Origin: Felis catus
Taxonomy: Eukaryota
Length of the DNA: 64,000 nucleotides
Assembly: GCF_018350175.1 (NCBI RefSeq)
Contig: NC_058368.1
Coordinates: forward strand, 82,772,001 to 82,836,000
Direction: 5' to 3'
Shown here: in pieces, positions 1 through 64,000 of the stretch
Layout of the letters: each line of letters starts with the position of its first letter
Numbering within the stretch: position 1 is the first letter of the stretch
Translations under genes and position numbers: made by a program
The notes under the pieces: generated by a model
Database searches by the model: none
What the model saw: the letters and a program-made list of their open reading frames with translations, nothing else
Told to the model about the DNA's origin: nothing

Positions 1-1575
1 GGAAATTGGGCTATAGTTCTCCTTTTCAGTCAGGTCTCTGTCTGGTTTTGGAATCAAGGTAATGCTGGCTTCATAGAGTTTGGAAGTTTTCCTTCCATTT
101 CTATTTTTTGGAACAGCTTCAAGAGAATAGGTGTTAACTCTTTCTTAAATGTTTGGTAGAATTCCCCTGGAAAGCCATCTGGCCCTGGACTCTTGGGTTT
201 TTGGGAGGAGATTTTTGGTTACTAATTCGATTTCTTTACTGGTTGTGGGTCTGTTCAAATTTTCTATTTCTTCCTTTTTCAGTTTTGGTAGTGTATATGT
301 TTCTAGGAATTTGTCCATTTCTTCCAGATTACCCATTTTATTGGCATATAGTTGCTCCTAATAGTCTCTTATTATTGTTTTTATTTCTGCTTGGTGGTTG
401 TGATCTCTCCTCTTTTATTCTTGATTTTATTTATTTGGGTCCTTTCCTTTTTCTTCTGGATCAAAGTGGCTAGTGGTTTATCAGTTTTGTTAAGTCTTTC
501 AAAGAACAAGCTTCTGGTTTCATTGATCTGTTCTACTGTTTTTTGGTTTCGATAGCATTAATTTCTGCTCTAATCTTTATTATTTCCTGTCTTCTGCTGG
601 TTTTGGGTTTTATTTGCTGTTCTTTTTCCAGCTCCTTAAGGCGTAAGGTTAGGTTGTGTATCTGAGATCTTTCTTCCTTCTTTAGGAAGGCTTGGATTGC
701 TATATGCTTTCCTCTTATGACTGCCTTTGCTGCGTCCCAGAGGTTTTGGGTTGTGGTGTTATGATTTTCATTGACTTCCATATACTTTTTAATTTTCTCT
801 TTAACTGCTTGGTTAGCCCATTCATTCTTTAGTAGGATGTTCTTCAGTCTCCAAGTATTTGTTACCTTTCCAAATTTTTTCTTGTGGTTGATTTCAACTT
901 TCATAGCGTTATGGTCTGAAAATATGCACGGTATGATCTCAGTCTTTTTGTACTTACTTAAGGCTGATTTGTGTCCCAGTATATGGTCTATCCTGGAGAA
1001 CGTTCCATGTGCACTGAAGAAGAATGTATATTCTGCTGCTTTAGGATGAAGTGTTCTGAATATATCTGTTAAGTCCATCTGGTCCAGTGTGTCATTCAAA
1101 GCCATTGTTTCCTTGTTGATTTTCTGATTAGATGATCTGTCCATTGCTGTAAGTGGGGTGTTGAAGTCCCCTACTATTACTGTATTACTATCAATGAGTT
1201 TATGTTTGTGATTAATTGACATATATTTTGGGGGGTTTCACATTTGGAGCATAAATGTTTACAATTGTTAGGTCTTTTTGATGTTTAGACCCCTTAATTA
1301 TGATATAATGCCCTTCTGCATCTCTTATTACAGTCTTTATTTTAAAGTCTAGATTGTCTGATATAAGTATGGCTACTCTGGCTTTCTTTTGTTGACAATT
1401 AGCATGATAGATGGTTCTCCACCCCCTTACTTTCAATCTGAAGGTGTCTTTGCATCTAAAGTGGGTCTCTTGTAAGCAGCATATAGATGGATCTTGTTTT
1501 CTTATCCATTTTGTTATCCTATGTCTTTTGATTGGAGCATTGAGTCCATTGACGTTTAGAGTGAGTATTGAAAGA
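1..1575 (-). mobile_element. LINE-1 ORF2 5' region (endonuclease domain), relatively young carnivore L1, frameshifted
   Basis: ORFs 1212-1436, 533-1222 and 145-336 give IVGDFNTPL, FSRIDHILGHK, SDHN and [10 protein letters not shown] motifs in different frames. Confidence 0.96.
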
Positions 1576-1584
1576 TTAAAAAAA

Positions 1585-1765
1585 ATTTTCTTTTAATGTT
1601 TATTTATTTTTGAGAGAGAGAGAGCGCGAGTGAGTCACGGAGGGGCAGAGAGAGAGAGGGGGACACAGAATCCGAAGCAGCTCCAGGCTCTGAGCTGTCA
1701 GCACAGAGCCAGACATGGGGCTCAAACCCACAAACCGGTAGACCATGACCTGAGCTGAAGTCAGA
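1585..1765 (-). mobile_element. CanSINE (SINEC), 5'-truncated
   Basis: Reverse-complement SINE body and (GA)n tract. Confidence 0.85.
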
Positions 1766-2029
1766 CTGAAGTCTTCTAAATTCCTTTTTTTAATGTATAG
1801 TCTTCTTTCATTTCAGCGTGAGGGACACCCTTCAGTGTCTCTTGTCTTCAACAATATTTCTCAGTTTTTTGTTTCTCTGAGAAATGTTTAATTTCACCCT
1901 CATTTTCAAGAGTAGTTTTATTGGGTATGAAATTCTTGGTTGGTGCTCTGTTTCTTTCAGCACCTTGAATGTCCTCCCTCCACCTTTCCTGGTGTCCAGG
2001 TATTTGATTACAAGTCAGGTGTTAATCTT

Positions 2030-2256
2030 TTTTTTTTTTAATTTTTTTTTTTTCAACGTTTATTTATTTTTGGGACAGAGAGAGACAGAGCATGAACGGG
2101 GGAGGGGCAGAGAGAGAGGGAGACACAGAATCGGAAATAGGATCCAGGCTCTGAGCCATCAGCCTAGAGCCTGACGCGGGGCTAAAACTCCTGGACCGCG
2201 AGATCGTGACCTGGCTGAAGTCGGACGCTTAACCGACTGCGCCACCCAGGCGCCCC
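2030..2256 (-). mobile_element. Young felid-type CanSINE with TSD AAGTCAGGTGTTAATCTT
   Basis: Near-consensus with CpGs retained; TSD at 2012-2029 and 2257-2274. Confidence 0.95.
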
Positions 2257-2334
2257 AAGTCAGGTGTTAATCTTATTGGGAATCTCTTGTACGTCACTGG
2301 TTGTAGTTTCTTACTGCTTTATAGTCAGTAGTCT

Positions 2335-2548
2335 GGGAGTGCCTGGGGCGCTCACTCGGTTGAGCGTCCAACTTCGTCTCAGGTTATGATCTTGCGGTTC
2401 GTGAGTTCAAGACCCACATCAGGCTCTGTTCTAACAGCTCGGAGCCTGGAGCTGCTTTGGATTCTCTATCTCCCTCTCTCTCTCTGCCCCTCCCCCACTC
2501 ATGCTCTGTCTTTCTCTCTCAAAAAATAAATAAATGTTACAAATTAAA
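2335..2548 (+). mobile_element. CanSINE
   Basis: tRNA-like head, (CT)n, A-rich tail. Confidence 0.9.
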
Positions 2549-2944
2549 GTCAGCAGTCTGACTGACTATAATATGTCTAAGTGTGGATCTCTGAGTATCC
2601 TGCTTGGAGTTTTTTGTTTGTTTTTTTAATTTGAGGTGTTTTGGGCCCAAATATTCTTTAGTATCTAGTATTCTTTCTGCCACTTGTTGTCTCCCTTTGC
2701 CTTCTGGTGTTCTCATCGTGTATATTTCGGTTTGCCTGATAGCATCCCACAGGTCTCTGAAGCTTTGTTCATTTTTCCTTATTCTTTTATCTTTATGTTC
2801 CTTAGACTGGGTAATGTCAGTTGACCTAACTCCAGGTTCACTGATTCTTCTGCCTTTTCAAACTGCTGTTGAACCCTTCTACTGAACAACCCTTTTCGTT
2901 ATTTTACGTTTCAACTTGAGATTTTATGTTTTTGTTTTCATATA

Positions 2945-3163
2945 GTTTTTTAAATGTTTGTTTATTTTGAGAAAGAAGAAAGAGAGAGTGTGTGCACTCA
3001 CACACGTGAGCGAGAGAGAGGCAGAGAGAGGGAGAGAGAACCGCAAGCAGGATCTGGCTGTCAGCACAGAGCCCAATGTGGGACCCAATCTCACAAACCG
3101 TGAGATACATGACCTGAGCCAAAATCAAGAATCAGATGCGTAACTAAGCCACTCAGGCACCCC
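2945..3163 (-). mobile_element. CanSINE
   Basis: Reverse-complement SINE body. Confidence 0.88.
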
Positions 3164-4280
3164 TCTATTTTCATATTTAAAATAGCTTATTTAAAGTGTT
3201 TGTCTAAAAATAATAATAAAGTGTTTGTCTAGTACATCCAACATCTGGTGTTTGTCAGGACAGTTTCTATTGCCTGCTTTCTACCCACTCCCCTGGATTG
3301 CCAATTGTTTCCTGGGTATTTGCATGTTTCACCTATCTTTGTGTAGTAAACAACCCTCAGATTGTTGTAAGGCTTTAGTTAGCTTCTGAAGTTCTGAAAA
3401 ATTTATTTTGACAATTAGGCAGTGTTGATACTGCTTTTCTGGTGTCGAGTTTTGGAGGTGTTTACTTGGCCATTTTGGAAGTACTTCCTCCAGGTAAATC
3501 CTTTTAAAGCGTCCTTCATGAACCTATCTGTAGGTGATAGACTCTTCACCTGAGCTGATTCTTGATTAAAACCAAAGCACCTATCAACCTGTTGGTTAGT
3601 ATTTATAGACTTTCTTAGATTCATCTTCAAAAAAATATTATTTTATTCTGTTTGTTTTAATGTAATTACTGGTCTGGCAAGAGATTCAGTTAAGAAGTGG
3701 TTAGTACTTGCTCTGTACCTACATCTGTTTCAGAGGATGTGAAAATGGGGTATACATGACATACTTTTGAAACCCTTGGGGATAGAACTGATAGTAATTG
3801 AGATAATAGGAATGGACACAAGGGAGATCCATTTAGGTTAGAAAGTCAGAAGCATTTCCTAAAGGGAAGGGTCACTTGAACATGTCACAAAGGATAAATA
3901 GTAGAGGAGGGGGAAGACAGTCAAGGCCAAAGGTATGACATTAGCATCGTAGAAGAAAACAGGACGCACAGACCTGCCCTTCTGCTTAGGAGAGTTTTGG
4001 TTTTTTTTGTTTTTACTGTAGAATGATGAAAAATAAAGATAAGTAAGTAGCTTGCTGATAGAATCTAGAAGTGGTCTGAAAGTGATAGATTCTAACAGGT
4101 CTGAAAACCTATTAGACATTTATTACGTATTAGTAAATGAAATGTTAGGAAAAAAGTAAACACATTATTTTGGGCTATGTTTAAGTTATTTTGCACACAG
4201 CATTTGAAGTTGGTAAATTAATTTCTGCTGAATTATAAAGTTTTAGGTGTTGGATATGTGAAATTCTCTAATATTTTTAG

Positions 4281-4433
4281 GTGTCATTTGCCAATGCTCT
4301 ACATCGGATTAGAATATGGATTGACCAATAACTCAAAGTTGGCTGAAAGATTCTTTGGCCAAGCGCTAAGCATTGCACCAGAAGACCCTTTTGTTATGCA
4401 CGAGGTTGGCGTGGTTGCATTTCAGAATGGCGA
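4281..4433 (+). CDS. CDC16: CDC16 coding exon (153 bp), CHLPMLYIGLEYGLTNNSKLAERFFGQALSIAPEDPFVMHEVGVVAFQNG
   Basis: tttttag|GTGTCAT ... GGCGA|gtaagt; TPR-region sequence. Confidence 0.96.
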
Positions 4434-7400
4434 GTAAGTCTTGAAAGGCTCAAAACCCTGTTTTCTTTCTGTAAATGAAATAAAACCAGTCACTAGAGTT
4501 TAAGTGATTAGGGACTCTTCAATAGATTTTTGTTTTTAAATGTGTATTATTTGAAGAGAAGGAGGCAGACATTAGAAAAAAAAAAAAAAAGAAAGTGTTA
4601 TTGTGGAATTCTTTAAAAATACTGTACTGGGGTTTTGGTCCCCTGGGAGGTGGGCTCCTGCAGACTCCATTCCAAGACTGGACAGTTATTGCTGACTGTC
4701 CAGTAACCACACCCTGTAGGGTGCCTGGAGGCCTTGCAGAACCCTCAGTCAGTCATCTCCTTGTTGGTTAGGAGTTGGAGTCATACATTGAAGGGAGATT
4801 GCCCACAGCTGTGAAACAGAAATGAAGTTAATCCAAAAATTAAACTAATTAGAATGGCCCAGATTCCTGGTCATTTGAGGCATTAGTGTAACCTTGTATA
4901 TTTGTAGAATAATTCAGTATCATGCTCTAAAGAGAAAAATGTCTGTAGTGCTCTGCACTAAATTATACATACATTTAAAAACAACAAATTAGTACTGCTG
5001 TGTTTTTTATGGCATGTGTGTGTATTCTAAGTATTGGATTATCTAGTGTTTACAAAAGCAAGTTTGGAGCTGTTGTAAAATGATGTAATATACAGCCTGT
5101 TGGTTTGTAGCCCAGGGCCCGCTCCTGGAGTACTTTCATACTTACGTGCACGTTCCCAGCCAAGGTCAGAAGTGACATTCTGCCTTCCTGTTTCTGCTCT
5201 CATACTGTAAATGAGTTTGTGGGGTTTTTTTCAGTGCCACATTTTTCGCATTTTTGTGTTTTTTGTTGATGAATTTCACTGTTTGAAATGATCCCCAAGC
5301 CTCGTGCTGATGTGCTGTTAGTGACCGTAAACACAAGAAGGCTGTGATGACCCTGTGTTAGATGAGCTGTGTGGCTGGCTGTGAGTTCAGTGTCAGTAAA
5401 TCAGTTTGTATGTTAAATAAGGTATCGATCAACAGAAACACATATAAAACAGGCTATATGTTGAATGGTTGACCAGAGGTTTATAGGAACCTGAGCCTGT
5501 ACTTTTGCCAGGAGCAGTAGTTCAGTATTTGCTAAGGCAGTGTTCACATTGACTTTACAGAATGTAATTACCAGGAATAATGATAATTAACCATATCCTA
5601 AAATCTTGAACTCCTATAATGTTAATGCCATAAAATTCATTAATTTCACCTTTAAAGTTGAATTTTTTTTTTTTCAACGTTTATTTATTTTTGGGACAGA
5701 GAGAGACAGAGCATGAACGGGGGAGGGGCAGAGAGAGAGGGAGACACAGAATTGGAAACAGGCTCCAGGCTCTGAGCCATCAGCCCAGAGCCCGACGCGG
5801 GGCTCGAACTCACGGACCGCGAGATCGTGACCTGGCTGAAGTCGGACGCTTAACCAACTGCGCCACCCAGGCACCCCTAAAGTTGAATTTTAATAAACTA
5901 TTTACAGAAGGTTATCTCGTTTTTTCTTAAAATGTTTATATTTGCTAATTTTGAATAACCTGCAACCTTTTCCCCTCTATTTTAGATGGAAAACAGCTGA
6001 AAAGTGGTTTCTTGATGCATTGGAAAAAATTAAAGCAATTGGGAATGAGGTATCTTATGTAACATCTGTAACTCTTGTGTGTGTTTGCTGTTGAATGAGA
6101 ACAATAATATGGACAAAGTCTTGCCTGGGAGATAAAGAGCTAATATTTATCATGGCAAATGTCTTGTTAATGTTTGAATTTCAGGCATTTATTTTGCTGC
6201 ATGGTGTAAAATGAGTTTGTTTCTAACTGAGAAGGTAGATGTCAACTGTTTGCTTCCTAGGAGGCTTTGATATGTGGGAGTAATCAGAATATATTTGATG
6301 ATTTTTTGATATGGGGAATATGTGACAGTTAGTGGATACTAGTGGGCACTGTAGCATCTAACATAAGATGTCCTCTAGAACTGAAGAGGCTCCTCTTGAA
6401 TTAATGGGTAAGTATACAGCACCCACCTCTGTAGGAATAAGGCCAGGTATCATTTTATTCAGACCTATCATGGCTCTTCCTGACCTTGTAGTTATTACAT
6501 ATTTAGACCTCTCAAGGTTTGAGACATTTTGCTAGGTTCTACCATATGAAAGACGTGTGCTCATGAATTAACCTTCTGCTAGCTTGGATGTGTATATGTG
6601 GGTATTTTTTTAAAATAATACTAATTTTAGATAATGTCAACTTCTGTAGGTAAGGGATTTGCATATTGCTACTCTTCTAGTTCTTGATTCTTTTTATTCA
6701 CATCTATTTTGTTTTGTGCCATTCTGATTGTCACTTCCCATTTTTACTCTGTTCCTATTTGGGCCGCCTTGCTTATAACCCACATCTTCCTTGGTGCTGG
6801 TTCCCTTCACTGACACAGACACAGCTCCCTTGGGGTCCCTGCCAAGTCTCTTATTTGTCATACATATGAACTTAAAAACACTGTATTTCTGTGTGTTGGC
6901 ACATCTTTTATATAAAACAGGTTCTTTTTTTTTTTTTTTTTAATGTTTGTTTATTTTTGAGAGACAGAGCGAGCTGGGGAGGGGCAAAGAGAGGGAGACA
7001 GGATCCAAAGCAGGCTCTGCGCTGACAGCAGAGAACCTGGTGTGTGGCTCGAACCTACGAACCATGACCTGAGCCGAAGTTGGATGCCTAACCAACTGAG
7101 CCACCCAGGCACCCCTATAAAACAGGGTCTTGAACAGCTCAGTCTTGGGTGGTCTGGATAATAAATGTGTTTTTGTTATATGGGATGGCCACATACCACC
7201 TTGCTAGTTTTCATAGTAGGATACCTTAGGGCCTTGCTGCTCTAATGGGACCAGCTGCATCAGCATCATTCGTTGATGATCGGAGAGCACTGTGGAGCCT
7301 TGCAGAAATTTACAGTAATGGCTTTAAGTACAAATGCCCAGTGCTACTGGGATTGTTATGTGAAAAGGGGGAAATACTGTTTGCCTTCAGTTGTAAACTA

Positions 7401-10400
7401 CAGCAAATGTCCAAACAGCCAAAGGGAAGCAATGTGCCTAAGAACCATGAAGGGTTTGTTTCCATTCTCATAGGCCACACCTCCTGGAGCCAGGCTCATG
7501 GGAGCTGGAGACTATGGCTCAGATCTGTTGCCTGGTTAGCTCAGACTGACTGATGTGTGTTGACTGTGTCCTAGCTCTGAGCTAGGTGTTGGGAGGAAGT
7601 AGGAAACTGATGTGATAGCTCCTGGCCTTAGACCTGTTGGGGATTGCAGATAAGTAAATTGGCAGTAATGATACAGTGCACAAAAAAGGCCATGATTGAG
7701 GAAATAAAGAAACTCACGCAAGGGAGCAGTTAACCGGAATTTGAGGATGGGCCAAGAAAACCTCGTGGATACAGTTGTGACATTTCAGTCCTAAAACATG
7801 AGCAGATATGTTTTGCCAAGCAGAAGTGAGGAAAAGAGTGTATTAGGTATAGAGAATGGTATGTGCCAAGTTGGAGCTAATTGAGAATGTCAAGAAATGG
7901 GTCAGGAGGGCTGAGTGTGGATCGTCAAGGGCCTTGTACCTTATCTTGAGGTGGTTGGGCCCAGACAAGACTTGTTACATGGAGGTTGGCGTTATGCTGG
8001 GGCAGCTGATGAATAAGCCTTCGGTAGTTGCTAGGGGTTAGGGTGGACATGGGTGCCGGGCATGAGAGGCAGGCACTTAGAAGGGCGTGAGGTTGGGGAG
8101 CTGGGAGGGCAGGAGAGAGGGTAAGAGATGAACGGGTGGCATGCTGGATTTGCAGTGCTTATGAGGTTTCCAAGTGGGAATGTTTAGTAGGCAGATGGAA
8201 AGCTCTGGGCTCAAGATACAGAATTTGAATATCAGCACAGACGGGCTCATTAACAGTGTTGTGCTAATAAAATAACAGCATCCTCAGGAAGTCTCTTCTA
8301 ATAGGAAAGAAAGATGGAGAATCCACAAATACTCTGCTTTGTGCTGTGCAGTCACCGCCAGAGAGGGCGGCCTGCTTCACTGTCTGCAGTGGTGTGGTTG
8401 AATGGGCGTGACTGGAAAGTGGCACATGAGTCATGGGTTTGGTGTTGCTGTGTTTCAGGTGACGGTTGACAAATGGGAGCCTTTGTTGAACAACTTGGGG
8501 CATGTCTGCAGGAAGCTTAAGTAAGTGAACTAGGACCATTGCAGAAACATTCTTTGCGATTAAACGTTTACTTAATTTTGTGTAGCCTTTCTCCATGTTT
8601 TGTTTTGTTTTTTAAGGTTTTTATTTTTAAGTAATCTCCACCTAACATGGGGCATGAACTCATAACCCCTAGATTAGGAGTTGTATGCTCTACCAGCTGA
8701 GCCAGCCAGGCACCCTTCTTTTCCCATATTTTTATTTTGAGGTCCTCCAGCTTTGTACTTTGCTTCTCAGACACAGCAAGCATCAAAATAATTATCTCTA
8801 GTGAGTTTTATTATCTCTTTTTTTATTATCCCTGGTAGTATAGTTTTATTTTAGAAATACAGAGAATTACAATTCTCTAATAAATTTCATTTTCTTAGAT
8901 AAAAAAAATGGGTATTCAAAATTAATTTGGAAGAATTAGGACAGTAGGGTTTATTTAAAACCATATCCATATTCTAACTTACTGTTTTTCTCTAGTTTCC
9001 AGTTTTATGATGTGATAAACAGCATTGCAAAAATAGATTCTTTGGCTCAATATGTTTGGGAAACTCTAGGTTACTCAAAATTTAATAGGTTTTTCTATTT
9101 CAGGATATGTTGGTGTCTTGAGTATTCATTATGAGCTGCAGCATTTCCCAAACCTTACTGAACCTTCTTCTCACGAAAGATTTTACAGGGCAGGAATTCC
9201 AGAGAACTTAGGAAAATGCTGTTCAAGTGACTTCTTTGGACCTTAAAGCAAAAACCTTTGGTTGCTTTTAACTACCCCCAGTGTGGGAGGTTTGTCTGGC
9301 CCCAAAAGAGACCTTGCAGTGTGGTGGGGCACAGGACCCAGGGCCAGAGTTTATGTTCTGGCTCTCCCACCTGTGTCCCTGTGGGAGCACCTTCAGCTGG
9401 CTGGGTGAGAAGGGCAGGAAGATCCATTTAGGAAGGTGTCAAGGTACACGAAGGTGGTATAACCATTCTGGATGGTTACTGTGATGTACCAGATTGTTTT
9501 TGATGTTGGCACATAGATGAATACTCATCTTAGATCTAGAAAGTCAGTACTTTCACTGTACCCACTAATTGTTTTCTCTTTCTTCCCGTTCTTTCTGCTC
9601 TCAACTCCCTGTCTTTTCTTCTCTTACAGAAAGTATGCCGAGGCCTTGGATTATCACCGTCAGGCACTGGTGTTAATTCCTCAGAACGCGTCTACCTATT
9701 CTGCCATAGGGTATATCCATAGTCTGATGGGCAACTTTGAAAATGCTGTTGACTATTTCCACACAGTATGTCTAGTTAACATTTACCACTTTTTTTTTTT
9801 TTTGAGAAGATCTTTTCTAGCCAACATTGTATTTACCATTTTAAAATTCTTCAGACGACTTTGTGGTTTCTTCTTTCCTTTCCAGAGAAAAGCATGTGTG
9901 TGTGATACTCATCAAATTAGAGACAAATGTGAGACTTAGGTCCTAAGTGTGCAGTCAGACATACATGTATGCATGAGGTTTGTGGGCCTCATCTGAGCTG
10001 GGCATCACGTCTGGGCAGGAGAAAAGAAATTCTGGTCTCTCTGTTTAGGACTTATAGTTAAAGTCCTAAAGTCCTTGGATCACTTTTTTTTTTTTTTTTT
10101 TTTTTATTTTTTAACGTTTTATTTATTTTTGAGACAGGGAGAGACAGAGCATGAACAGGGGAGGGTCAGAGAGAGGGAGACACAGAATCTGAAACAGGCT
10201 CCAGGCTCTGAGCTGTCAGCACAGAGCCCGACGCAGGGCTCGAACTCACAGACGGAGAGATCGTGACCTGAGCCGAAGTCGGCTGCTTAACCGACTGAGC
10301 CACCCAGGCGCCCCACCTTGGATCACTTTAGTTGGTGAACAAAACATCTGTGTCATCACAAGGAAAGAATCTCACGTCATATTTCACTAGACCTAAGACA

Positions 10401-13400
10401 CCATCAGTAAGCAGGTTGGGTGCCCCGCCCCCCAACACACAGACAAACCTTTAAACTTTACACAATTCTTTCCAATCTCTCAGTTTTTTGGTACTTAGAA
10501 AAAGCACTCTTTTGGGGCACTCTTTTTGGGCATATTAGGACATAGGTTTTTTTTCAGAGATGACTCTAGTATCTACATAAAAAAGAAAATATAAGTGAAA
10601 TAAATACTTAAGATGCTCTATTCTTTACATTCAGAGTTTGGTTCTTTTAAATCACTTTCGTACCAGGCGGTCAGTGTCCCTGTTTTCCTGGGGCTGGCAC
10701 GTATACCCTGCTCTTGAAGGTGTTTCCCAAAGGCGTTGACTATGCAAATCTTACGCTGCCAGAAGGTGTCAACGCAAGGATTTTAGGCAACAGTCTCAGT
10801 TCTTGTATTTTTGAGTGTTCACGTGGTTTCAAATCTAGTCTGTACATCACCATGGCTACCCACGCAAAACACCCTCATCACAGCTGTGGCCAGCTGACAG
10901 CAGTAGTAAGAAACCACCAGTAGTTTAAAGCGTCCCAAGTTCAGAAATGTTAGAATTAAAAAAAAAAAAAAAAAAAAAAATGGGTGTTAGAATTGATGAA
11001 ATAATGGTATTTGGAGAGAAAGATAAAATCTGAGAAAATGCATAGGGTTGGTTAGAGATTTTCAGATGAGATCAAGTCCTGAAGATGCCATTATGATAAC
11101 TAGGATACTGAGCTAGGCAGAAGTGTGGACTGGCAGCTTTTCTGGTTTGTGTGATATTTCGAATGTGTGTATTTGAAGATTCTATAATTTACCTCTCTTC
11201 TGTGATGTAATTAATGCAGAAGACTTAGAAGGCTCTATGTGGAGACAAAGTTTTGAAAATCTTTTTGGAGGACTGGGATTTCAAACATAAACAGTGGTGT
11301 GATAACCCTACATGTGCCCATCGCCCAACTGCAGCAGACATCAACTCATGGCCACTCTTGTAGCCCCCCCCCCCCCCCCCCGATTCCCTGTAGTGTTTTG
11401 AATGGAGTCCTGCAGGAATATTTTTAAATGAAAGAGAAGGAAATACATTTTCTTGTAATAACCATGCTGAATCTTTTCTGCAGGCCCTTGGTCTTAGGCG
11501 GGATGATACATTTTCTGTTACAATGCTTGGTCATTGCATTGAGATGTACATTGGTGATTCTGAAGCTTACATTGGTAAGATTATAATTAATTACTCTGAT
11601 TGACATTGCATCCCATTCTTTAGATTGTTGTATATCTCTGTTTAGGTTTCTCAAATCTCATGTAAGGTTTTAAGTTTAACTTTCTAACCATTTAACTATA
11701 TTATTAAGAAACTCCATTTATTTGTTGGAAAATTCTGTGGGAATTAATGGCTCATTAAGTGTTCAGTTTATAATTGAGTACTTGGTATATGCAAAATACT
11801 ATTATGGAGTATGTGTAAAGTGCTGTGATATACAAGAATCAATCTAATTAATTGCAAGGCACCTGGCTGGCTCAATTAGTAGAGTGTGTGACTCTTGATT
11901 GCGGGGTTGTGAGTTCAAGCCCCACGTTGGGTGTAGAAATTACTTAAAAATAAAATCTTAAAAAGAAAAAGTGTTAAAACAATCTAAATTGCGTAATGGG
12001 AAAAAACCTTAGAGACTTTTTAATTTCCAATAGTTTCTAATTTCTAATAAGTAAATGAAAACACTCTGGCCTTAATACTTTATAATGAGGTTTGTAGCAT
12101 ATTAATAACATTAATTTTTGCATTTCAGTGGACTGTTAAGTTGGCTTATGTTCACACATTACAGTGCTGTGTAATTTTTTAAGTATTTTTTTTGGTAATG
12201 ATAAGCAAGTGTTAAGATAAATTTGGGTAGAATTGCTGTCCTTGGGCCTTCATTTAGTGACAAATATTGTAAGGTAAAGAGGGTGTAATGAAGTTAAACT
12301 CGAGGTCTGGACTTTGGGGTAGGCAAAGATTTCTTTCACAGGACACAAAACCATGAGAGGAAAGCAGTGTTCAAGTAGGCTTCAGTAAAATTAAGAACTT
12401 TGTTCATCAAAACACTGTTAACAGAGTGAAAAGGCATGTCATAGACTGAGAGAACTTACAATTTATAGACTGGTCAGAGCTTGTGTCTAGAATACAAAAA
12501 ATCCTATAAATTGGTGAGAAAAAGTTCAGTCAAAGATGGGTCCAGAATGGGCAAACTACCTGAACAGGAGCCTCACCAAAGAGGCTGTCTGCCAAAGCAA
12601 ATGAATGTGCGTACTGTCGTTGCATATTATGGAAATGAAATTAAAACCATAACAAGATGTCACTGCACACCTGCAAAATGGCTACAAGTGAAAACACCGC
12701 TAGTGCCGAGTGTTGGTAATGACGTATACACCTGGTATGCTTGTATATTATTGGTGGTTGGTGCTCATAGCAGGTAGAACCACTTTGGAAAACTGTTCAA
12801 CGTATCTGCTAAAGTTAAACAGACCTGTTAAAGCAGTTATCTGTTGCTGCCTAATAAGCTACACCAACCGACAAGGATGTATTACCTGTCTCAGCTCTGT
12901 AGGTTGATTGGTGGCTCATTTACTGGTCTCATCACTAATGCAGCTGTGGTCAGCAGTCACTTGATGGGCTGACGGGCTAAGATGGCCTTATGCACAGATG
13001 GGGACCTCAGCCAACCCAGCTGGGCCTCTCATGGGTCTTTCAGACTTCTCCATAGCATGGAGGTCTCAGGGTTCTAACAACAAGAACTAATGCCTCAAGA
13101 CCTCTTGAAAGCTGGAAGTTTCCTAGAATCACTTCCGTCACATTCTGTTCAGCACAAGTCATGTGATCGAGTGCATTGTCATCAGGGGTGGGGTGTGATT
13201 CATTGGGGTGTTAGGGTGCTGACCTACCATGCTGCTCTTAAGCCATAGCAGTTCTCCTCCCAGGTGTGTGCCCAGTGCATCGATGTCTCCGTAAGCCAAT
13301 GCTCACATGCAGAGTTGTTCACAGCAGCTGTTTGTAACCACACCTAACTAGAAATAACTGGATGTTCATGAGTAGGAGAATGGGGAAGTGAATTGTGGCA

Positions 13401-14863
13401 AGCATAAGCGGTAGAGTACTACACAGTTAAAAGGACCAACGATGAAGTCACACTGTAACCTAGGTGAATCTCCCAGATTTTGACAAAAAGAATATATACT
13501 GATAAATTCCATTTATGTGAAGATTAATCATAAGCAAAATTGATCAGTGGTGATAGAAAAATTAGAGCGGTGATTCCTTCTGGTTTGGGAAGGGGAGGTG
13601 TTCACTGGAAAGGGCGTGAGGTGGTTTTCTGGGAACTGGAGGTGGTCTGGTGGTGGTCATGTGGGTATATGTGTATGTGAGAACTTGACCAGCTCTGCAC
13701 ACTTTTTATGGTGTGTATGTTGTGGCTCATTTTTTTAAAGCTAAAACAGAAAGCTTGAGCTCTGGCACCCTAAAGACCCTGAGTTGGTATCTCAACTCTG
13801 CCACCAAGCCCTGTGGCTTTGGGTAAGTCTGAGCCTCAGTTTCCTCTTTTGTTTGAGGAGGGTCTTACAACAGGCTTAAATGCAAAATTCTTATAAAGCT
13901 AAAGAAGGTCTGGAGGTAGGGTACTGAGTGAGACAGACATTTTGCCTGTCCTCACAAAGATAATGGTCTTACAGAGATTTCCAAGTGTATTAGTCATTAC
14001 TTACTATTTATATATATTTTTTATTCAGGTATAATTGTCATGTAACATTAGTTTCAGGTGTATACCATAATTCAGAATTTGTACATATTGTGAAATAATC
14101 ACCACGGTAAGTCTAGTTAACATTCATCACCATACATAGTTAGAAATAATTTTTCTTTTAGTGAGAACTTTTAAAATCTTCTGTCTTAGCACCTTTCAAA
14201 TGTGCAATACAGTATTTAATCACCGTGCTGTGCTGTTTTTCTTTTTAGAAGGCTTGTTTGTCATTATCTGTCAAAACACCTGTTGCTGAAAGCTATTAGT
14301 TTGAACTGTGTAAAATTATTTTGTGTCAGAAATGATTGAACCTAATACATCTGTTGGAAATCTCTTCTCCATCATTCATAAGATTTTGATGTGTGGAAAG
14401 TGTATTTCCCCTCATTGTGTTTCTGTGTGCATAAGGGTGCAACTGCACCGATGCCGGAATGCCAGTGGGCTGTTCTTGTTTGTAACATGCAAGGGCAAGT
14501 GCCTGCTGTGGCTCCCTTGTGTGGGGGGGCTTTAGGGATGGTGCCGCTGCCACATGGGGCTTGAAGTACATGTGCTTGTCAGTCTCCCAGCAGCCGCCCT
14601 TGATAATCGAGAAAAAGAAGAGGAGGAGAGTGATTGGAATTTCTCCTTCTGAGCTGTACTTGTGCTCGTAAAAGTACCATTGGACTTAGGGGTGCCTGGG
14701 TGGCTCAGTCCGTTGAGCATCTGATGGCTTCCGCTCAGGTCATGGTCTTGCAGTTTGTGGGTTCCAGCCCCTCATTGGGCTCTGTGCTGACAGCTCAGAG
14801 CCTGGAACCTGCTTTGGGTTCTGTCTCCTTGTGTGTGCCCCTCCCCTGCCCCTGCTTGTGTTC

Positions 14864-14917
<54 letters not shown>

Positions 14918-15314
14918 AATAAAAATAAACATTAAGAAATAAAAAAAGTACCATTGGACCTAAACGTTGGAGGTGGTGCTACATACATGATGATGGAAAT
15001 GATAGATAATGACGGGGTTTCTTATTTTATTCTCCTTGTGGTATTCCCTTTTAGGAGCAGACATTAAAGACAAATTAAAATGTTATGACTTTGATGTGCA
15101 TACAATGAAGACACTAAAAAACATTATTTCACCTCCGTGGGATTTCAGGGAATTTGAAGTAGAAAAACAAACTGCAGAAGAAACGGGGCTTGCACCACTG
15201 GAAACCTCAAGGAAAACTCCAGATCCCAGACCTTCCTTGGAAGAAACCTTTGAAATTGAAATGAACGAAAGTGACATGATGTTAGAGACATCTATGTCAG
15301 ACCACAGTAGTTGA
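4281..15314 (+). CDS. CDC16: CDC16 (APC6, anaphase-promoting complex TPR subunit), last six coding exons; the 5' part lies upstream of the window
   Basis: Exons 4281-4433, 5986-6049, 8459-8520, 9630-9765, 11484-11574 and 15055-15314 all have AG/GT boundaries. They join in frame to CHLPMLYIGLEYGLTNNSKLAERFF...ETSMSDHSS*, matching the mammalian CDC16 C-terminus as recalled. Confidence 0.97.
5130..5592. mobile_element. TcMar-Tigger-type DNA transposon remnant
   Basis: tttttcgcatttttgtg, cacaagaaggctgtgatg, aacagaaacacatataaaacagg match a Tigger-family element as recalled; subfamily not assigned. Confidence 0.7.
5663..5877 (-). mobile_element. Young felid-type CanSINE with TSD TAAAGTTGAATTTT
   Basis: Near-consensus; about 110 bp upstream of a CDC16 exon. 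Confidence 0.95.
5986..6049 (+). CDS. CDC16: CDC16 coding exon (64 bp), WKTAEKWFLDALEKIKAIGNE
   Basis: ttttag|ATGGAAA ... AATGAG|gtatct; phase matches neighbouring exons. Confidence 0.96.
6925..7115 (-). mobile_element. CanSINE
   Basis: Reverse-complement body; TSD TATAAAACAGG. Confidence 0.9.
8459..8520 (+). CDS. CDC16: CDC16 coding exon (62 bp), VTVDKWEPLLNNLGHVCRKL
   Basis: tttcag|GTGACG ... CTTAA|gtaagt. Confidence 0.96.
8598..8716 (-). mobile_element. Short tRNA-derived CanSINE variant
   Basis: Head ggtgcctggctggctcag on the - strand; no CT tract. Confidence 0.8.
9630..9765 (+). CDS. CDC16: CDC16 coding exon (136 bp), KYAEALDYHRQALVLIPQNASTYSAIGYIHSLMGNFENAVDYFHT
   Basis: cttacag|AAAGTAT ... 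CACACA|gtatgt; lies within ORF 9517-9939. Confidence 0.97.
10084..10314 (-). mobile_element. CanSINE with TSD CCTTGGATCACTTT
   Basis: Full body and T-rich tail. Confidence 0.93.
11484..11574 (+). CDS. CDC16: CDC16 coding exon (91 bp), ALGLRRDDTFSVTMLGHCIEMYIGDSEAYI
   Basis: ttctgcag|GCCCTT ... TACATTG|gtaaga. Confidence 0.96.
11858..11970 (+). mobile_element. Short tRNA-derived CanSINE variant
   Basis: ggcacctggctggctca...gagttcaagccccacgttgggtgtaga. Confidence 0.8.
12310..13750 (+). mobile_element. Old L1 3' fragments interrupted by an MLT-like LTR (about 12825-13230)
   Basis: ggcaaagatttct...aaaattaagaacttt, accactttggaaaactgtt, attccatttatgtgaag are L1M 3'-end motifs. Confidence 0.6.
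14689..14946 (+). mobile_element. CanSINE with long (TC)n and TSD AAAAGTACCATTGGAC
   Basis: About 110 bp upstream of the last CDC16 exon. Confidence 0.93.
15055..15314 (+). CDS. CDC16: CDC16 terminal coding exon, ADIKDKLKCYDFDV...MSDHSS*
   Basis: ttttag|GAGCAGAC; TGA at 15312-15314; lies within ORF 15009-15314. Confidence 0.97.
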
Positions 15315-15518
15315 TTGCAGACAGATCTCCATTCCATTTTGCCTTGGGGGAGGTTGGGGTTTCCTCACACCCTTGTCCTGTCTTCAGAATTTCCCATTTC
15401 TTAACGCGAATCCAGACTGCACCTCTACATTTAGGAATGGGGGCCTGCCAAAAGAGACTGGACTGCACACCTTTGCAACAGGTGTTTTCTGACCCTACAA
15501 AACAATTATAGGTAGAGG

Positions 15519-15567
15519 AATAAAGAGGTAAATTGTGTATTATGTCTGTTTTTCCTTTTTCAATAAA
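15519..15567 (+). terminator. CDC16 candidate polyadenylation signals (AATAAA at 15519-15524 and 15562-15567)
   Basis: About 200-250 nt after the stop; the first is followed by a GU/U-rich tract (tgtgtattatgtctgtttttcc). Confidence 0.7.
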
Positions 15568-15569
15568 CT

Positions 15570-16900
15570 TTCATTTTCAGAATAATTTTAGTCTTAAGAA
15601 AAAGCTTCAGAGACTGCACAGAGAGCTCCCATAGGACCCCTAGACAGTTTCTCCCTGTTCTCATCTTACGTGACTTTGAAACCTTTGTCATGACAAAGAA
15701 GCGCACATTGGTACGCTACAAGTAATGGAACTCTGAGCTGTATTTGGATTTCACCATTTTCCCATTAATGTCCTCTTCCTGCCCTGCATCTTATCCAGGG
15801 GCCACACTGCACTTAGCTGTCACATCTCCTTGGGCTCCCCTTGGCTGTGACCATGTGTCAGACTTCTGTGACATTTGAGGAAGGGGATTTGAGGAAGACT
15901 GGTCAGATGTCTTGTAGAATGTCCCTCAGTTGGAGTTTGATGTATTTCTCATACTGGACTAGGGTTATTTGTTTTGGGGAAAAAGTACACAGATGGGAAT
16001 GAAGTATCTTTCTCATCACATGTCAGAGGGTATATAATATAACATGACTTATCACGGATGGTGTTAATCTTGACCACGTGGTTACAATGATGCCTACCAA
16101 GTTTTTCCACTGTAAAGTTACTGTTTTTCCCTGCCTGTAATGTGTGATTTAGAAGCAAATCATGAAGTTCAGCCTATCCTCAATAGGACCAAGGTTGTTT
16201 TTGTTTGTTTGCTTTTAAGACCAAGGGCTCCACCATCTGGGGGGGTCTATCTGCACATATTTGGAAATCTTCTGTAACAAAAATTTGTGTCTTCTCCCAT
16301 TTATTCAGCCATTAGTTAAGTATTATCAAAAATCAATATGTATACATATGTATATGTATACATATTTTGTATTTTAAGTTATAATCCTACACAATATTAT
16401 ATTAGGGCTTCATTTTTTTTTTTTAATTTTTTTTTTAACGTTTATTTATTTTTGAGACAGAGAGAGACAGAGCATGAACAGGGGAGGGGCAGAGAGAGAG
16501 GGAGACACAGAATCGGAAACAGGCTCCAGGCTCTGAGCTGTCAGCACAGACCCCGACGCGGGGCTCGAACTCACGGACTGCGAGATCATGACCTGAGCCG
16601 AAGTCAGACGCTCAACTGACCAAGCCACCCAGGCACCCCAGGGCTTCATTATTTCAACTTTGGCCATTGGGACCTCCTTGAGCCTGGCTCCTGTGTCCCT
16701 GTGATATAACCCCATCCATTTTTGTTGTGATTCTTTGTTCTGGTAAAATACACATAACATGAACTATGGGCTTTAGTTAATAATGCATCACTATTGATAC
16801 AAATGTCGCAGTGCAAGGTGCGGATACAGGTGTGGTGGGGAGCATGTGGGAACTTGTGCTTTTCCATTTTTCTGTAACCTAGTGCTCTAAGAAATTGTGT
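15570..16900. mobile_element. Old L1 (L1MC/MB-like) 3'-end fragments just downstream of CDC16
   Basis: gaagactggtcagatgtcttgtagaatgtccctcagttggagtttg, tttttccactgtaaagttactgtttttccc. Confidence 0.6.
16413..16639 (-). mobile_element. CanSINE
   Basis: TSD AGGGCTTCATT. Confidence 0.93.
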
Positions 16901-17154
16901 GCATGTGTGGGTATAGATATGGGTAGGTAGCCATTTTAACCAATTTCAAGTGTACATTTCAGTGGTACTTATTTCCAGTTTTTTTTCATTCTTGCAAATA
17001 AATTTTGTACCCATTTGGGCAGGAACTCCACACATGTCCTCCCCCCAGCCTTTGGTAACCTCTAATCTACTTTATGTCTGAATTTGCTTATTCTAGACCA
17101 TGTAAGTGGATTCACACAATATTTGTCCTTTCGTGTATGACTTTACCTAGCATA

Positions 17155-18068
17155 TTTTTTTAATAAAAGTATTTATTTTTGAGAGAGCATACAAGCTGGG
17201 GTGGGGCAGAGAGCAAAGGGGACAGAGGATCTGAAAACAGGCTGTGCTGACAGCAGAGAACCTGATGTGGGGCTTGAACTCACAAAACCTGAGATCATGA
17301 CCTGAGCCAAAGTCGGATACTTACTAGATGCCCCTATCAAGCATATTTTTAAGGTTCATTCCTGTTGCAGCTTTTACCAGAACTTTATTCCTTTTATGGC
17401 TCAATAATATTCCATAATGTACATCACATTGATTTATGGATGGATATGAGTTATTTCCATCTCTTGGCTATTGTGAATAATGCTGTGAGCATGCGTGTGT
17501 AAACATCTGAGTCCCTGTTTTCTGTTCCTTTGGGTATTTGCCTAGGAGGGGAATTGGCTCATGTGATAATCCAGTGCTTAACTTTTTATTTTTACATGTT
17601 TTTAAATATTTATTTTTGAGAGAGAGAGAGAGACAGAGTGCAAGCAGGGGAGGGGCAGAGAGAGAAGGAGACACAGAATCCAAAGCAGCTCCAGGCTCTG
17701 AGCTGTCAGCACGGAGCCTGATGTGGGGCTCAAACTCACAAACTGTGAGATCATGACCTGAGCCGAAGTCAGATGCTTAACTGACTGAACCACCCAGGAG
17801 CCCCATTCAGTGCTTAACTTTTTGAGGAACTGGGCAACTTTCTACAGCAACTGCCCATTTTACATTCCCGCCCCCAGAGCATGAGGTTCCAATTCCTCTG
17901 CACCCTCACTGGGACTTTTATTTTTTGTTGTTACAGTCCACTCCAGTGGGAAGTAGCTGTTTCGTTTGTGTTTCCCTAATAACTAGTGATATTGAGCATC
18001 TTATCCTGAATTTCCTGGCCATTTGTATGTCTGTTTTGCAAAACTGTCTATTCAGATCTTATGGCCAC

Positions 18069-18120
<52 letters not shown>

Positions 18121-18305
18121 AGTTTATTTTTTGAGAAAGAGAGAACACAAGCAGGGGAGGGGCAGAGAGAGAGAGAGAGACAGAATCCAAAGCAGAATCC
18201 ACACTCAGCACACAGCCCAATGTGGGGCTTGAAATCAAACTGTGGGATCATGATCTGAGCCGAAATCAAGAGTCAGATGGTTAACTGAGCCACCCAGGTG
18301 CCCCC
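17155..18305 (-). mobile_element. Three CanSINEs (about 17155-17335, 17590-17804, 18117-18305) nested in the L1
   Basis: Reverse-complement SINE bodies; the third abuts (TG)n at 18071-18116. Confidence 0.88.
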
Positions 18306-18769
18306 TTATGCCCACTTTTAAATTGAGCTGTTTCTTTTTGTTGTTGAGCTATAGGAGTCCTGTATTGGTTTTGAATATTAAATCCTTGTCAGATATGTGA
18401 TTTGCACATATCTTCTCCCATTCTGTGAGTTGTCTTTTCACTCTCTTGATAGTGTCCTTTGATATACAAATTTTTAATTGAATGAAGTCCAATTTATTGT
18501 TTCTTTTGTTTATGGTGTTTTTGGTGTCATATTTACAAAACCATTGCCAAATCCAAGGTTATGCAGATTTTCACTAAAGTTTTCTTCTAAGATTTCCATA
18601 AATTTACGTCTTTGATCCATTTTGAATTAATTTGTCTAAATGTTGTAAGCTGTGTTCAACTTCATTCTTTGGTGTGTGGATATTCAGTTTTCCCAGCACC
18701 ATTTCTTAAAGAGACTATCCTTTCCCCATTGAAGAGTGATGGCATTCATGTCAAAAATCAGTTGATGGT

Positions 18770-18918
18770 AGGCATATCTGGGTGGCTCAGTTGGTTAAAT
18801 AAATGTCCATCTCTTGGTTTTGACTCAGGTCTTGATCTCATGGTTTGTGAGTTCGAGCCCCATGTCAGGCTCTGTGCTGACAGCATTGAGCCTGCATGCG
18901 ATTCTCTCTCCTTTCGGC

Positions 18919-18975
<57 letters not shown>

Positions 18976-18995
18976 ATAAATAAACTTAAAGAAAA
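18770..18995 (+). mobile_element. CanSINE
   Basis: Head, long (TC)n, A-rich tail. Confidence 0.88.
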
Positions 18996-19974
18996 ATTGA
19001 TGACAAATATGAGAGTTTATTTCTGGGCTCTGGATTCTATTCCATTGGTCCATATGTGTATCCTTAGGCTAGTTCCACACTGTTTTGATTACTATAGCTT
19101 TATAAGTAGGCTTTGAAATTAGGGTGTGTGAATCCTCCAACTTTTTCTTTTTCAAGATTGTTTTGGCTGTTGTGGCTTCCTCGAATTACCATATGAATTT
19201 AGAATGTTTTTTCCCCCCATTTCTGAAAAAAGATGGCATTGGGATTTTCATAGAGATTTCATTGAATTTGTGTCTTCTTAATATTATATCATCTAATCCA
19301 TAAACAAAAACTGTCTTTCCATTTAATTATGTCATTTTTGATTTCTTCCAGCAGTGCTTGTAGTTTTCATTGTGCAAGTCTTTTACCTCTTTGGTTAAAT
19401 TTATTCCCAAGTATTTTATTATTTTTTTGGATGCTATTATAAATGGAATTGTTCTCTTAGTTTCCTTTTTTTGATTGTTCATTCCTAGTGTATAGAGAAA
19501 CAACTGTTTTTTGTGTGTTGACTTAGTATCCTGAATGTATTTATTAGCTTTAACAGTTTGTGCATGCGTGTATGTATGTGCACATGTAGAGCTTTCTACA
19601 TCATAGGATCATGTCATCTGCAAATAGAGATAGTTTTACTTCTTTTTTTGAATTTGGATTGTATTTATTTCTTCCCACTTGCATAACTTCTCTGACTCGA
19701 ACTCCAGTATTACATTGAATAGACGTGAGAAGCAGGCATCCTTGTCCTGTCCTTGATCGTAGGACAGGCTTGATCCAAGGCTTCAGTCTTTCACCATCAA
19801 GGGTAATGCTATTGTAGGTTCTCATCGATGCCCTTCATAGTTTTGGAGGAGTTCTCTTCTATTCCTACTCTATTGAGTGCTTAGTTGTTTCATCAAGAAA
19901 GTTGCAAATTTTGTCAAATGTTTTTTTGTTTTTTGTTTTTTTTTTTTTAGGTGGATCAATGTGATGATGAGGGG

Positions 19975-20395
19975 TAATGAGTTCTAGGATTTCAGGGCTG
20001 TTGAGGGAAAAACATGACCATAAGGTGGCAGTAGCATATTTTATTTGGGCAAGTGTATTTGAGCGGCTCTTTGGGGGCGATGTGGTAGCAGTGTGACAGG
20101 AAGAGGAGGTTAGAGAAGACTGAAGCACAGTGGCTGTGTGGTCCTTCATAGTCCCAGGGTGTGTCTTATGTACAGGTTGCAGATGCTGCGTGTAGATTTA
20201 CCCATTATGCAAAACAGGCAGGCTCTAGATGGCTAAAGATACGCTTGTTTAAGCTATATTTAAAACAATGATATGTGTAAAAATTGGACTTGGCATTGTC
20301 GGGCTTGAGCTAACCAACCCTGTCTGCTGTGAAGAAGTAAACAACATAGGCTTCAATATACAAGGGCCACATCTCTGGTTCACTTATATAACGTC
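19975..20395. mobile_element. LTR-like insertion interrupting the L1
   Basis: Non-L1 composition between colinear L1 segments; TG...CA ends near 19999 and 20382. Confidence 0.4.
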
Positions 20396-20449
20396 TTGAA
20401 GGTTTTTTCCTTCATTATATTAATGTGATAGTTTACATTGATTTTTTTA

Positions 20450-20668
20450 AATTTGTAAAAAAAAAAAAAAAAAGTGTTTATTTTGAGAGAGAGAGAGAGC
20501 GAGCAAGCAAGTGAGCAGGGGAGAGGCAGTGAGTGAGACAGAATCCCAAGCAGGCTCCACACCATCAGCGTTGAGCCCGATACAGGACTCGAACCCATGA
20601 ACCATAAGATCATGATCTGAGCCCAAATCAAGAGTCATGCTTGACTGACTAAGCCATACAGGTGCCTC
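20450..20668 (-). mobile_element. CanSINE
   Basis: Reverse-complement body. Confidence 0.88.
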
Positions 20669-23098
20669 CTACGTTGATTGATTTTTGTGTGTTGGACTGC
20701 CCTTGCAATCCTGAGATAAATCCTGCTTGGTCACATTGTATGATCCTTTTAATAGAATGTTTAATTTTTTGTTGAGTTTACATATATGCTCATAAGAGCT
20801 ATTTATTGGTCTGTAGTCCTCTTATAGTGCCTTTGTCTGGCTTTGGTGTTGGGGTACTGCTGGCCTCATAAAATGAGTGAAGTAGGATTCTCTCTCCTCT
20901 TCAGGTTTTTGAGAAGAACTAATGTTAATTCTTTAACAGTGAAGGCTTTTGGTCCTGGGCCTTTCCATGTTGGGAGGTTTTTGATTACTGATTCAATGTC
21001 TTTACTTGCTAATAGCTGTTTCCTCTTGAGTCAGTTTTGGTAGTTGGTATGTTTCCAAGAATTTGTCCATCCAGGTTGTTCACTTTGTTGGTTAACCATG
21101 GTGCATGGTATCCTGTTACAATCTTTTTTATTTCTATAAAGTCTGTAATAATATCTCCTCTTCCATTTTATGATTTTAGTAATGTCTTTTTCCCCCCTCA
21201 ATCTGGCTAAAGGTTTGACAACTTTGTAGCTCTTTTCAAAAAACCAACTTTTGATCTTGTTGACTTCCTCTGTTGTTTTTCTAGTTTATATTTCATTTCC
21301 ACTCAAATATTTATTATTCCTTCCTTCTGCTAGCTTTGGGTTTAGTTTGCTATTCTTTTTCTATTTCCTTAAGGTGTAGAGTTTTATTACTGAAATAAGA
21401 TTTTTTAACACAGTCATTTACAGCTATAAATTTCCCTCTGAGCACTGTTTTTGCTGCAGCCCCTAAGTGTTACACTGTGTTCTTGTTTTCATTTGTGCTG
21501 AGGTATTAGCTAATTTTCCTTGTGATTTCTTCTTTGACTCATTGGTTAAGAGTGTGTTGTTTAATTTACCACATATTTGTGGGTTTTCCAGTTTTTCCTG
21601 TCTTAGGATTTCTAGTTTTATTCCATTGTAGTTGGAAAGAATATTTTGTGTGATTTCAGTCTAAGTGTTTAAGACTTTTCTTGTGGTGTAATTTATGGTC
21701 CTTCCTAGAGAATATACCCTGTTCACTGGAGAAGATTGTATTTTCTGCTTTTGTTGGGTGGAGTGGTCTGTGTATGTCTGTTAGGTCTAATTGGTTTATG
21801 GTGTTTTTCAAGTCTTCTATTTCCTCATTGATCTTCTGCCTACTTATTCCATTATTGAAAATAAGGTGTTGACGTCTGAAACTATTATTATAGAAGTCTA
21901 TTTCTCCCTTAGTTCTGCCAATGCTTGCTTCATGTATTTTGGGGCTCTCTTATTGGATGCATATATATTTATACTTGTTATAACTTTTGACCCTTTTATC
22001 AATATATAATGTCCTTTTTGTCTCATAACAGTTTGCCAGCCCAGCTCTCTCCATTACTATTTACATGGAGTAATTTTTTCCATCCTTTTACTTTCACCCT
22101 TTTGTGTCTAAAGCAGGTAGGATCATATTTTTTTATCCATTCTGGTTTTTAATTGGAGGGTTTGATCTTTTACATTCGAAGTAGTTACTGATAAGGAATT
22201 TGTCTTGAGCTGCCATACAGCTATTTGTTTCTGTAAGTGTTACATATTTTTTGTTCCCTCCTTATCTTATAGTTGATTTTGTGTGTGTGATGTGCCATTT
22301 TGATACTCTACTATTCTGGGGCTTTTTGTTTTTTTTCCTCATGGCTACTCTGGGGATTACAATATCTGACTTAAATTTATAACAACCTAGTTTGAATGAT
22401 TCCAATTTAGTTTTAGTAGCATACATACACTGTTGTTATACGCCTCCTTCCCTTTCTTCTTATCACAGATTACATCTTTTTTCATTGTTCCCATTAACAT
22501 TGATTTGTAAATACTATTTTATTCATTTGCTTTTTAAATCATATAAGAAAAAAGGAGTTAGAGACCAAAAACCAAAAGTACACTAATACTGGCTTTTATA
22601 TTTACCTATGTAGTTATCATTACTATTGTTCTTTATTTCTTGATATGATTCCAAATTATTGTGTAGCTTTCTTTCATTTCAGCTTGAAGGGCTCCCTTTG
22701 GGATTTCTTAAAAGGGCACTTGTACTAGTCTACCAGTGATAAACTCCCTTAACCTCTGTTTGTTGGGGATGTCTTAATTTCTCCTTCCTTCTTGAGGAAT
22801 GGTTTAGCCAGAAAAATTTTTGGTTGACAGTGTTTCTCTTTTAAAGCTTTAAATATGTCATATAATAAAGGGATAGGGTTATATGCTTCATTTGTTGTAA
22901 CCCTTGCAAGCCTTCATCCTGACTTCACCAGGTATATTATCCTATGTTTTGCGGTTTCTGAGACATTTGTTCAGAGCATTATTAACAAAGTATTGTACAG
23001 AAATGAATTTTCCTGGCACCTGAAATGGTTCCTTAAGCACCAACTTTTTTTCTTAATCTAACATGTATTCCATATAGTTCTACCTTAAGAAGCTAAGG

Positions 23099-23154
23099 CA
23101 ATAAATAAATAAATAAATAAACAAATAAATAAACAAACAAATAAATAAATAAAT
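23099..23154. repeat. (TAAA/CAAA)n microsatellite
   Basis: Read directly from the sequence. Confidence 0.95.
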
Positions 23155-23213
23155 ATGATAATAATAATGGCTCTCATTTCCTGAGGTCTAACTCCAGGAG
23201 GTCTTTAAAGTAA

Positions 23214-23421
23214 GTTGCCTGGGGGGCTCAGTTGGGTAAGCGTCCAACTTCCACTCAGGTCATGGTCTCACAGTTTGTGGGTTTGAGCCCTGCATCAGGC
23301 TGTGCTGACAGCTCAGAGCCTGGAGCCTGCTTGGGATTCTGTTCTCTCTCTCCCCCTCTCTCTGCCCCTCCCCCACTCGTGCTCTGTCTCAAAAATTAAC
23401 ATTGAAAAAAATAAAAATAAG
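23214..23421 (+). mobile_element. CanSINE
   Basis: Head, (CT)n, A-rich tail. Confidence 0.88.
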
Positions 23422-25061
23422 ACTTTGTACATTTGAGGAATTTGAGTGCAGCTATAGCATCCTAGCTATTGTGTGTTTCAGCTTATGACAGCGAATGTCA
23501 GTTTAGTGCAGTCATGCACTTAGGTCGTGAGTTACCTGCTGCTCTTCAGACTCAAATAGTGTGGTTCTGAGTTTTCATCTTTCTATTTAATGGCTTTTTT
23601 TTATCTCTTTTCTATCAGGATCACATGTGCCTATTGTTATGCCTCCCCTCTTTAGCTGGGGCTGGAAAATCAAATGACTGAACTTAAAATAGTAATTTTT
23701 AAAATAGATAAAAATGTAGGTATTAATACTTTTTTCAAGTTTATTTTGCCTTCCAGATAAAATATTTCTTCCTGTAATTTCTTCATTGATCACATGGTAT
23801 GTTTTTTTAAGTTTCCGAAAAAGCAAACTCCTGATAAATGAGCCTAATTACCATATTGACAGTGCTTTAAGAAATGAAAGGCAAAATCCAAGCTGTTTTT
23901 CAGGTCAGCAGTCTAGTACCAATGTTTAGGCTTCAGAGCTTGGTTTACTAAAAAGGCATCCTTCTTGCCAACTTTAAAGTGATCATGCTGTCATTTTCAA
24001 AGGGATATGGGAGTGTTATGGTCACCTGCTGCTTTAAACCAGTGCCATTTACCAATTAGATGTGCTCCCAAGTAAAATGTAGCCTTTCCTGTGACAAGCA
24101 TTCACCCCAGGATCACATTCATGTGTGGCAAAGCAAAGTTACCTACTTTATTCACTTTGACATTTGGAGATTATTTTCTTTTATTGTCTGTAGTTCTGTG
24201 CGTATGTAAAACAATGTAAAAGAAAACGTATATAACAGGCTTGGCAGTATGTAGGAATCTAGACTTTCTTTGTGATGTACTTATTTTTTCATATAAAATC
24301 TTAAGCTATTTTGCAAGAGTATTTCATTCACTGTATCTTGAAATTTGTACTATAAGATTTTTTAATTTACAGAATAATTTCATAGTCATACCTGAATTCT
24401 AAAATTGTGTCATTTTTGTGAAACCATTTCTGAGAACCTTATTTGTTAATAACAGGAAGTAAAGAATCCGAGGAGTCTTTAAAAATTGACCATGGTGGCT
24501 GTTGGCTAGGGGAAAAAAAAAAAACATTTGGGCATTTTGCTGTCCAGATTGCAGTACACATACAGCAAACATGTGAGTGCCTGTAGGTGCCACCTACAGG
24601 CCTGGACTGGGCACAGAGTTGGATAAAGACATAGTTCCTGCCTAAGTGAAGGCACAGTTCTAGGTTGTTAGGGAATATTCAGCATTGAAACAATGTAGTA
24701 ACTAGCAAATGGAGGTATGCTTGAATTTCTGGGGATCTTGAATCACTTTGGCTGGGAAGATGTTGGGTTGGGATGAGAAAGACTTCAGGAACGTCCTTCA
24801 GGATAGGACATTCCAGGCCGAAGCCATAGCATAAACCGTGGCTTCACTACGGGGGCACAGTATGGACACAGGAATACCACAAAGCGTTGCACATGACTTG
24901 GGCCTAATGAGAACTCCCTTTCTGAAGACAGGAGCTCTTATCTCCATTTGACAATTTTGCTTTTTGGCCTAGTATAGATGTGAGTAGGTTTGTGGTATGA
25001 GGTTTAGAATCCTTATCTCAATTTAAAAACCTCACCAAAGAGCAAAAGATATTTAGATGAC

Positions 25062-25480
25062 TGTGTCAACCTGAAAATAAAGAGCCACAATGAGAGGCAA
25101 ATGAGTATTTATTTGGGACCAAAGAGTTGCAGTTTCGGGAGCACAGATTCAGGAAAGCAAGGTGGTTTTCATGAGGAAAACAAAGGGAGGTGCAATGACA
25201 TGATTTAAGGAAGAAATTTTTTTTCTATGGGTGTTTTAACAGGCTAGGCTACTCTGGGTTATATACTGACTGAGTGCTGATTCTGTCTTCAGAAAGTCCA
25301 CAACCACCAGACTTGTGATCCGGATGTCTGTCTGCTGACTTTTCAAACAGTTGCTTAAAACAACTGCCGTTTTACCCAGTGCAAAGGTTTTGACCCAGTT
25401 CAAAGGTGAGTATGGCAGTTTCTCTCCACTGGCCACTCAGACTCGATTTTAAAATGGCTCCAGTAATGCCAGTTTTTCAG
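25062..25480. mobile_element. Solo-LTR-like element (ERV1-like)
   Basis: Starts tgtcaacctgaaaataaag, contains tatttatttgggacc, ends ...tttttca. Confidence 0.45.
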
Positions 25481-25674
25481 TTGGTTAGTCTAAATAATAT
25501 CAAGAAATTAGAAAAGTAAAGACCTGCAAATAGATTGAGAGCAGTTTTTTAAAAGTCCAAATATGTGCTCTGTAAAGACTGCTGAAACATTCCAATTTTT
25601 CAAATGAATGGTTTTCACGTTTTTCAACATCAGCCCCTTCTGCATCTACCTCCTTTCCGTCTTTTGTATTAAAA

Positions 25675-25889
25675 GATTTTATTTTTTAATTTTTTTTGAC
25701 ATTTATTTACTTTTGATAGAGACAGAGCACAAGTCGGGGAAGAGAGAGGAGGAGGCACAGAATCCAAAGCAGGCTCCAGGCTCCAAGCTGTCGGCACAGA
25801 GCCCAACACAGGGCTCGAACTCACAAACCAGCAGATCAAGACCTGAGCCAAAGTCGGACTCCTAACCGACTGAGCCACCCAGGCGCCCC
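25675..25889 (-). mobile_element. CanSINE
   Basis: TSD-like TGTATTAAA.GATTTTA. Confidence 0.9.
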
Positions 25890-26394
25890 TGTATTAAATG
25901 ATTTTAGGTGGCAACCATATTTTCCTTCTTTTTATCACAGGTTATATCATCAGAGCTTTTGATCAGCATACCTAAACTGTCTGTACGGAGTTTATTTGAG
26001 ACCAAAAAAAAAAGAAAAAAAAAAAACCGTGGAGCAAGGGTGGGCAACCTTATCATAGGTGTGTTTCTAATAGGATTCCTTTAGATTTATGAAATATTGA
26101 CAACTGCTCCTTGCCCCCTTCATGGGGTTTTAGAAAACTGCTTTGGAACTGCTTTTTGAGTCTTGGCTCATTTAAAAGTCACATTCCCAGTGTGTTCATT
26201 GGTAGCGAGTAGTTTAAGGATAAAGCACTAGAATTAGGCCTGGACTTACCTCCAGTATCTGACAGTGACTCCCTTCATCTCTGTTTGTGCTCGGAAGTTC
26301 TTGGGAGAAAGATGCTATGAATGACAAATACAGCCAAGGTAATTAAAAAATAGAAAATATGAAAAAACGTGGCATTTAAAAATGAAGACCTGAT

Positions 26395-26595
26395 GGGGCA
26401 CCCAGGTGGCTCAGTCAACTAAGCATCCACTTCAGCTCACGTCACGATCTCGAGGTTTGTGAGTTCAAGCCCCGCGTTGGGCTCTGTGCTGACAGCTCAG
26501 AACCTGGAGCCTGCTTTGGATTCTGTGTCTGCCTCTCTCTCTGCCCCTCCTCCACTCGTGCTCTCTCTCCCTCTCTCAAAAATAAACATCAAAAC
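26395..26595 (+). mobile_element. CanSINE
   Basis: TSD-like AAAA.TGAAGACCT. Confidence 0.9.
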
Positions 26596-26989
26596 TGAAG
26601 ACCTTCTATACATTCTAATCTGAAGTGCTACTGCCTCTTAAGTTCATAAAAGAAAAATATATGAACGAGAACCTGACTTGGTTGCTGTCCCATTAATAGC
26701 TTCGAACAGTTGTGTAAAAATTGCTGCAAATCCTTCAGGCCCCGTTTTGTGGGTGCCCTGGGTCTGAGCAAGGCACTCGCCCCTAGAATGCGGGGCTCAG
26801 AGATGAATAAACTCTCTTTCTGAGCCGGCCACTTTCTGCTTCCAACTGCGGCGCATTTATTCTCCTCCGTATGGGGAAGCCATTTGTGCTGTTTGCCAAC
26901 CCCTCCATTCTTCTTAAGTGCTGTTCTCTGAAGAAAGGTTCAGATTTCCTTGGAAAATAAAATAGCTGTAAATACGTTGTGAAGCACGT

Positions 26990-28220
26990 GTAATTGTCAG
27001 GAACACTTAGCCAAACGTGCTCTGGTCCCTAATTTCCCGCCGACTGGCTACTGGGAGAGGCCTTTCGACCCCTTGCCGTCCCAGACCTACCCGGGCTGCC
27101 AGGGCCCACCTCGGCTTTACGTCCCGCGGCACTACCAGGTTGAGTCCCCTGGGACAGAAGGATGCCATGCTGGACGTGGAGCACCATGGGTTGGGGGAGC
27201 GGAGGGAGGGAGAAGGGGCGGTGTCGTCCCAGTTCTCGCGAGGTTTCGCCCTGGGAGGGAGGCAGAGACGGTTCCGCGGCGGGTGCGAGATGCGCTCAGA
27301 GAAGGAGGGGGCCGGAGGCCCAGGGGCTGCCGTTGCTGCGCGGGGCCCGAGCGGGAGGGAGAAGCCGTCGGCCGTGGAAGTCCAGTTCCGCCGGGAGTCG
27401 CCGCGGCGAGAACCCGAGGCGCCACCAGCCTCGTTCTTCGTTTGCGGGGACGGCATTTGCAAACATCGCGAGGAGAAGAAAACGGTCCTGAGCAAGGTGG
27501 GGAAGGGGCGGGACAGATAAGCCTCGCGAGAGGAGGAAGGTCTTCAACAGGAGAGGCGAGGTCGTCCTGCAAACCTCGCGAGGAGAAGAGGGATGCTCTT
27601 CAGCGTGGCGGGGGTGGGGCCAATGGTTGGGGGGCGGGGTCTCGAGGGGTGGGGCTAAGAAAGGTGGGTGGGCGGAGGCGAGGGGCTGCGGGAACGGGGT
27701 TGGGCAGGCGAACCTCGCGAGAAGAGGGATGGTCTGAGCGAAGACGGGGCGGGCTCAGGGTTTGGAGTGCTGGGAGGAGGTGATGCCACGCACGGCGTGT
27801 TCTGGGAGCGCGGGTCGGGGCTGGGCCAGCCGCTTCAGCACCGCGGACAGCGGCTGGGGGAGGCGGGGACGACGTGCAGCTGGAACCGTTTCCCGTTACG
27901 CCAAACGCGGCCTTTTCTGGTATGGAAGGAGGAAGAAGAGTGCGTTCAGCCTGTGTTGTTTCTGATTGGGGCTGCCACGCTGAGATGCTGGGCCACGGGG
28001 AGGCTCTGTCCTCGGCCCGGGCGATGCGAGGGGGCGGCTCGGCGAGGGTCCGGTCCTGTCCAGGGAGGGCGGCGGGAGGATACTGCGGGCAGGGGCGACA
28101 AGTGCGCATCGCAGGCGGAGGTCCCTTGGCAGGAAGAACAGGTGCACTGCCGGGCTGTTAGAATTGCTGTTGCTCTGCGTGCAGGGAGAATGTAGGCGGA
28201 GGTTTTATTTTTCAACTCGG
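26990..28220. promoter_or_regulatory. CpG-island promoter of UPF3A, probably bidirectional
   Basis: Abrupt GC/CpG-rich block spanning exon 1; GC boxes (GGGGCGG), CCAAT at about 27619, and five TCGCGA motifs. Confidence 0.9.
27290..27496 (+). CDS. UPF3A: UPF3A exon 1 (coding part, 69 codons)
   Basis: ATG CGC TCA GAG ... AGCAAG|gtgggg; MRSEKEGAGG...EEKKTVLSK. Confidence 0.94.
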
Positions 28221-31200
28221 GCATGGACAGTAAGCGTCATGCCAAGAGTTGTCTGGTTTCCTGAAAAGGAGCTGCTTTATGCACCCCTTTTTCTGACCTT
28301 ACTGATTCCGTTTAGATTAGTCAGCCCTCATTACCCTTTTGACAGCCATGTTCTCCATGCATGTATTTCTTAGCTTTTCCTAAAATGGGTGTTTCTGCTG
28401 GACTCCTGGTTGAGATCTCCTTCTGAACCAAAACACAGGTGACATTCAAATTATTGAGGCAATGATAGTGAAACAAAACCCACCCAGAGTCCTTTCTACA
28501 GGTGGTCATCCGGCGGCTTCCTCCCAGCCTCACCAAGGAACAGCTGGAAGAGCAGCTACACCCACTGCCGGCACATGATTACTTTGAGTTCTTTACTGCC
28601 GATTTCAGGTGAGAAGCTGCTTACCAACATTAAGAAGCTGGGAGGCCTTGTCACTTGATGAGAGATTAAGATTATTATAGATGATGAAAGCTATGTTTAT
28701 TTCCATCTTCTTTCTTACATGTACTCAGAAATCAGTGCAGACCTTTATTTCTGCAAATTGTTTCCAAGTAGGCAGATCATTACATTCTACTAGCACCACC
28801 ATAGTCTAAAGAGAACAAACACCAGAGACAGAAACAATATTCCAGCCCCCAGAAACCGACTTGTGCTCCCTTAAATCACTAAGACCCCTGTCCCCACCTC
28901 ACACCTGCCAGGTTATATCTTTTTTGATTCTCTTTTACTTCTTGGTAGTAAGGTGGCTCTGACAACACTTTCACACCTCCAGATCTTTTTTTTTTTCAAC
29001 GTTTATTTATTTTTGGGACAGAGAGAGACAGAGCATGAACGGGGGAGGGGCAGAGAGAGAGGGAGACACAGAATCGGAAACAGGCTCCAGGCTCTGAGCC
29101 ATCAGCCCAGAGCCTGACGCAGGGCTTGAACTCACGGACCGCGAGATCGTGACCTGGCTGAAGTCGGAGGCTTAACCGACTGCGCCACCCAGGCGCCCCC
29201 AGATCTTCTTTTTATTAACAATGAAAGAGCAGACCTCATGTGAGACCTTCAACGGGTGATAGTTCAGCTAGAATTTTGTGATTTTTCACTGTTTTTATTA
29301 TTACCTTTATCATTATTATCCTTTTTATCTTCAGTGTCATGAGTGTCATGAGTTTGTTATGGTAGCCATATAAACTTTCCTTCTGAATAAATACATTTAA
29401 GTTAAAAATGCCAGTCCATTCAAAGAAAAATATCACAGGTAAATATAGATTTGGTTTTAAAAAAATAGATGATTTTCAAATGACTAACGTTTAAGAAAAC
29501 TGGTACCATTAAAGGACAGGCACCGGACTCAGAGTGACTCAGGTTGAATCATAGTCCTATCTTTAACTAGCTGCACCTTTTGCACATACTGAATTTCTCT
29601 GGGCCTCAGTGTTCATGTCTGTGAAATGGGGTTGAAAGTTCCTGCCTATGAAGGAAATTGGTAGTTGTGAGATCAAGGAGAAAGAGTTAGTTCTTCTATA
29701 GTCCCCATACCATGTGCTACAATTAATATCCCTTTAAAATACGTAAAAGTGGCCATCAGTGAAGAATATCTTGTAAATATAACGTTTTCAACTGTGAATG
29801 AATCATGATTAGGTTGTATTACATCATTGTATGTACTAAGGAAAACCTTTAAATAACTTTGCCTGTGATTTTTCAACCTCGGAAGACCATTATTTTAACC
29901 CTGGTTTTGTGTAATAGAGAAACTTACCTTAAGTGTCTTTCCCAAGTTATTAAAAAGATCTCGGGTAATGTTTTGTTTATTTTTGTTTTTTTGTTTTTTT
30001 TTGCTAAAGAATACCCATATTATTGTAATTAAAAGAGAAGTGATTCTTTGGCATAAAGGTTTTATTTGAAATAGTTTGTTGCATCTAGAAAAGGAAAAGA
30101 AAATCAAAATTAAAGAAGCCTTGCATTTTTTTGCTAACAGTTTTCACTGTTATCTTTTATTTCAGTCTTTATCCTCATCTCTACTCAAGAGCATACATTA
30201 ATTTTAGAAATCCTGATGACATCCTTCTTTTTAGAGATCGTTTTGATGGATATATCTTCATTGACAGTAAAGGTTCGATTGTTGGCTTTTTAAACTATTA
30301 TAATCTCTAACTACATTAATTATGTTTTGCTGGAATGTTTGTGAACTGTAATTAAGTTCTCAGATACCGACTTAAAATAAGTTCATAAATTTTTATTGTG
30401 TTACTGTGGTTATGTGCTTGTGTTGAAAATTGAAATTATGTGTAAACCAAAGAACTCCAAGTCTTTGTAATCTATTTATGTATTATCAGAGAGTGAAGTT
30501 TTTCATATAAATGAGTTTCCTGGATAAGTGAGCTTCACTTTCTTATGTACCAAAACTGAATTGCTTTGTTCATATTCAATATAAGTCTTTTAAATTATAT
30601 TATTTACTTATATCTATGTCTTAAACAGAGAACTTTTTATAATCATACATTTCTGGATTATGTCATGGGGGAAGGGGATTGTAGTAACGAACATCACTTT
30701 CTCACTGTTGAACAGCTGCCCGCTGAGACAGCTCTGTACTTTTGGGTCCTCCCTTTGTCCTCCTTTCCTGTCAGACTGTCAACTGTTGTGTCCACTGCAA
30801 TCAAGTCTGTACACCTGTATCAACATATTCTCTGTACACCTTTCACCAGCCAGCCTCCTCCCACTTTACCCACCACACTACTGATAAGTGTTTTCTTCTC
30901 CACTGAGAGGGAGCAAGAAACCCTCAAAGAGTGACTAGGTCAAGAGATTCTTTTCTTTGAGCAAAAACAAATTTAGTGCTTGAACTATTTGACATTTGTG
31001 TTAAATGCTTGTTTATTCAAGTGCCTTTTTCCTTTAGTTTTTAAAAAGTTATGGTAAGATACACAAAACTAGATTTACCATCTTAGTCTTTCCTGAGTGC
31101 ATAGTTCAGTAGTGTTAAGTACATTCACACTGTTGTGCAGCCCACTTCCAGAACTCTTTTCACCTTGTAAAACAAAAACTCTGTACCTGTTAGATAACTC

Positions 31201-32381
31201 CCCTCTCCTCCCCCACCCCCAGCCCCTGGCATCCACCTTTCTGTGTTTTGTTTCTATGAATTTACTACTCTGGATACCTCCTAAAAGTGGAATCTTACAG
31301 TATTTCTCTGTTTGTGCCTGGCTTACTTCATGTAGCCTGGTGTCCTCAGTGTTCACCCATGTTGTAGCAGGTGTCAGAATTTCCTTTTTAAGGCTGAGTA
31401 ATATTTGGCTGTGTGTGTACCACATTTTGTTTATCCATTTTTCAGTGGACCCTTGGGTTGCTTCCAGCTCTTTGTTGTGAACAGTGCTGCTGTGAACATG
31501 GTGTGCAAGTATCTCTTAGACACCCAGCTTTCAGTTTTTTTGGGTGGATACCATTGTGGGATTGTTAGATCATATTATAATTATAGTATTAATTTTTTGA
31601 GGAACTGCCCTACTGTTTTCTGTAGAGGCTGCTTCATTTTCTCTTCCTGCTGATAGTGCACAGGGTTCCAGTTTTTCCATATCCTTGCCAGCAATTGTTG
31701 TTTTCTGGGGTTTTTTAGTAACAGACATCCTAGTGGGTATGAGGCAGTATCTCATTGTGATTTTGATTTGCATTTCCCTAATGCTTAGTGATGTCGGCAT
31801 CTTTTTGTGTGTTTGCTGATGTCTTCTTTGGAGGAAGAGAAATGGAGGGATGTTCAATTTCTTCGCCCATTTTTAAATTGAGTTGTTTCTTGTTAAATTG
31901 TAAAATTTTTGTTAATATATTATAGATCTTAACCCCTCATTGGATATATGATTTTTTTTCCCATTCCATAGGTAGTCTTTGTATTCTGTTGATGTTTCAG
32001 TGCTTGCTTTGGCAGCACATATACCGTATTCTGTTGATGTTTCTAATGTGATGTCCAATTTTTCTTTTTTTATTTTAGTTGCCTGTACTTTTGGTGTCAT
32101 ATCTAAGAAGTCATTGCCAAATCTAATGTCAAGCTTTTACTCCCATGTTTTCTGCCAAGGGTTTTATAGTTTTAAGTGTCATGTTTAGGTCTTTGATCCA
32201 TTTTCAGCTAACTTTTGTCTGTGATACTAGGTAAGAGTTCAACTTCATTCTTTTGCATGTGGTTATCCAGTTTTTCCAGCACTATTTGTTAAAGAAGATC
32301 GTCATTTCCCCATTGAATGTCATCTTCCCAATTTCCCCATTAGAGAGAGAGCATGTGTGAGTGAGGAAGAGGGGCAGGAAG

Positions 32382-32443
<62 letters not shown>

Positions 32444-35400
32444 ATGAGAATGAGAGAATGAGAGAATGAGAGAATGAGAATCTGGAGCAGGCTCCATGCT
32501 CAACAGAGCCCAAGGTGGGGCTTGATTCCACAACTCTGGAATCATGACCTGAGCCAAAATCAAGAGTCAGATGCTCACTGACTGAGCCACTCAGGTGCCC
32601 CAATACCATACTGTTTTGATTACTGTAGGTTTGTAATAAGCTTTGAAATCAGAAAGTGTGTCAACTCCTATTTAATAACTATCTATGTCCCAGGCATTGT
32701 TGATGGAGCAGTGAATGAGACATTGTTCCTCTCTGTCCAAAGCCCTGCTCTCCTCCTGGTTCTTGACTTTCTCCTGGATAGTTAGGGTTAGCATCAAAAT
32801 ATCTTTCAGATAATAAGAGTTGCAATATCATAGTCACGTGACCATTCCTGACGAGGCTGAAGGTGATTACTCAGTGAATTTAGTACCAACATGAAAGTGT
32901 TCCATCTGTTGATTAAGTGTATAGCAGGTTATCTTGGTGAACATTTCTTGGTATGTTCCCCCCCCCCCCCCCCCCCGCACATAATGACCAAGTCAGTTTC
33001 TCATGGCTTTCATTGTAAACATTCCTGTTTGAAGCAAACCCTGTCTGATTATTGTGCACACCCTTCGAAGCCCCTCTTTTAGACAAGTGTCTCTTGTAAG
33101 CAGAGTAATTCCCTTGAACTCACATAACAGATTGATAATGGAATTAACCTTTTAAAATCAGAAGAAATTTAAATGTGACTAAGAAATGTATTTAAAGGTA
33201 CTCCACGATAAACTCTTCAGTGGGAAAGAGAGGGTTTATTAACATTGAGTTAATGTAAAATTCACCATTTGATGAATTTTGAATGCATTCAGTTTTGTAA
33301 CCACTACTAACACATGAAAAATCATTTTATTTGATAAATAAATGCTCGTCCTTTGTTCATGTCGGGAGTTTGACATGCTAAGGTTGTGGTTGCTCGAAAT
33401 ATAGTTAAAACAGTTAGCATTGTCATTGTTATACGCGGTCTTTAAGAAAGCAAACGTTATTTATTAAAATGAATGTAGTGGAATTTCAGAATGGCTTTTG
33501 CAATTTGTTTCTAATACAGGCCTAGAATATCCTGCAGTGGTAGAGTTTGCCCCATTCCAGAAGATAGCCAAAAAGAAGCTAAAGAAAAAAGATGCCAAAA
33601 CCGGAAGCATTGAAGATGGTGAGTCCTTTTACAAAGGCTGAATTAGGAAACTGCCAAATCAAATACACTGATCAGATATAATTCGTCTACCAGATATGGG
33701 GAGGAGCATGTTTATTTTCCATTTTTCTTTTTAAATTTACAGATCCGGAATACAAGAAGTTTTTGGAAACTTACTGTGTGGAGGAAGAGAAAACGAATGC
33801 CAATCCTGAAACTCTTCTGGGAGACATGGAGGCAAAGACAAGAGAGCTTATTGGTCTGTTTGCTCATTTCTTCTCTTTGTTGAGACGTGTACTTACAAAG
33901 CTTGTATTTCTTTTTCATGAGTATTTAAAAATACACGCTCATGACAGGCTTGGCAGGAATGTAGAATGTTTTCCAGTTGTAACAAAAGGATGGCAACCCG
34001 TGAAAATATTTCTGCGTGTCTGTTGATGGAGAGCACCAGAACTTCCAGTCATAGGCGTTTTGTTGACAGTTATGATGCTTCCAGACGAGCAGTAAAGAAG
34101 ACCGTGGAGTGCTCTGTGCCTGCTACATCAGGGAAGGAGTGCTGTGTCTCAAGATTGAAATCAGTCATCTTTCTCAAGAGCAGTCCTAGAGATGAGATGC
34201 TTTGCCCAAGTGTGAGGCCATGTTGTTACTGTTCAGAAAATACCAAGCACTCTGAGAGAGCAAGCAGACAAGTGGATAAACCCAGCCGGAGCACAGAGTC
34301 TGCTTTGAATCAGGCTTCAGCCCTTTTTTGCAAGCAGTATATTTTAGAAATGGCTATCTCCTGGTGGCAGGTTGTAAACTTACCTGGTGTCTCCCTTGCT
34401 GTCTGCTCCCACTCGCCCCTGCTCTCCTATCCCTCCCTGTGGCTGTGTCCCACTTGCCCATCAAGATGTCTAGAACGGGATGATTGCCCTGTTAATAATT
34501 TACATTTTTATTTACCCATCTCTCCCCACCCTTCCCCCCCAGTAGAACCGTATTTTCATATTGGTGGTCCCAGTAGTACATGGTTAGACAAGGTTAGGTA
34601 TTCAGTAAATGTTTGTTGAGGTAAGTAGTAAGAGAGGTTAACATTTGAAATGGTCATTAGTCAAGTAATGAAGGTTTATGTTTTGTAACAGCTGATTTAA
34701 TGTGTGGCTCAAAAGATTTTTAATCACTAAAGCAAATATTTGTAAAGATGTGCTTAGGGTACATTTGCTCATTTTTGGTTAGCACATGTTGACTGGGAGT
34801 AGGGAGTGAGCATGGCCACGGCCATCACGTAGCTGCCCTGCTCATGGGCAAGACTGCAGTAAACACCCGAAAAATAACCAGGCTTCAAGCCAGGGCATCT
34901 TCATGGGGCAGTGCCACAATGTGGTGAAATAATCCTGAGTGGGAAAGGCCCTCTGAGTCCACATTTGAGCTGAGAGCAGCCATGCTAAGAGGCGGGAGAA
35001 GAGGGGACTAGAGATGAGAGCTGGGAGCTGAGCTGCGGGCCCATAGGAGTGGGATACGTGCCTGTGTGCTTGGTACACAGGTGGGCCTCAGGCGGAGTGG
35101 CTGGAGAGGCAGGTGAGTGAGAAGTTCGGAGTTTATTGGAGAGACAGCTGGAGACCATTGAGGGAGTGGCGTGGCTTGATTAGTTCTCCCTGTCGCTCCA
35201 TACATGATGGATTGTGGATGCCCTGAGGAGACATTGGGCTTCCAGTGGGGAGGCTTTGCTCCAGTCCAGGGAGGGCTGCTTGTGCTAGCCAGCAGAGTCC
35301 ACATAAGCTCTGGCGGATTGGGTGTGGGAAGAAAGGAAACAGAAAGAATCCAGGCCCCCAGGAGTTTTACCCAAACAGATCAGTGGATGGGAGCACCATC

Positions 35401-37327
35401 ACTGACCTGGGGCAAACTGGGGAAGGAAACTTACTGGAGGCAAATCGAGATCTCACTGTAGAGCATGTTAAATTTAGGAAGAGCTTAGAAAAGAAGCAAA
35501 TTAAAAATTTACAGGACTTGCCCTGCCCCCCACCCCCCCACTATCATTTCTTTCCTACTTTGCTATAAAAGCCCTTGTACAGGGTACCCACAGAAAAGGA
35601 CCAGGAGCTTCCACTGGTGGATAGTTTTGAGGCAGGCCTTGGTGGCCAGACACACACCACCCAGCTGCTCCAGCTACCCTCCCACACAAGGGGGACATCC
35701 TTTCCCATTCCCAGCCCCTCACCTTGTTCCTGGTGCACAGTAGGTGATCATAGTGTTTTGCTGAATGAGTAAGTGTGATTCAGAATCTGTGCCCATTGAA
35801 GTTTGGATCTTAATCAGGCAATTCATGGCAGATTACCTTTTTCTTTTCTTCGATTTTGGCCTTCAGTGGACTCTTATGATCTAGTCTGAGCAATGAGGGT
35901 TAAATGGAAATATTAAATCCCTCTGAAGTTCCAGGTTAGTGTGGTGGCACTAGGGTCTGTGGAGTGGACAGACCTGGGCTCAGGTTCCAGCCCTAAGACT
36001 TAGCAGCTGTGTGGCCACACCTGAGCCTCAGCATCCCTGCTGCCAGGTGGTGGTGACAGTGCCTAGGATGGAACAGCTCTCTGTGAGTGGTGAGAGTCAT
36101 GCTGTTGGATAAGTTAGTGTTATATTACATGGCCATGCACCTTGTTTAACAAATGATACATTTCTGTGGTTTGTAAAGCACTTTCTTATCCAGGGTCTCA
36201 TGTACCCTTCATATCGATCCTTTGGGGTAACAAGGGAGGTGTTTGTAGAAGGGGGAAGGCAGGTGGGATCTCGGTGTTAGCTCCCCCACCCTCCCAGGGA
36301 GATCTTGGTCCTGCTCTTTGCTGACAAGTCCAGAACTCCCATGGTGAAGAGCAGATCCTCCCTATTTGAGGTGATTGCCTATTACAAAGGGCATTGGCTG
36401 TGCTCATCCTGAGCCAGAGTTCATGGTTAACACAGGAGCCACCCAGGGAGGAAATGGGCTCCTCTTGGCCCCTGTACTTATGATGAAACGTGGGCATTTG
36501 CACAGCCCTGAATCCAGGGCAGAGCTTTCTTGGCAGAAGCCATTGGTATATTATGTTGTGGTGTTCAGGAGTCCTTAATTCCAAGGTAAGAACCCCTGCC
36601 CAGGGGCTTTCTTGTAGAATTTATGATTAATTCCTGATCCTTAGAATTCTGGAAATGTATGTCTTGGCCAGCCTTCAAGTACGTCCAGGGATTCTTTCTT
36701 CCCTCACTTAATCTTAGATCTTGAAAGAGCTGTAGTATAGACCCAAACCATCTTCTGCCTTCCCACCTGCATCCACAGCCACTGCCATAGGGAACACATG
36801 CTTCTCAGAAGCAATCCCTTTGAGAGGCTATGCCAGGAGGCCTGCCACAAATGGGCACCAAATTTCAGGTTAGGTCAGACAGGTCCAGGGCATGAAAACT
36901 GAGGATCAGGTTTGAGTTTATGGAGAGGTTCATTCCTGGGTGGCTAGTGCTGCTTAGATAAAGTGCCATGGGGGGGGGGGGGGGTGGGGGGGGCGGGGGC
37001 AGTGTCACTGTCTAAACTTTTACACCTGGTTATTCTGGTTTGTAGAGTGTATATCATGAGAAATCACAAGAATCCACATTGCTTAAAATCATTGTCTAGA
37101 GAGCAGAAAAGGAAGAAACTCCCAGAATATATGTTGAATCAGTGAATCTATAAGCGGGCTATGTAATGTTTTAAAATATCCGCAAAAATGCGAAGATACT
37201 TGGGTGCCTGCGTGGCTCAGTCAGTTAAGCGTCTGATTCTTGATTTTGGCTCAAGTCATGATCTCACGGTTTGTGAGTTTGAGCCCTGTGTTGGGCTCTA
37301 TGCTGACAGCATGGAGCCTGCTTGGGA

Positions 37328-37372
<45 letters not shown>

Positions 37373-40300
37373 CACCCTCCTCCCCCGCCCCCAATAAATA
37401 AACTTAAAAAAAATAATGTGAAGATACTCATAGCATTCAGGAAGTCTAATCCATTGTACTCATTTTTCTTTTTTGCTTTTATGGCGTCTTTGTGAGTAAC
37501 ATGAAGCCTCCCTTAAGAATCAGGAGTTCGTTGCCTACTGTGTGTGTAGAGTTGTCAGTACCTCCAGATGATGTGATTTTATAGTGATGGAATAGGAATT
37601 TCTCCAGGTACAATGTGTGCACATCTAAATTGTATTCGTTTATTTATTATAAATATTTTATTTTTAAGTAATCTCTGCACTCAACGTGGGGCTCAAATTT
37701 CCAACCCCCAAATCAAGAGTTGCACGCTATGCCTACTGAGCCAGCCTGATTACTTAAGGATTAAATTGAAGACATCATATTTTAGAGTTAAATACTACAT
37801 TACAATTTTTGTGTTTTAGCTAGAAGAACCACACCTCTTTTGGAATATATTAGAAATAGAAAATTAGAGAAGCAGGTAGGTTGACCTTTTTACCTGATAA
37901 ATATCCTTCCTGTCTCTGCCACATTTGTGCAGACAATTTATACACATGCTTTTCCACATCTTCAGAGGATTCGAGAAGAGAAGCGAGAAGAGCGAAGGAG
38001 GAGGGAGCTGGAGAAGAAGCGCTTACGGGAAGAAGAAAAGAGAAAAAAGAGAGACGAGGAGAGGTGTAAGAGAAAAGAAGCAGACAAACAGAAGAGAACA
38101 GCAGAGAGAGAAGTAAGGATTAAGGTAATCTTGAGGGGACCTCTCCTTTCGTTTTTCCAAAAGTAGTTCTGCTACAGGCATGCCTTTTAGGTGTTTAGCT
38201 CTTGCTACTTGTAAGGAAACTTTCAGTTAGCCTTGTCTCTTACTATTATAGTTCCATTTCTCTGCGATACAGCAGTGGTTCTCAAACTGTGTTCCCTGAG
38301 CCCTGAGGGTTCCTTGGGCATGCTGTGGGGGAGATGGAGAAGGACCACCCAGTGGAGCCCCACACTTACATGTCAGAGTTGGGGCTTCTGCTTACGTTTC
38401 CATCAGAGAGAAGACTTCCTGACTAAAACGTACATGTTTGGAAACCACTGGCCCCATGTGCACTGGCCTTTCTAGATGAGGGCTCACTCCTGGTGTTGGG
38501 TGTTACCATTTTCTTTGCAGGAGCAGCAATGTTTCTACTCTCTTGCCCAATTTCTCCTTTGACTGATGCATTCATCTGGAAGGGTGGCTTCATGCACAGA
38601 AGGAGGGCTTTCCAGTGTAAAATATGTTGCCCCAGTTTGAGCCAGCCCTTACTTCTTAGTCTTCTGCTCAGATGACCTTACTAACCCTAGACTTCAACCT
38701 AATGTGTACCTCCCCTCATTGCACAAAGTGTTTGAGATGCTTTATAGGGATTCATTAAAATTATATCAGAAAAAGAAAGAAAAGATCAGGACTTGGGGGA
38801 AGATAGAGTAGAAAGGGAAAGGATGGGGAAGAGATCATAGTCACCATAATTGAGCAATAGACTGGTTTCTGGTATGCTTGATCAGAAACAGTGTCATTAT
38901 CCATGAAGGAAAAACAGGCCAGTTCTTTAAGGAAGGCGAGGCTTTTTCTAGGCCTTTGCTTCTAAATCAGTTTCTCCTGTAGGTGGTCACATGGGGCTCA
39001 CTGGCTGAAGGGAACAATTTCTTCACAAAACTTGTACAAAAACACACAACCGTGTGTATCCTTGAGGCCTGGCTAGGTTTGCTGCAGGAACAGGTAGCCT
39101 CACACCAGTTCACACAAGGAGTCTGTTGGTGGCGAGCTGTGGCTGTCGGTCACCGCTTACCATTACTGCCCAAGACCCGGCGACCAAGGCTGCACATTGG
39201 CATTTGCTTCCACAGCCCTTATGACCAGGCAGGAACGTGTGATGCTGCAGGTCGTATGCCCATGTTTCTCTTCTGCCCACGTTTCACTGGCCAAAGCAAG
39301 TCACACGGCGGTACCTAACCTCAGGTTGGGGGCATGTTTAGGAAGCACCAGGAGGAGAACCAGAAGTATCTGATGAACAGCACTAAGGAGTAATTTCCAA
39401 AGACTGTTTCTTCAGGTGTCTCTCTTGAAGTTTAAAGGCAGTGCGGGGCGCCTGGGTGGCCCAGTCAGTTAAGCATCCAACTTCAGCTCAGGTCACGATC
39501 TCGCAGTCCGTGAGTTCGAGCCCCGCGTCAGGCTCTGGGCTAATGGCTCAGAGCCTGGAGCCTGCTTCTGATTCTGTGTCTCCCCCGTTCATGCTCTGTC
39601 TCTCTCTGTCCCAAAAATAAATAAACGTTAAAAAAAAATTTTTTTTTAAATAAAGGCAGTGTTGAAAACCTTATCTAGATGAAAGGTGTGGGGCAGGTCA
39701 TGTCCCTCGAGCACATTTGCTGCAAAGACAGCACCTGGATGGGCAAGATGAGTGGGGAACTGATTGTCCCACAGAAAGTATCTCCTAATCTGATAGCATT
39801 GATGAAATTGAGGAACCCAGCCAAGACTATCAAATAAACACGGTTCATTCCCCCCTCCGTCAGCAAGGACATAGCAAAACCAGGGTATTCCTCAGGAAAC
39901 AACTCTGAGGTCATGTTTTTCATTCGTCCTTGTAGTTTTAGTGAACACACAAGTCTCCCAACAAAATTGTAGCAGATAGACTTCCTGTAACAAACTTTTC
40001 ATCTCCAACAGCATAAATCAACAGCCCTGGAAAGGTAATCAATAAAATTAAACCTTAATATTACAGAGAAACCTTAAGCATTAATCCTGACAGAAATTCA
40101 GTTCTGTCATGGCCAGGCACCGAATAGATATACGTTTAATAGAAATTTTGTGGCCACCGATGTGGAAATATTATCTAACCTTCTCATTTATCTTTCTAAA
40201 CACGGAATCATAGCTAACCCAGTGCCTAATCTTTACACTCCAAAAGTACTTTTGTCAGTAGCGCTGAGAGTTTTTCAGGAATAATGACACTTGTAGCTTA

Positions 40301-41622
40301 TAATTTCACTTTTAATTTTAAGTAAGGCTTAAAGTATTTGGAATATAGCATTCATTTTACTTTTACATTTTAAATTATGGAATTAGGAGCGCCTGGGTGT
40401 CTCAGTCGGTTGAGCATCCGACTTTGGCACAGGTCATGATATCACAGTTCGTGAGTCTGAGCCCTGCCTCGGGCTCTGTGCTAATAGCTCGGAGCCTGGA
40501 GCCTGCTTCGGATTCTGTATCTCCCTCTCTATCTGCCCCTCCTCCGCTCACACTCTCTCTCTCTCTCTTTCTCTCTCAAAAATAAATAAGCATCAACAAA
40601 AAAATTTACAAAAAAAATAAATTATGGAATTAGAGTCCGAAATAAGTCAAAGAAATAAAAAACAGAATTATACCACTGAAAGTAAACATATGTTCCTTCC
40701 TGTAGAAAAAAATAAGTCAAAACATAAAGAAAGCAAGAGAAAGGGTTATTCTTGTTCAAATCTGGTAAAACAAAATCTTGGTGGCAGGTTAGACCACAAT
40801 GGCATAGGTAATCAACAGCCTGTGTCCTTAGGGGAGTGTCTGGTGTCTAGACCTGATTACACACAGCCATGCCCAAGGTTTGCCTTTAATGAGCATCTGT
40901 GCTCATTTTCAGGATTTCTGACTTAAGAATCATTTGGAGAGTTAAAATTCTTTTCTAACCTGAAAAATAAAATCAGTGAAGAAATGCTAAAAGAGTTTAT
41001 TAATATCATAAAAATACAGATGCAGAGAGATATCCTCAGGCTATTTTTAACATAAAGGAAACTGTGATACAAGGAAAGCAACCCAGCTGTTTTTATTTTC
41101 CTCTGAGGACTCTAAAACTAGGTGATGAGCTTAAGCTGAAGTAGGAAGTTAGAGATACAATACAAAGTTACAAATACAATTCCTGAGTACACAAATTGTG
41201 GACTATAGATGACATTAGTTGTGTGATCTTTTCTACAAAGCTTATTAAAAACCCAGGTGGACTGCGTGGAAGCACGCAAGACCTGGCCTCTGTTCCTCCT
41301 CCCCCTCCCTCTTCCCTCCCCCGCCTCCCTCTTCCCCTCTCCTTCCTCCTCCTTCCATCTTCCTCCTTCCTCTCCCCTCCCTCCCTCTTCCCTCCCCCAC
41401 CTTCCTGAATCTCCTGCCTCTCTGTCTCCTCCTCCCTCTGGTTTCACCTTAGGCCTCTGCTTGCTTCCTTCTACTGGGAGTTTCCCCCAAGACTTACAGT
41501 TTCTCTTAAGTGTCTCGTTCTCATTATCTGGTCTCTATTCATGTCTAACCTCCACAGAGAGTCCCTCCATGACCCCCTTGAGAACCCGTTCCTGCTCTTA
41601 CTCTCACCCCACATCTCTGGGG

Positions 41623-41662
<40 letters not shown>

Positions 41663-44600
41663 TTCTATTAGTTGTTTGTAGCATTTCACGCCATCTAAGA
41701 TTATCTGGTTCACTTTTTCTATTTTGTCACCACGTACACCGTTCTCCCCCTCCCCCCCATGGCCACCACTGCCTCAGCTAGAATGTACTGTGGATTCCTT
41801 CACCGTGGGCACTTGTCTCTTACTCACAAGTGCATTCCTAACACCTGACACAAGGACTTTTTCCCTAGTTCTGTCACATAGCTCCTAAAACCCTTGCAAC
41901 CCCCGGAGTGAGAAGAGCATCTTCTCTGTGCCAGTGAGGTGACAGGTGGCTGAGGCCTTGGTAGCTTCAGGATAAGAGCTGATTGTCAGAAAGACTGGGT
42001 GTGATTAGAGGGTTGGAACACTCAGCCAGCCCTGTGACCTCAAGAGATGGGAGAGGGCTGGAGATTGAATTCAGTCCCCAGCCACCAATGATTTAATCAT
42101 TTGTGGACATGTAGTGGAGCCTCCGTAGAGTTCCCTAAAGTATGGGGTCCAGAGAGCATCCAAGCTGGTGAACACATCAAGGTGCAGGAGGGTTCTGCTG
42201 ATGGAGAGGGCCTGGAGGCTCTGAGCCATTCCCCCGTACCTTGCACGGAACACCTCTTTGATCTAGCCATCCCTGCACTGTGTCCTTTGTAGTAATTCAG
42301 TGACCTAGTCTAGCCATCCCTGCACTGTGTCCTTTGTAATAATCCAGTGACCTAGTCTAGCTGTCCCTGCAGTGTCCTTTGTAATAATCCAGTGACCTGG
42401 TTCCTGCATTGTGTCCTTTGTAATAATCCAGTGACCTAGTGTAGCCGTCCCTGCACTGTGTCCTTTGTAGTAATCCAGTGACCTAGTTCCTGCACTGTGT
42501 CCTTTGTAGTAATTCAGTGACCTAGTCTAGCCGTCCCTGCACTGTGTCCTTTGTAATAATCCAGTGACCTAGTCTAGCTGTCCCTGCAGTGTCCTTTGTA
42601 ATAATCCAGTGACCTGGTTCCTGCATTGTGTCCTTTGTAATAATCCGGTGACCTAGTGTAGCCGTCCCTGCACTGTGTCCTTTGTAGTAATTCAGTGACC
42701 TAGTTCCTGCACTGTGTCCTTTGTATTAATTCAGTGACCTAGTCTAGCCATCCCTGCACTGTGTCCTTTGTAATAATCCAGTGACCTAGTTCCTGTGAAG
42801 TTTTGCTGAGTTCCACAAGTTGTTCTCATTCAAGAACCCCTGAATATATAGCCAGTCAGTCATAGGTGCTAGTGGCAACTTGGGACTTTTGACGGGCATC
42901 TGAAGTGGGAACAGTTTTGTGGGGTGTGACATTAATTGCAACTAGGTGGTGTCAAAACTGAAATGAATTGTAGGATACCAGTCCGTGTTGAGAGTTGGAG
43001 AAATGGTTTTGGAAAAGACACCACACATTTGGTTTCAGAAGTATTGCAAGTAAAAACGATTTGTAGGTGCACTAAATTATTCATTGGATGGATGGGCAGG
43101 AACATAAACTGTTGTACTTCCCTGTGGTTTACTTCTAGGACCAGCATGTAATGCTTTTTTAGTTAAAAATGTGTCAATAGATATGTGAAAGAAAATGTGT
43201 CAATTCATAGAGCCCACAGACAGGAGAAGACTGTGTAAGGTACTGCAACTTCAGTGCTTAGCCTCACATTTTACCTGTTTTATTCTTAAATGAACTCATG
43301 TAGTTGAAACTTATCTGTGTGTCATTTTGCTGTAGTGCAATTTAAAATACGTTCACTCTTTCAAGTTAGAAAAAAATTCTCAGAAGTGTACCTTCTGTTT
43401 TTGTTTATAAGCTGACTTGCCTGTGGCAGTTGAATTTCAAAGAGTAAACTACACAGAGAACAGCGAGGAGGGCCCAAATTCCACGACATCCGCCTGCTCA
43501 GGCTGATTCAAGAAAGAGTAGGAAGTGTTCTGAAAAGTCTAAACTATTCTAAAAGTCATCAGTATAATGCAGCATTTTAAACAATGCTTTTTTTTCCTCG
43601 TTACAAAAGCAATACTTGTTAATTTTGGAAAAAAACAGAACTTGTTGATACAAGAAAAGAAGATCATTTCAGTCCCACCACCTGGACACCGCTGTTAACA
43701 GCGTTGCCAGCCTTACAGCTGTTGTTGTGTGTGTGTAAACATAGAGACCAGGTCGTTCAGTTCTGTAGCATTCTTTTGTTGTGTCAGCATGCGTGTCTTC
43801 TCACATCAGCCGTCCTAAATCGTTGTTCATAACGATGGTATTTCGTTGACTGACTGTTCCCGTATTTAACCAAAAACCTGGTTGCTGCACCTTTAGCTTA
43901 CATTTTTTGCTATTCAAACACTTGTGCTCAATGTTGCTTTATGTTTTTAATTTTTTTTTAAAACAGCTTCGTTTATACCATATTCTAAAAGTGATATTTT
44001 ACTGACATTATAATTTCTTAGCTTCTTAAGAAACCAGAAAAGGGAGAGGAACCAACCACTGAGAAGCCAAAAGAAAGAGGAGAGGAAATGGATACTAGAG
44101 ATGGAGAACAGGAGTCCTGTCCTGGCTGTGCTGTCCGGAAGCCCATGCCCTTGGGGAACTCGCTGGAGGAGCCCAGGGAAAAGTGAGCCTGTGACTGTCA
44201 CTGTGTCAGAGTCGTATGTGTCCTTTATCGTATTTCAAACTGTGGAATCAGGTTTTACCAAGATAATGCTTGCCCACAGCCTTATTTCTTCTGGGTCACG
44301 CTAGGGGCTTGGTAAATGCATTTCGTCTGCAGCCTCAAGTCTGTCTTCAAAGCAGGAACATGTCCTGCTTCCAGTTCCTTAGCCGTTCCTGTCCTTGCTC
44401 CCTTTGGATTCCTGTTATCACTCTTTAGGTCTTCAGGATCTCCTTCCCAGTCTTGTCCAAGTGCTAGGATTCCTGTGTGGGTGTTACCATCCCTGTGGCC
44501 CTCCCGTGGAATCTGACCAGCAGCTGTGTGGATCCCAGTATTGCGCTAGCCCTGCCTGTCTCAGGCTAGGGGTCCTTGGGGCTTGTACTTCTCTGCGTGC

Positions 44601-47600
44601 TTGTGACATGCAGCTCACGAAAGGAGCTTGAGCAGGGCTTGTGTGGAATGGGACAGACACTGTCTTTGCATGGGGGCCAGAGAGACCCGCCAGAACCTTG
44701 TCAGGTAGGAGCCCCTCCCTCTCGCCCCTGAGCCTCCTCAGGGTTTGGTCACCTCCCCACAGTCAGTGGGGCCACGTGTGTCTGGGCTTCTTGTTCCCCT
44801 GGCCCAGGGCTCCTGCTTGTGCACTGCATCTGGACACCCATGGAGCTTCCTGGATCCCAGGGCTGCTCTGCTTCCAAGGGGTCCAGAAGTGAATTTGCAC
44901 TTGGATGTGAGATGGCAGGGTTGTGGGGTTAGGCTGCCATTTGCCCAGAAACATACCAGTCACAATGAATTCTTACTGTCTTTCTTATACAAAGAGTTGT
45001 GATAAAAAAAAAAATTTTTCCCTCTTTTTGGGGATTCCAGTTTATTGCTCAGTTTATGAAATTAATTTATGCATGATTATTAAATCTGTGATCTGTTAGG
45101 ACTGTAGTTTCTGTTATATGTGCTTGTATTATTATCGCTTATGATATAGCAGTGCCTTTCGTCATGTTTCTGGCATGAATTCTCACTTTGCTTATAGATC
45201 TTTTTCTCCCCAGCAGTCCTGCTGCTTCTGTTTTGTGGGAAGTCAAAAATAGTGTGTGAGGACTTTTGCCTGTTGGTTGTGGACTTTAAGAAGCAAAGGA
45301 GGGGCGCCTGGGTGGCGCAGTCGGTTAAGCGTCCGACTTCAGCCAGGTCATGATCTCGCGGTCTGTGAGTTCGAGCCCCGCGTCAGGCTCTGGGCTGATG
45401 GCTTGGAGCCTGGAGCCTGTTTCCGATTCTGTGTCTCCCTCTCTCTCTGCCCCTCCCCCGTTCATGCTCTGTCTCTCTCTGTCCCAAAAGTAAATAAAAA
45501 ACGTTGAAAAAAAAATTAAAAAAAAAAAAAGCAAAGGAGCTAAGGAGCCACTTATTTATTTACTATTCATTTAAGAGTTTGATATATGTATAAAATTAGT
45601 AAATTTCAATTAATTGTAGCTACGCTTGAAGCAGAAACAAGGCTGTCAGTATCAGCTCTGTGTCATGATGAATGTGTACCTGGGGCCCTAGGAAAGTCAC
45701 TTGACCACTTTGGTCTCCGGTACTCTATCTGTAAAGGGGATTGTTAGTCTACTTTGGGGGGTTACTAAGAGTTAGAAAAGTAAGTATACATGGTTCCTTA
45801 CCACAGTGCCTATTCCTACGTGTCATTCAAGTTTAACAGTAGATACTGTCGTTACCATTGTCAGTTCATCTTTTAGCAGTTTTTTATTGAATGCCTATTA
45901 CGTGCCCACTTGGCAGCGTGGTGATGTGCAGACTGAGGTATTCCCTGCCTCTTCTGGAACTTGCGGTATGGACGGGCAGACAGGTTCTCATCAAGCAGTA
46001 TGCCTGAGGTGACTGATAATTTGAATTGAATCACAGGTCACAGAATGAGAGCAATGAAGAGCAAAGGGAGTTGGACCGAAGATTCAGAGAAAAAGACCCT
46101 GAAACACAAAGATGCCACTTGGATGACAGTAGAAAGCAGAGAGCTCACTGTGAGTTTGACACGTTTTCGCGGAGAAATGAGGAGGAGCTGAGATGGGGGA
46201 AAGGAGGCCCCCCCGACAGAGGGAAGAAGGGGAGCCAGGACAGTGGCAACGCTGTGGAGGCAGCAGAGCGGCCCGGGAAAGAGCAGAGGAGTGAAGGTGG
46301 CCCAGCAGCCAAAACGGAGCGCCCAGGAAATAAGGTTCTTCTGCTTGTTTGGGATCATCTTTCATTCATCAGCCGTAAAAGCACAAACAGCACATCTGCG
46401 GCTTTATGCCTGCTTTATCAGACGGAAGTTGTTTTAGTTAGCCCAAAGAGAGAAATCTGTGTAGGTGTCGGGGACTTAGGGTCACGCACTCTGCCAGTGG
46501 GAAGTCTGCCCCCACTGGGTCCTGTGCTCTTAGGGAGTGCACTGCCCTGACAGTTTGCATTTCATGACGCTTCAGGGAGCTTTCTTTTACGTGATTAACA
46601 ATGTAGTGATTATTAGTAGATAGTCAAATGGCTCATAGATACTCATCAGTTAGGTGTGCACAGTCGACACAGGATTGGAGTGGCCTACTTAGACCAACAA
46701 ACGGCTTTTCTTTCTTTTTTCTTTTTTTTTTCCCCATAAGTTTGAGGTTAACTTTTACTCAGATCACATTGTTGTAGAGAAGCACTATTAATGGGGTCCC
46801 CTCCCTATAGGGCCAGGCCCCGTGGTGCCAGTGAGTCCCCCACAGCCTGGCCGCCCAGTGTCCAAGGGGAACACCCTCGTCCCACCCCATTCCCAACCTC
46901 GACAGGGACACTGTCTGCTGTCTGCATGGTTTTGTCATTGCTATATAAGTGCTATGTAAGTGGAAGCATACAGTGTGTGACCTGAGACTGTTTTTCTCAC
47001 TCAGATCTGCCTTCTCTTCCAGTCACCCAGGGTGTTGCTGGTATTAGTGATGTTGATTTTTAAAATGTTTCCAGGGCAGGCAAAACCACAGGCAAGAGGA
47101 GAGCCTTCTTCACCCCTGGCTAATCACATCTGTGTCACCCAGGAGTTTCTCTAGTTTCCTTAATCTCAGGTACACCAGAACAGCCATGGGTCTTTTTGGT
47201 GGGAGGTGTTTATACGAACACTTGTTTTCAGCTCCCTTTTTTTGTAGCAGCAGTGAGCACAGCTTTAGGCGTTGGGAGTCCTCTCCATGAACTCTGTGAT
47301 GCTGTGGTGGAAATGAGGCGCCTTGTGCACAATGGCTCCTCCTTACGAGGCCTGGCAGGTTACGATGTTCTTTCAGTATCAGTGTTGACCCCCATCTGTG
47401 CACACCAGTGCTGCCCTGGTGAGAGCAGGACCATGTGTGTTGGCCCGGGCAGGAGGTGGCATGTGAACCCTGTCCTTCTGTCTGCACCCATGGGGCCTGC
47501 CGAGGCCTTTGCCACTCTCCTCCCTGGCCAGGCTTCCACCGGGGAAAAGGGCTGCTAAGTGCCCTGGCAGTGACTGTGGGGCCCTGCAGAAACACCTCCC

Positions 47601-48190
47601 CAGATATGCCCACCCAAGATGCCCTGTCCTTGGGCCCCCAGGTGGCCACGGAAGGAGTGTAGGAGGCTTCCTTGAGGGGCTGGAAGCTACCCTGAGCTGG
47701 GGTTTGGTTGTTCCTCCTCTCCGTCAGAGCAGAGCTACCTGGCTTCTGCTGTTCTGTCCTTCCCTGGCCTCACTGTGCTGATATCTGGAAGCAGTTCCGT
47801 AGTGTCTTACTCACGTTGCTCAACCATCATTGCGTTTCTCCACCTCTAAGACTTGAATCAGATGATGGGTTGGTGTTTCCTATGAAGGGGCAGTTCAGGA
47901 ATAACCCACATAGAAATCACTCATTACAGACATCAGTAATTATTTAGTTCATGGCCCTAAAAAGCCGCCTCTGAGGGGCCATGCCTTGCTTTGTCTCAGG
48001 CCACATGTTCACCCTGCCTGGTAATTTAGAGGGGCTGAAATGTGTAAGTCTTCACCTCTGCCTGGGAGGGCAGACGCCGTGGTTCTGCTGGTTCCAGGGA
48101 GATCTGGGTTTGCACAGTAACCTTTTCCCAGATACTAATTTTTACCTTTTTTGAAGTTATTTTAAATATTAACTGTCTTTCTGTTCATGG

Positions 48191-48231
<41 letters not shown>

Positions 48232-48548
48232 CTTCAAAGTGCCTGGTTTCTGAGATGAGATAGTGCTGTGAAAAAGGCAGATGTTTAGCTGATTTTTTTT
48301 AGGTAATTAGAGTTATCAGACCCTGGAAGTAGAGAAGTTGCTCCCTCCTGTGTTGCTGGCCTTTGGAAGGGTAACCCACTGCTCTGTCCTGGCAGGATCG
48401 GCCGGCCTTGCAGCTGTACCAGCCAAGAGTTCGCATCCGAGCACGAGAAGGTGGTAGGGGGACCTCTGTGGAGTGCCCTGGCAGGAACAAGGACGAGGCT
48501 GAAGATTCAGCACAGGGGGGTTCCCAGAAGAGTGAAGAGGCAGGGTGA
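27290..48548 (+). CDS. UPF3A: UPF3A, regulator of nonsense-mediated decay; complete 10-exon CDS of 485 aa
   Basis: Exons 27290-27496, 28502-28608, 30166-30272, 33520-33618, 33743-33853, 37820-37875, 37966-38124, 44022-44182, 46037-46334 and 48396-48548 join in frame with GT-AG sites. The N-terminus MRSEKEGAGG, the RRM-like domain, the NKDRPALQLY EJC-binding motif and the position next to CDC16 indicate UPF3A rather than UPF3B. Confidence 0.97.
28502..28608 (+). CDS. UPF3A: UPF3A exon 2 (107 bp), VVIRRLPPSLTKEQLEEQLHPLPAHDYFEFFTADF
   Basis: tctacag|GTGGTC ... TTCAG|gtgaga. Confidence 0.96.
28986..29199 (-). mobile_element. Young felid-type CanSINE in UPF3A intron 2
   Basis: Near-consensus; TSD CAGATCTT. 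Confidence 0.95.
30166..30272 (+). CDS. UPF3A: UPF3A exon 3 (107 bp), LYPHLYSRAYINFRNPDDILLFRDRFDGYIFIDSK
   Basis: tttcag|TCTTTAT ... AAAG|gttcga. Confidence 0.96.
32000..32024 (+). pseudogene. U6 snRNA 5' fragment (tailless retropseudogene)
   Basis: GTGCTTGCTTTGGCAGCACATATAC is U6 nt 1-25 with two CpG>TpG changes, flanked by 18-bp direct repeats GTATTCTGTTGATGTTTC (31981-31998 and 32026-32043). Confidence 0.88.
32342..32601 (-). mobile_element. CanSINE with (GA)n/(GAGAAT)n expansion
   Basis: Reverse-complement body. Confidence 0.88.
33520..33618 (+). CDS. UPF3A: UPF3A exon 4 (99 bp, symmetric phase), LEYPAVVEFAPFQKIAKKKLKKKDAKTGSIED
   Basis: aatacag|GCCTAG ... GATG|gtgagt; corresponds to the exon skipped in the known short UPF3A isoform. 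Confidence 0.96.
33743..33853 (+). CDS. UPF3A: UPF3A exon 5 (111 bp), PEYKKFLETYCVEEEKTNANPETLLGDMEAKTRELI
   Basis: tttacag|ATCCGG ... ATTG|gtctgt. Confidence 0.96.
37201..37415 (+). mobile_element. CanSINE
   Basis: TSD-like AATG.GAAGATACT. Confidence 0.9.
37820..37875 (+). CDS. UPF3A: UPF3A exon 6 (56 bp), RRTTPLLEYIRNRKLEKQ
   Basis: gttttag|CTAGAAG ... AAGCAG|gtaggt. Confidence 0.95.
37966..38124 (+). CDS. UPF3A: UPF3A exon 7 (159 bp), charged helical segment RIREEKREERRRRELEKK...EVRIK
   Basis: cttcag|AGGATT ... ATTAAG|gtaatc. Confidence 0.96.
39445..39653 (+). mobile_element. CanSINE with internal deletion of the CT tract, UPF3A intron 7
   Basis: TSD TAAAGGCAGTG. Confidence 0.93.
40386..40620 (+). 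mobile_element. CanSINE
   Basis: TSD TAAATTATGGAATTAG. Confidence 0.92.
41293..41440. repeat. Polypyrimidine/polypurine low-complexity (CCT/CCCT) tract
   Basis: About 150 bp, almost only C/T on the + strand. Confidence 0.9.
41624..41655. repeat. (TG)n microsatellite
   Basis: Read directly from the sequence. Confidence 0.95.
41850..43065 (+). mobile_element. MER21-like LTR hosting the minisatellite
   Basis: agctcctaaaacccttg..., gattagagggttggaac, gggctggagattgaattc, ccaatgatttaatc resemble MER21-family LTRs as recalled; boundaries approximate. Confidence 0.65.
42262..42795. repeat. Minisatellite of 12 units (39/45/47 bp) with a 217-bp higher-order period
   Basis: Core CCTGCACTGTGTCCTTTGTA(A/G)TAAT(C/T)CAGTGACCTAG; unit lengths 47,47,45,39,47,39,47,45,39,47,39,47. 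Confidence 0.97.
44022..44182 (+). CDS. UPF3A: UPF3A exon 8 (161 bp), LLKKPEKGEEPTTEKPKERGEEMD...LEEPRE
   Basis: ttcttag|CTTCTT ... GGAAAA|gtgagc. Confidence 0.94.
45301..45530 (+). mobile_element. Young felid-type CanSINE in UPF3A intron 8
   Basis: Near-consensus; TSD AAGCAAAGGA. Confidence 0.95.
46037..46334 (+). CDS. UPF3A: UPF3A exon 9 (298 bp), SQNESNEEQRELD...RWGKGGPPDRGKKGSQDSG...ERPGNK
   Basis: atcacag|GTCACAG ... AATAAG|gttctt; lies within ORF 46026-46550. Confidence 0.93.
48396..48548 (+). CDS. UPF3A: UPF3A exon 10 (coding part), DRPALQLYQPRVRIR...KSEEAG*
   Basis: cctggcag|GATCGG; TGA at 48546-48548. Confidence 0.94.
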   Translation, partial: DRPALQLYQPRVRIRAREGGRGTSVECPGRNKDEAEDSAQGGSQKSEEAG

Positions 48549-49322
48549 GTCAGCGCACATGTTTGGGACCTCCCATTCAGCATTCTGTGGGTTAGAGAGG
48601 GCATTCTGGAAATGTACAAATCAGCCTTGAATCTAACCTGCAAAGTGAATTTACTCCTTATAAAGAAATCAGAAACTAGAAATATAAATGTGGCATAGAA
48701 ACATCTAGAAACCATTCTTAAGAAAGAAGCAATCTTTTAAAAAATTGAAAAGTTGTCATAGATTTTATTATTTTTAGTATAAAGTAGTATGTATCATTTA
48801 GCCAAAATAGCCTGTACTTTGAGTTCTACACATTTGTAAGTGATCTGTTGGGATTCATATCACGTAGTATGTGAGCTATTGTTCGGGGGAAGGGAGGGCT
48901 CTCATTCCATTGTAACTCGGTGATACAGACACCTGTGCCATCTGTCCTGAAGATTCCCCGAAGTCTGTATTGTGTTATAGCCCCTGTGATAGAACTTAAC
49001 ACTGTATAAAATCTGACAGCTTTAAGAATTGCCCTTTTAGCAATGTGGCCACTGACTTTTTTCACAGTCTTTTGATGGATGTGCTCATGGTTTATAACCA
49101 CCGTGATTTAAGGGTTGCTGAGACAACGTAAGGGCATTATTTTGGGACAAGGATAACTTAGTTATGGCATCTAGGGTTTTTCTTTTCGCAGTCTGAGGCA
49201 GTTTTATTTTGAGATGACTCATTGGAACTTTCTGCAGTTATGTGTTCTACAGTATTTTTTAATGTTAGTGAAATTTTTAAACATTAATGTATTTTTGGCA
49301 CTATGCTTTGAACCACTTACTA

Positions 49323-49393
49323 AATAAAAATTTTAGTTGCTATGAATTTGAAGTCCAGTTGTACTTTTCCTACATCAAATTTTACATAATAAA
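49323..49393 (+). terminator. UPF3A candidate polyadenylation signals (AATAAA at 49323-49328 and 49388-49393)
   Basis: End of an AT-rich, repeat-free stretch about 0.8 kb after the stop. Confidence 0.6.
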
Positions 49394-49419
49394 ACATTGC
49401 TTTTTAAAATGTAGCTTTA

Positions 49420-49643
49420 GGGGCGCCTGGGTGGCTCAGTCGGTTAAGCATCTGACTTCAGCTCAGGTCATGATCTCACACTTCGTGGGTTTGAGTCCCA
49501 CGTCGGGCTGTGTGCCGACAGCTCAGAGCCTGGAGCCTGTTTCACATTCTGTGTCTCCTTCTCTCTCTGCCCCTCCCCACTCTCGTGCTCTCTCTCAAAA
49601 AATGAATAAACATTTAAAAAAAATTTTTTTTAAATAAATAAAT
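49420..49643 (+). mobile_element. CanSINE at the predicted UPF3A 3' end
   Basis: TSD AAAATGTAGCTTTAG at 49406-49420 and 49644-49658. Confidence 0.94.
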
Positions 49644-49869
49644 AAAATGTAGCTTTAGTTATCTGAGAATTTTGCTGGTTGTATCTATTCCTTTCTAGAT
49701 ATGAAACATTTATCAAAAAACTTAGAATACTCATTTATCATTAAAAATGTCTGTCAGACATATAGTCTATTCCATGGCATTGCTATGCCCTTGCTCTTGA
49801 CTCTGGAGCTCCAAGAATTTGGCGGGGGGAAGGGGCAAAGGACTTGCTGTGATTTAGTGAGGTCTATGT

Positions 49870-50082
49870 GACCTGGTGGGGTCAGCCCTGATGGAAAAAG
49901 GGTAGGTGGGTAGTAACTATTTAGATGTTGCAGGCTCTCTGGTCTCTGTTACAACTTGCAAACTCTGCCATTACGCAATACATAACAAATGGGCAGGGCT
50001 GTGTTCCAATAAGATTTTATTTATAAAGATACATAGCAGGCCATATTTGGCCTGTGGATCGTACTTTGCTGACTCCTACTTA
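49870..50082. mobile_element. MER58-like hAT-Charlie MITE
   Basis: ggctgtgttccaataagattttatttat...ggccatatttggcctgtggatcgtactttgctgactcct. Confidence 0.7.
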
Positions 50083-50189
50083 GACTTTGGATCACACTGG
50101 ATTTCCTGATCAGTGAGACACTGTGTCCTCACTGCTCACTTGGGCTTTGATCTGTAAACATAAGTACAGCTCAAAATAGAATAAGAATA

Positions 50190-51106
50190 AAGCCTTGAAC
50201 ACAAGACCTGAAACCATCAAATTTCTAGAAGGAAACACAGAGGGTTAGCTCCTTGATACCAGTCTTGGTGATAATTTTTTATATTTTGACACCAAAAGCA
50301 AAGGCAACAAAAGTAAAAATAAACAATGGAACCACATTGAACTGAAAAACTTCTTCACAGGAAAGGAACCTATCTATAAAATGAAGAGGCAGCCTATGGA
50401 GAAGAAGAAGATATCTTCAAACAACATACCTAATAAGGGGTTAATATCCAAAATATGGAAAGAATTCATAACAACTCAATAGCAAAAAAAACCAAATTAC
50501 CCAATTAAAAAAGAAAAAGGAGTGAAAGACCTGAATAGACATTTTTCCAAAGAAGACATCCAGATAGCCAACAGGTGCGTGAAAAGGTGCTCAGCATCAC
50601 TCATCACCAGGGAAATACAAATCAAAACCACAATGAGATACCACCTCACACCTGTCAGAGTGGGTAAAATAAAAAAGACAAGAGAGCAAGTCTTGGCAAG
50701 GATGTGAAGGAAAGGGAACCCTCATGCAGCGTTGGTCGGAATGCCAAATGTTAGAGCCACTATGGTTTGCCAGCGTGGAGGTTCCTCAAGAAATTAAAAA
50801 TAGAACTACCAAATGATCCATCAGTGCCACTGTGGGCATAGATCCAAAGGGAATTGGAAGCACTACCTTGAAGAGATATCTGTTCACATGGTTGTCACAG
50901 ATTATTCACAGTAGCCAAGGTGTGGAAATAGCCTTAGTGTCCACTATGGGTGAATGGATAAAAAAAAAATGAATATTATGCAGCCTTAAAAAAGGAAACC
51001 CTGCCATTTTCAACAACATGGATGAACTTGGAGAGCATTATACTAAGTGAAGTAAGCCAGACAGAAAAAGAAAAATACTGCCTGCTATCCCTTATATATG
51101 TACAGC

Positions 51107-51143
<37 letters not shown>

Positions 51144-51487
51144 AACTCATAGAAACAGAGTAAAATGGTGGCTGCCGGGGACTAGGGCATGAGGGGAATA
51201 GGGAGAGGTTAGTGAAGTTCTGTTATTCAGTTATAAGATTAATAGGTCAAGGGTCTAATGTATAACATAGTGACGATAGTTAATACTGTATTGTATAATT
51301 GGAACTTGCTAAGACAGAATTTTCTCACCAAAAAGAAGTAAATATGTGAGGTGCTATTTATTACTCAGTGTGAATCCTTTCATAATGTATGCATTTTACC
51401 AATCGGTATGTTGTATGCTTTAAATATATATTATAAATTTACTTGTCAATTATACCTCCATGCGGCTGGAAAATAAGTAAATAAAAA
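50190..51487 (+). mobile_element. L1 3' portion (ORF2 C-terminus, 3' UTR, A-rich tail)
   Basis: ORF 50522-50707 [13 protein letters not shown]...[17 protein letters not shown]. Confidence 0.92.
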
Positions 51488-51830
51488 GTAGCTACATCCT
51501 ATGAAAGATTCTTGAGATCTGTCCCCAGGGCTTCGCAGAAGTTACTTTGAGATTACTGATTTAAAACAATAATACATTTGTATAATGGACTACTTCGGTA
51601 TAAAACACTTCCATGTACACTCCCTAGTTTTGGCTTAGACTCATTTTTAAGATGGTTGGGCAGGACACGACACACATAATCTCCCTTTTACAAACTAAGA
51701 AACAGGTTTAGAGATGTCCAGCACTTGTTGCTGGCAAAGCCAAAAGCTGTTTTCATATTCGTAAAGTTTTTATTACTAATTACCCAGAAATAAGTTTTTG
51801 AGTTTATCACATGTCTAAGAAATGATAGAA

Positions 51831-52085
51831 GGGGCACCTGGGTGGCACAGTCGGTTAAGCATCCGACTTCAGCCAGGTCACGATCTCAAGGTCTGTGAGT
51901 TCGAGCCCCGCGTCAGGCTCTGGGCTGATGGCTCAGAGCCTGGAACCTGTTTCCGATTCTGTGTCTCCCTCTCTCTCTGCCCCTCCCCCGTTCATGCTCT
52001 GTCTCTCTCTGTCCCAAAAATAAACGTTGAAAAAAAATTTTTTTTTAAATAATAAAAAATAAAAAATAAATAAATAAAAAAAAAA
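51831..52085 (+). mobile_element. Young felid-type CanSINE
   Basis: TSD AAGAAATGATAGAA; long composite A tail. Confidence 0.95.
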
Positions 52086-52289
52086 AGAAATGATAGAAAT
52101 GTTAAAGAATATTCTTCACATGGGCATTGCCCCTGGGAGCCCGTATTGTGGGGAGGGCTCCCATGACCAAGGAGTGGGGTGCGGTTGGCCACCTGTTGGT
52201 TCACTTTCTAGTAATTCCTTTGCAAAACTTTCTTTATTCTGTTTCTCATTTTGGATTTGTTTTTGGTTTTATTCAGCTACCTAAGTATT

Positions 52290-52487
52290 GTATTTTTATT
52301 TTTATTTTTCAGAGAGAGCACGAGCAAGGGAGAAGGGCAGAGGGAGGGAGACAGTTAATCCCAAGCAGGCTCCATTCTAAGCACAGAGCCTGATGCAGGG
52401 CTCGATCCCACAACTCTGAGATCATGACCTGAGCGAAAATCAAGAGTTGGATGGTCAACCGACTGAGCACCGCCCCCCCAGGCGCCC
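52290..52487 (-). mobile_element. CanSINE
   Basis: TSD CAGCTACCTAA. Confidence 0.88.
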
Positions 52488-53330
52488 CACAGCTACCTAA
52501 TAATTTTAGTAATTATATTTAAACATGAACATAGCAAAGCAGAGCATTAACTATCAGTATTTTAATGGCTCTCAGTCTTGCTAGTAAATTAGAAACACCA
52601 ACTGACTGAAGTAATTCCTCAAATCTGACGTGAAATAGGTACCTTGAAGAATCTCACATACATCTTTGGAAATAGGTTTTCACTTGCTTGATAATAGTAT
52701 TACCAAGTAATTGTCTCCCACTTAATGAATCACATGACAGTGAAACACTTGGGGAGGGTGAGGTAGCTCACGGAGCAACAGGTTCTTTATTACAAGTCTT
52801 AGGAAGTCTAGTGGATCATGTGGCCCCAGGAACTAAGGAGAGGAGTGGTTATGGCTCAGCCGCAGTCGTGGCATGGAGAGGACCTCGGGTGGAGAAGGGC
52901 ATGAATTTCTTCACATTACGCCATGAGAAAGGATTTTTTATTTTCATCTGTATGAGTGAATTCTCATTTTTAAGTCTATTTTCTTAACTCTGATGAAAAG
53001 AGAGGTAATTATACTTTAGACAGATTTGTTTTCTGTTCTGTTCTTCCTGTCTTTAAAATTAAGAACATGTCAGAGATTAAAATGGAGAATTTAAATGGAT
53101 ATTTGATCTATTCAATCTGTGTTAATTACTACCAAAAAAAGAAAAAAAAAGAGTGAAAATAAGTTTATTTTCAGAACAGTGTTCAGAGTCAAGAGGGTGG
53201 TTTTTTTGTTTGTTTGTTTTTCCCCAAGCAAATTAGCCTGCTTAAATCCACCAGGTAATTTCTTCAACCCAGTCTCAGCTTTAGTAAGGTTTAATGATAG
53301 TCATTATATGAAAATTCAGTTTAAATCCTT

Positions 53331-53510
53331 TTAAAAGTTTGTCACTTCAGTCAAGTTTAGAAAAATGCTGTCTTCTCTGTGTGTTTCTGTTGGCCTGCAT
53401 TTTGGTGGAAAGCTTACAACTTCTTGTAAGTGTCTATCCTTCTTTGTGTCAAAAGCATGTTTGTCTTGTAACATGTTAAATTTCTCCCCAAGTTCTTCAC
53501 TGTTACACAT
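53331..53510 (-). pseudogene. FBXO36-like exon 4 equivalent: MCNSEELGEKFNMLQDK...VTNF*
   Basis: Acceptor tatttttttag|ATGTGT in phase 0. MCNSEELGEK matches the F-box end LCMSDKLWEQ with W>G; similarity fades after about 10 residues. Confidence 0.65.
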
Positions 53511-53762
53511 CTAAAAAAATAATTACATAAGTAACTTTGTATGACTAAAGGGATAAAAGGTAAGGCATCTTGGCCAATTTAAACACAAGCAGTCTACCCC
53601 ATAGAAGAATGGCATTTTTCAATGATAATAGCATTTTTAGTAGAATAAATTATTGTCATGATAGAAAAATCAAGGTGCCAAACTGAGAGCCGTGTGCCTA
53701 CATATAATTTTCCCAGTTATACATGCACGAAGTAGCCACTGCCTGCATCACTGGGACCATGC

Positions 53763-53961
53763 TTTTTTTTTTTTTAACGTTTATTTTTGAGAGCGTGAGT
53801 GGGGGAGGGGCAGAGAGAGAGAGGGAGACACAGAATCTGAAGCAGACTCCAGGCTCTGAGCTGTCAGCACAGAGCCTGACGCGGGGCTCGAACTCACGAA
53901 CCGCGAGATCGTGACCTGAGCCAAAGTTGTACGTGTAATTGACTAAGCCACCCAGGTGCCC
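53763..53961 (-). mobile_element. CanSINE
   Basis: TSD-like GGACCAT.CTTT. Confidence 0.9.
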
Positions 53962-54133
53962 AAGGACCATACTTTCCTGAACCAAAAAATGGAACAATCG
54001 ATTTGACAAAGGATTCTTGTGTCACTCGGGTGTGAGGGCCAATGTAGGAGATGCTGTTTGGGTACAAAACTGCTGGCGTTTCTTAGATGTCTTAACAGTG
54101 ATAGAAACCATGATATTCACATTCAAGCCTTAC

Positions 54134-54670
54134 TATGGACTAAACTTGATCTCCACAGGGTTCACATGTTGAAGTCTTAACTGCTTCCTCAGTGTGGCTA
54201 TATCTGGAGTAAAGAAGTAATCAGTGTTAAATGAGGTCATAAGTATGGGGGGCTCTGATCTGATAGGATTAGTGTCCTTGTAGGAGGAAACACCAAAAGG
54301 TGCCCACGTGTAAGTTAGGAATGCCTCACTAAGAACCAAAACAGCTAACACCTTGATCTTGAACTTCCAGCCTCTAGAACTGTGAGAAGTGTCTGTGGCT
54401 AAAGTGGCCCATCTGCAGTATTTTTTTTTTAATTTTAATGTTTATTCATTTTTGAGACAGAGACAGAGTGCAAGTGGGGGAGGGACAGAGAGAGAAGGAG
54501 ACACAGATTCTGAAGCAGGCTCCAGGCTCTGAGCTGTCAGCACAGAGCCCGACGTGGGGCTCAAACCCACAAACTGCCAGATCATGACCTGAGCCAAAGT
54601 TGGACGCTTAACCAACTGAGCTACCCAGGTGCCCCCCATCTATGGTATTTTGTTGTGGTGTCTGGAGCTA
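54134..54670 (+). mobile_element. MaLR (MLT1A/MST-like) LTR interrupted by a SINE
   Basis: ttaaatgaggtcataag, gattagtgtccttgta, cttgatcttgaacttccagcctctagaactgtgagaa. Confidence 0.8.
54421..54637 (-). mobile_element. CanSINE nested in the MaLR LTR
   Basis: Reverse-complement body. Confidence 0.9.
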
Positions 54671-55094
54671 TGAGAAAGGCCTGTCACTGGAAACCCAAGG
54701 GCTAAGAGTGTGCAGGGACATTAGGAAGGAAACCAGTGGTGGCTCCCCTCTCCTGGATCATTCCAACAAGATTTGGTCATTCCTGTGTTAGGAAGGAAAT
54801 TCCTCAGGCAAAATTGCCATATCAAAATATAAAATGGAAATATCCTCACACTCAGCATTTGAACTCCTAACACTGCACCCTACAGACAGACCTGCACATG
54901 TACAGACAGTAAGCATGCCAGCTGTCCCTATGCTCTGCCCACTGCTCCTCAGCAGCCATGGCAGAATACAGACATTGAAATGTCCACAGTGTGTCACAAA
55001 ATTACAAGTACGGGATGTGCTTTAAATAGTTCATAGATATACAGGATGTCTGTGCTAGAAAATGTCTGGAAAGATGTGTACCAACATGTAAGAA

Positions 55095-56275
55095 CACGGT
55101 CAATCAATCTGCAACAAAGGAAGCAAGAACACACAATGGGGACAGGATAGTCTCCTCAGTAAATGGTGCTGGGTCTGGACAGCTACGGGCAGAAGAATGA
55201 AGACGGATCACTTTTCTACACCACACACAAAAATAAACCCCAAATGGATTAAACACCTAACAGTGAGACCGGAAACTGTAAAACTCCTCAAAGAAAACAT
55301 AGGCCGTAATCTCATGGATTACTCAGCCTTAGCAACATATTTGTGGCTACCTCTCCTCAGGCAAGGGAAACAAAAGCAAAAAGAAACCATTGGGACTACA
55401 CCAAAAAGAAAATCTTTTGCACAGCAAAGGAAACCGCCAACAAAACAAAAAGGCAACCTACAGAATGGGAGAAGATATTTGTAAATGACATATTTGATAA
55501 GGGGTTAGTATCCAAAATATATAAAGATTATACAAATCATTACCGGAAAAAAAATAATCTGATTAATAAACAGGCAGAAGACCTGAATAGATATTTTCCC
55601 AAAGACACAGATGGTCAAAAGACACATGAAAAGGTGCACAACATCACTAATCATCAGGGAACTGCAAATTAAAACCACGATGAGAGATCACCTCATCCTG
55701 TTCAGAATGGCCAAGATCAAAGACTCAAGAGATAACAAGCGTGGGTAAGGATGTGGAGAAAAGGGAACGTCGTACACTGCTGGTGGCAGTGTATTGTGGA
55801 AAATGGTACAGAATTTCCTAAAAAAAAATGAAAAATGGGAATACCATATGATTCAGTAATTCCACTGCTGGGTATTTTCCCAAAGAAAATGAAAACACTA
55901 ATTTGGAAAGGTATATGCACCACTATGTTTATTGCAGGATTATTTACAATAGCCGAGATATGGAAGCAGCCCAGGTGTTCATGGATAGATGAATAAAGAT
56001 GTGGTTTGTATATACCATGGAATATTACTCTAGTCACAAAAAAAGTATGAGATCTTGTCATTTGTGACAACCCGGTTGGACATAGAGGGTGTTATTGTAA
56101 GTGAAATAAGACGGAAAAAAAGTAATACAAATGATTTCACTCCTATGTGGAATCTAAAAACACAAACAGAAACAGACTCATAAATACAGAGAACAAACTG
56201 GTGGTCGCCGGGGGCCGGGGGCGGGGGGTGGGGAGGATGGGCAAAATGGGTGAAGGGAGTTAGTAGGTACAAACA
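55095..56275 (+). mobile_element. Carnivore L1 3' portion inside an intron of the FBXO36-like relic
   Basis: ORFs 55197-55484 and 55343-55672 (TKINPKWIK, KRQPTEWEKIF). Confidence 0.92.
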
Positions 56276-56923
56276 CAAAACGTACTCAAGCTTTTAGGAA
56301 AAATACAGGAACTATTCCACAATTTAATAGCAATTGGAGGTAGGATTAAGTGATTTTTAGTTGTTTTCTAACTTTTAAACAATGATTATATACAAAGATA
56401 GATTTTCATTGCTTCTCATTCCTAAGGAATTCAAAATTTATTTATTACCAAATATCTACAGATGCCTGAAACAATATGTGTAAAATTAGGAATTTGAAAA
56501 GTAATTCTTTCCCCAGGGATCTTTGTTAATCTGCTGCCAAGTTTCTCATTGAAGGACACTGGTGAAAACCACACTTAGGAATTTCCATGCAATTTCTTTT
56601 TCTGTTTTTAGTATTTGCTTAAGTTCAATTAGAAACTGTATTAGTACTGTTTTTAACATTCTCTTTAATATGTGTGTTTTAACACCATTTACCTTGAAAT
56701 GCAGCATGATGCATTTCCTTTTGTTAGAATAGTTTTGCCTACAGTGCTCATTGACCTTATATTTTACAAAAGATCACTTTATCTTTCTTTCTTGGTGCTA
56801 CTTTTTCCTCTTGAGCATAACTTAACCAGTTTCTTAGGCTGTAAGTAAAACATATTTTATCATTGCCAAAATCCAGTGCGTCATTACATGAAGTTAAGGT
56901 TTTCTAAATCATGCCCTTTCTCT

Positions 56924-57141
56924 GGGGCGCCTGGGTGGCGCAGTCGGTTAAGCGTCCGACTTCAGCCAGGTCACGATCTCGTGCTCCTTGAGTTCGAGCC
57001 CTGCGTCGGGCTCTGGGCTGATGGCTCAGAGCCTGGAGCCTGTTTCCGATTCTGTGTCTCCCTCTCTCTCTGCCCCTCCCCCGTTCATGCTCTGTCTCTC
57101 TCTGTCCCAAAAATAAATAAATGTTGAAAAAAAAATTTTTT
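56924..57141 (+). mobile_element. Young felid-type CanSINE with 19-bp TSD TAAATCATGCCCTTTCTCT
   Basis: TSD at 56905-56923 and 57142-57160. Confidence 0.95.
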
Positions 57142-57252
57142 TAAATCATGCCCTTTCTCTTTGAAATTCTGTGTAATATTTACCAGTACAAAATACATGC
57201 ACACACACGTGTGTGTGTGTGTGTGTGTGTGTATAATATTTTAAGGCCTTAC

Positions 57253-57428
57253 CTTTTGGAATTTTTTGCAGGTTTTTGAGAGCTGCCCAATGTCATCCAA
57301 ATCAAGAAAAGAGAAGATCTGTAGCATTATGTTGTCAGGCATGTGAATTAACAAATCAAATTTTCCATGACGCAGATTCAAAGAATAATCCAATGATACT
57401 TCTTTCCCAAACACATTGTGCATCTGCC
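57253..57428 (-). pseudogene. FBXO36-like exon 3 equivalent, open F-box exon: (G)QMHNVFGKEVSLDYSLNLRHGKFDLLIHMPDNIMLQIFSFLDLDDIGQLSKTCKKFQK
   Basis: Acceptor tgatgtttag|GGCAG; donor AAG|gtaagg. F-box pattern (MPDNIMLQIFSFLDLDDI..L...CK.F); lies within ORF 57241-57423. Confidence 0.9.
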
Positions 57429-60400
57429 CTAAACATCAGTGAGAGAGAGAGACAGAGACGGGTAGACACAGGCAGAGACAGACCAGGTTATAATAGGCCA
57501 ACTCAGTCCCACACACTCTCAAAAAACATCACTTGATTTGAGGAGCACCTGTGCTTCTTCACAGAGGGTATACCTATCTTTGTAACAAAGCCATATTCCT
57601 ACTGAAAAGATGGGCATCATTAAGCAATTCCAGTGTCCCTCAAGTGAAGTAACAGCATCTCACATTTATGATGCTCTTTACTTGTAGTCTGACAACAGTC
57701 CTTTGAAGAGGCAGTGTAACCACTCTGGGAGGTTCCTGTATTCCTTCGTCACATTCTCTCCAAGCGCCTCTGTGGGGCAGGCACTTTTATAGGTGTCGGG
57801 CATAAGCAGTGAACACAGCAGACTAGTCCCTGCATCCTCAGGGCTCATACCCTTCCTTAAACATACAAGGAGCTGAAACCCCTAAAAGGTAGGGTCTTCC
57901 TTGAATCTTCCAGGTCATAAGTGCCAGAACCAGATTGTCTAGATCAGAAACCCTTCATCCGAAATCCATGTTGAGTGTTGATATCACACTGTTGCTCTAG
58001 TGGCCATCCATGGCCCCTAAATTAGTCTCCCTGATATTATGAATAAGCAAGATCATACTCTTTCTTTCTATGGAATGGTCTATATTAAATGTTTGTCAGA
58101 TCCTCAAAGGAACAACTTTTAAAAAGCTGTAAGTGTCATACATTAGGCTCTTTGTAACCCAGCACTAAATTGTTGTCACCATTATCTTGCCATAAACATA
58201 AAATGGAGTGATTCAATATTCTAGGCAAAAACTGTCACCTTAAGTGACAGATAATGATATGTATTTTCTCTCCATTGCCAAGTAGCCATGTGATTCCTGT
58301 CGCCTTCCTTCTTCCAAGCAGATCCCCCAGCAGCTTGCTTCCTTCTGACCAGGGCAGACCCCAGACGCGGCCAGTCTGCTCTGGGCCTGGGCCTGCTGGC
58401 TGTCACTGGTCAGGTGACGGGCACATGATGTCAGTGAGTGCAGGGAGGGAACAGGGCAGACCTAACTCTATCCTCCCGTATGTGGCCAAAGAGGCCCAAG
58501 GGTAGCCTTCACACAGAGCCAAAATGCAGAGGTGGGAAGACCCCGGGCTCCTGACCGCGGTGGTCAAACTGCCCACCTCCTGTGGGCTTCTGTTAGGTGA
58601 GGGGGGTGTCCCTTGTGTAAACAGTTTGAGTGACTATTTCTATTACTTGCACACAAATCTGACCCTGGACGAAAGGTTTTGTTTTGTTTTAATGTGTGAG
58701 AAAGCTTTCATTCACCCCAAGGAAATCCACTCTTTGTACAACAGTGTGATACCCCACCCCCAGCAGCTCCTAGAGGACTTGTCAGAAATGCACATTCTCA
58801 GGTGCTGCCTAAGAACTACTGATAATTTAGGTCTCAGCTCTTATCCTCAAGGTGGTTCTGAAGCCTTGAGAAACCCCAGCATACTGCCTATCAGACCCAG
58901 AGGCCCCAGCAGCACACAGCCATTACTTCCACTTACAAACGACTATGAAGAGAAACCCCAAAGGCTCGAGGTTCTAATGGACAACCAATTGATAGGTCGT
59001 AATGTGATAAAGCTGTGGTTCCTCTTGCAACTTTTGCAAATTAATCAAGAAATATTTAGAAAAATGTGAAGTCATCCAGGTTTTCCTAGAACCTAGCATT
59101 TCCACTTAATACACATTTCAGTAACCGTCTTGTGCTGCTTCTAAGATGTGAATTACAAGTTCTACCCTCTAGGAATAAGAGACATGACTGCATCTCCCCC
59201 TTCCACACCACAGACACAAACCCTCACCTGCCAAGGGCAGCTTTACAGCCTACACACTTTATTCCTTCAGTGACGACCCACTTGTCTGGGTGTGTATGCT
59301 GTGCCGGAGACAGATGCCACATGCTCATGTTACAAAGCATAGGACTTGTGCTGATAATGAGCTCTCTGTTTGCCAGGAAAATCCACACAAGTGGATGAAT
59401 AGACCACTACAGTTCACTGGCATAAGGACTGAAATAAAGTGTGGACAAGGAAATGTACCTTTTAATCAATCATCTTCTCCCCAAGTACACTGATCTATTT
59501 GGGGTCCCTGGCTCCTGGCAACAGGAAGCCAGAGCTTGACGTCATGATCCTGACTCAAGAGTGATGCAGAGGCAGGCACAATCAGGCCATCCAAGGCAGC
59601 AGCCTGTGGTGGTGGGGATAATGGCACCCAGTGGGAGGGCAGTGGTGCTTCCCCAGGGGCCCAGTACGTGCTCACTACACCGCACCCGGTCTGTTGGTTC
59701 TGAGCCTCAGCTCATTCTCCAGGCTTCAAGTTCATTCTCTGGGCTACTTGAGAGCCTTCAAATAATTTCCCTTCTCTGCTTAAGTCAACTAGGATTGGTT
59801 TCTGTTGCTTAAAACCAAGAACTCTAAAGGAAAACTGACAAACAGGGAGGGAGTTAGAGGCAAAAGTAACACAGGGAAAGCTGAAGGAAGAAGTTACACT
59901 GGCCTGAGCAGAAATACCATTAGTATCCAGCAAAAAGAATCTGGCAGCCCATACCCTGTGGTGGAAAGTGGCTAATCACCTGTGGTGACCTGGTATCAAC
60001 TATCTGTTGTGGATTTGTTCAGGTTTGCTCCATTGTGATCACCACGGAACAATGTGAAAGGCAAAAGCAATGCAAGATTGTAGTGTCGGGTGGTGATTTC
60101 TAACAGTCCTGAATTGCAATGTAAGCAGCAAACAAAATAACCTGAATTCTTAAAACATAAGCCCTGAGAGTTGCTATGCAAGGGGTAAAACAGGGTTGAA
60201 ATAGCCACATATGTGACAGTTGGTTCAGTAACACAGAAAGAGTGTCCTCTGAACCAGAATGGAGGTATTTAGGAGTCTTTGACAGGCTCACCAACACCCA
60301 GACCCACTGTTACTCCCATGGTGTCCCGTCCCCAAGGAAACAGATCTTATGTTTCTCCCCACACCACCACTGTTTTCAGACCGGAAGTAGCCAATAACAA

Positions 60401-60687
60401 AGTTGATACTGGAACAACTTGGCTTCCACACAAAAAGAACACAGCCCTTTAAGAATTCATGTCAGCCAAAATGAGGGGAACAAATGAAAGAATAGATTCT
60501 GAGTGCAGGAGTCTAGAGAAGAAAGAAAATGATACTAAGTTGGATTGAATTCATGGATAGTGTGTTGGTTTAAACGAAGGAGAAGTTCTAGGTGTTTGCT
60601 CGACTGGCTACTAGGGGCCTAAACTCAGTGGTGGCCAAGTGAAGTTGAGAGGCCAAAAATTCCCATCACATTTAAGGTGGACTCTGG

Positions 60688-61047
60688 AGTGGGCTGGAGG
60701 ATGGCCGCAAGAGATGTCCACATCCTAGTCTTTGGAGCCTGGGGAGAAAAAGGGTCTTTGTACACGTGATTAAATTCAGGATCTGAGAGGGGGAGGCAGG
60801 GAAAGATTTTACACCCAGGTATGCAGAGAAGGTGATGTGCAGATGCTGTTACGAGCCAAGGAAGCCCAGCCCCCACAAGTTGGAGGAGGCCAAGATCAGA
60901 CTGTCCCCCAGAGCCTCCAGTGGGAACAAGCCCTGCTTATACTGATGGTGGGTTCAGCCTCTAGAACTATAACAGAATAAATTTCTGTGCTTTTAAGCCA
61001 CTACACGTGTGGCCATTTGTCATGGCAGCCAGAGGCAACTAATACAG
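60688..61047 (+). mobile_element. MaLR (MLT1-like) LTR with flanking MLT-internal-like sequence (about 60440-61400)
   Basis: gatgtccacatcctagtc, agagcctccag, cagcctctagaact..aataaatttctgtgcttttaagccact..ggcaactaataca. Confidence 0.8.
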
Positions 61048-61984
61048 GTACCCTGGCTTAAATGGGAAAGGAAGACTCAGGAGTTTAGTGTCAAGCCAGG
61101 AAGCTGAACATAGCAGGCAACAGGGCCAGTGTAGTGATCAGAATGGCCCTGCCCCAGATAATTCTGGGGGTGACTGATTACCAAGTGCCTAGGTTTGAAA
61201 AGGATAAACTGCCCACTAGATTCCTGCTTGGTTTGCATAGTTAAAACCTATGTCAGATCTTGTGAATATAGGCCTGACTTGAGTAACAATCAGGTAGAGA
61301 CATGTCCCTTCAACCAATTTCTAGACTAGAATAATTCCACAGATCAGAGATCCTCCACCAGCCAGGAGGTTAGCTACACTCGAAGGACCTTGTGAGAACC
61401 TACACGTTTGTTATGAGACTTTTCTTTCTGTAGGCATTTACTGCAGATTGGCAAAGATCCACAAGCTTGACTCTGTTGGCAAGGCTGTGTCTCCGTTGGC
61501 AAGATTCAGGGGCCAGTATGCTGCAGGAACCCAGCTCACTGACATCTTGGGAGCAACTGTGGAGTTGACTGTCTCAAGTAGAGGACACAAGGGACCAGCA
61601 TGGGTGTCACCAGTTGGGGTCACTTTAGGGACGGCACTGCTGTGAACCTGAGTAATCTGAGATGATCTGTGCCTCGGTAGAATCCTTCCTGCCCCTTGCT
61701 GTGTCCAACACACACATGCTGCCTCAACAGTCACCTCTTTGTGTCCTTGTTTCCTGCTGAGGTGGCTGTCCCCTTAGCTACTGAGATGCCTCTCCCTTGT
61801 ACCCTCACTTGTTGGAGAGTACAGCAGCTTGAGCCCCATGCAGACCTTCTAATCCCACAAGGCTCCCAGGCTCCACCTGCACCTAAGGGTGTGAGCCACC
61901 TGCTATGGACCAGTCTCCCCAGTGCCCCAAGTACCCAGATTCCCCTGGGAAACTCACTCTTCATTTAAGAATCAATTCAGTGTT

Positions 61985-62226
61985 GGGGCACCAGGGTGGT
62001 TCAGTCGGTTAAGCGTCTGACTTCGGCTCAAGTCATGATCTTGCCATTCCCCAGTTCCAGATCTGTGTCGGGCTCTGTGTTGACAGCTTACCTGGAGCCT
62101 GTTTCAGATTCTGTATCTTCCTCTCTCTCTCCCTCTCTCTGTCTCTGTCTCTCTCTCTCTCTGCCCCTCCCCTGCTTGTGCACACACACACACTCTCTCA
62201 AAAATAAACATTAAAAAAAAAAAAAA
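61985..62226 (+). mobile_element. CanSINE
   Basis: TSD-like GAATCAA.TCAGTGT. Confidence 0.9.
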
Positions 62227-62720
62227 GGAATCAACTCAGTGTCCACTCATCCCCTCATAGCACTAGTTTTTCTGTTACCACTCCCCTCTGCCTTTGAACA
62301 CCACAGAAGCAAGCTGCTTTATTCATTTCATATTCCAGAGCCTAACACTGGTTCTGACACAGAGTAGGCACTTAAATGAGTGAACAAGTCAATTCACCCT
62401 TTGTTGGTTCCACTCTGGGACACTCTCAGGAAAGAAAAGCATCTGACCATGTGGCCCATGGAGGACCCCTATCAGCTCCTAGACAGGAGGTCCCATGGAT
62501 GCTCTGCAGCTCTCCTGGGGGCTGCTGCAAACCACAGTCAGCCTGTACAAGTTCAGCCAAGTGGGACACGCCCTGGCTTCCCTCATATCCATGAGCCAGG
62601 CCTCTAGTGCCAAGAACAAGGGCTTTCTTTAAAGAGGGAGGAAGGAGCAGCCATGATGCCCAAGGTGACTTGAAAATGCCACATGCACCCTGCGTCCCCT
62701 CCACCGCAGCCCGTACTTGC

Positions 62721-62828
62721 CCTGCTGCTGCTCGTTCAGCAGGAAATCTGTGGGGGGCTCCTCACCTCTCTTGGGAGGGTCATTTCTTATTCCAGGCAGA
62801 GAGAATCCATCCATGACTTCCAGGTAAC
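62721..62828 (-). pseudogene. FBXO36-like exon 2 equivalent, disabled: VTWKSWMDSLCLE*EMTLPREVR / frameshift / PPTDFLLNEQQQG
   Basis: Acceptor cttctttgggcag|GTT; donor CAGG|gcaagt. Aligns position for position with recalled FBXO36 VIFRWWKISLRSEYRSTKPGEAKETHEDFLENSHLQG. It is 108 bp where 109 is needed to keep frame. Confidence 0.72.
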
Positions 62829-63345
62829 CTGCCCAAAGAAGCAGACACACACATTCTGGCACAGGTGTTGCCCACCATGGGAGCCAGTCAGTGGTGGTCT
62901 GCTATAGCAGCCTGACGAAGACCTAAGCAGAGAAGGTACAATGTCCCTCTGTGAACTGACAACAGCAGCATATTGGCAACTGCTGAAGCTGGTATGGGTC
63001 CATGTTATTACTCTCTCTCCTGTGAATGTTTAAAATTTCCAGTAATAAAATGTTAAAAAGAAAATTCATCTCAGATGGGGATTTTTTTTCCAGTTGGTTC
63101 ATATGTTCACAGACGAATTGAAAGAATACCTTGTCCTCTTCCGTTTTTCATTTTTATGGGTCTAATTGCTGAGACTGTGTTGATGTATGAGGGAGCAGAG
63201 GGGTCTTGTTACAAAAATTCCACCTAATTCTTTAAATTTCTTTCAAGTTATACACCAAATGTTCCAGTTATCTATAATCACAAATTACTTCTGAGGGTTT
63301 ACCATCCGATAATCCTCTCAATCTTACTGAAAGCAAAGACCTGCC

Positions 63346-63788
63346 TTATTTATTTATTTATTTATTTAACTTTTTTAATGTTTGTTTTTGAGAGAGAGAG
63401 AGAGAGAGAGCATGAACAAGGGAGGGGCAGAGAGAGAGGGAGACACAGAATCTAAAGCAGGCTCCAGGCTCTGAGCTGTCAGCACAGAGCCCGATGCGGG
63501 GCTTGAACCCATGAACTGTGAGATCATGACCTGAGCCGAAGTGCTCAACTGACTGAGCCACCCAGGCACCCCAAAGACCTGACTTTTTAAAAAAAATTTT
63601 TTAACATTTATTTATTTTTGAGACAGAGAGCGACAGAGCATGAACAGGGGAGGGTCAGAGAGAGAGGGAGACAGAATCCGAAGCAGGCTCCAGCACAGAG
63701 CCTGATGCGGGGCTTGAACCCACGAACTGCGAGATCATGACCTGAGCCGAAGTCGGACGCCCAACCGACTGAGCCACCCAGGCGCCCC
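63346..63788 (-). mobile_element. Two tandem CanSINEs (about 63346-63572 and 63590-63788) sharing a triplicated target site
   Basis: AAAGACCTG(A/C)CTT at 63335, 63573 and 63789. Confidence 0.92.
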
Positions 63789-64000
63789 AAAGACCTGACT
63801 TTTAAAAGGATTTGTTATTCAATCAGTTGACTCATTAATTTTCTGTTCCTGGGAAGCAGGCACAGAAGAAGACTTTACCAGGACTTATCAAATAACTACT
63901 AATCACACCTGCTACCCTTTCATTCTTAGAGGTAAACAGTTTAATCTGATCTATTCAAGAAAACTTGGTGGGTGGAGTTCAAGGCAGTAATTTCAGTACA

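Follow-up and report, generated by a model that had tools for sequence, protein, structure and literature searches.

A disabled, intron-bearing FBXO36-like F-box gene convergent on UPF3A in the cat genome

The window analysed here is a stretch of 64,000 nucleotides of the Felis catus genome (contig NC_058368.1), and its minus strand carries three collinear segments (62828-62721, 57428-57253 and 53510 onward), each preceded by a pyrimidine-rich stretch and an AG acceptor. These are exons 2, 3 and 4 of a four-exon gene. Exon 2 (62721..62828) corresponds to ancestral codons 33-69, measures 108 nt against an ancestral 109 nt, and has phases 0>1. Exon 3 (57253..57428; 176 nt, phases 1>0) covers codons 70-126, is open between AG and GT sites, and encodes the F-box. 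The coding part of exon 4 (53357..53510; codons 127-180) starts in phase 0. The order, phases and acceptors agree with the initial annotation, with three amendments: the segments are to be numbered as exons 2, 3 and 4, the exon 2 donor is GC rather than GT, and the last segment, placed at 53510-53331, keeps its start and phase but not its end, as the ancestral stop is the TAA at 53359-53357 and 53331 is the stop of a frameshifted frame. Intron 2 (57429..62720; 5292 nt, GC-AG) and intron 3 (53511..57252; 3742 nt, GT-AG, with repeat insertions inside) are both retained at ancestral junctions on the same strand, which upholds the earlier view that this is not a retrocopy. The first AATAAA after the stop (53164..53169, minus strand) is a candidate poly(A) signal, although such hexamers are common.

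A profile of the family, searched against all six frames of the window, gave independent E values below 0.01 at the three exons only (2.4e-23, 0.0031 and 0.0017); the next-best match reached 0.16. Exon 1, already reported as missing, was absent from the window, as eight family N-termini gave no minus-strand match above 62828 and their best matches (E 0.02-0.2) fell on a proline/serine-rich plus-strand stretch (41296-41358). On the plus strand, an open frame at about 48396-48548 ends in TGA and is presumably the last UPF3A coding exon. An internal UPF3A exon lies at 33739..33840 (PDB 7qg6, E 4e-14) and the last coding exon of CDC16/APC6, the other neighbour, at about 15045..15314 (PDB match, E 5e-52). 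Since both exons lie on the plus strand, the minus-strand relic is convergent on UPF3A, as first described. An Rfam scan of 48000-64000 returned two tRNA-like SINE heads and nothing else.

The F-box that had been read in exon 3 was recovered by the Pfam models above their curated cut-offs (F-box E 2.2e-8, 34.1 bits against a cut-off of 20.5; F-box-like E 6.2e-9), in comparison to 42.3 bits for F-box in the sloth orthologue. Automatic models in NCBI and UniRef, named 'F-box only protein 36-like' by NCBI (e.g. XP_037663326.1 in sloth, G3U9P8 in elephant, XP_065277653.1 in Emys and XP_058886536.1 in sterlet) represent the same gene. In frameshift-aware alignments to sloth, elephant and armadillo, identity was 23-25/35 for exon 2, 46-49/57 for exon 3 and 35-37/50 for exon 4. 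The window copy shares with these models the junctions, a remnant of the terminal motif and an exon 3 that is 79-84% identical to the placental ones; unlike them, it is broken and has no exon 1 in the window.

We considered whether the locus could be the true FBXO36 of the species, or derive from that gene by retroposition or recent duplication, as the paralogues are ~41% identical over their full length and colinear over 176 columns. Exon 3 matched armadillo FBXO36-like at 49/58 positions compared to 29/58 for cat FBXO36, the introns are present, the cat possesses its own FBXO36, and the canonical post-F-box motif GW+xxFFTNKLQL is absent from window exon 4. Separate annotations of both genes also exist in sloth, Pteropus, Rousettus, pig and Pelobates. 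In a 62-row tree, the relic fell within the placental FBXO36-like clade (99/98), inside a tetrapod clade (94/94); in a 25-row tree without long branches, it again grouped with the placental members (100/98), within a paralogue clade that included sturgeon (96/95). On the latter tree, placement with canonical mammalian FBXO36 was rejected (AU test, p-AU 4.6e-70). The reading as FBXO36 is thus refuted and can be given only a negligible probability, and the proposal of an old paralogue holds. Teleost fbxo36a and fbxo36b were rejected as FBXO36-like members, both grouping with canonical FBXO36 in the trees. The best overall explanation, to which we assign a probability of roughly 85%, is that the window holds exons 2-4 of a broken intron-bearing FBXO36-like gene, an ancient paralogue of FBXO36, and that this copy likely makes no working protein.

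The window copy is disabled by two premature stops and two frameshifts, in line with the initial reading. Exon 2 contains an in-frame TAA at 62789-62787 and a 1-nt deletion near 62753; exon 4 contains a 5-nt deletion near 53438, an in-frame TAA at 53416-53414 and, inside the terminal motif, the loss of two codons near 53374-53371. Exon 3 carries one extra codon near 57396. Among the 116 sites common to sloth, armadillo and elephant, 19 differ in the window copy. Together with the two stops, these changes fit 0.06-0.12 neutral substitutions per site, and 0.15 is unlikely (P 0.011). The first stop, at codon 46, comes before the F-box. Translation of a normal transcript would therefore end after 45 residues, and the transcript itself would be subject to nonsense-mediated decay. 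The window copy likely makes no working protein. Retained introns, frame-breaking lesions and complete, conserved orthologue models elsewhere together make it a probable unitary (non-processed) pseudogene.

It is conceivable, though very unlikely, that the locus still makes a 149-residue F-box protein lacking the N-terminal domain and terminal motif, possibly acting as a SKP1 decoy. The splice sites present in the window are all intact, and an out-of-frame ATG (62812..62814, minus strand) with G at -3 and +4, a good context, opens a frame that passes through the 1-nt deletion, spans 149 codons of exons 2-4 in their present state and includes the F-box core; pig and Pteropus models likewise start at the equivalent ATG. 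The core itself shows only one change in 30 residues, as against 21 in the other 110 (Fisher p 0.045), but this is ordinary once 30-residue windows at any position are considered (P 0.39) and, the core being the best-conserved block of the family, may reflect selection before gene death. Furthermore, C87, R96 and W134, which flank the F-box and are invariant in 36/36 family members, are altered, and translation from an upstream exon 1 ATG would run into the stop at codon 46. Word sharing with 24 sequencing runs was rejected as evidence of expression, the stretch being rich in repeats.

The initial annotation had suggested that the gene may be intact in other vertebrates, and full-length models are indeed found in many species. 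Complete FBXO36-like database models occur in elephants, sloths, marsupials, birds, reptiles, amphibians and sturgeon. Models were complete in 4/4 Atlantogenata (sloth, armadillo, elephant and tenrec), 4/5 marsupials and 0/29 Boreoeutheria, the last being protein models from three lineages only, namely suids (pig and warthog), pteropodids and one Hipposideros. In these species the gene may likewise lie beside UPF3A, for which the support is indirect: one bat FBXO36-like model is labelled as an isoform of CHAMP1, a gene that adjoins UPF3A. Among 55 matches to the sloth query there was no carnivore FBXO36-like protein, and no full-length primate, rodent, horse or ruminant match; for primates, rodents, horses and dogs this is absence from annotation only. 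Canonical FBXO36 of primates, rodents, carnivores, horses and ruminants was plentiful (120 of 164 matches listed).

The pig and Pteropus models retain Q46, H58, I151-G152 and L160, all four of which are broken in the window copy. Exons 2-4 are intact in Pteropus, whose models merely lack exon 1; in pig, all four exons are present across different models and only the tail is shifted. Either gene could, on these models, still be functional. As pig and bats do not carry the lesions of the window copy, decay in pig, bats and the window lineage is likely independent. Loss of FBXO36-like likely happened at least twice among the mammals that comprise carnivores, pigs and bats; selection may have relaxed in Boreoeutheria, followed by separate decay in the carnivore lineage, pigs and bats. 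The absence of any complete boreoeutherian model, and of full-length matches in groups where canonical FBXO36 is plentiful, would also fit a single disabling event in a boreoeutherian or laurasiatherian ancestor (e.g. promoter loss), with the visible lesions arising later in each lineage. We regard this as unlikely. Pig exon 3 differs at only 1/50 conserved sites, and exon 1 with its ATG is still present in pig; both point to prolonged selection following the split. Window, pig and Pteropus have no coding lesion in common, and the divergence of the window copy is below 0.15 substitutions per site, smaller than the carnivore root-to-tip distance. Any link to testicular descent was rejected, as scrotal marsupials keep complete models.

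FBXO36-like shares the N-terminal domain and F-box of mouse and human FBXO36 (PMC13432620), and its three junctions appear to match break points of canonical splice-variant models. It differs in forming a separate clade and in its tail, which is basic, poorly ordered and ends in a conserved motif where FBXO36 has a folded helical extension. In structure models, strands in residues 8-57 were well predicted in both paralogues, and tail pLDDT fell below 50 in FBXO36-like only. Three rows of the 39-row family alignment were set aside before motifs were counted: one canonical catfish protein and two models from turtles whose last exons are odd. The canonical pattern GW+xxFFTNKLQL, chosen after the alignments were seen, occurred in 32/32 FBXO36 and 0/36 FBXO36-like sequences, compared to 0/32 and 32/36 for the terminal motif. 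The helical extension and canonical motif of FBXO36 are present as far out as Trichoplax. Judging from these alignments, a conserved C-terminal motif has taken the place of the ancestral FBXO36 tail in FBXO36-like.

Where it is intact, in other vertebrates, FBXO36-like likely encodes an adaptor of SCF ubiquitin ligases. Its ~90-residue N-terminal domain (beta-sheet plus helix), which FBXO36 also has, would contact a partner or substrate, with SKP1 being bound by the F-box (97-136). In the mouse, FBXO36 binds SKP1 via the F-box and is enriched in testis, and fertility does not require it (PMC13432620); analogy with FBXO36 would place FBXO36-like in male germ cells. Our literature search returned no experiment on SKP1 binding by FBXO36-like. 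Its tail, without the folded extension, would present the basic R-x-x-T/S-x-F-F end as a kinase-controlled docking site or degron. Foldseek found nothing for the N-terminal domain at E <= 0.001, and an Atlas search with residues 1-90 gave no usable match; VIA-align found only moderate similarity to PH/PTB-like folds and to other folds built on beta-sheets (best Z 5.6, rmsd 3.5, 75 aligned), from which no fold was assigned.

The vertebrate copies group together to the exclusion of the invertebrate ones (100/99), and on these trees the paralogue dates back at least to the bony vertebrates, consistent with a DNA-level duplication that would precede the split of ray-finned and lobe-finned fishes. 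FBXO36-like is probably a whole-genome-duplication copy from one of the two vertebrate genome doublings. The IRS1/COL4A3-4 block presumably lies near FBXO36, and the IRS2/COL4A1-2 block near UPF3A. The two blocks have been described as paralogous regions of ancient origin (bioRxiv 10.1101/2023.10.18.563013), and FBXO36 is located at 2q36.3, adjoining TRIP12 (PMC7697007). This chromosomal position and the paralogous blocks argue against a local or segmental duplication in early bony fishes, a doubtful though possible alternative. In its favour, no shark or lamprey FBXO36-like appeared among the matches listed (120 of 164; 150 of 729; 10 of 150 representatives named). Shark placement was itself unstable: the 62-row tree put sharks outside both bony-vertebrate groups (89/89), as a local duplication would have it, and the best 25-row tree, without long branches, joined them to canonical FBXO36 (67/81), which speaks against it.

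A literature search with subscription journals mostly outside its reach found no published description of the paralogue; the name led to one cichlid paper that mentions fbxo36b a single time. Given automatic NCBI and Ensembl models in dozens of species, the gene is unstudied rather than unseen. A decayed ohnologue is a familiar category. The 'elusive' genes and other asymmetrically lost ohnologues (PMC5901865; accessible part of PMC10208646) are likewise old duplicates that some vertebrates retain and that were repeatedly lost in mammals, and sox15 (PMC8244163, as far as accessible) is a further asymmetrically lost duplicate to which FBXO36-like can be likened. There was no FBXO36 entry in 19 supplements of PMC5901865, and PMC10208646, in its accessible part, is limited to genes kept in human.

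The finding adds an F-box adaptor apparently missing from human- and mouse-built catalogues, with a sharp pattern of occurrence: complete in Afrotheria, Xenarthra, marsupials and non-mammals, and damaged in every boreoeutherian model seen. We tentatively propose, at less than even odds, that FBXO36-like is an ohnologue more than 400 million years old whose C-terminus became a phospho-regulated motif, that its SCF pathway persisted in nearly all tetrapods, with marsupials, Afrotheria and Xenarthra among them, and that the gene decayed independently in several boreoeutherian lineages. If so, FBXO36-like would escape gene-loss screens that start from human and mouse, and a ubiquitin pathway, probably of germ cells, would have been abandoned by most placentals.

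The initial annotation proposed three minus-strand segments as remains of an F-box gene, and these were borne out, each being preceded by an AG acceptor. They correspond to exons 2–4 of a four-exon FBXO36-like gene: exon 2 (62828-62721, GC donor), exon 3 (57428-57253, GT donor, open frame) and exon 4, separated by introns of 5292 and 3742 nt, respectively. The coding part of exon 4 ends at the ancestral stop (53359-53357) and not at 53331, as first annotated. The F-box recognised in exon 3 was clear (Pfam F-box, E = 2.2e-8; F-box-like, E = 6.2e-9; both past Pfam cut-offs), and a family profile run in six frames over the whole window gave iE < 0.01 at these three segments only. As previously reported, exon 1 was absent from the window in this family-based search. 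The plus-strand neighbours, CDC16 and UPF3A, were confirmed via matches to solved structures. A LINE-1 endonuclease fragment (533-1592, minus strand; Pfam Exo_endo_phos, E = 7e-9) lies inside CDC16. Two Rfam tRNA matches (49425-49509, plus strand; 63699-63783, minus strand) were rejected as tRNA genes and read as the heads of tRNA-derived SINEs, whose form would suit a carnivore, probably a felid.

The relic is most probably a unitary-type pseudogene of an auto-annotated, unstudied FBXO36 paralogue (FBXO36-like). Exon 3 retrieved 13 proteins (69–84% identity) in pig, warthog, bats, elephant, sloth, tenrec and bilby, most of them bearing the name 'F-box only protein 36-like'. It matched armadillo FBXO36-like at 49/58 positions versus 29/58 for cat FBXO36. 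A sloth FBXO36-like query gave 55 matches out of 73 candidates, with full-length models (174–193 residues) in marsupials, turtles, squamates, alligator, birds, caecilians, salamanders and frogs; sturgeons and one salmonid came from a profile search and a look-up by name. Several species possess both genes, since a catfish query also found canonical FBXO36 in cat, sloth, pig, Pteropus, Rousettus, Pelobates, fishes and sharks (best 120 of 164 matches). FBXO36-like proteins of Xenopus laevis, Anolis, Thamnophis, Microcaecilia and Terrapene carry the plain label 'F-box only protein 36', and the two paralogues are therefore confused in databases. In a 62-row tree built on the N-terminal and F-box columns common to both paralogues, the relic fell within the placental FBXO36-like clade (99/98), nested in a tetrapod clade (94/94), as expected of the old paralogue first proposed and not of the species' own FBXO36. 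The FBXO36-like clade with fishes was supported at just 70/97 in this tree, and at 96/95, including sturgeon, in a 25-row tree with long branches taken out. Grouping the relic with canonical mammalian FBXO36 was rejected (25-row tree, p-AU = 4.6e-70).

Read against sloth, elephant and armadillo FBXO36-like, the gene is disabled, as originally suggested. Exon 2 carries a premature TAA at codon 46 (62789-62787) and a 1-nt deletion (near 62753), exon 3 one additional codon (near 57396), and exon 4 a 5-nt deletion (near 53438) and a second in-frame TAA (53416-53414). The terminal motif has lost two codons, and C87, R96 and W134, each invariant in 36/36 family members, are altered. A shortened F-box protein could conceivably still be made from an ATG at 62814, which has good context and opens 149 codons of the spliced sequence as it stands, F-box core included. 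This core shows one change in 30 residues versus 21/110 elsewhere (p = 0.045 for that block); however, p rises to 0.39 once any block is allowed, and we consider such a product very improbable. Sloth, armadillo and elephant have an identical residue at 116 sites, and the pseudogene differs at 19 of them. In a simple neutral simulation leaving out CpG effects, these changes plus two stops fitted 0.06–0.12 substitutions per site, with 0.15 disfavoured. Set against background branch lengths, this suggests that the loss is old but came after the lineage had separated from those of pigs and bats.

Model completeness, assessed by one set of motif tests for the four exons, was 4/4 in Atlantogenata, 4/5 in marsupials (in the fifth, judged on patterns, a single one was missing) and 0/29 in boreoeutherians, all protein models from suids and bats. 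Codons broken in the relic are intact in pig and Pteropus models, and the model defects differ: the tail is shifted in pig, exon 2 is skipped and the tail shifted in Rousettus, exon 1 is broken in Hipposideros, and Pteropus models are without exon 1. These differences favour separate decay in the different lineages. Pig exon 3 is changed at only 1/50 conserved sites, and pig or Pteropus FBXO36-like may still function. Among annotated proteins, none was found in primates, rodents, horses or dogs, an absence at annotation level only. Out-of-frame Pteropus models crossing the exon 2 donor place Gln at the window's CAA, implying that Pteropus shares the GC donor of intron 2 (62721-62716, minus strand). 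Gene models go wrong at this junction in pig, Sarcophilus, turtles and Huso, and the GC donor may hamper annotation of FBXO36-like.

All vertebrate copies grouped together to the exclusion of invertebrates (100/99). Given the paralogue in sturgeon, the duplication dates back to bony vertebrates or earlier. Sharks grouped with canonical FBXO36 in the 25-row tree (67/81) and outside both groups in the 62-row tree (89/89). UPF3A presumably lies near the IRS2/COL4A1-2 block. This block and IRS1/COL4A3-4 are described as ancient paralogous regions (bioRxiv 10.1101/2023.10.18.563013), and FBXO36 is placed at 2q36.3, head-to-head with TRIP12 (PMC7697007). FBXO36-like likely arose by genome doubling.

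Both paralogues were predicted to have four N-terminal strands (8–57), then helices and the F-box, with domain packing unsure at pTM 0.51 and 0.55. Canonical FBXO36 95–166 resembles the extended F-box of Fbs2 (Z = 9.4, rmsd 2.2, 67 aligned) and those of FBXO3 and FBXO31. The N-terminal domain (residues 1–90) matched no Pfam family and showed weak likeness to PH/PTB-like folds; common to both paralogues, it is conserved out to Trichoplax and corals. Using patterns picked after inspecting the alignments, GW+xxFFTNKLQL occurred in 32/32 canonical and 0/36 FBXO36-like proteins, 32/36 of the latter ending in R-x-x-[TSN]-x-[FLM]-F. Paralogue residues 148–180 had pLDDT < 50. Conservation was 0.74 over the final ten positions, on par with the N-terminus, and 0.42 over the preceding 34. 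The basic terminal motif resembles a PKA site. In teleost fbxo36a-type proteins the canonical tail past the GW motif is eroded too, making this a second duplicate with tail divergence. Mouse FBXO36 is reported to bind SKP1 through its F-box and to be testis-enriched, with knockouts fertile and sperm velocity slightly reduced (PMC13432620). Based on the fold predictions, tail conservation and these mouse data, intact FBXO36-like would be an SCF adaptor whose N-terminal domain may bind a partner and whose terminal motif could be a regulated docking site or degron.

No description of FBXO36-like or its loss was found in the literature searched. FBXO36 appears once each in the main text of F-box surveys of Euarchontoglires and Xenopus, with no paralogue in the passages concerned, and has no entry in the searched supplements of a gecko paper (PMC5901865); an elusive-gene screen is described as restricted to genes retained in human (PMC10208646). 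FBXO36-like presents a clear loss pattern that can be tested, and a diverged, conserved tail.
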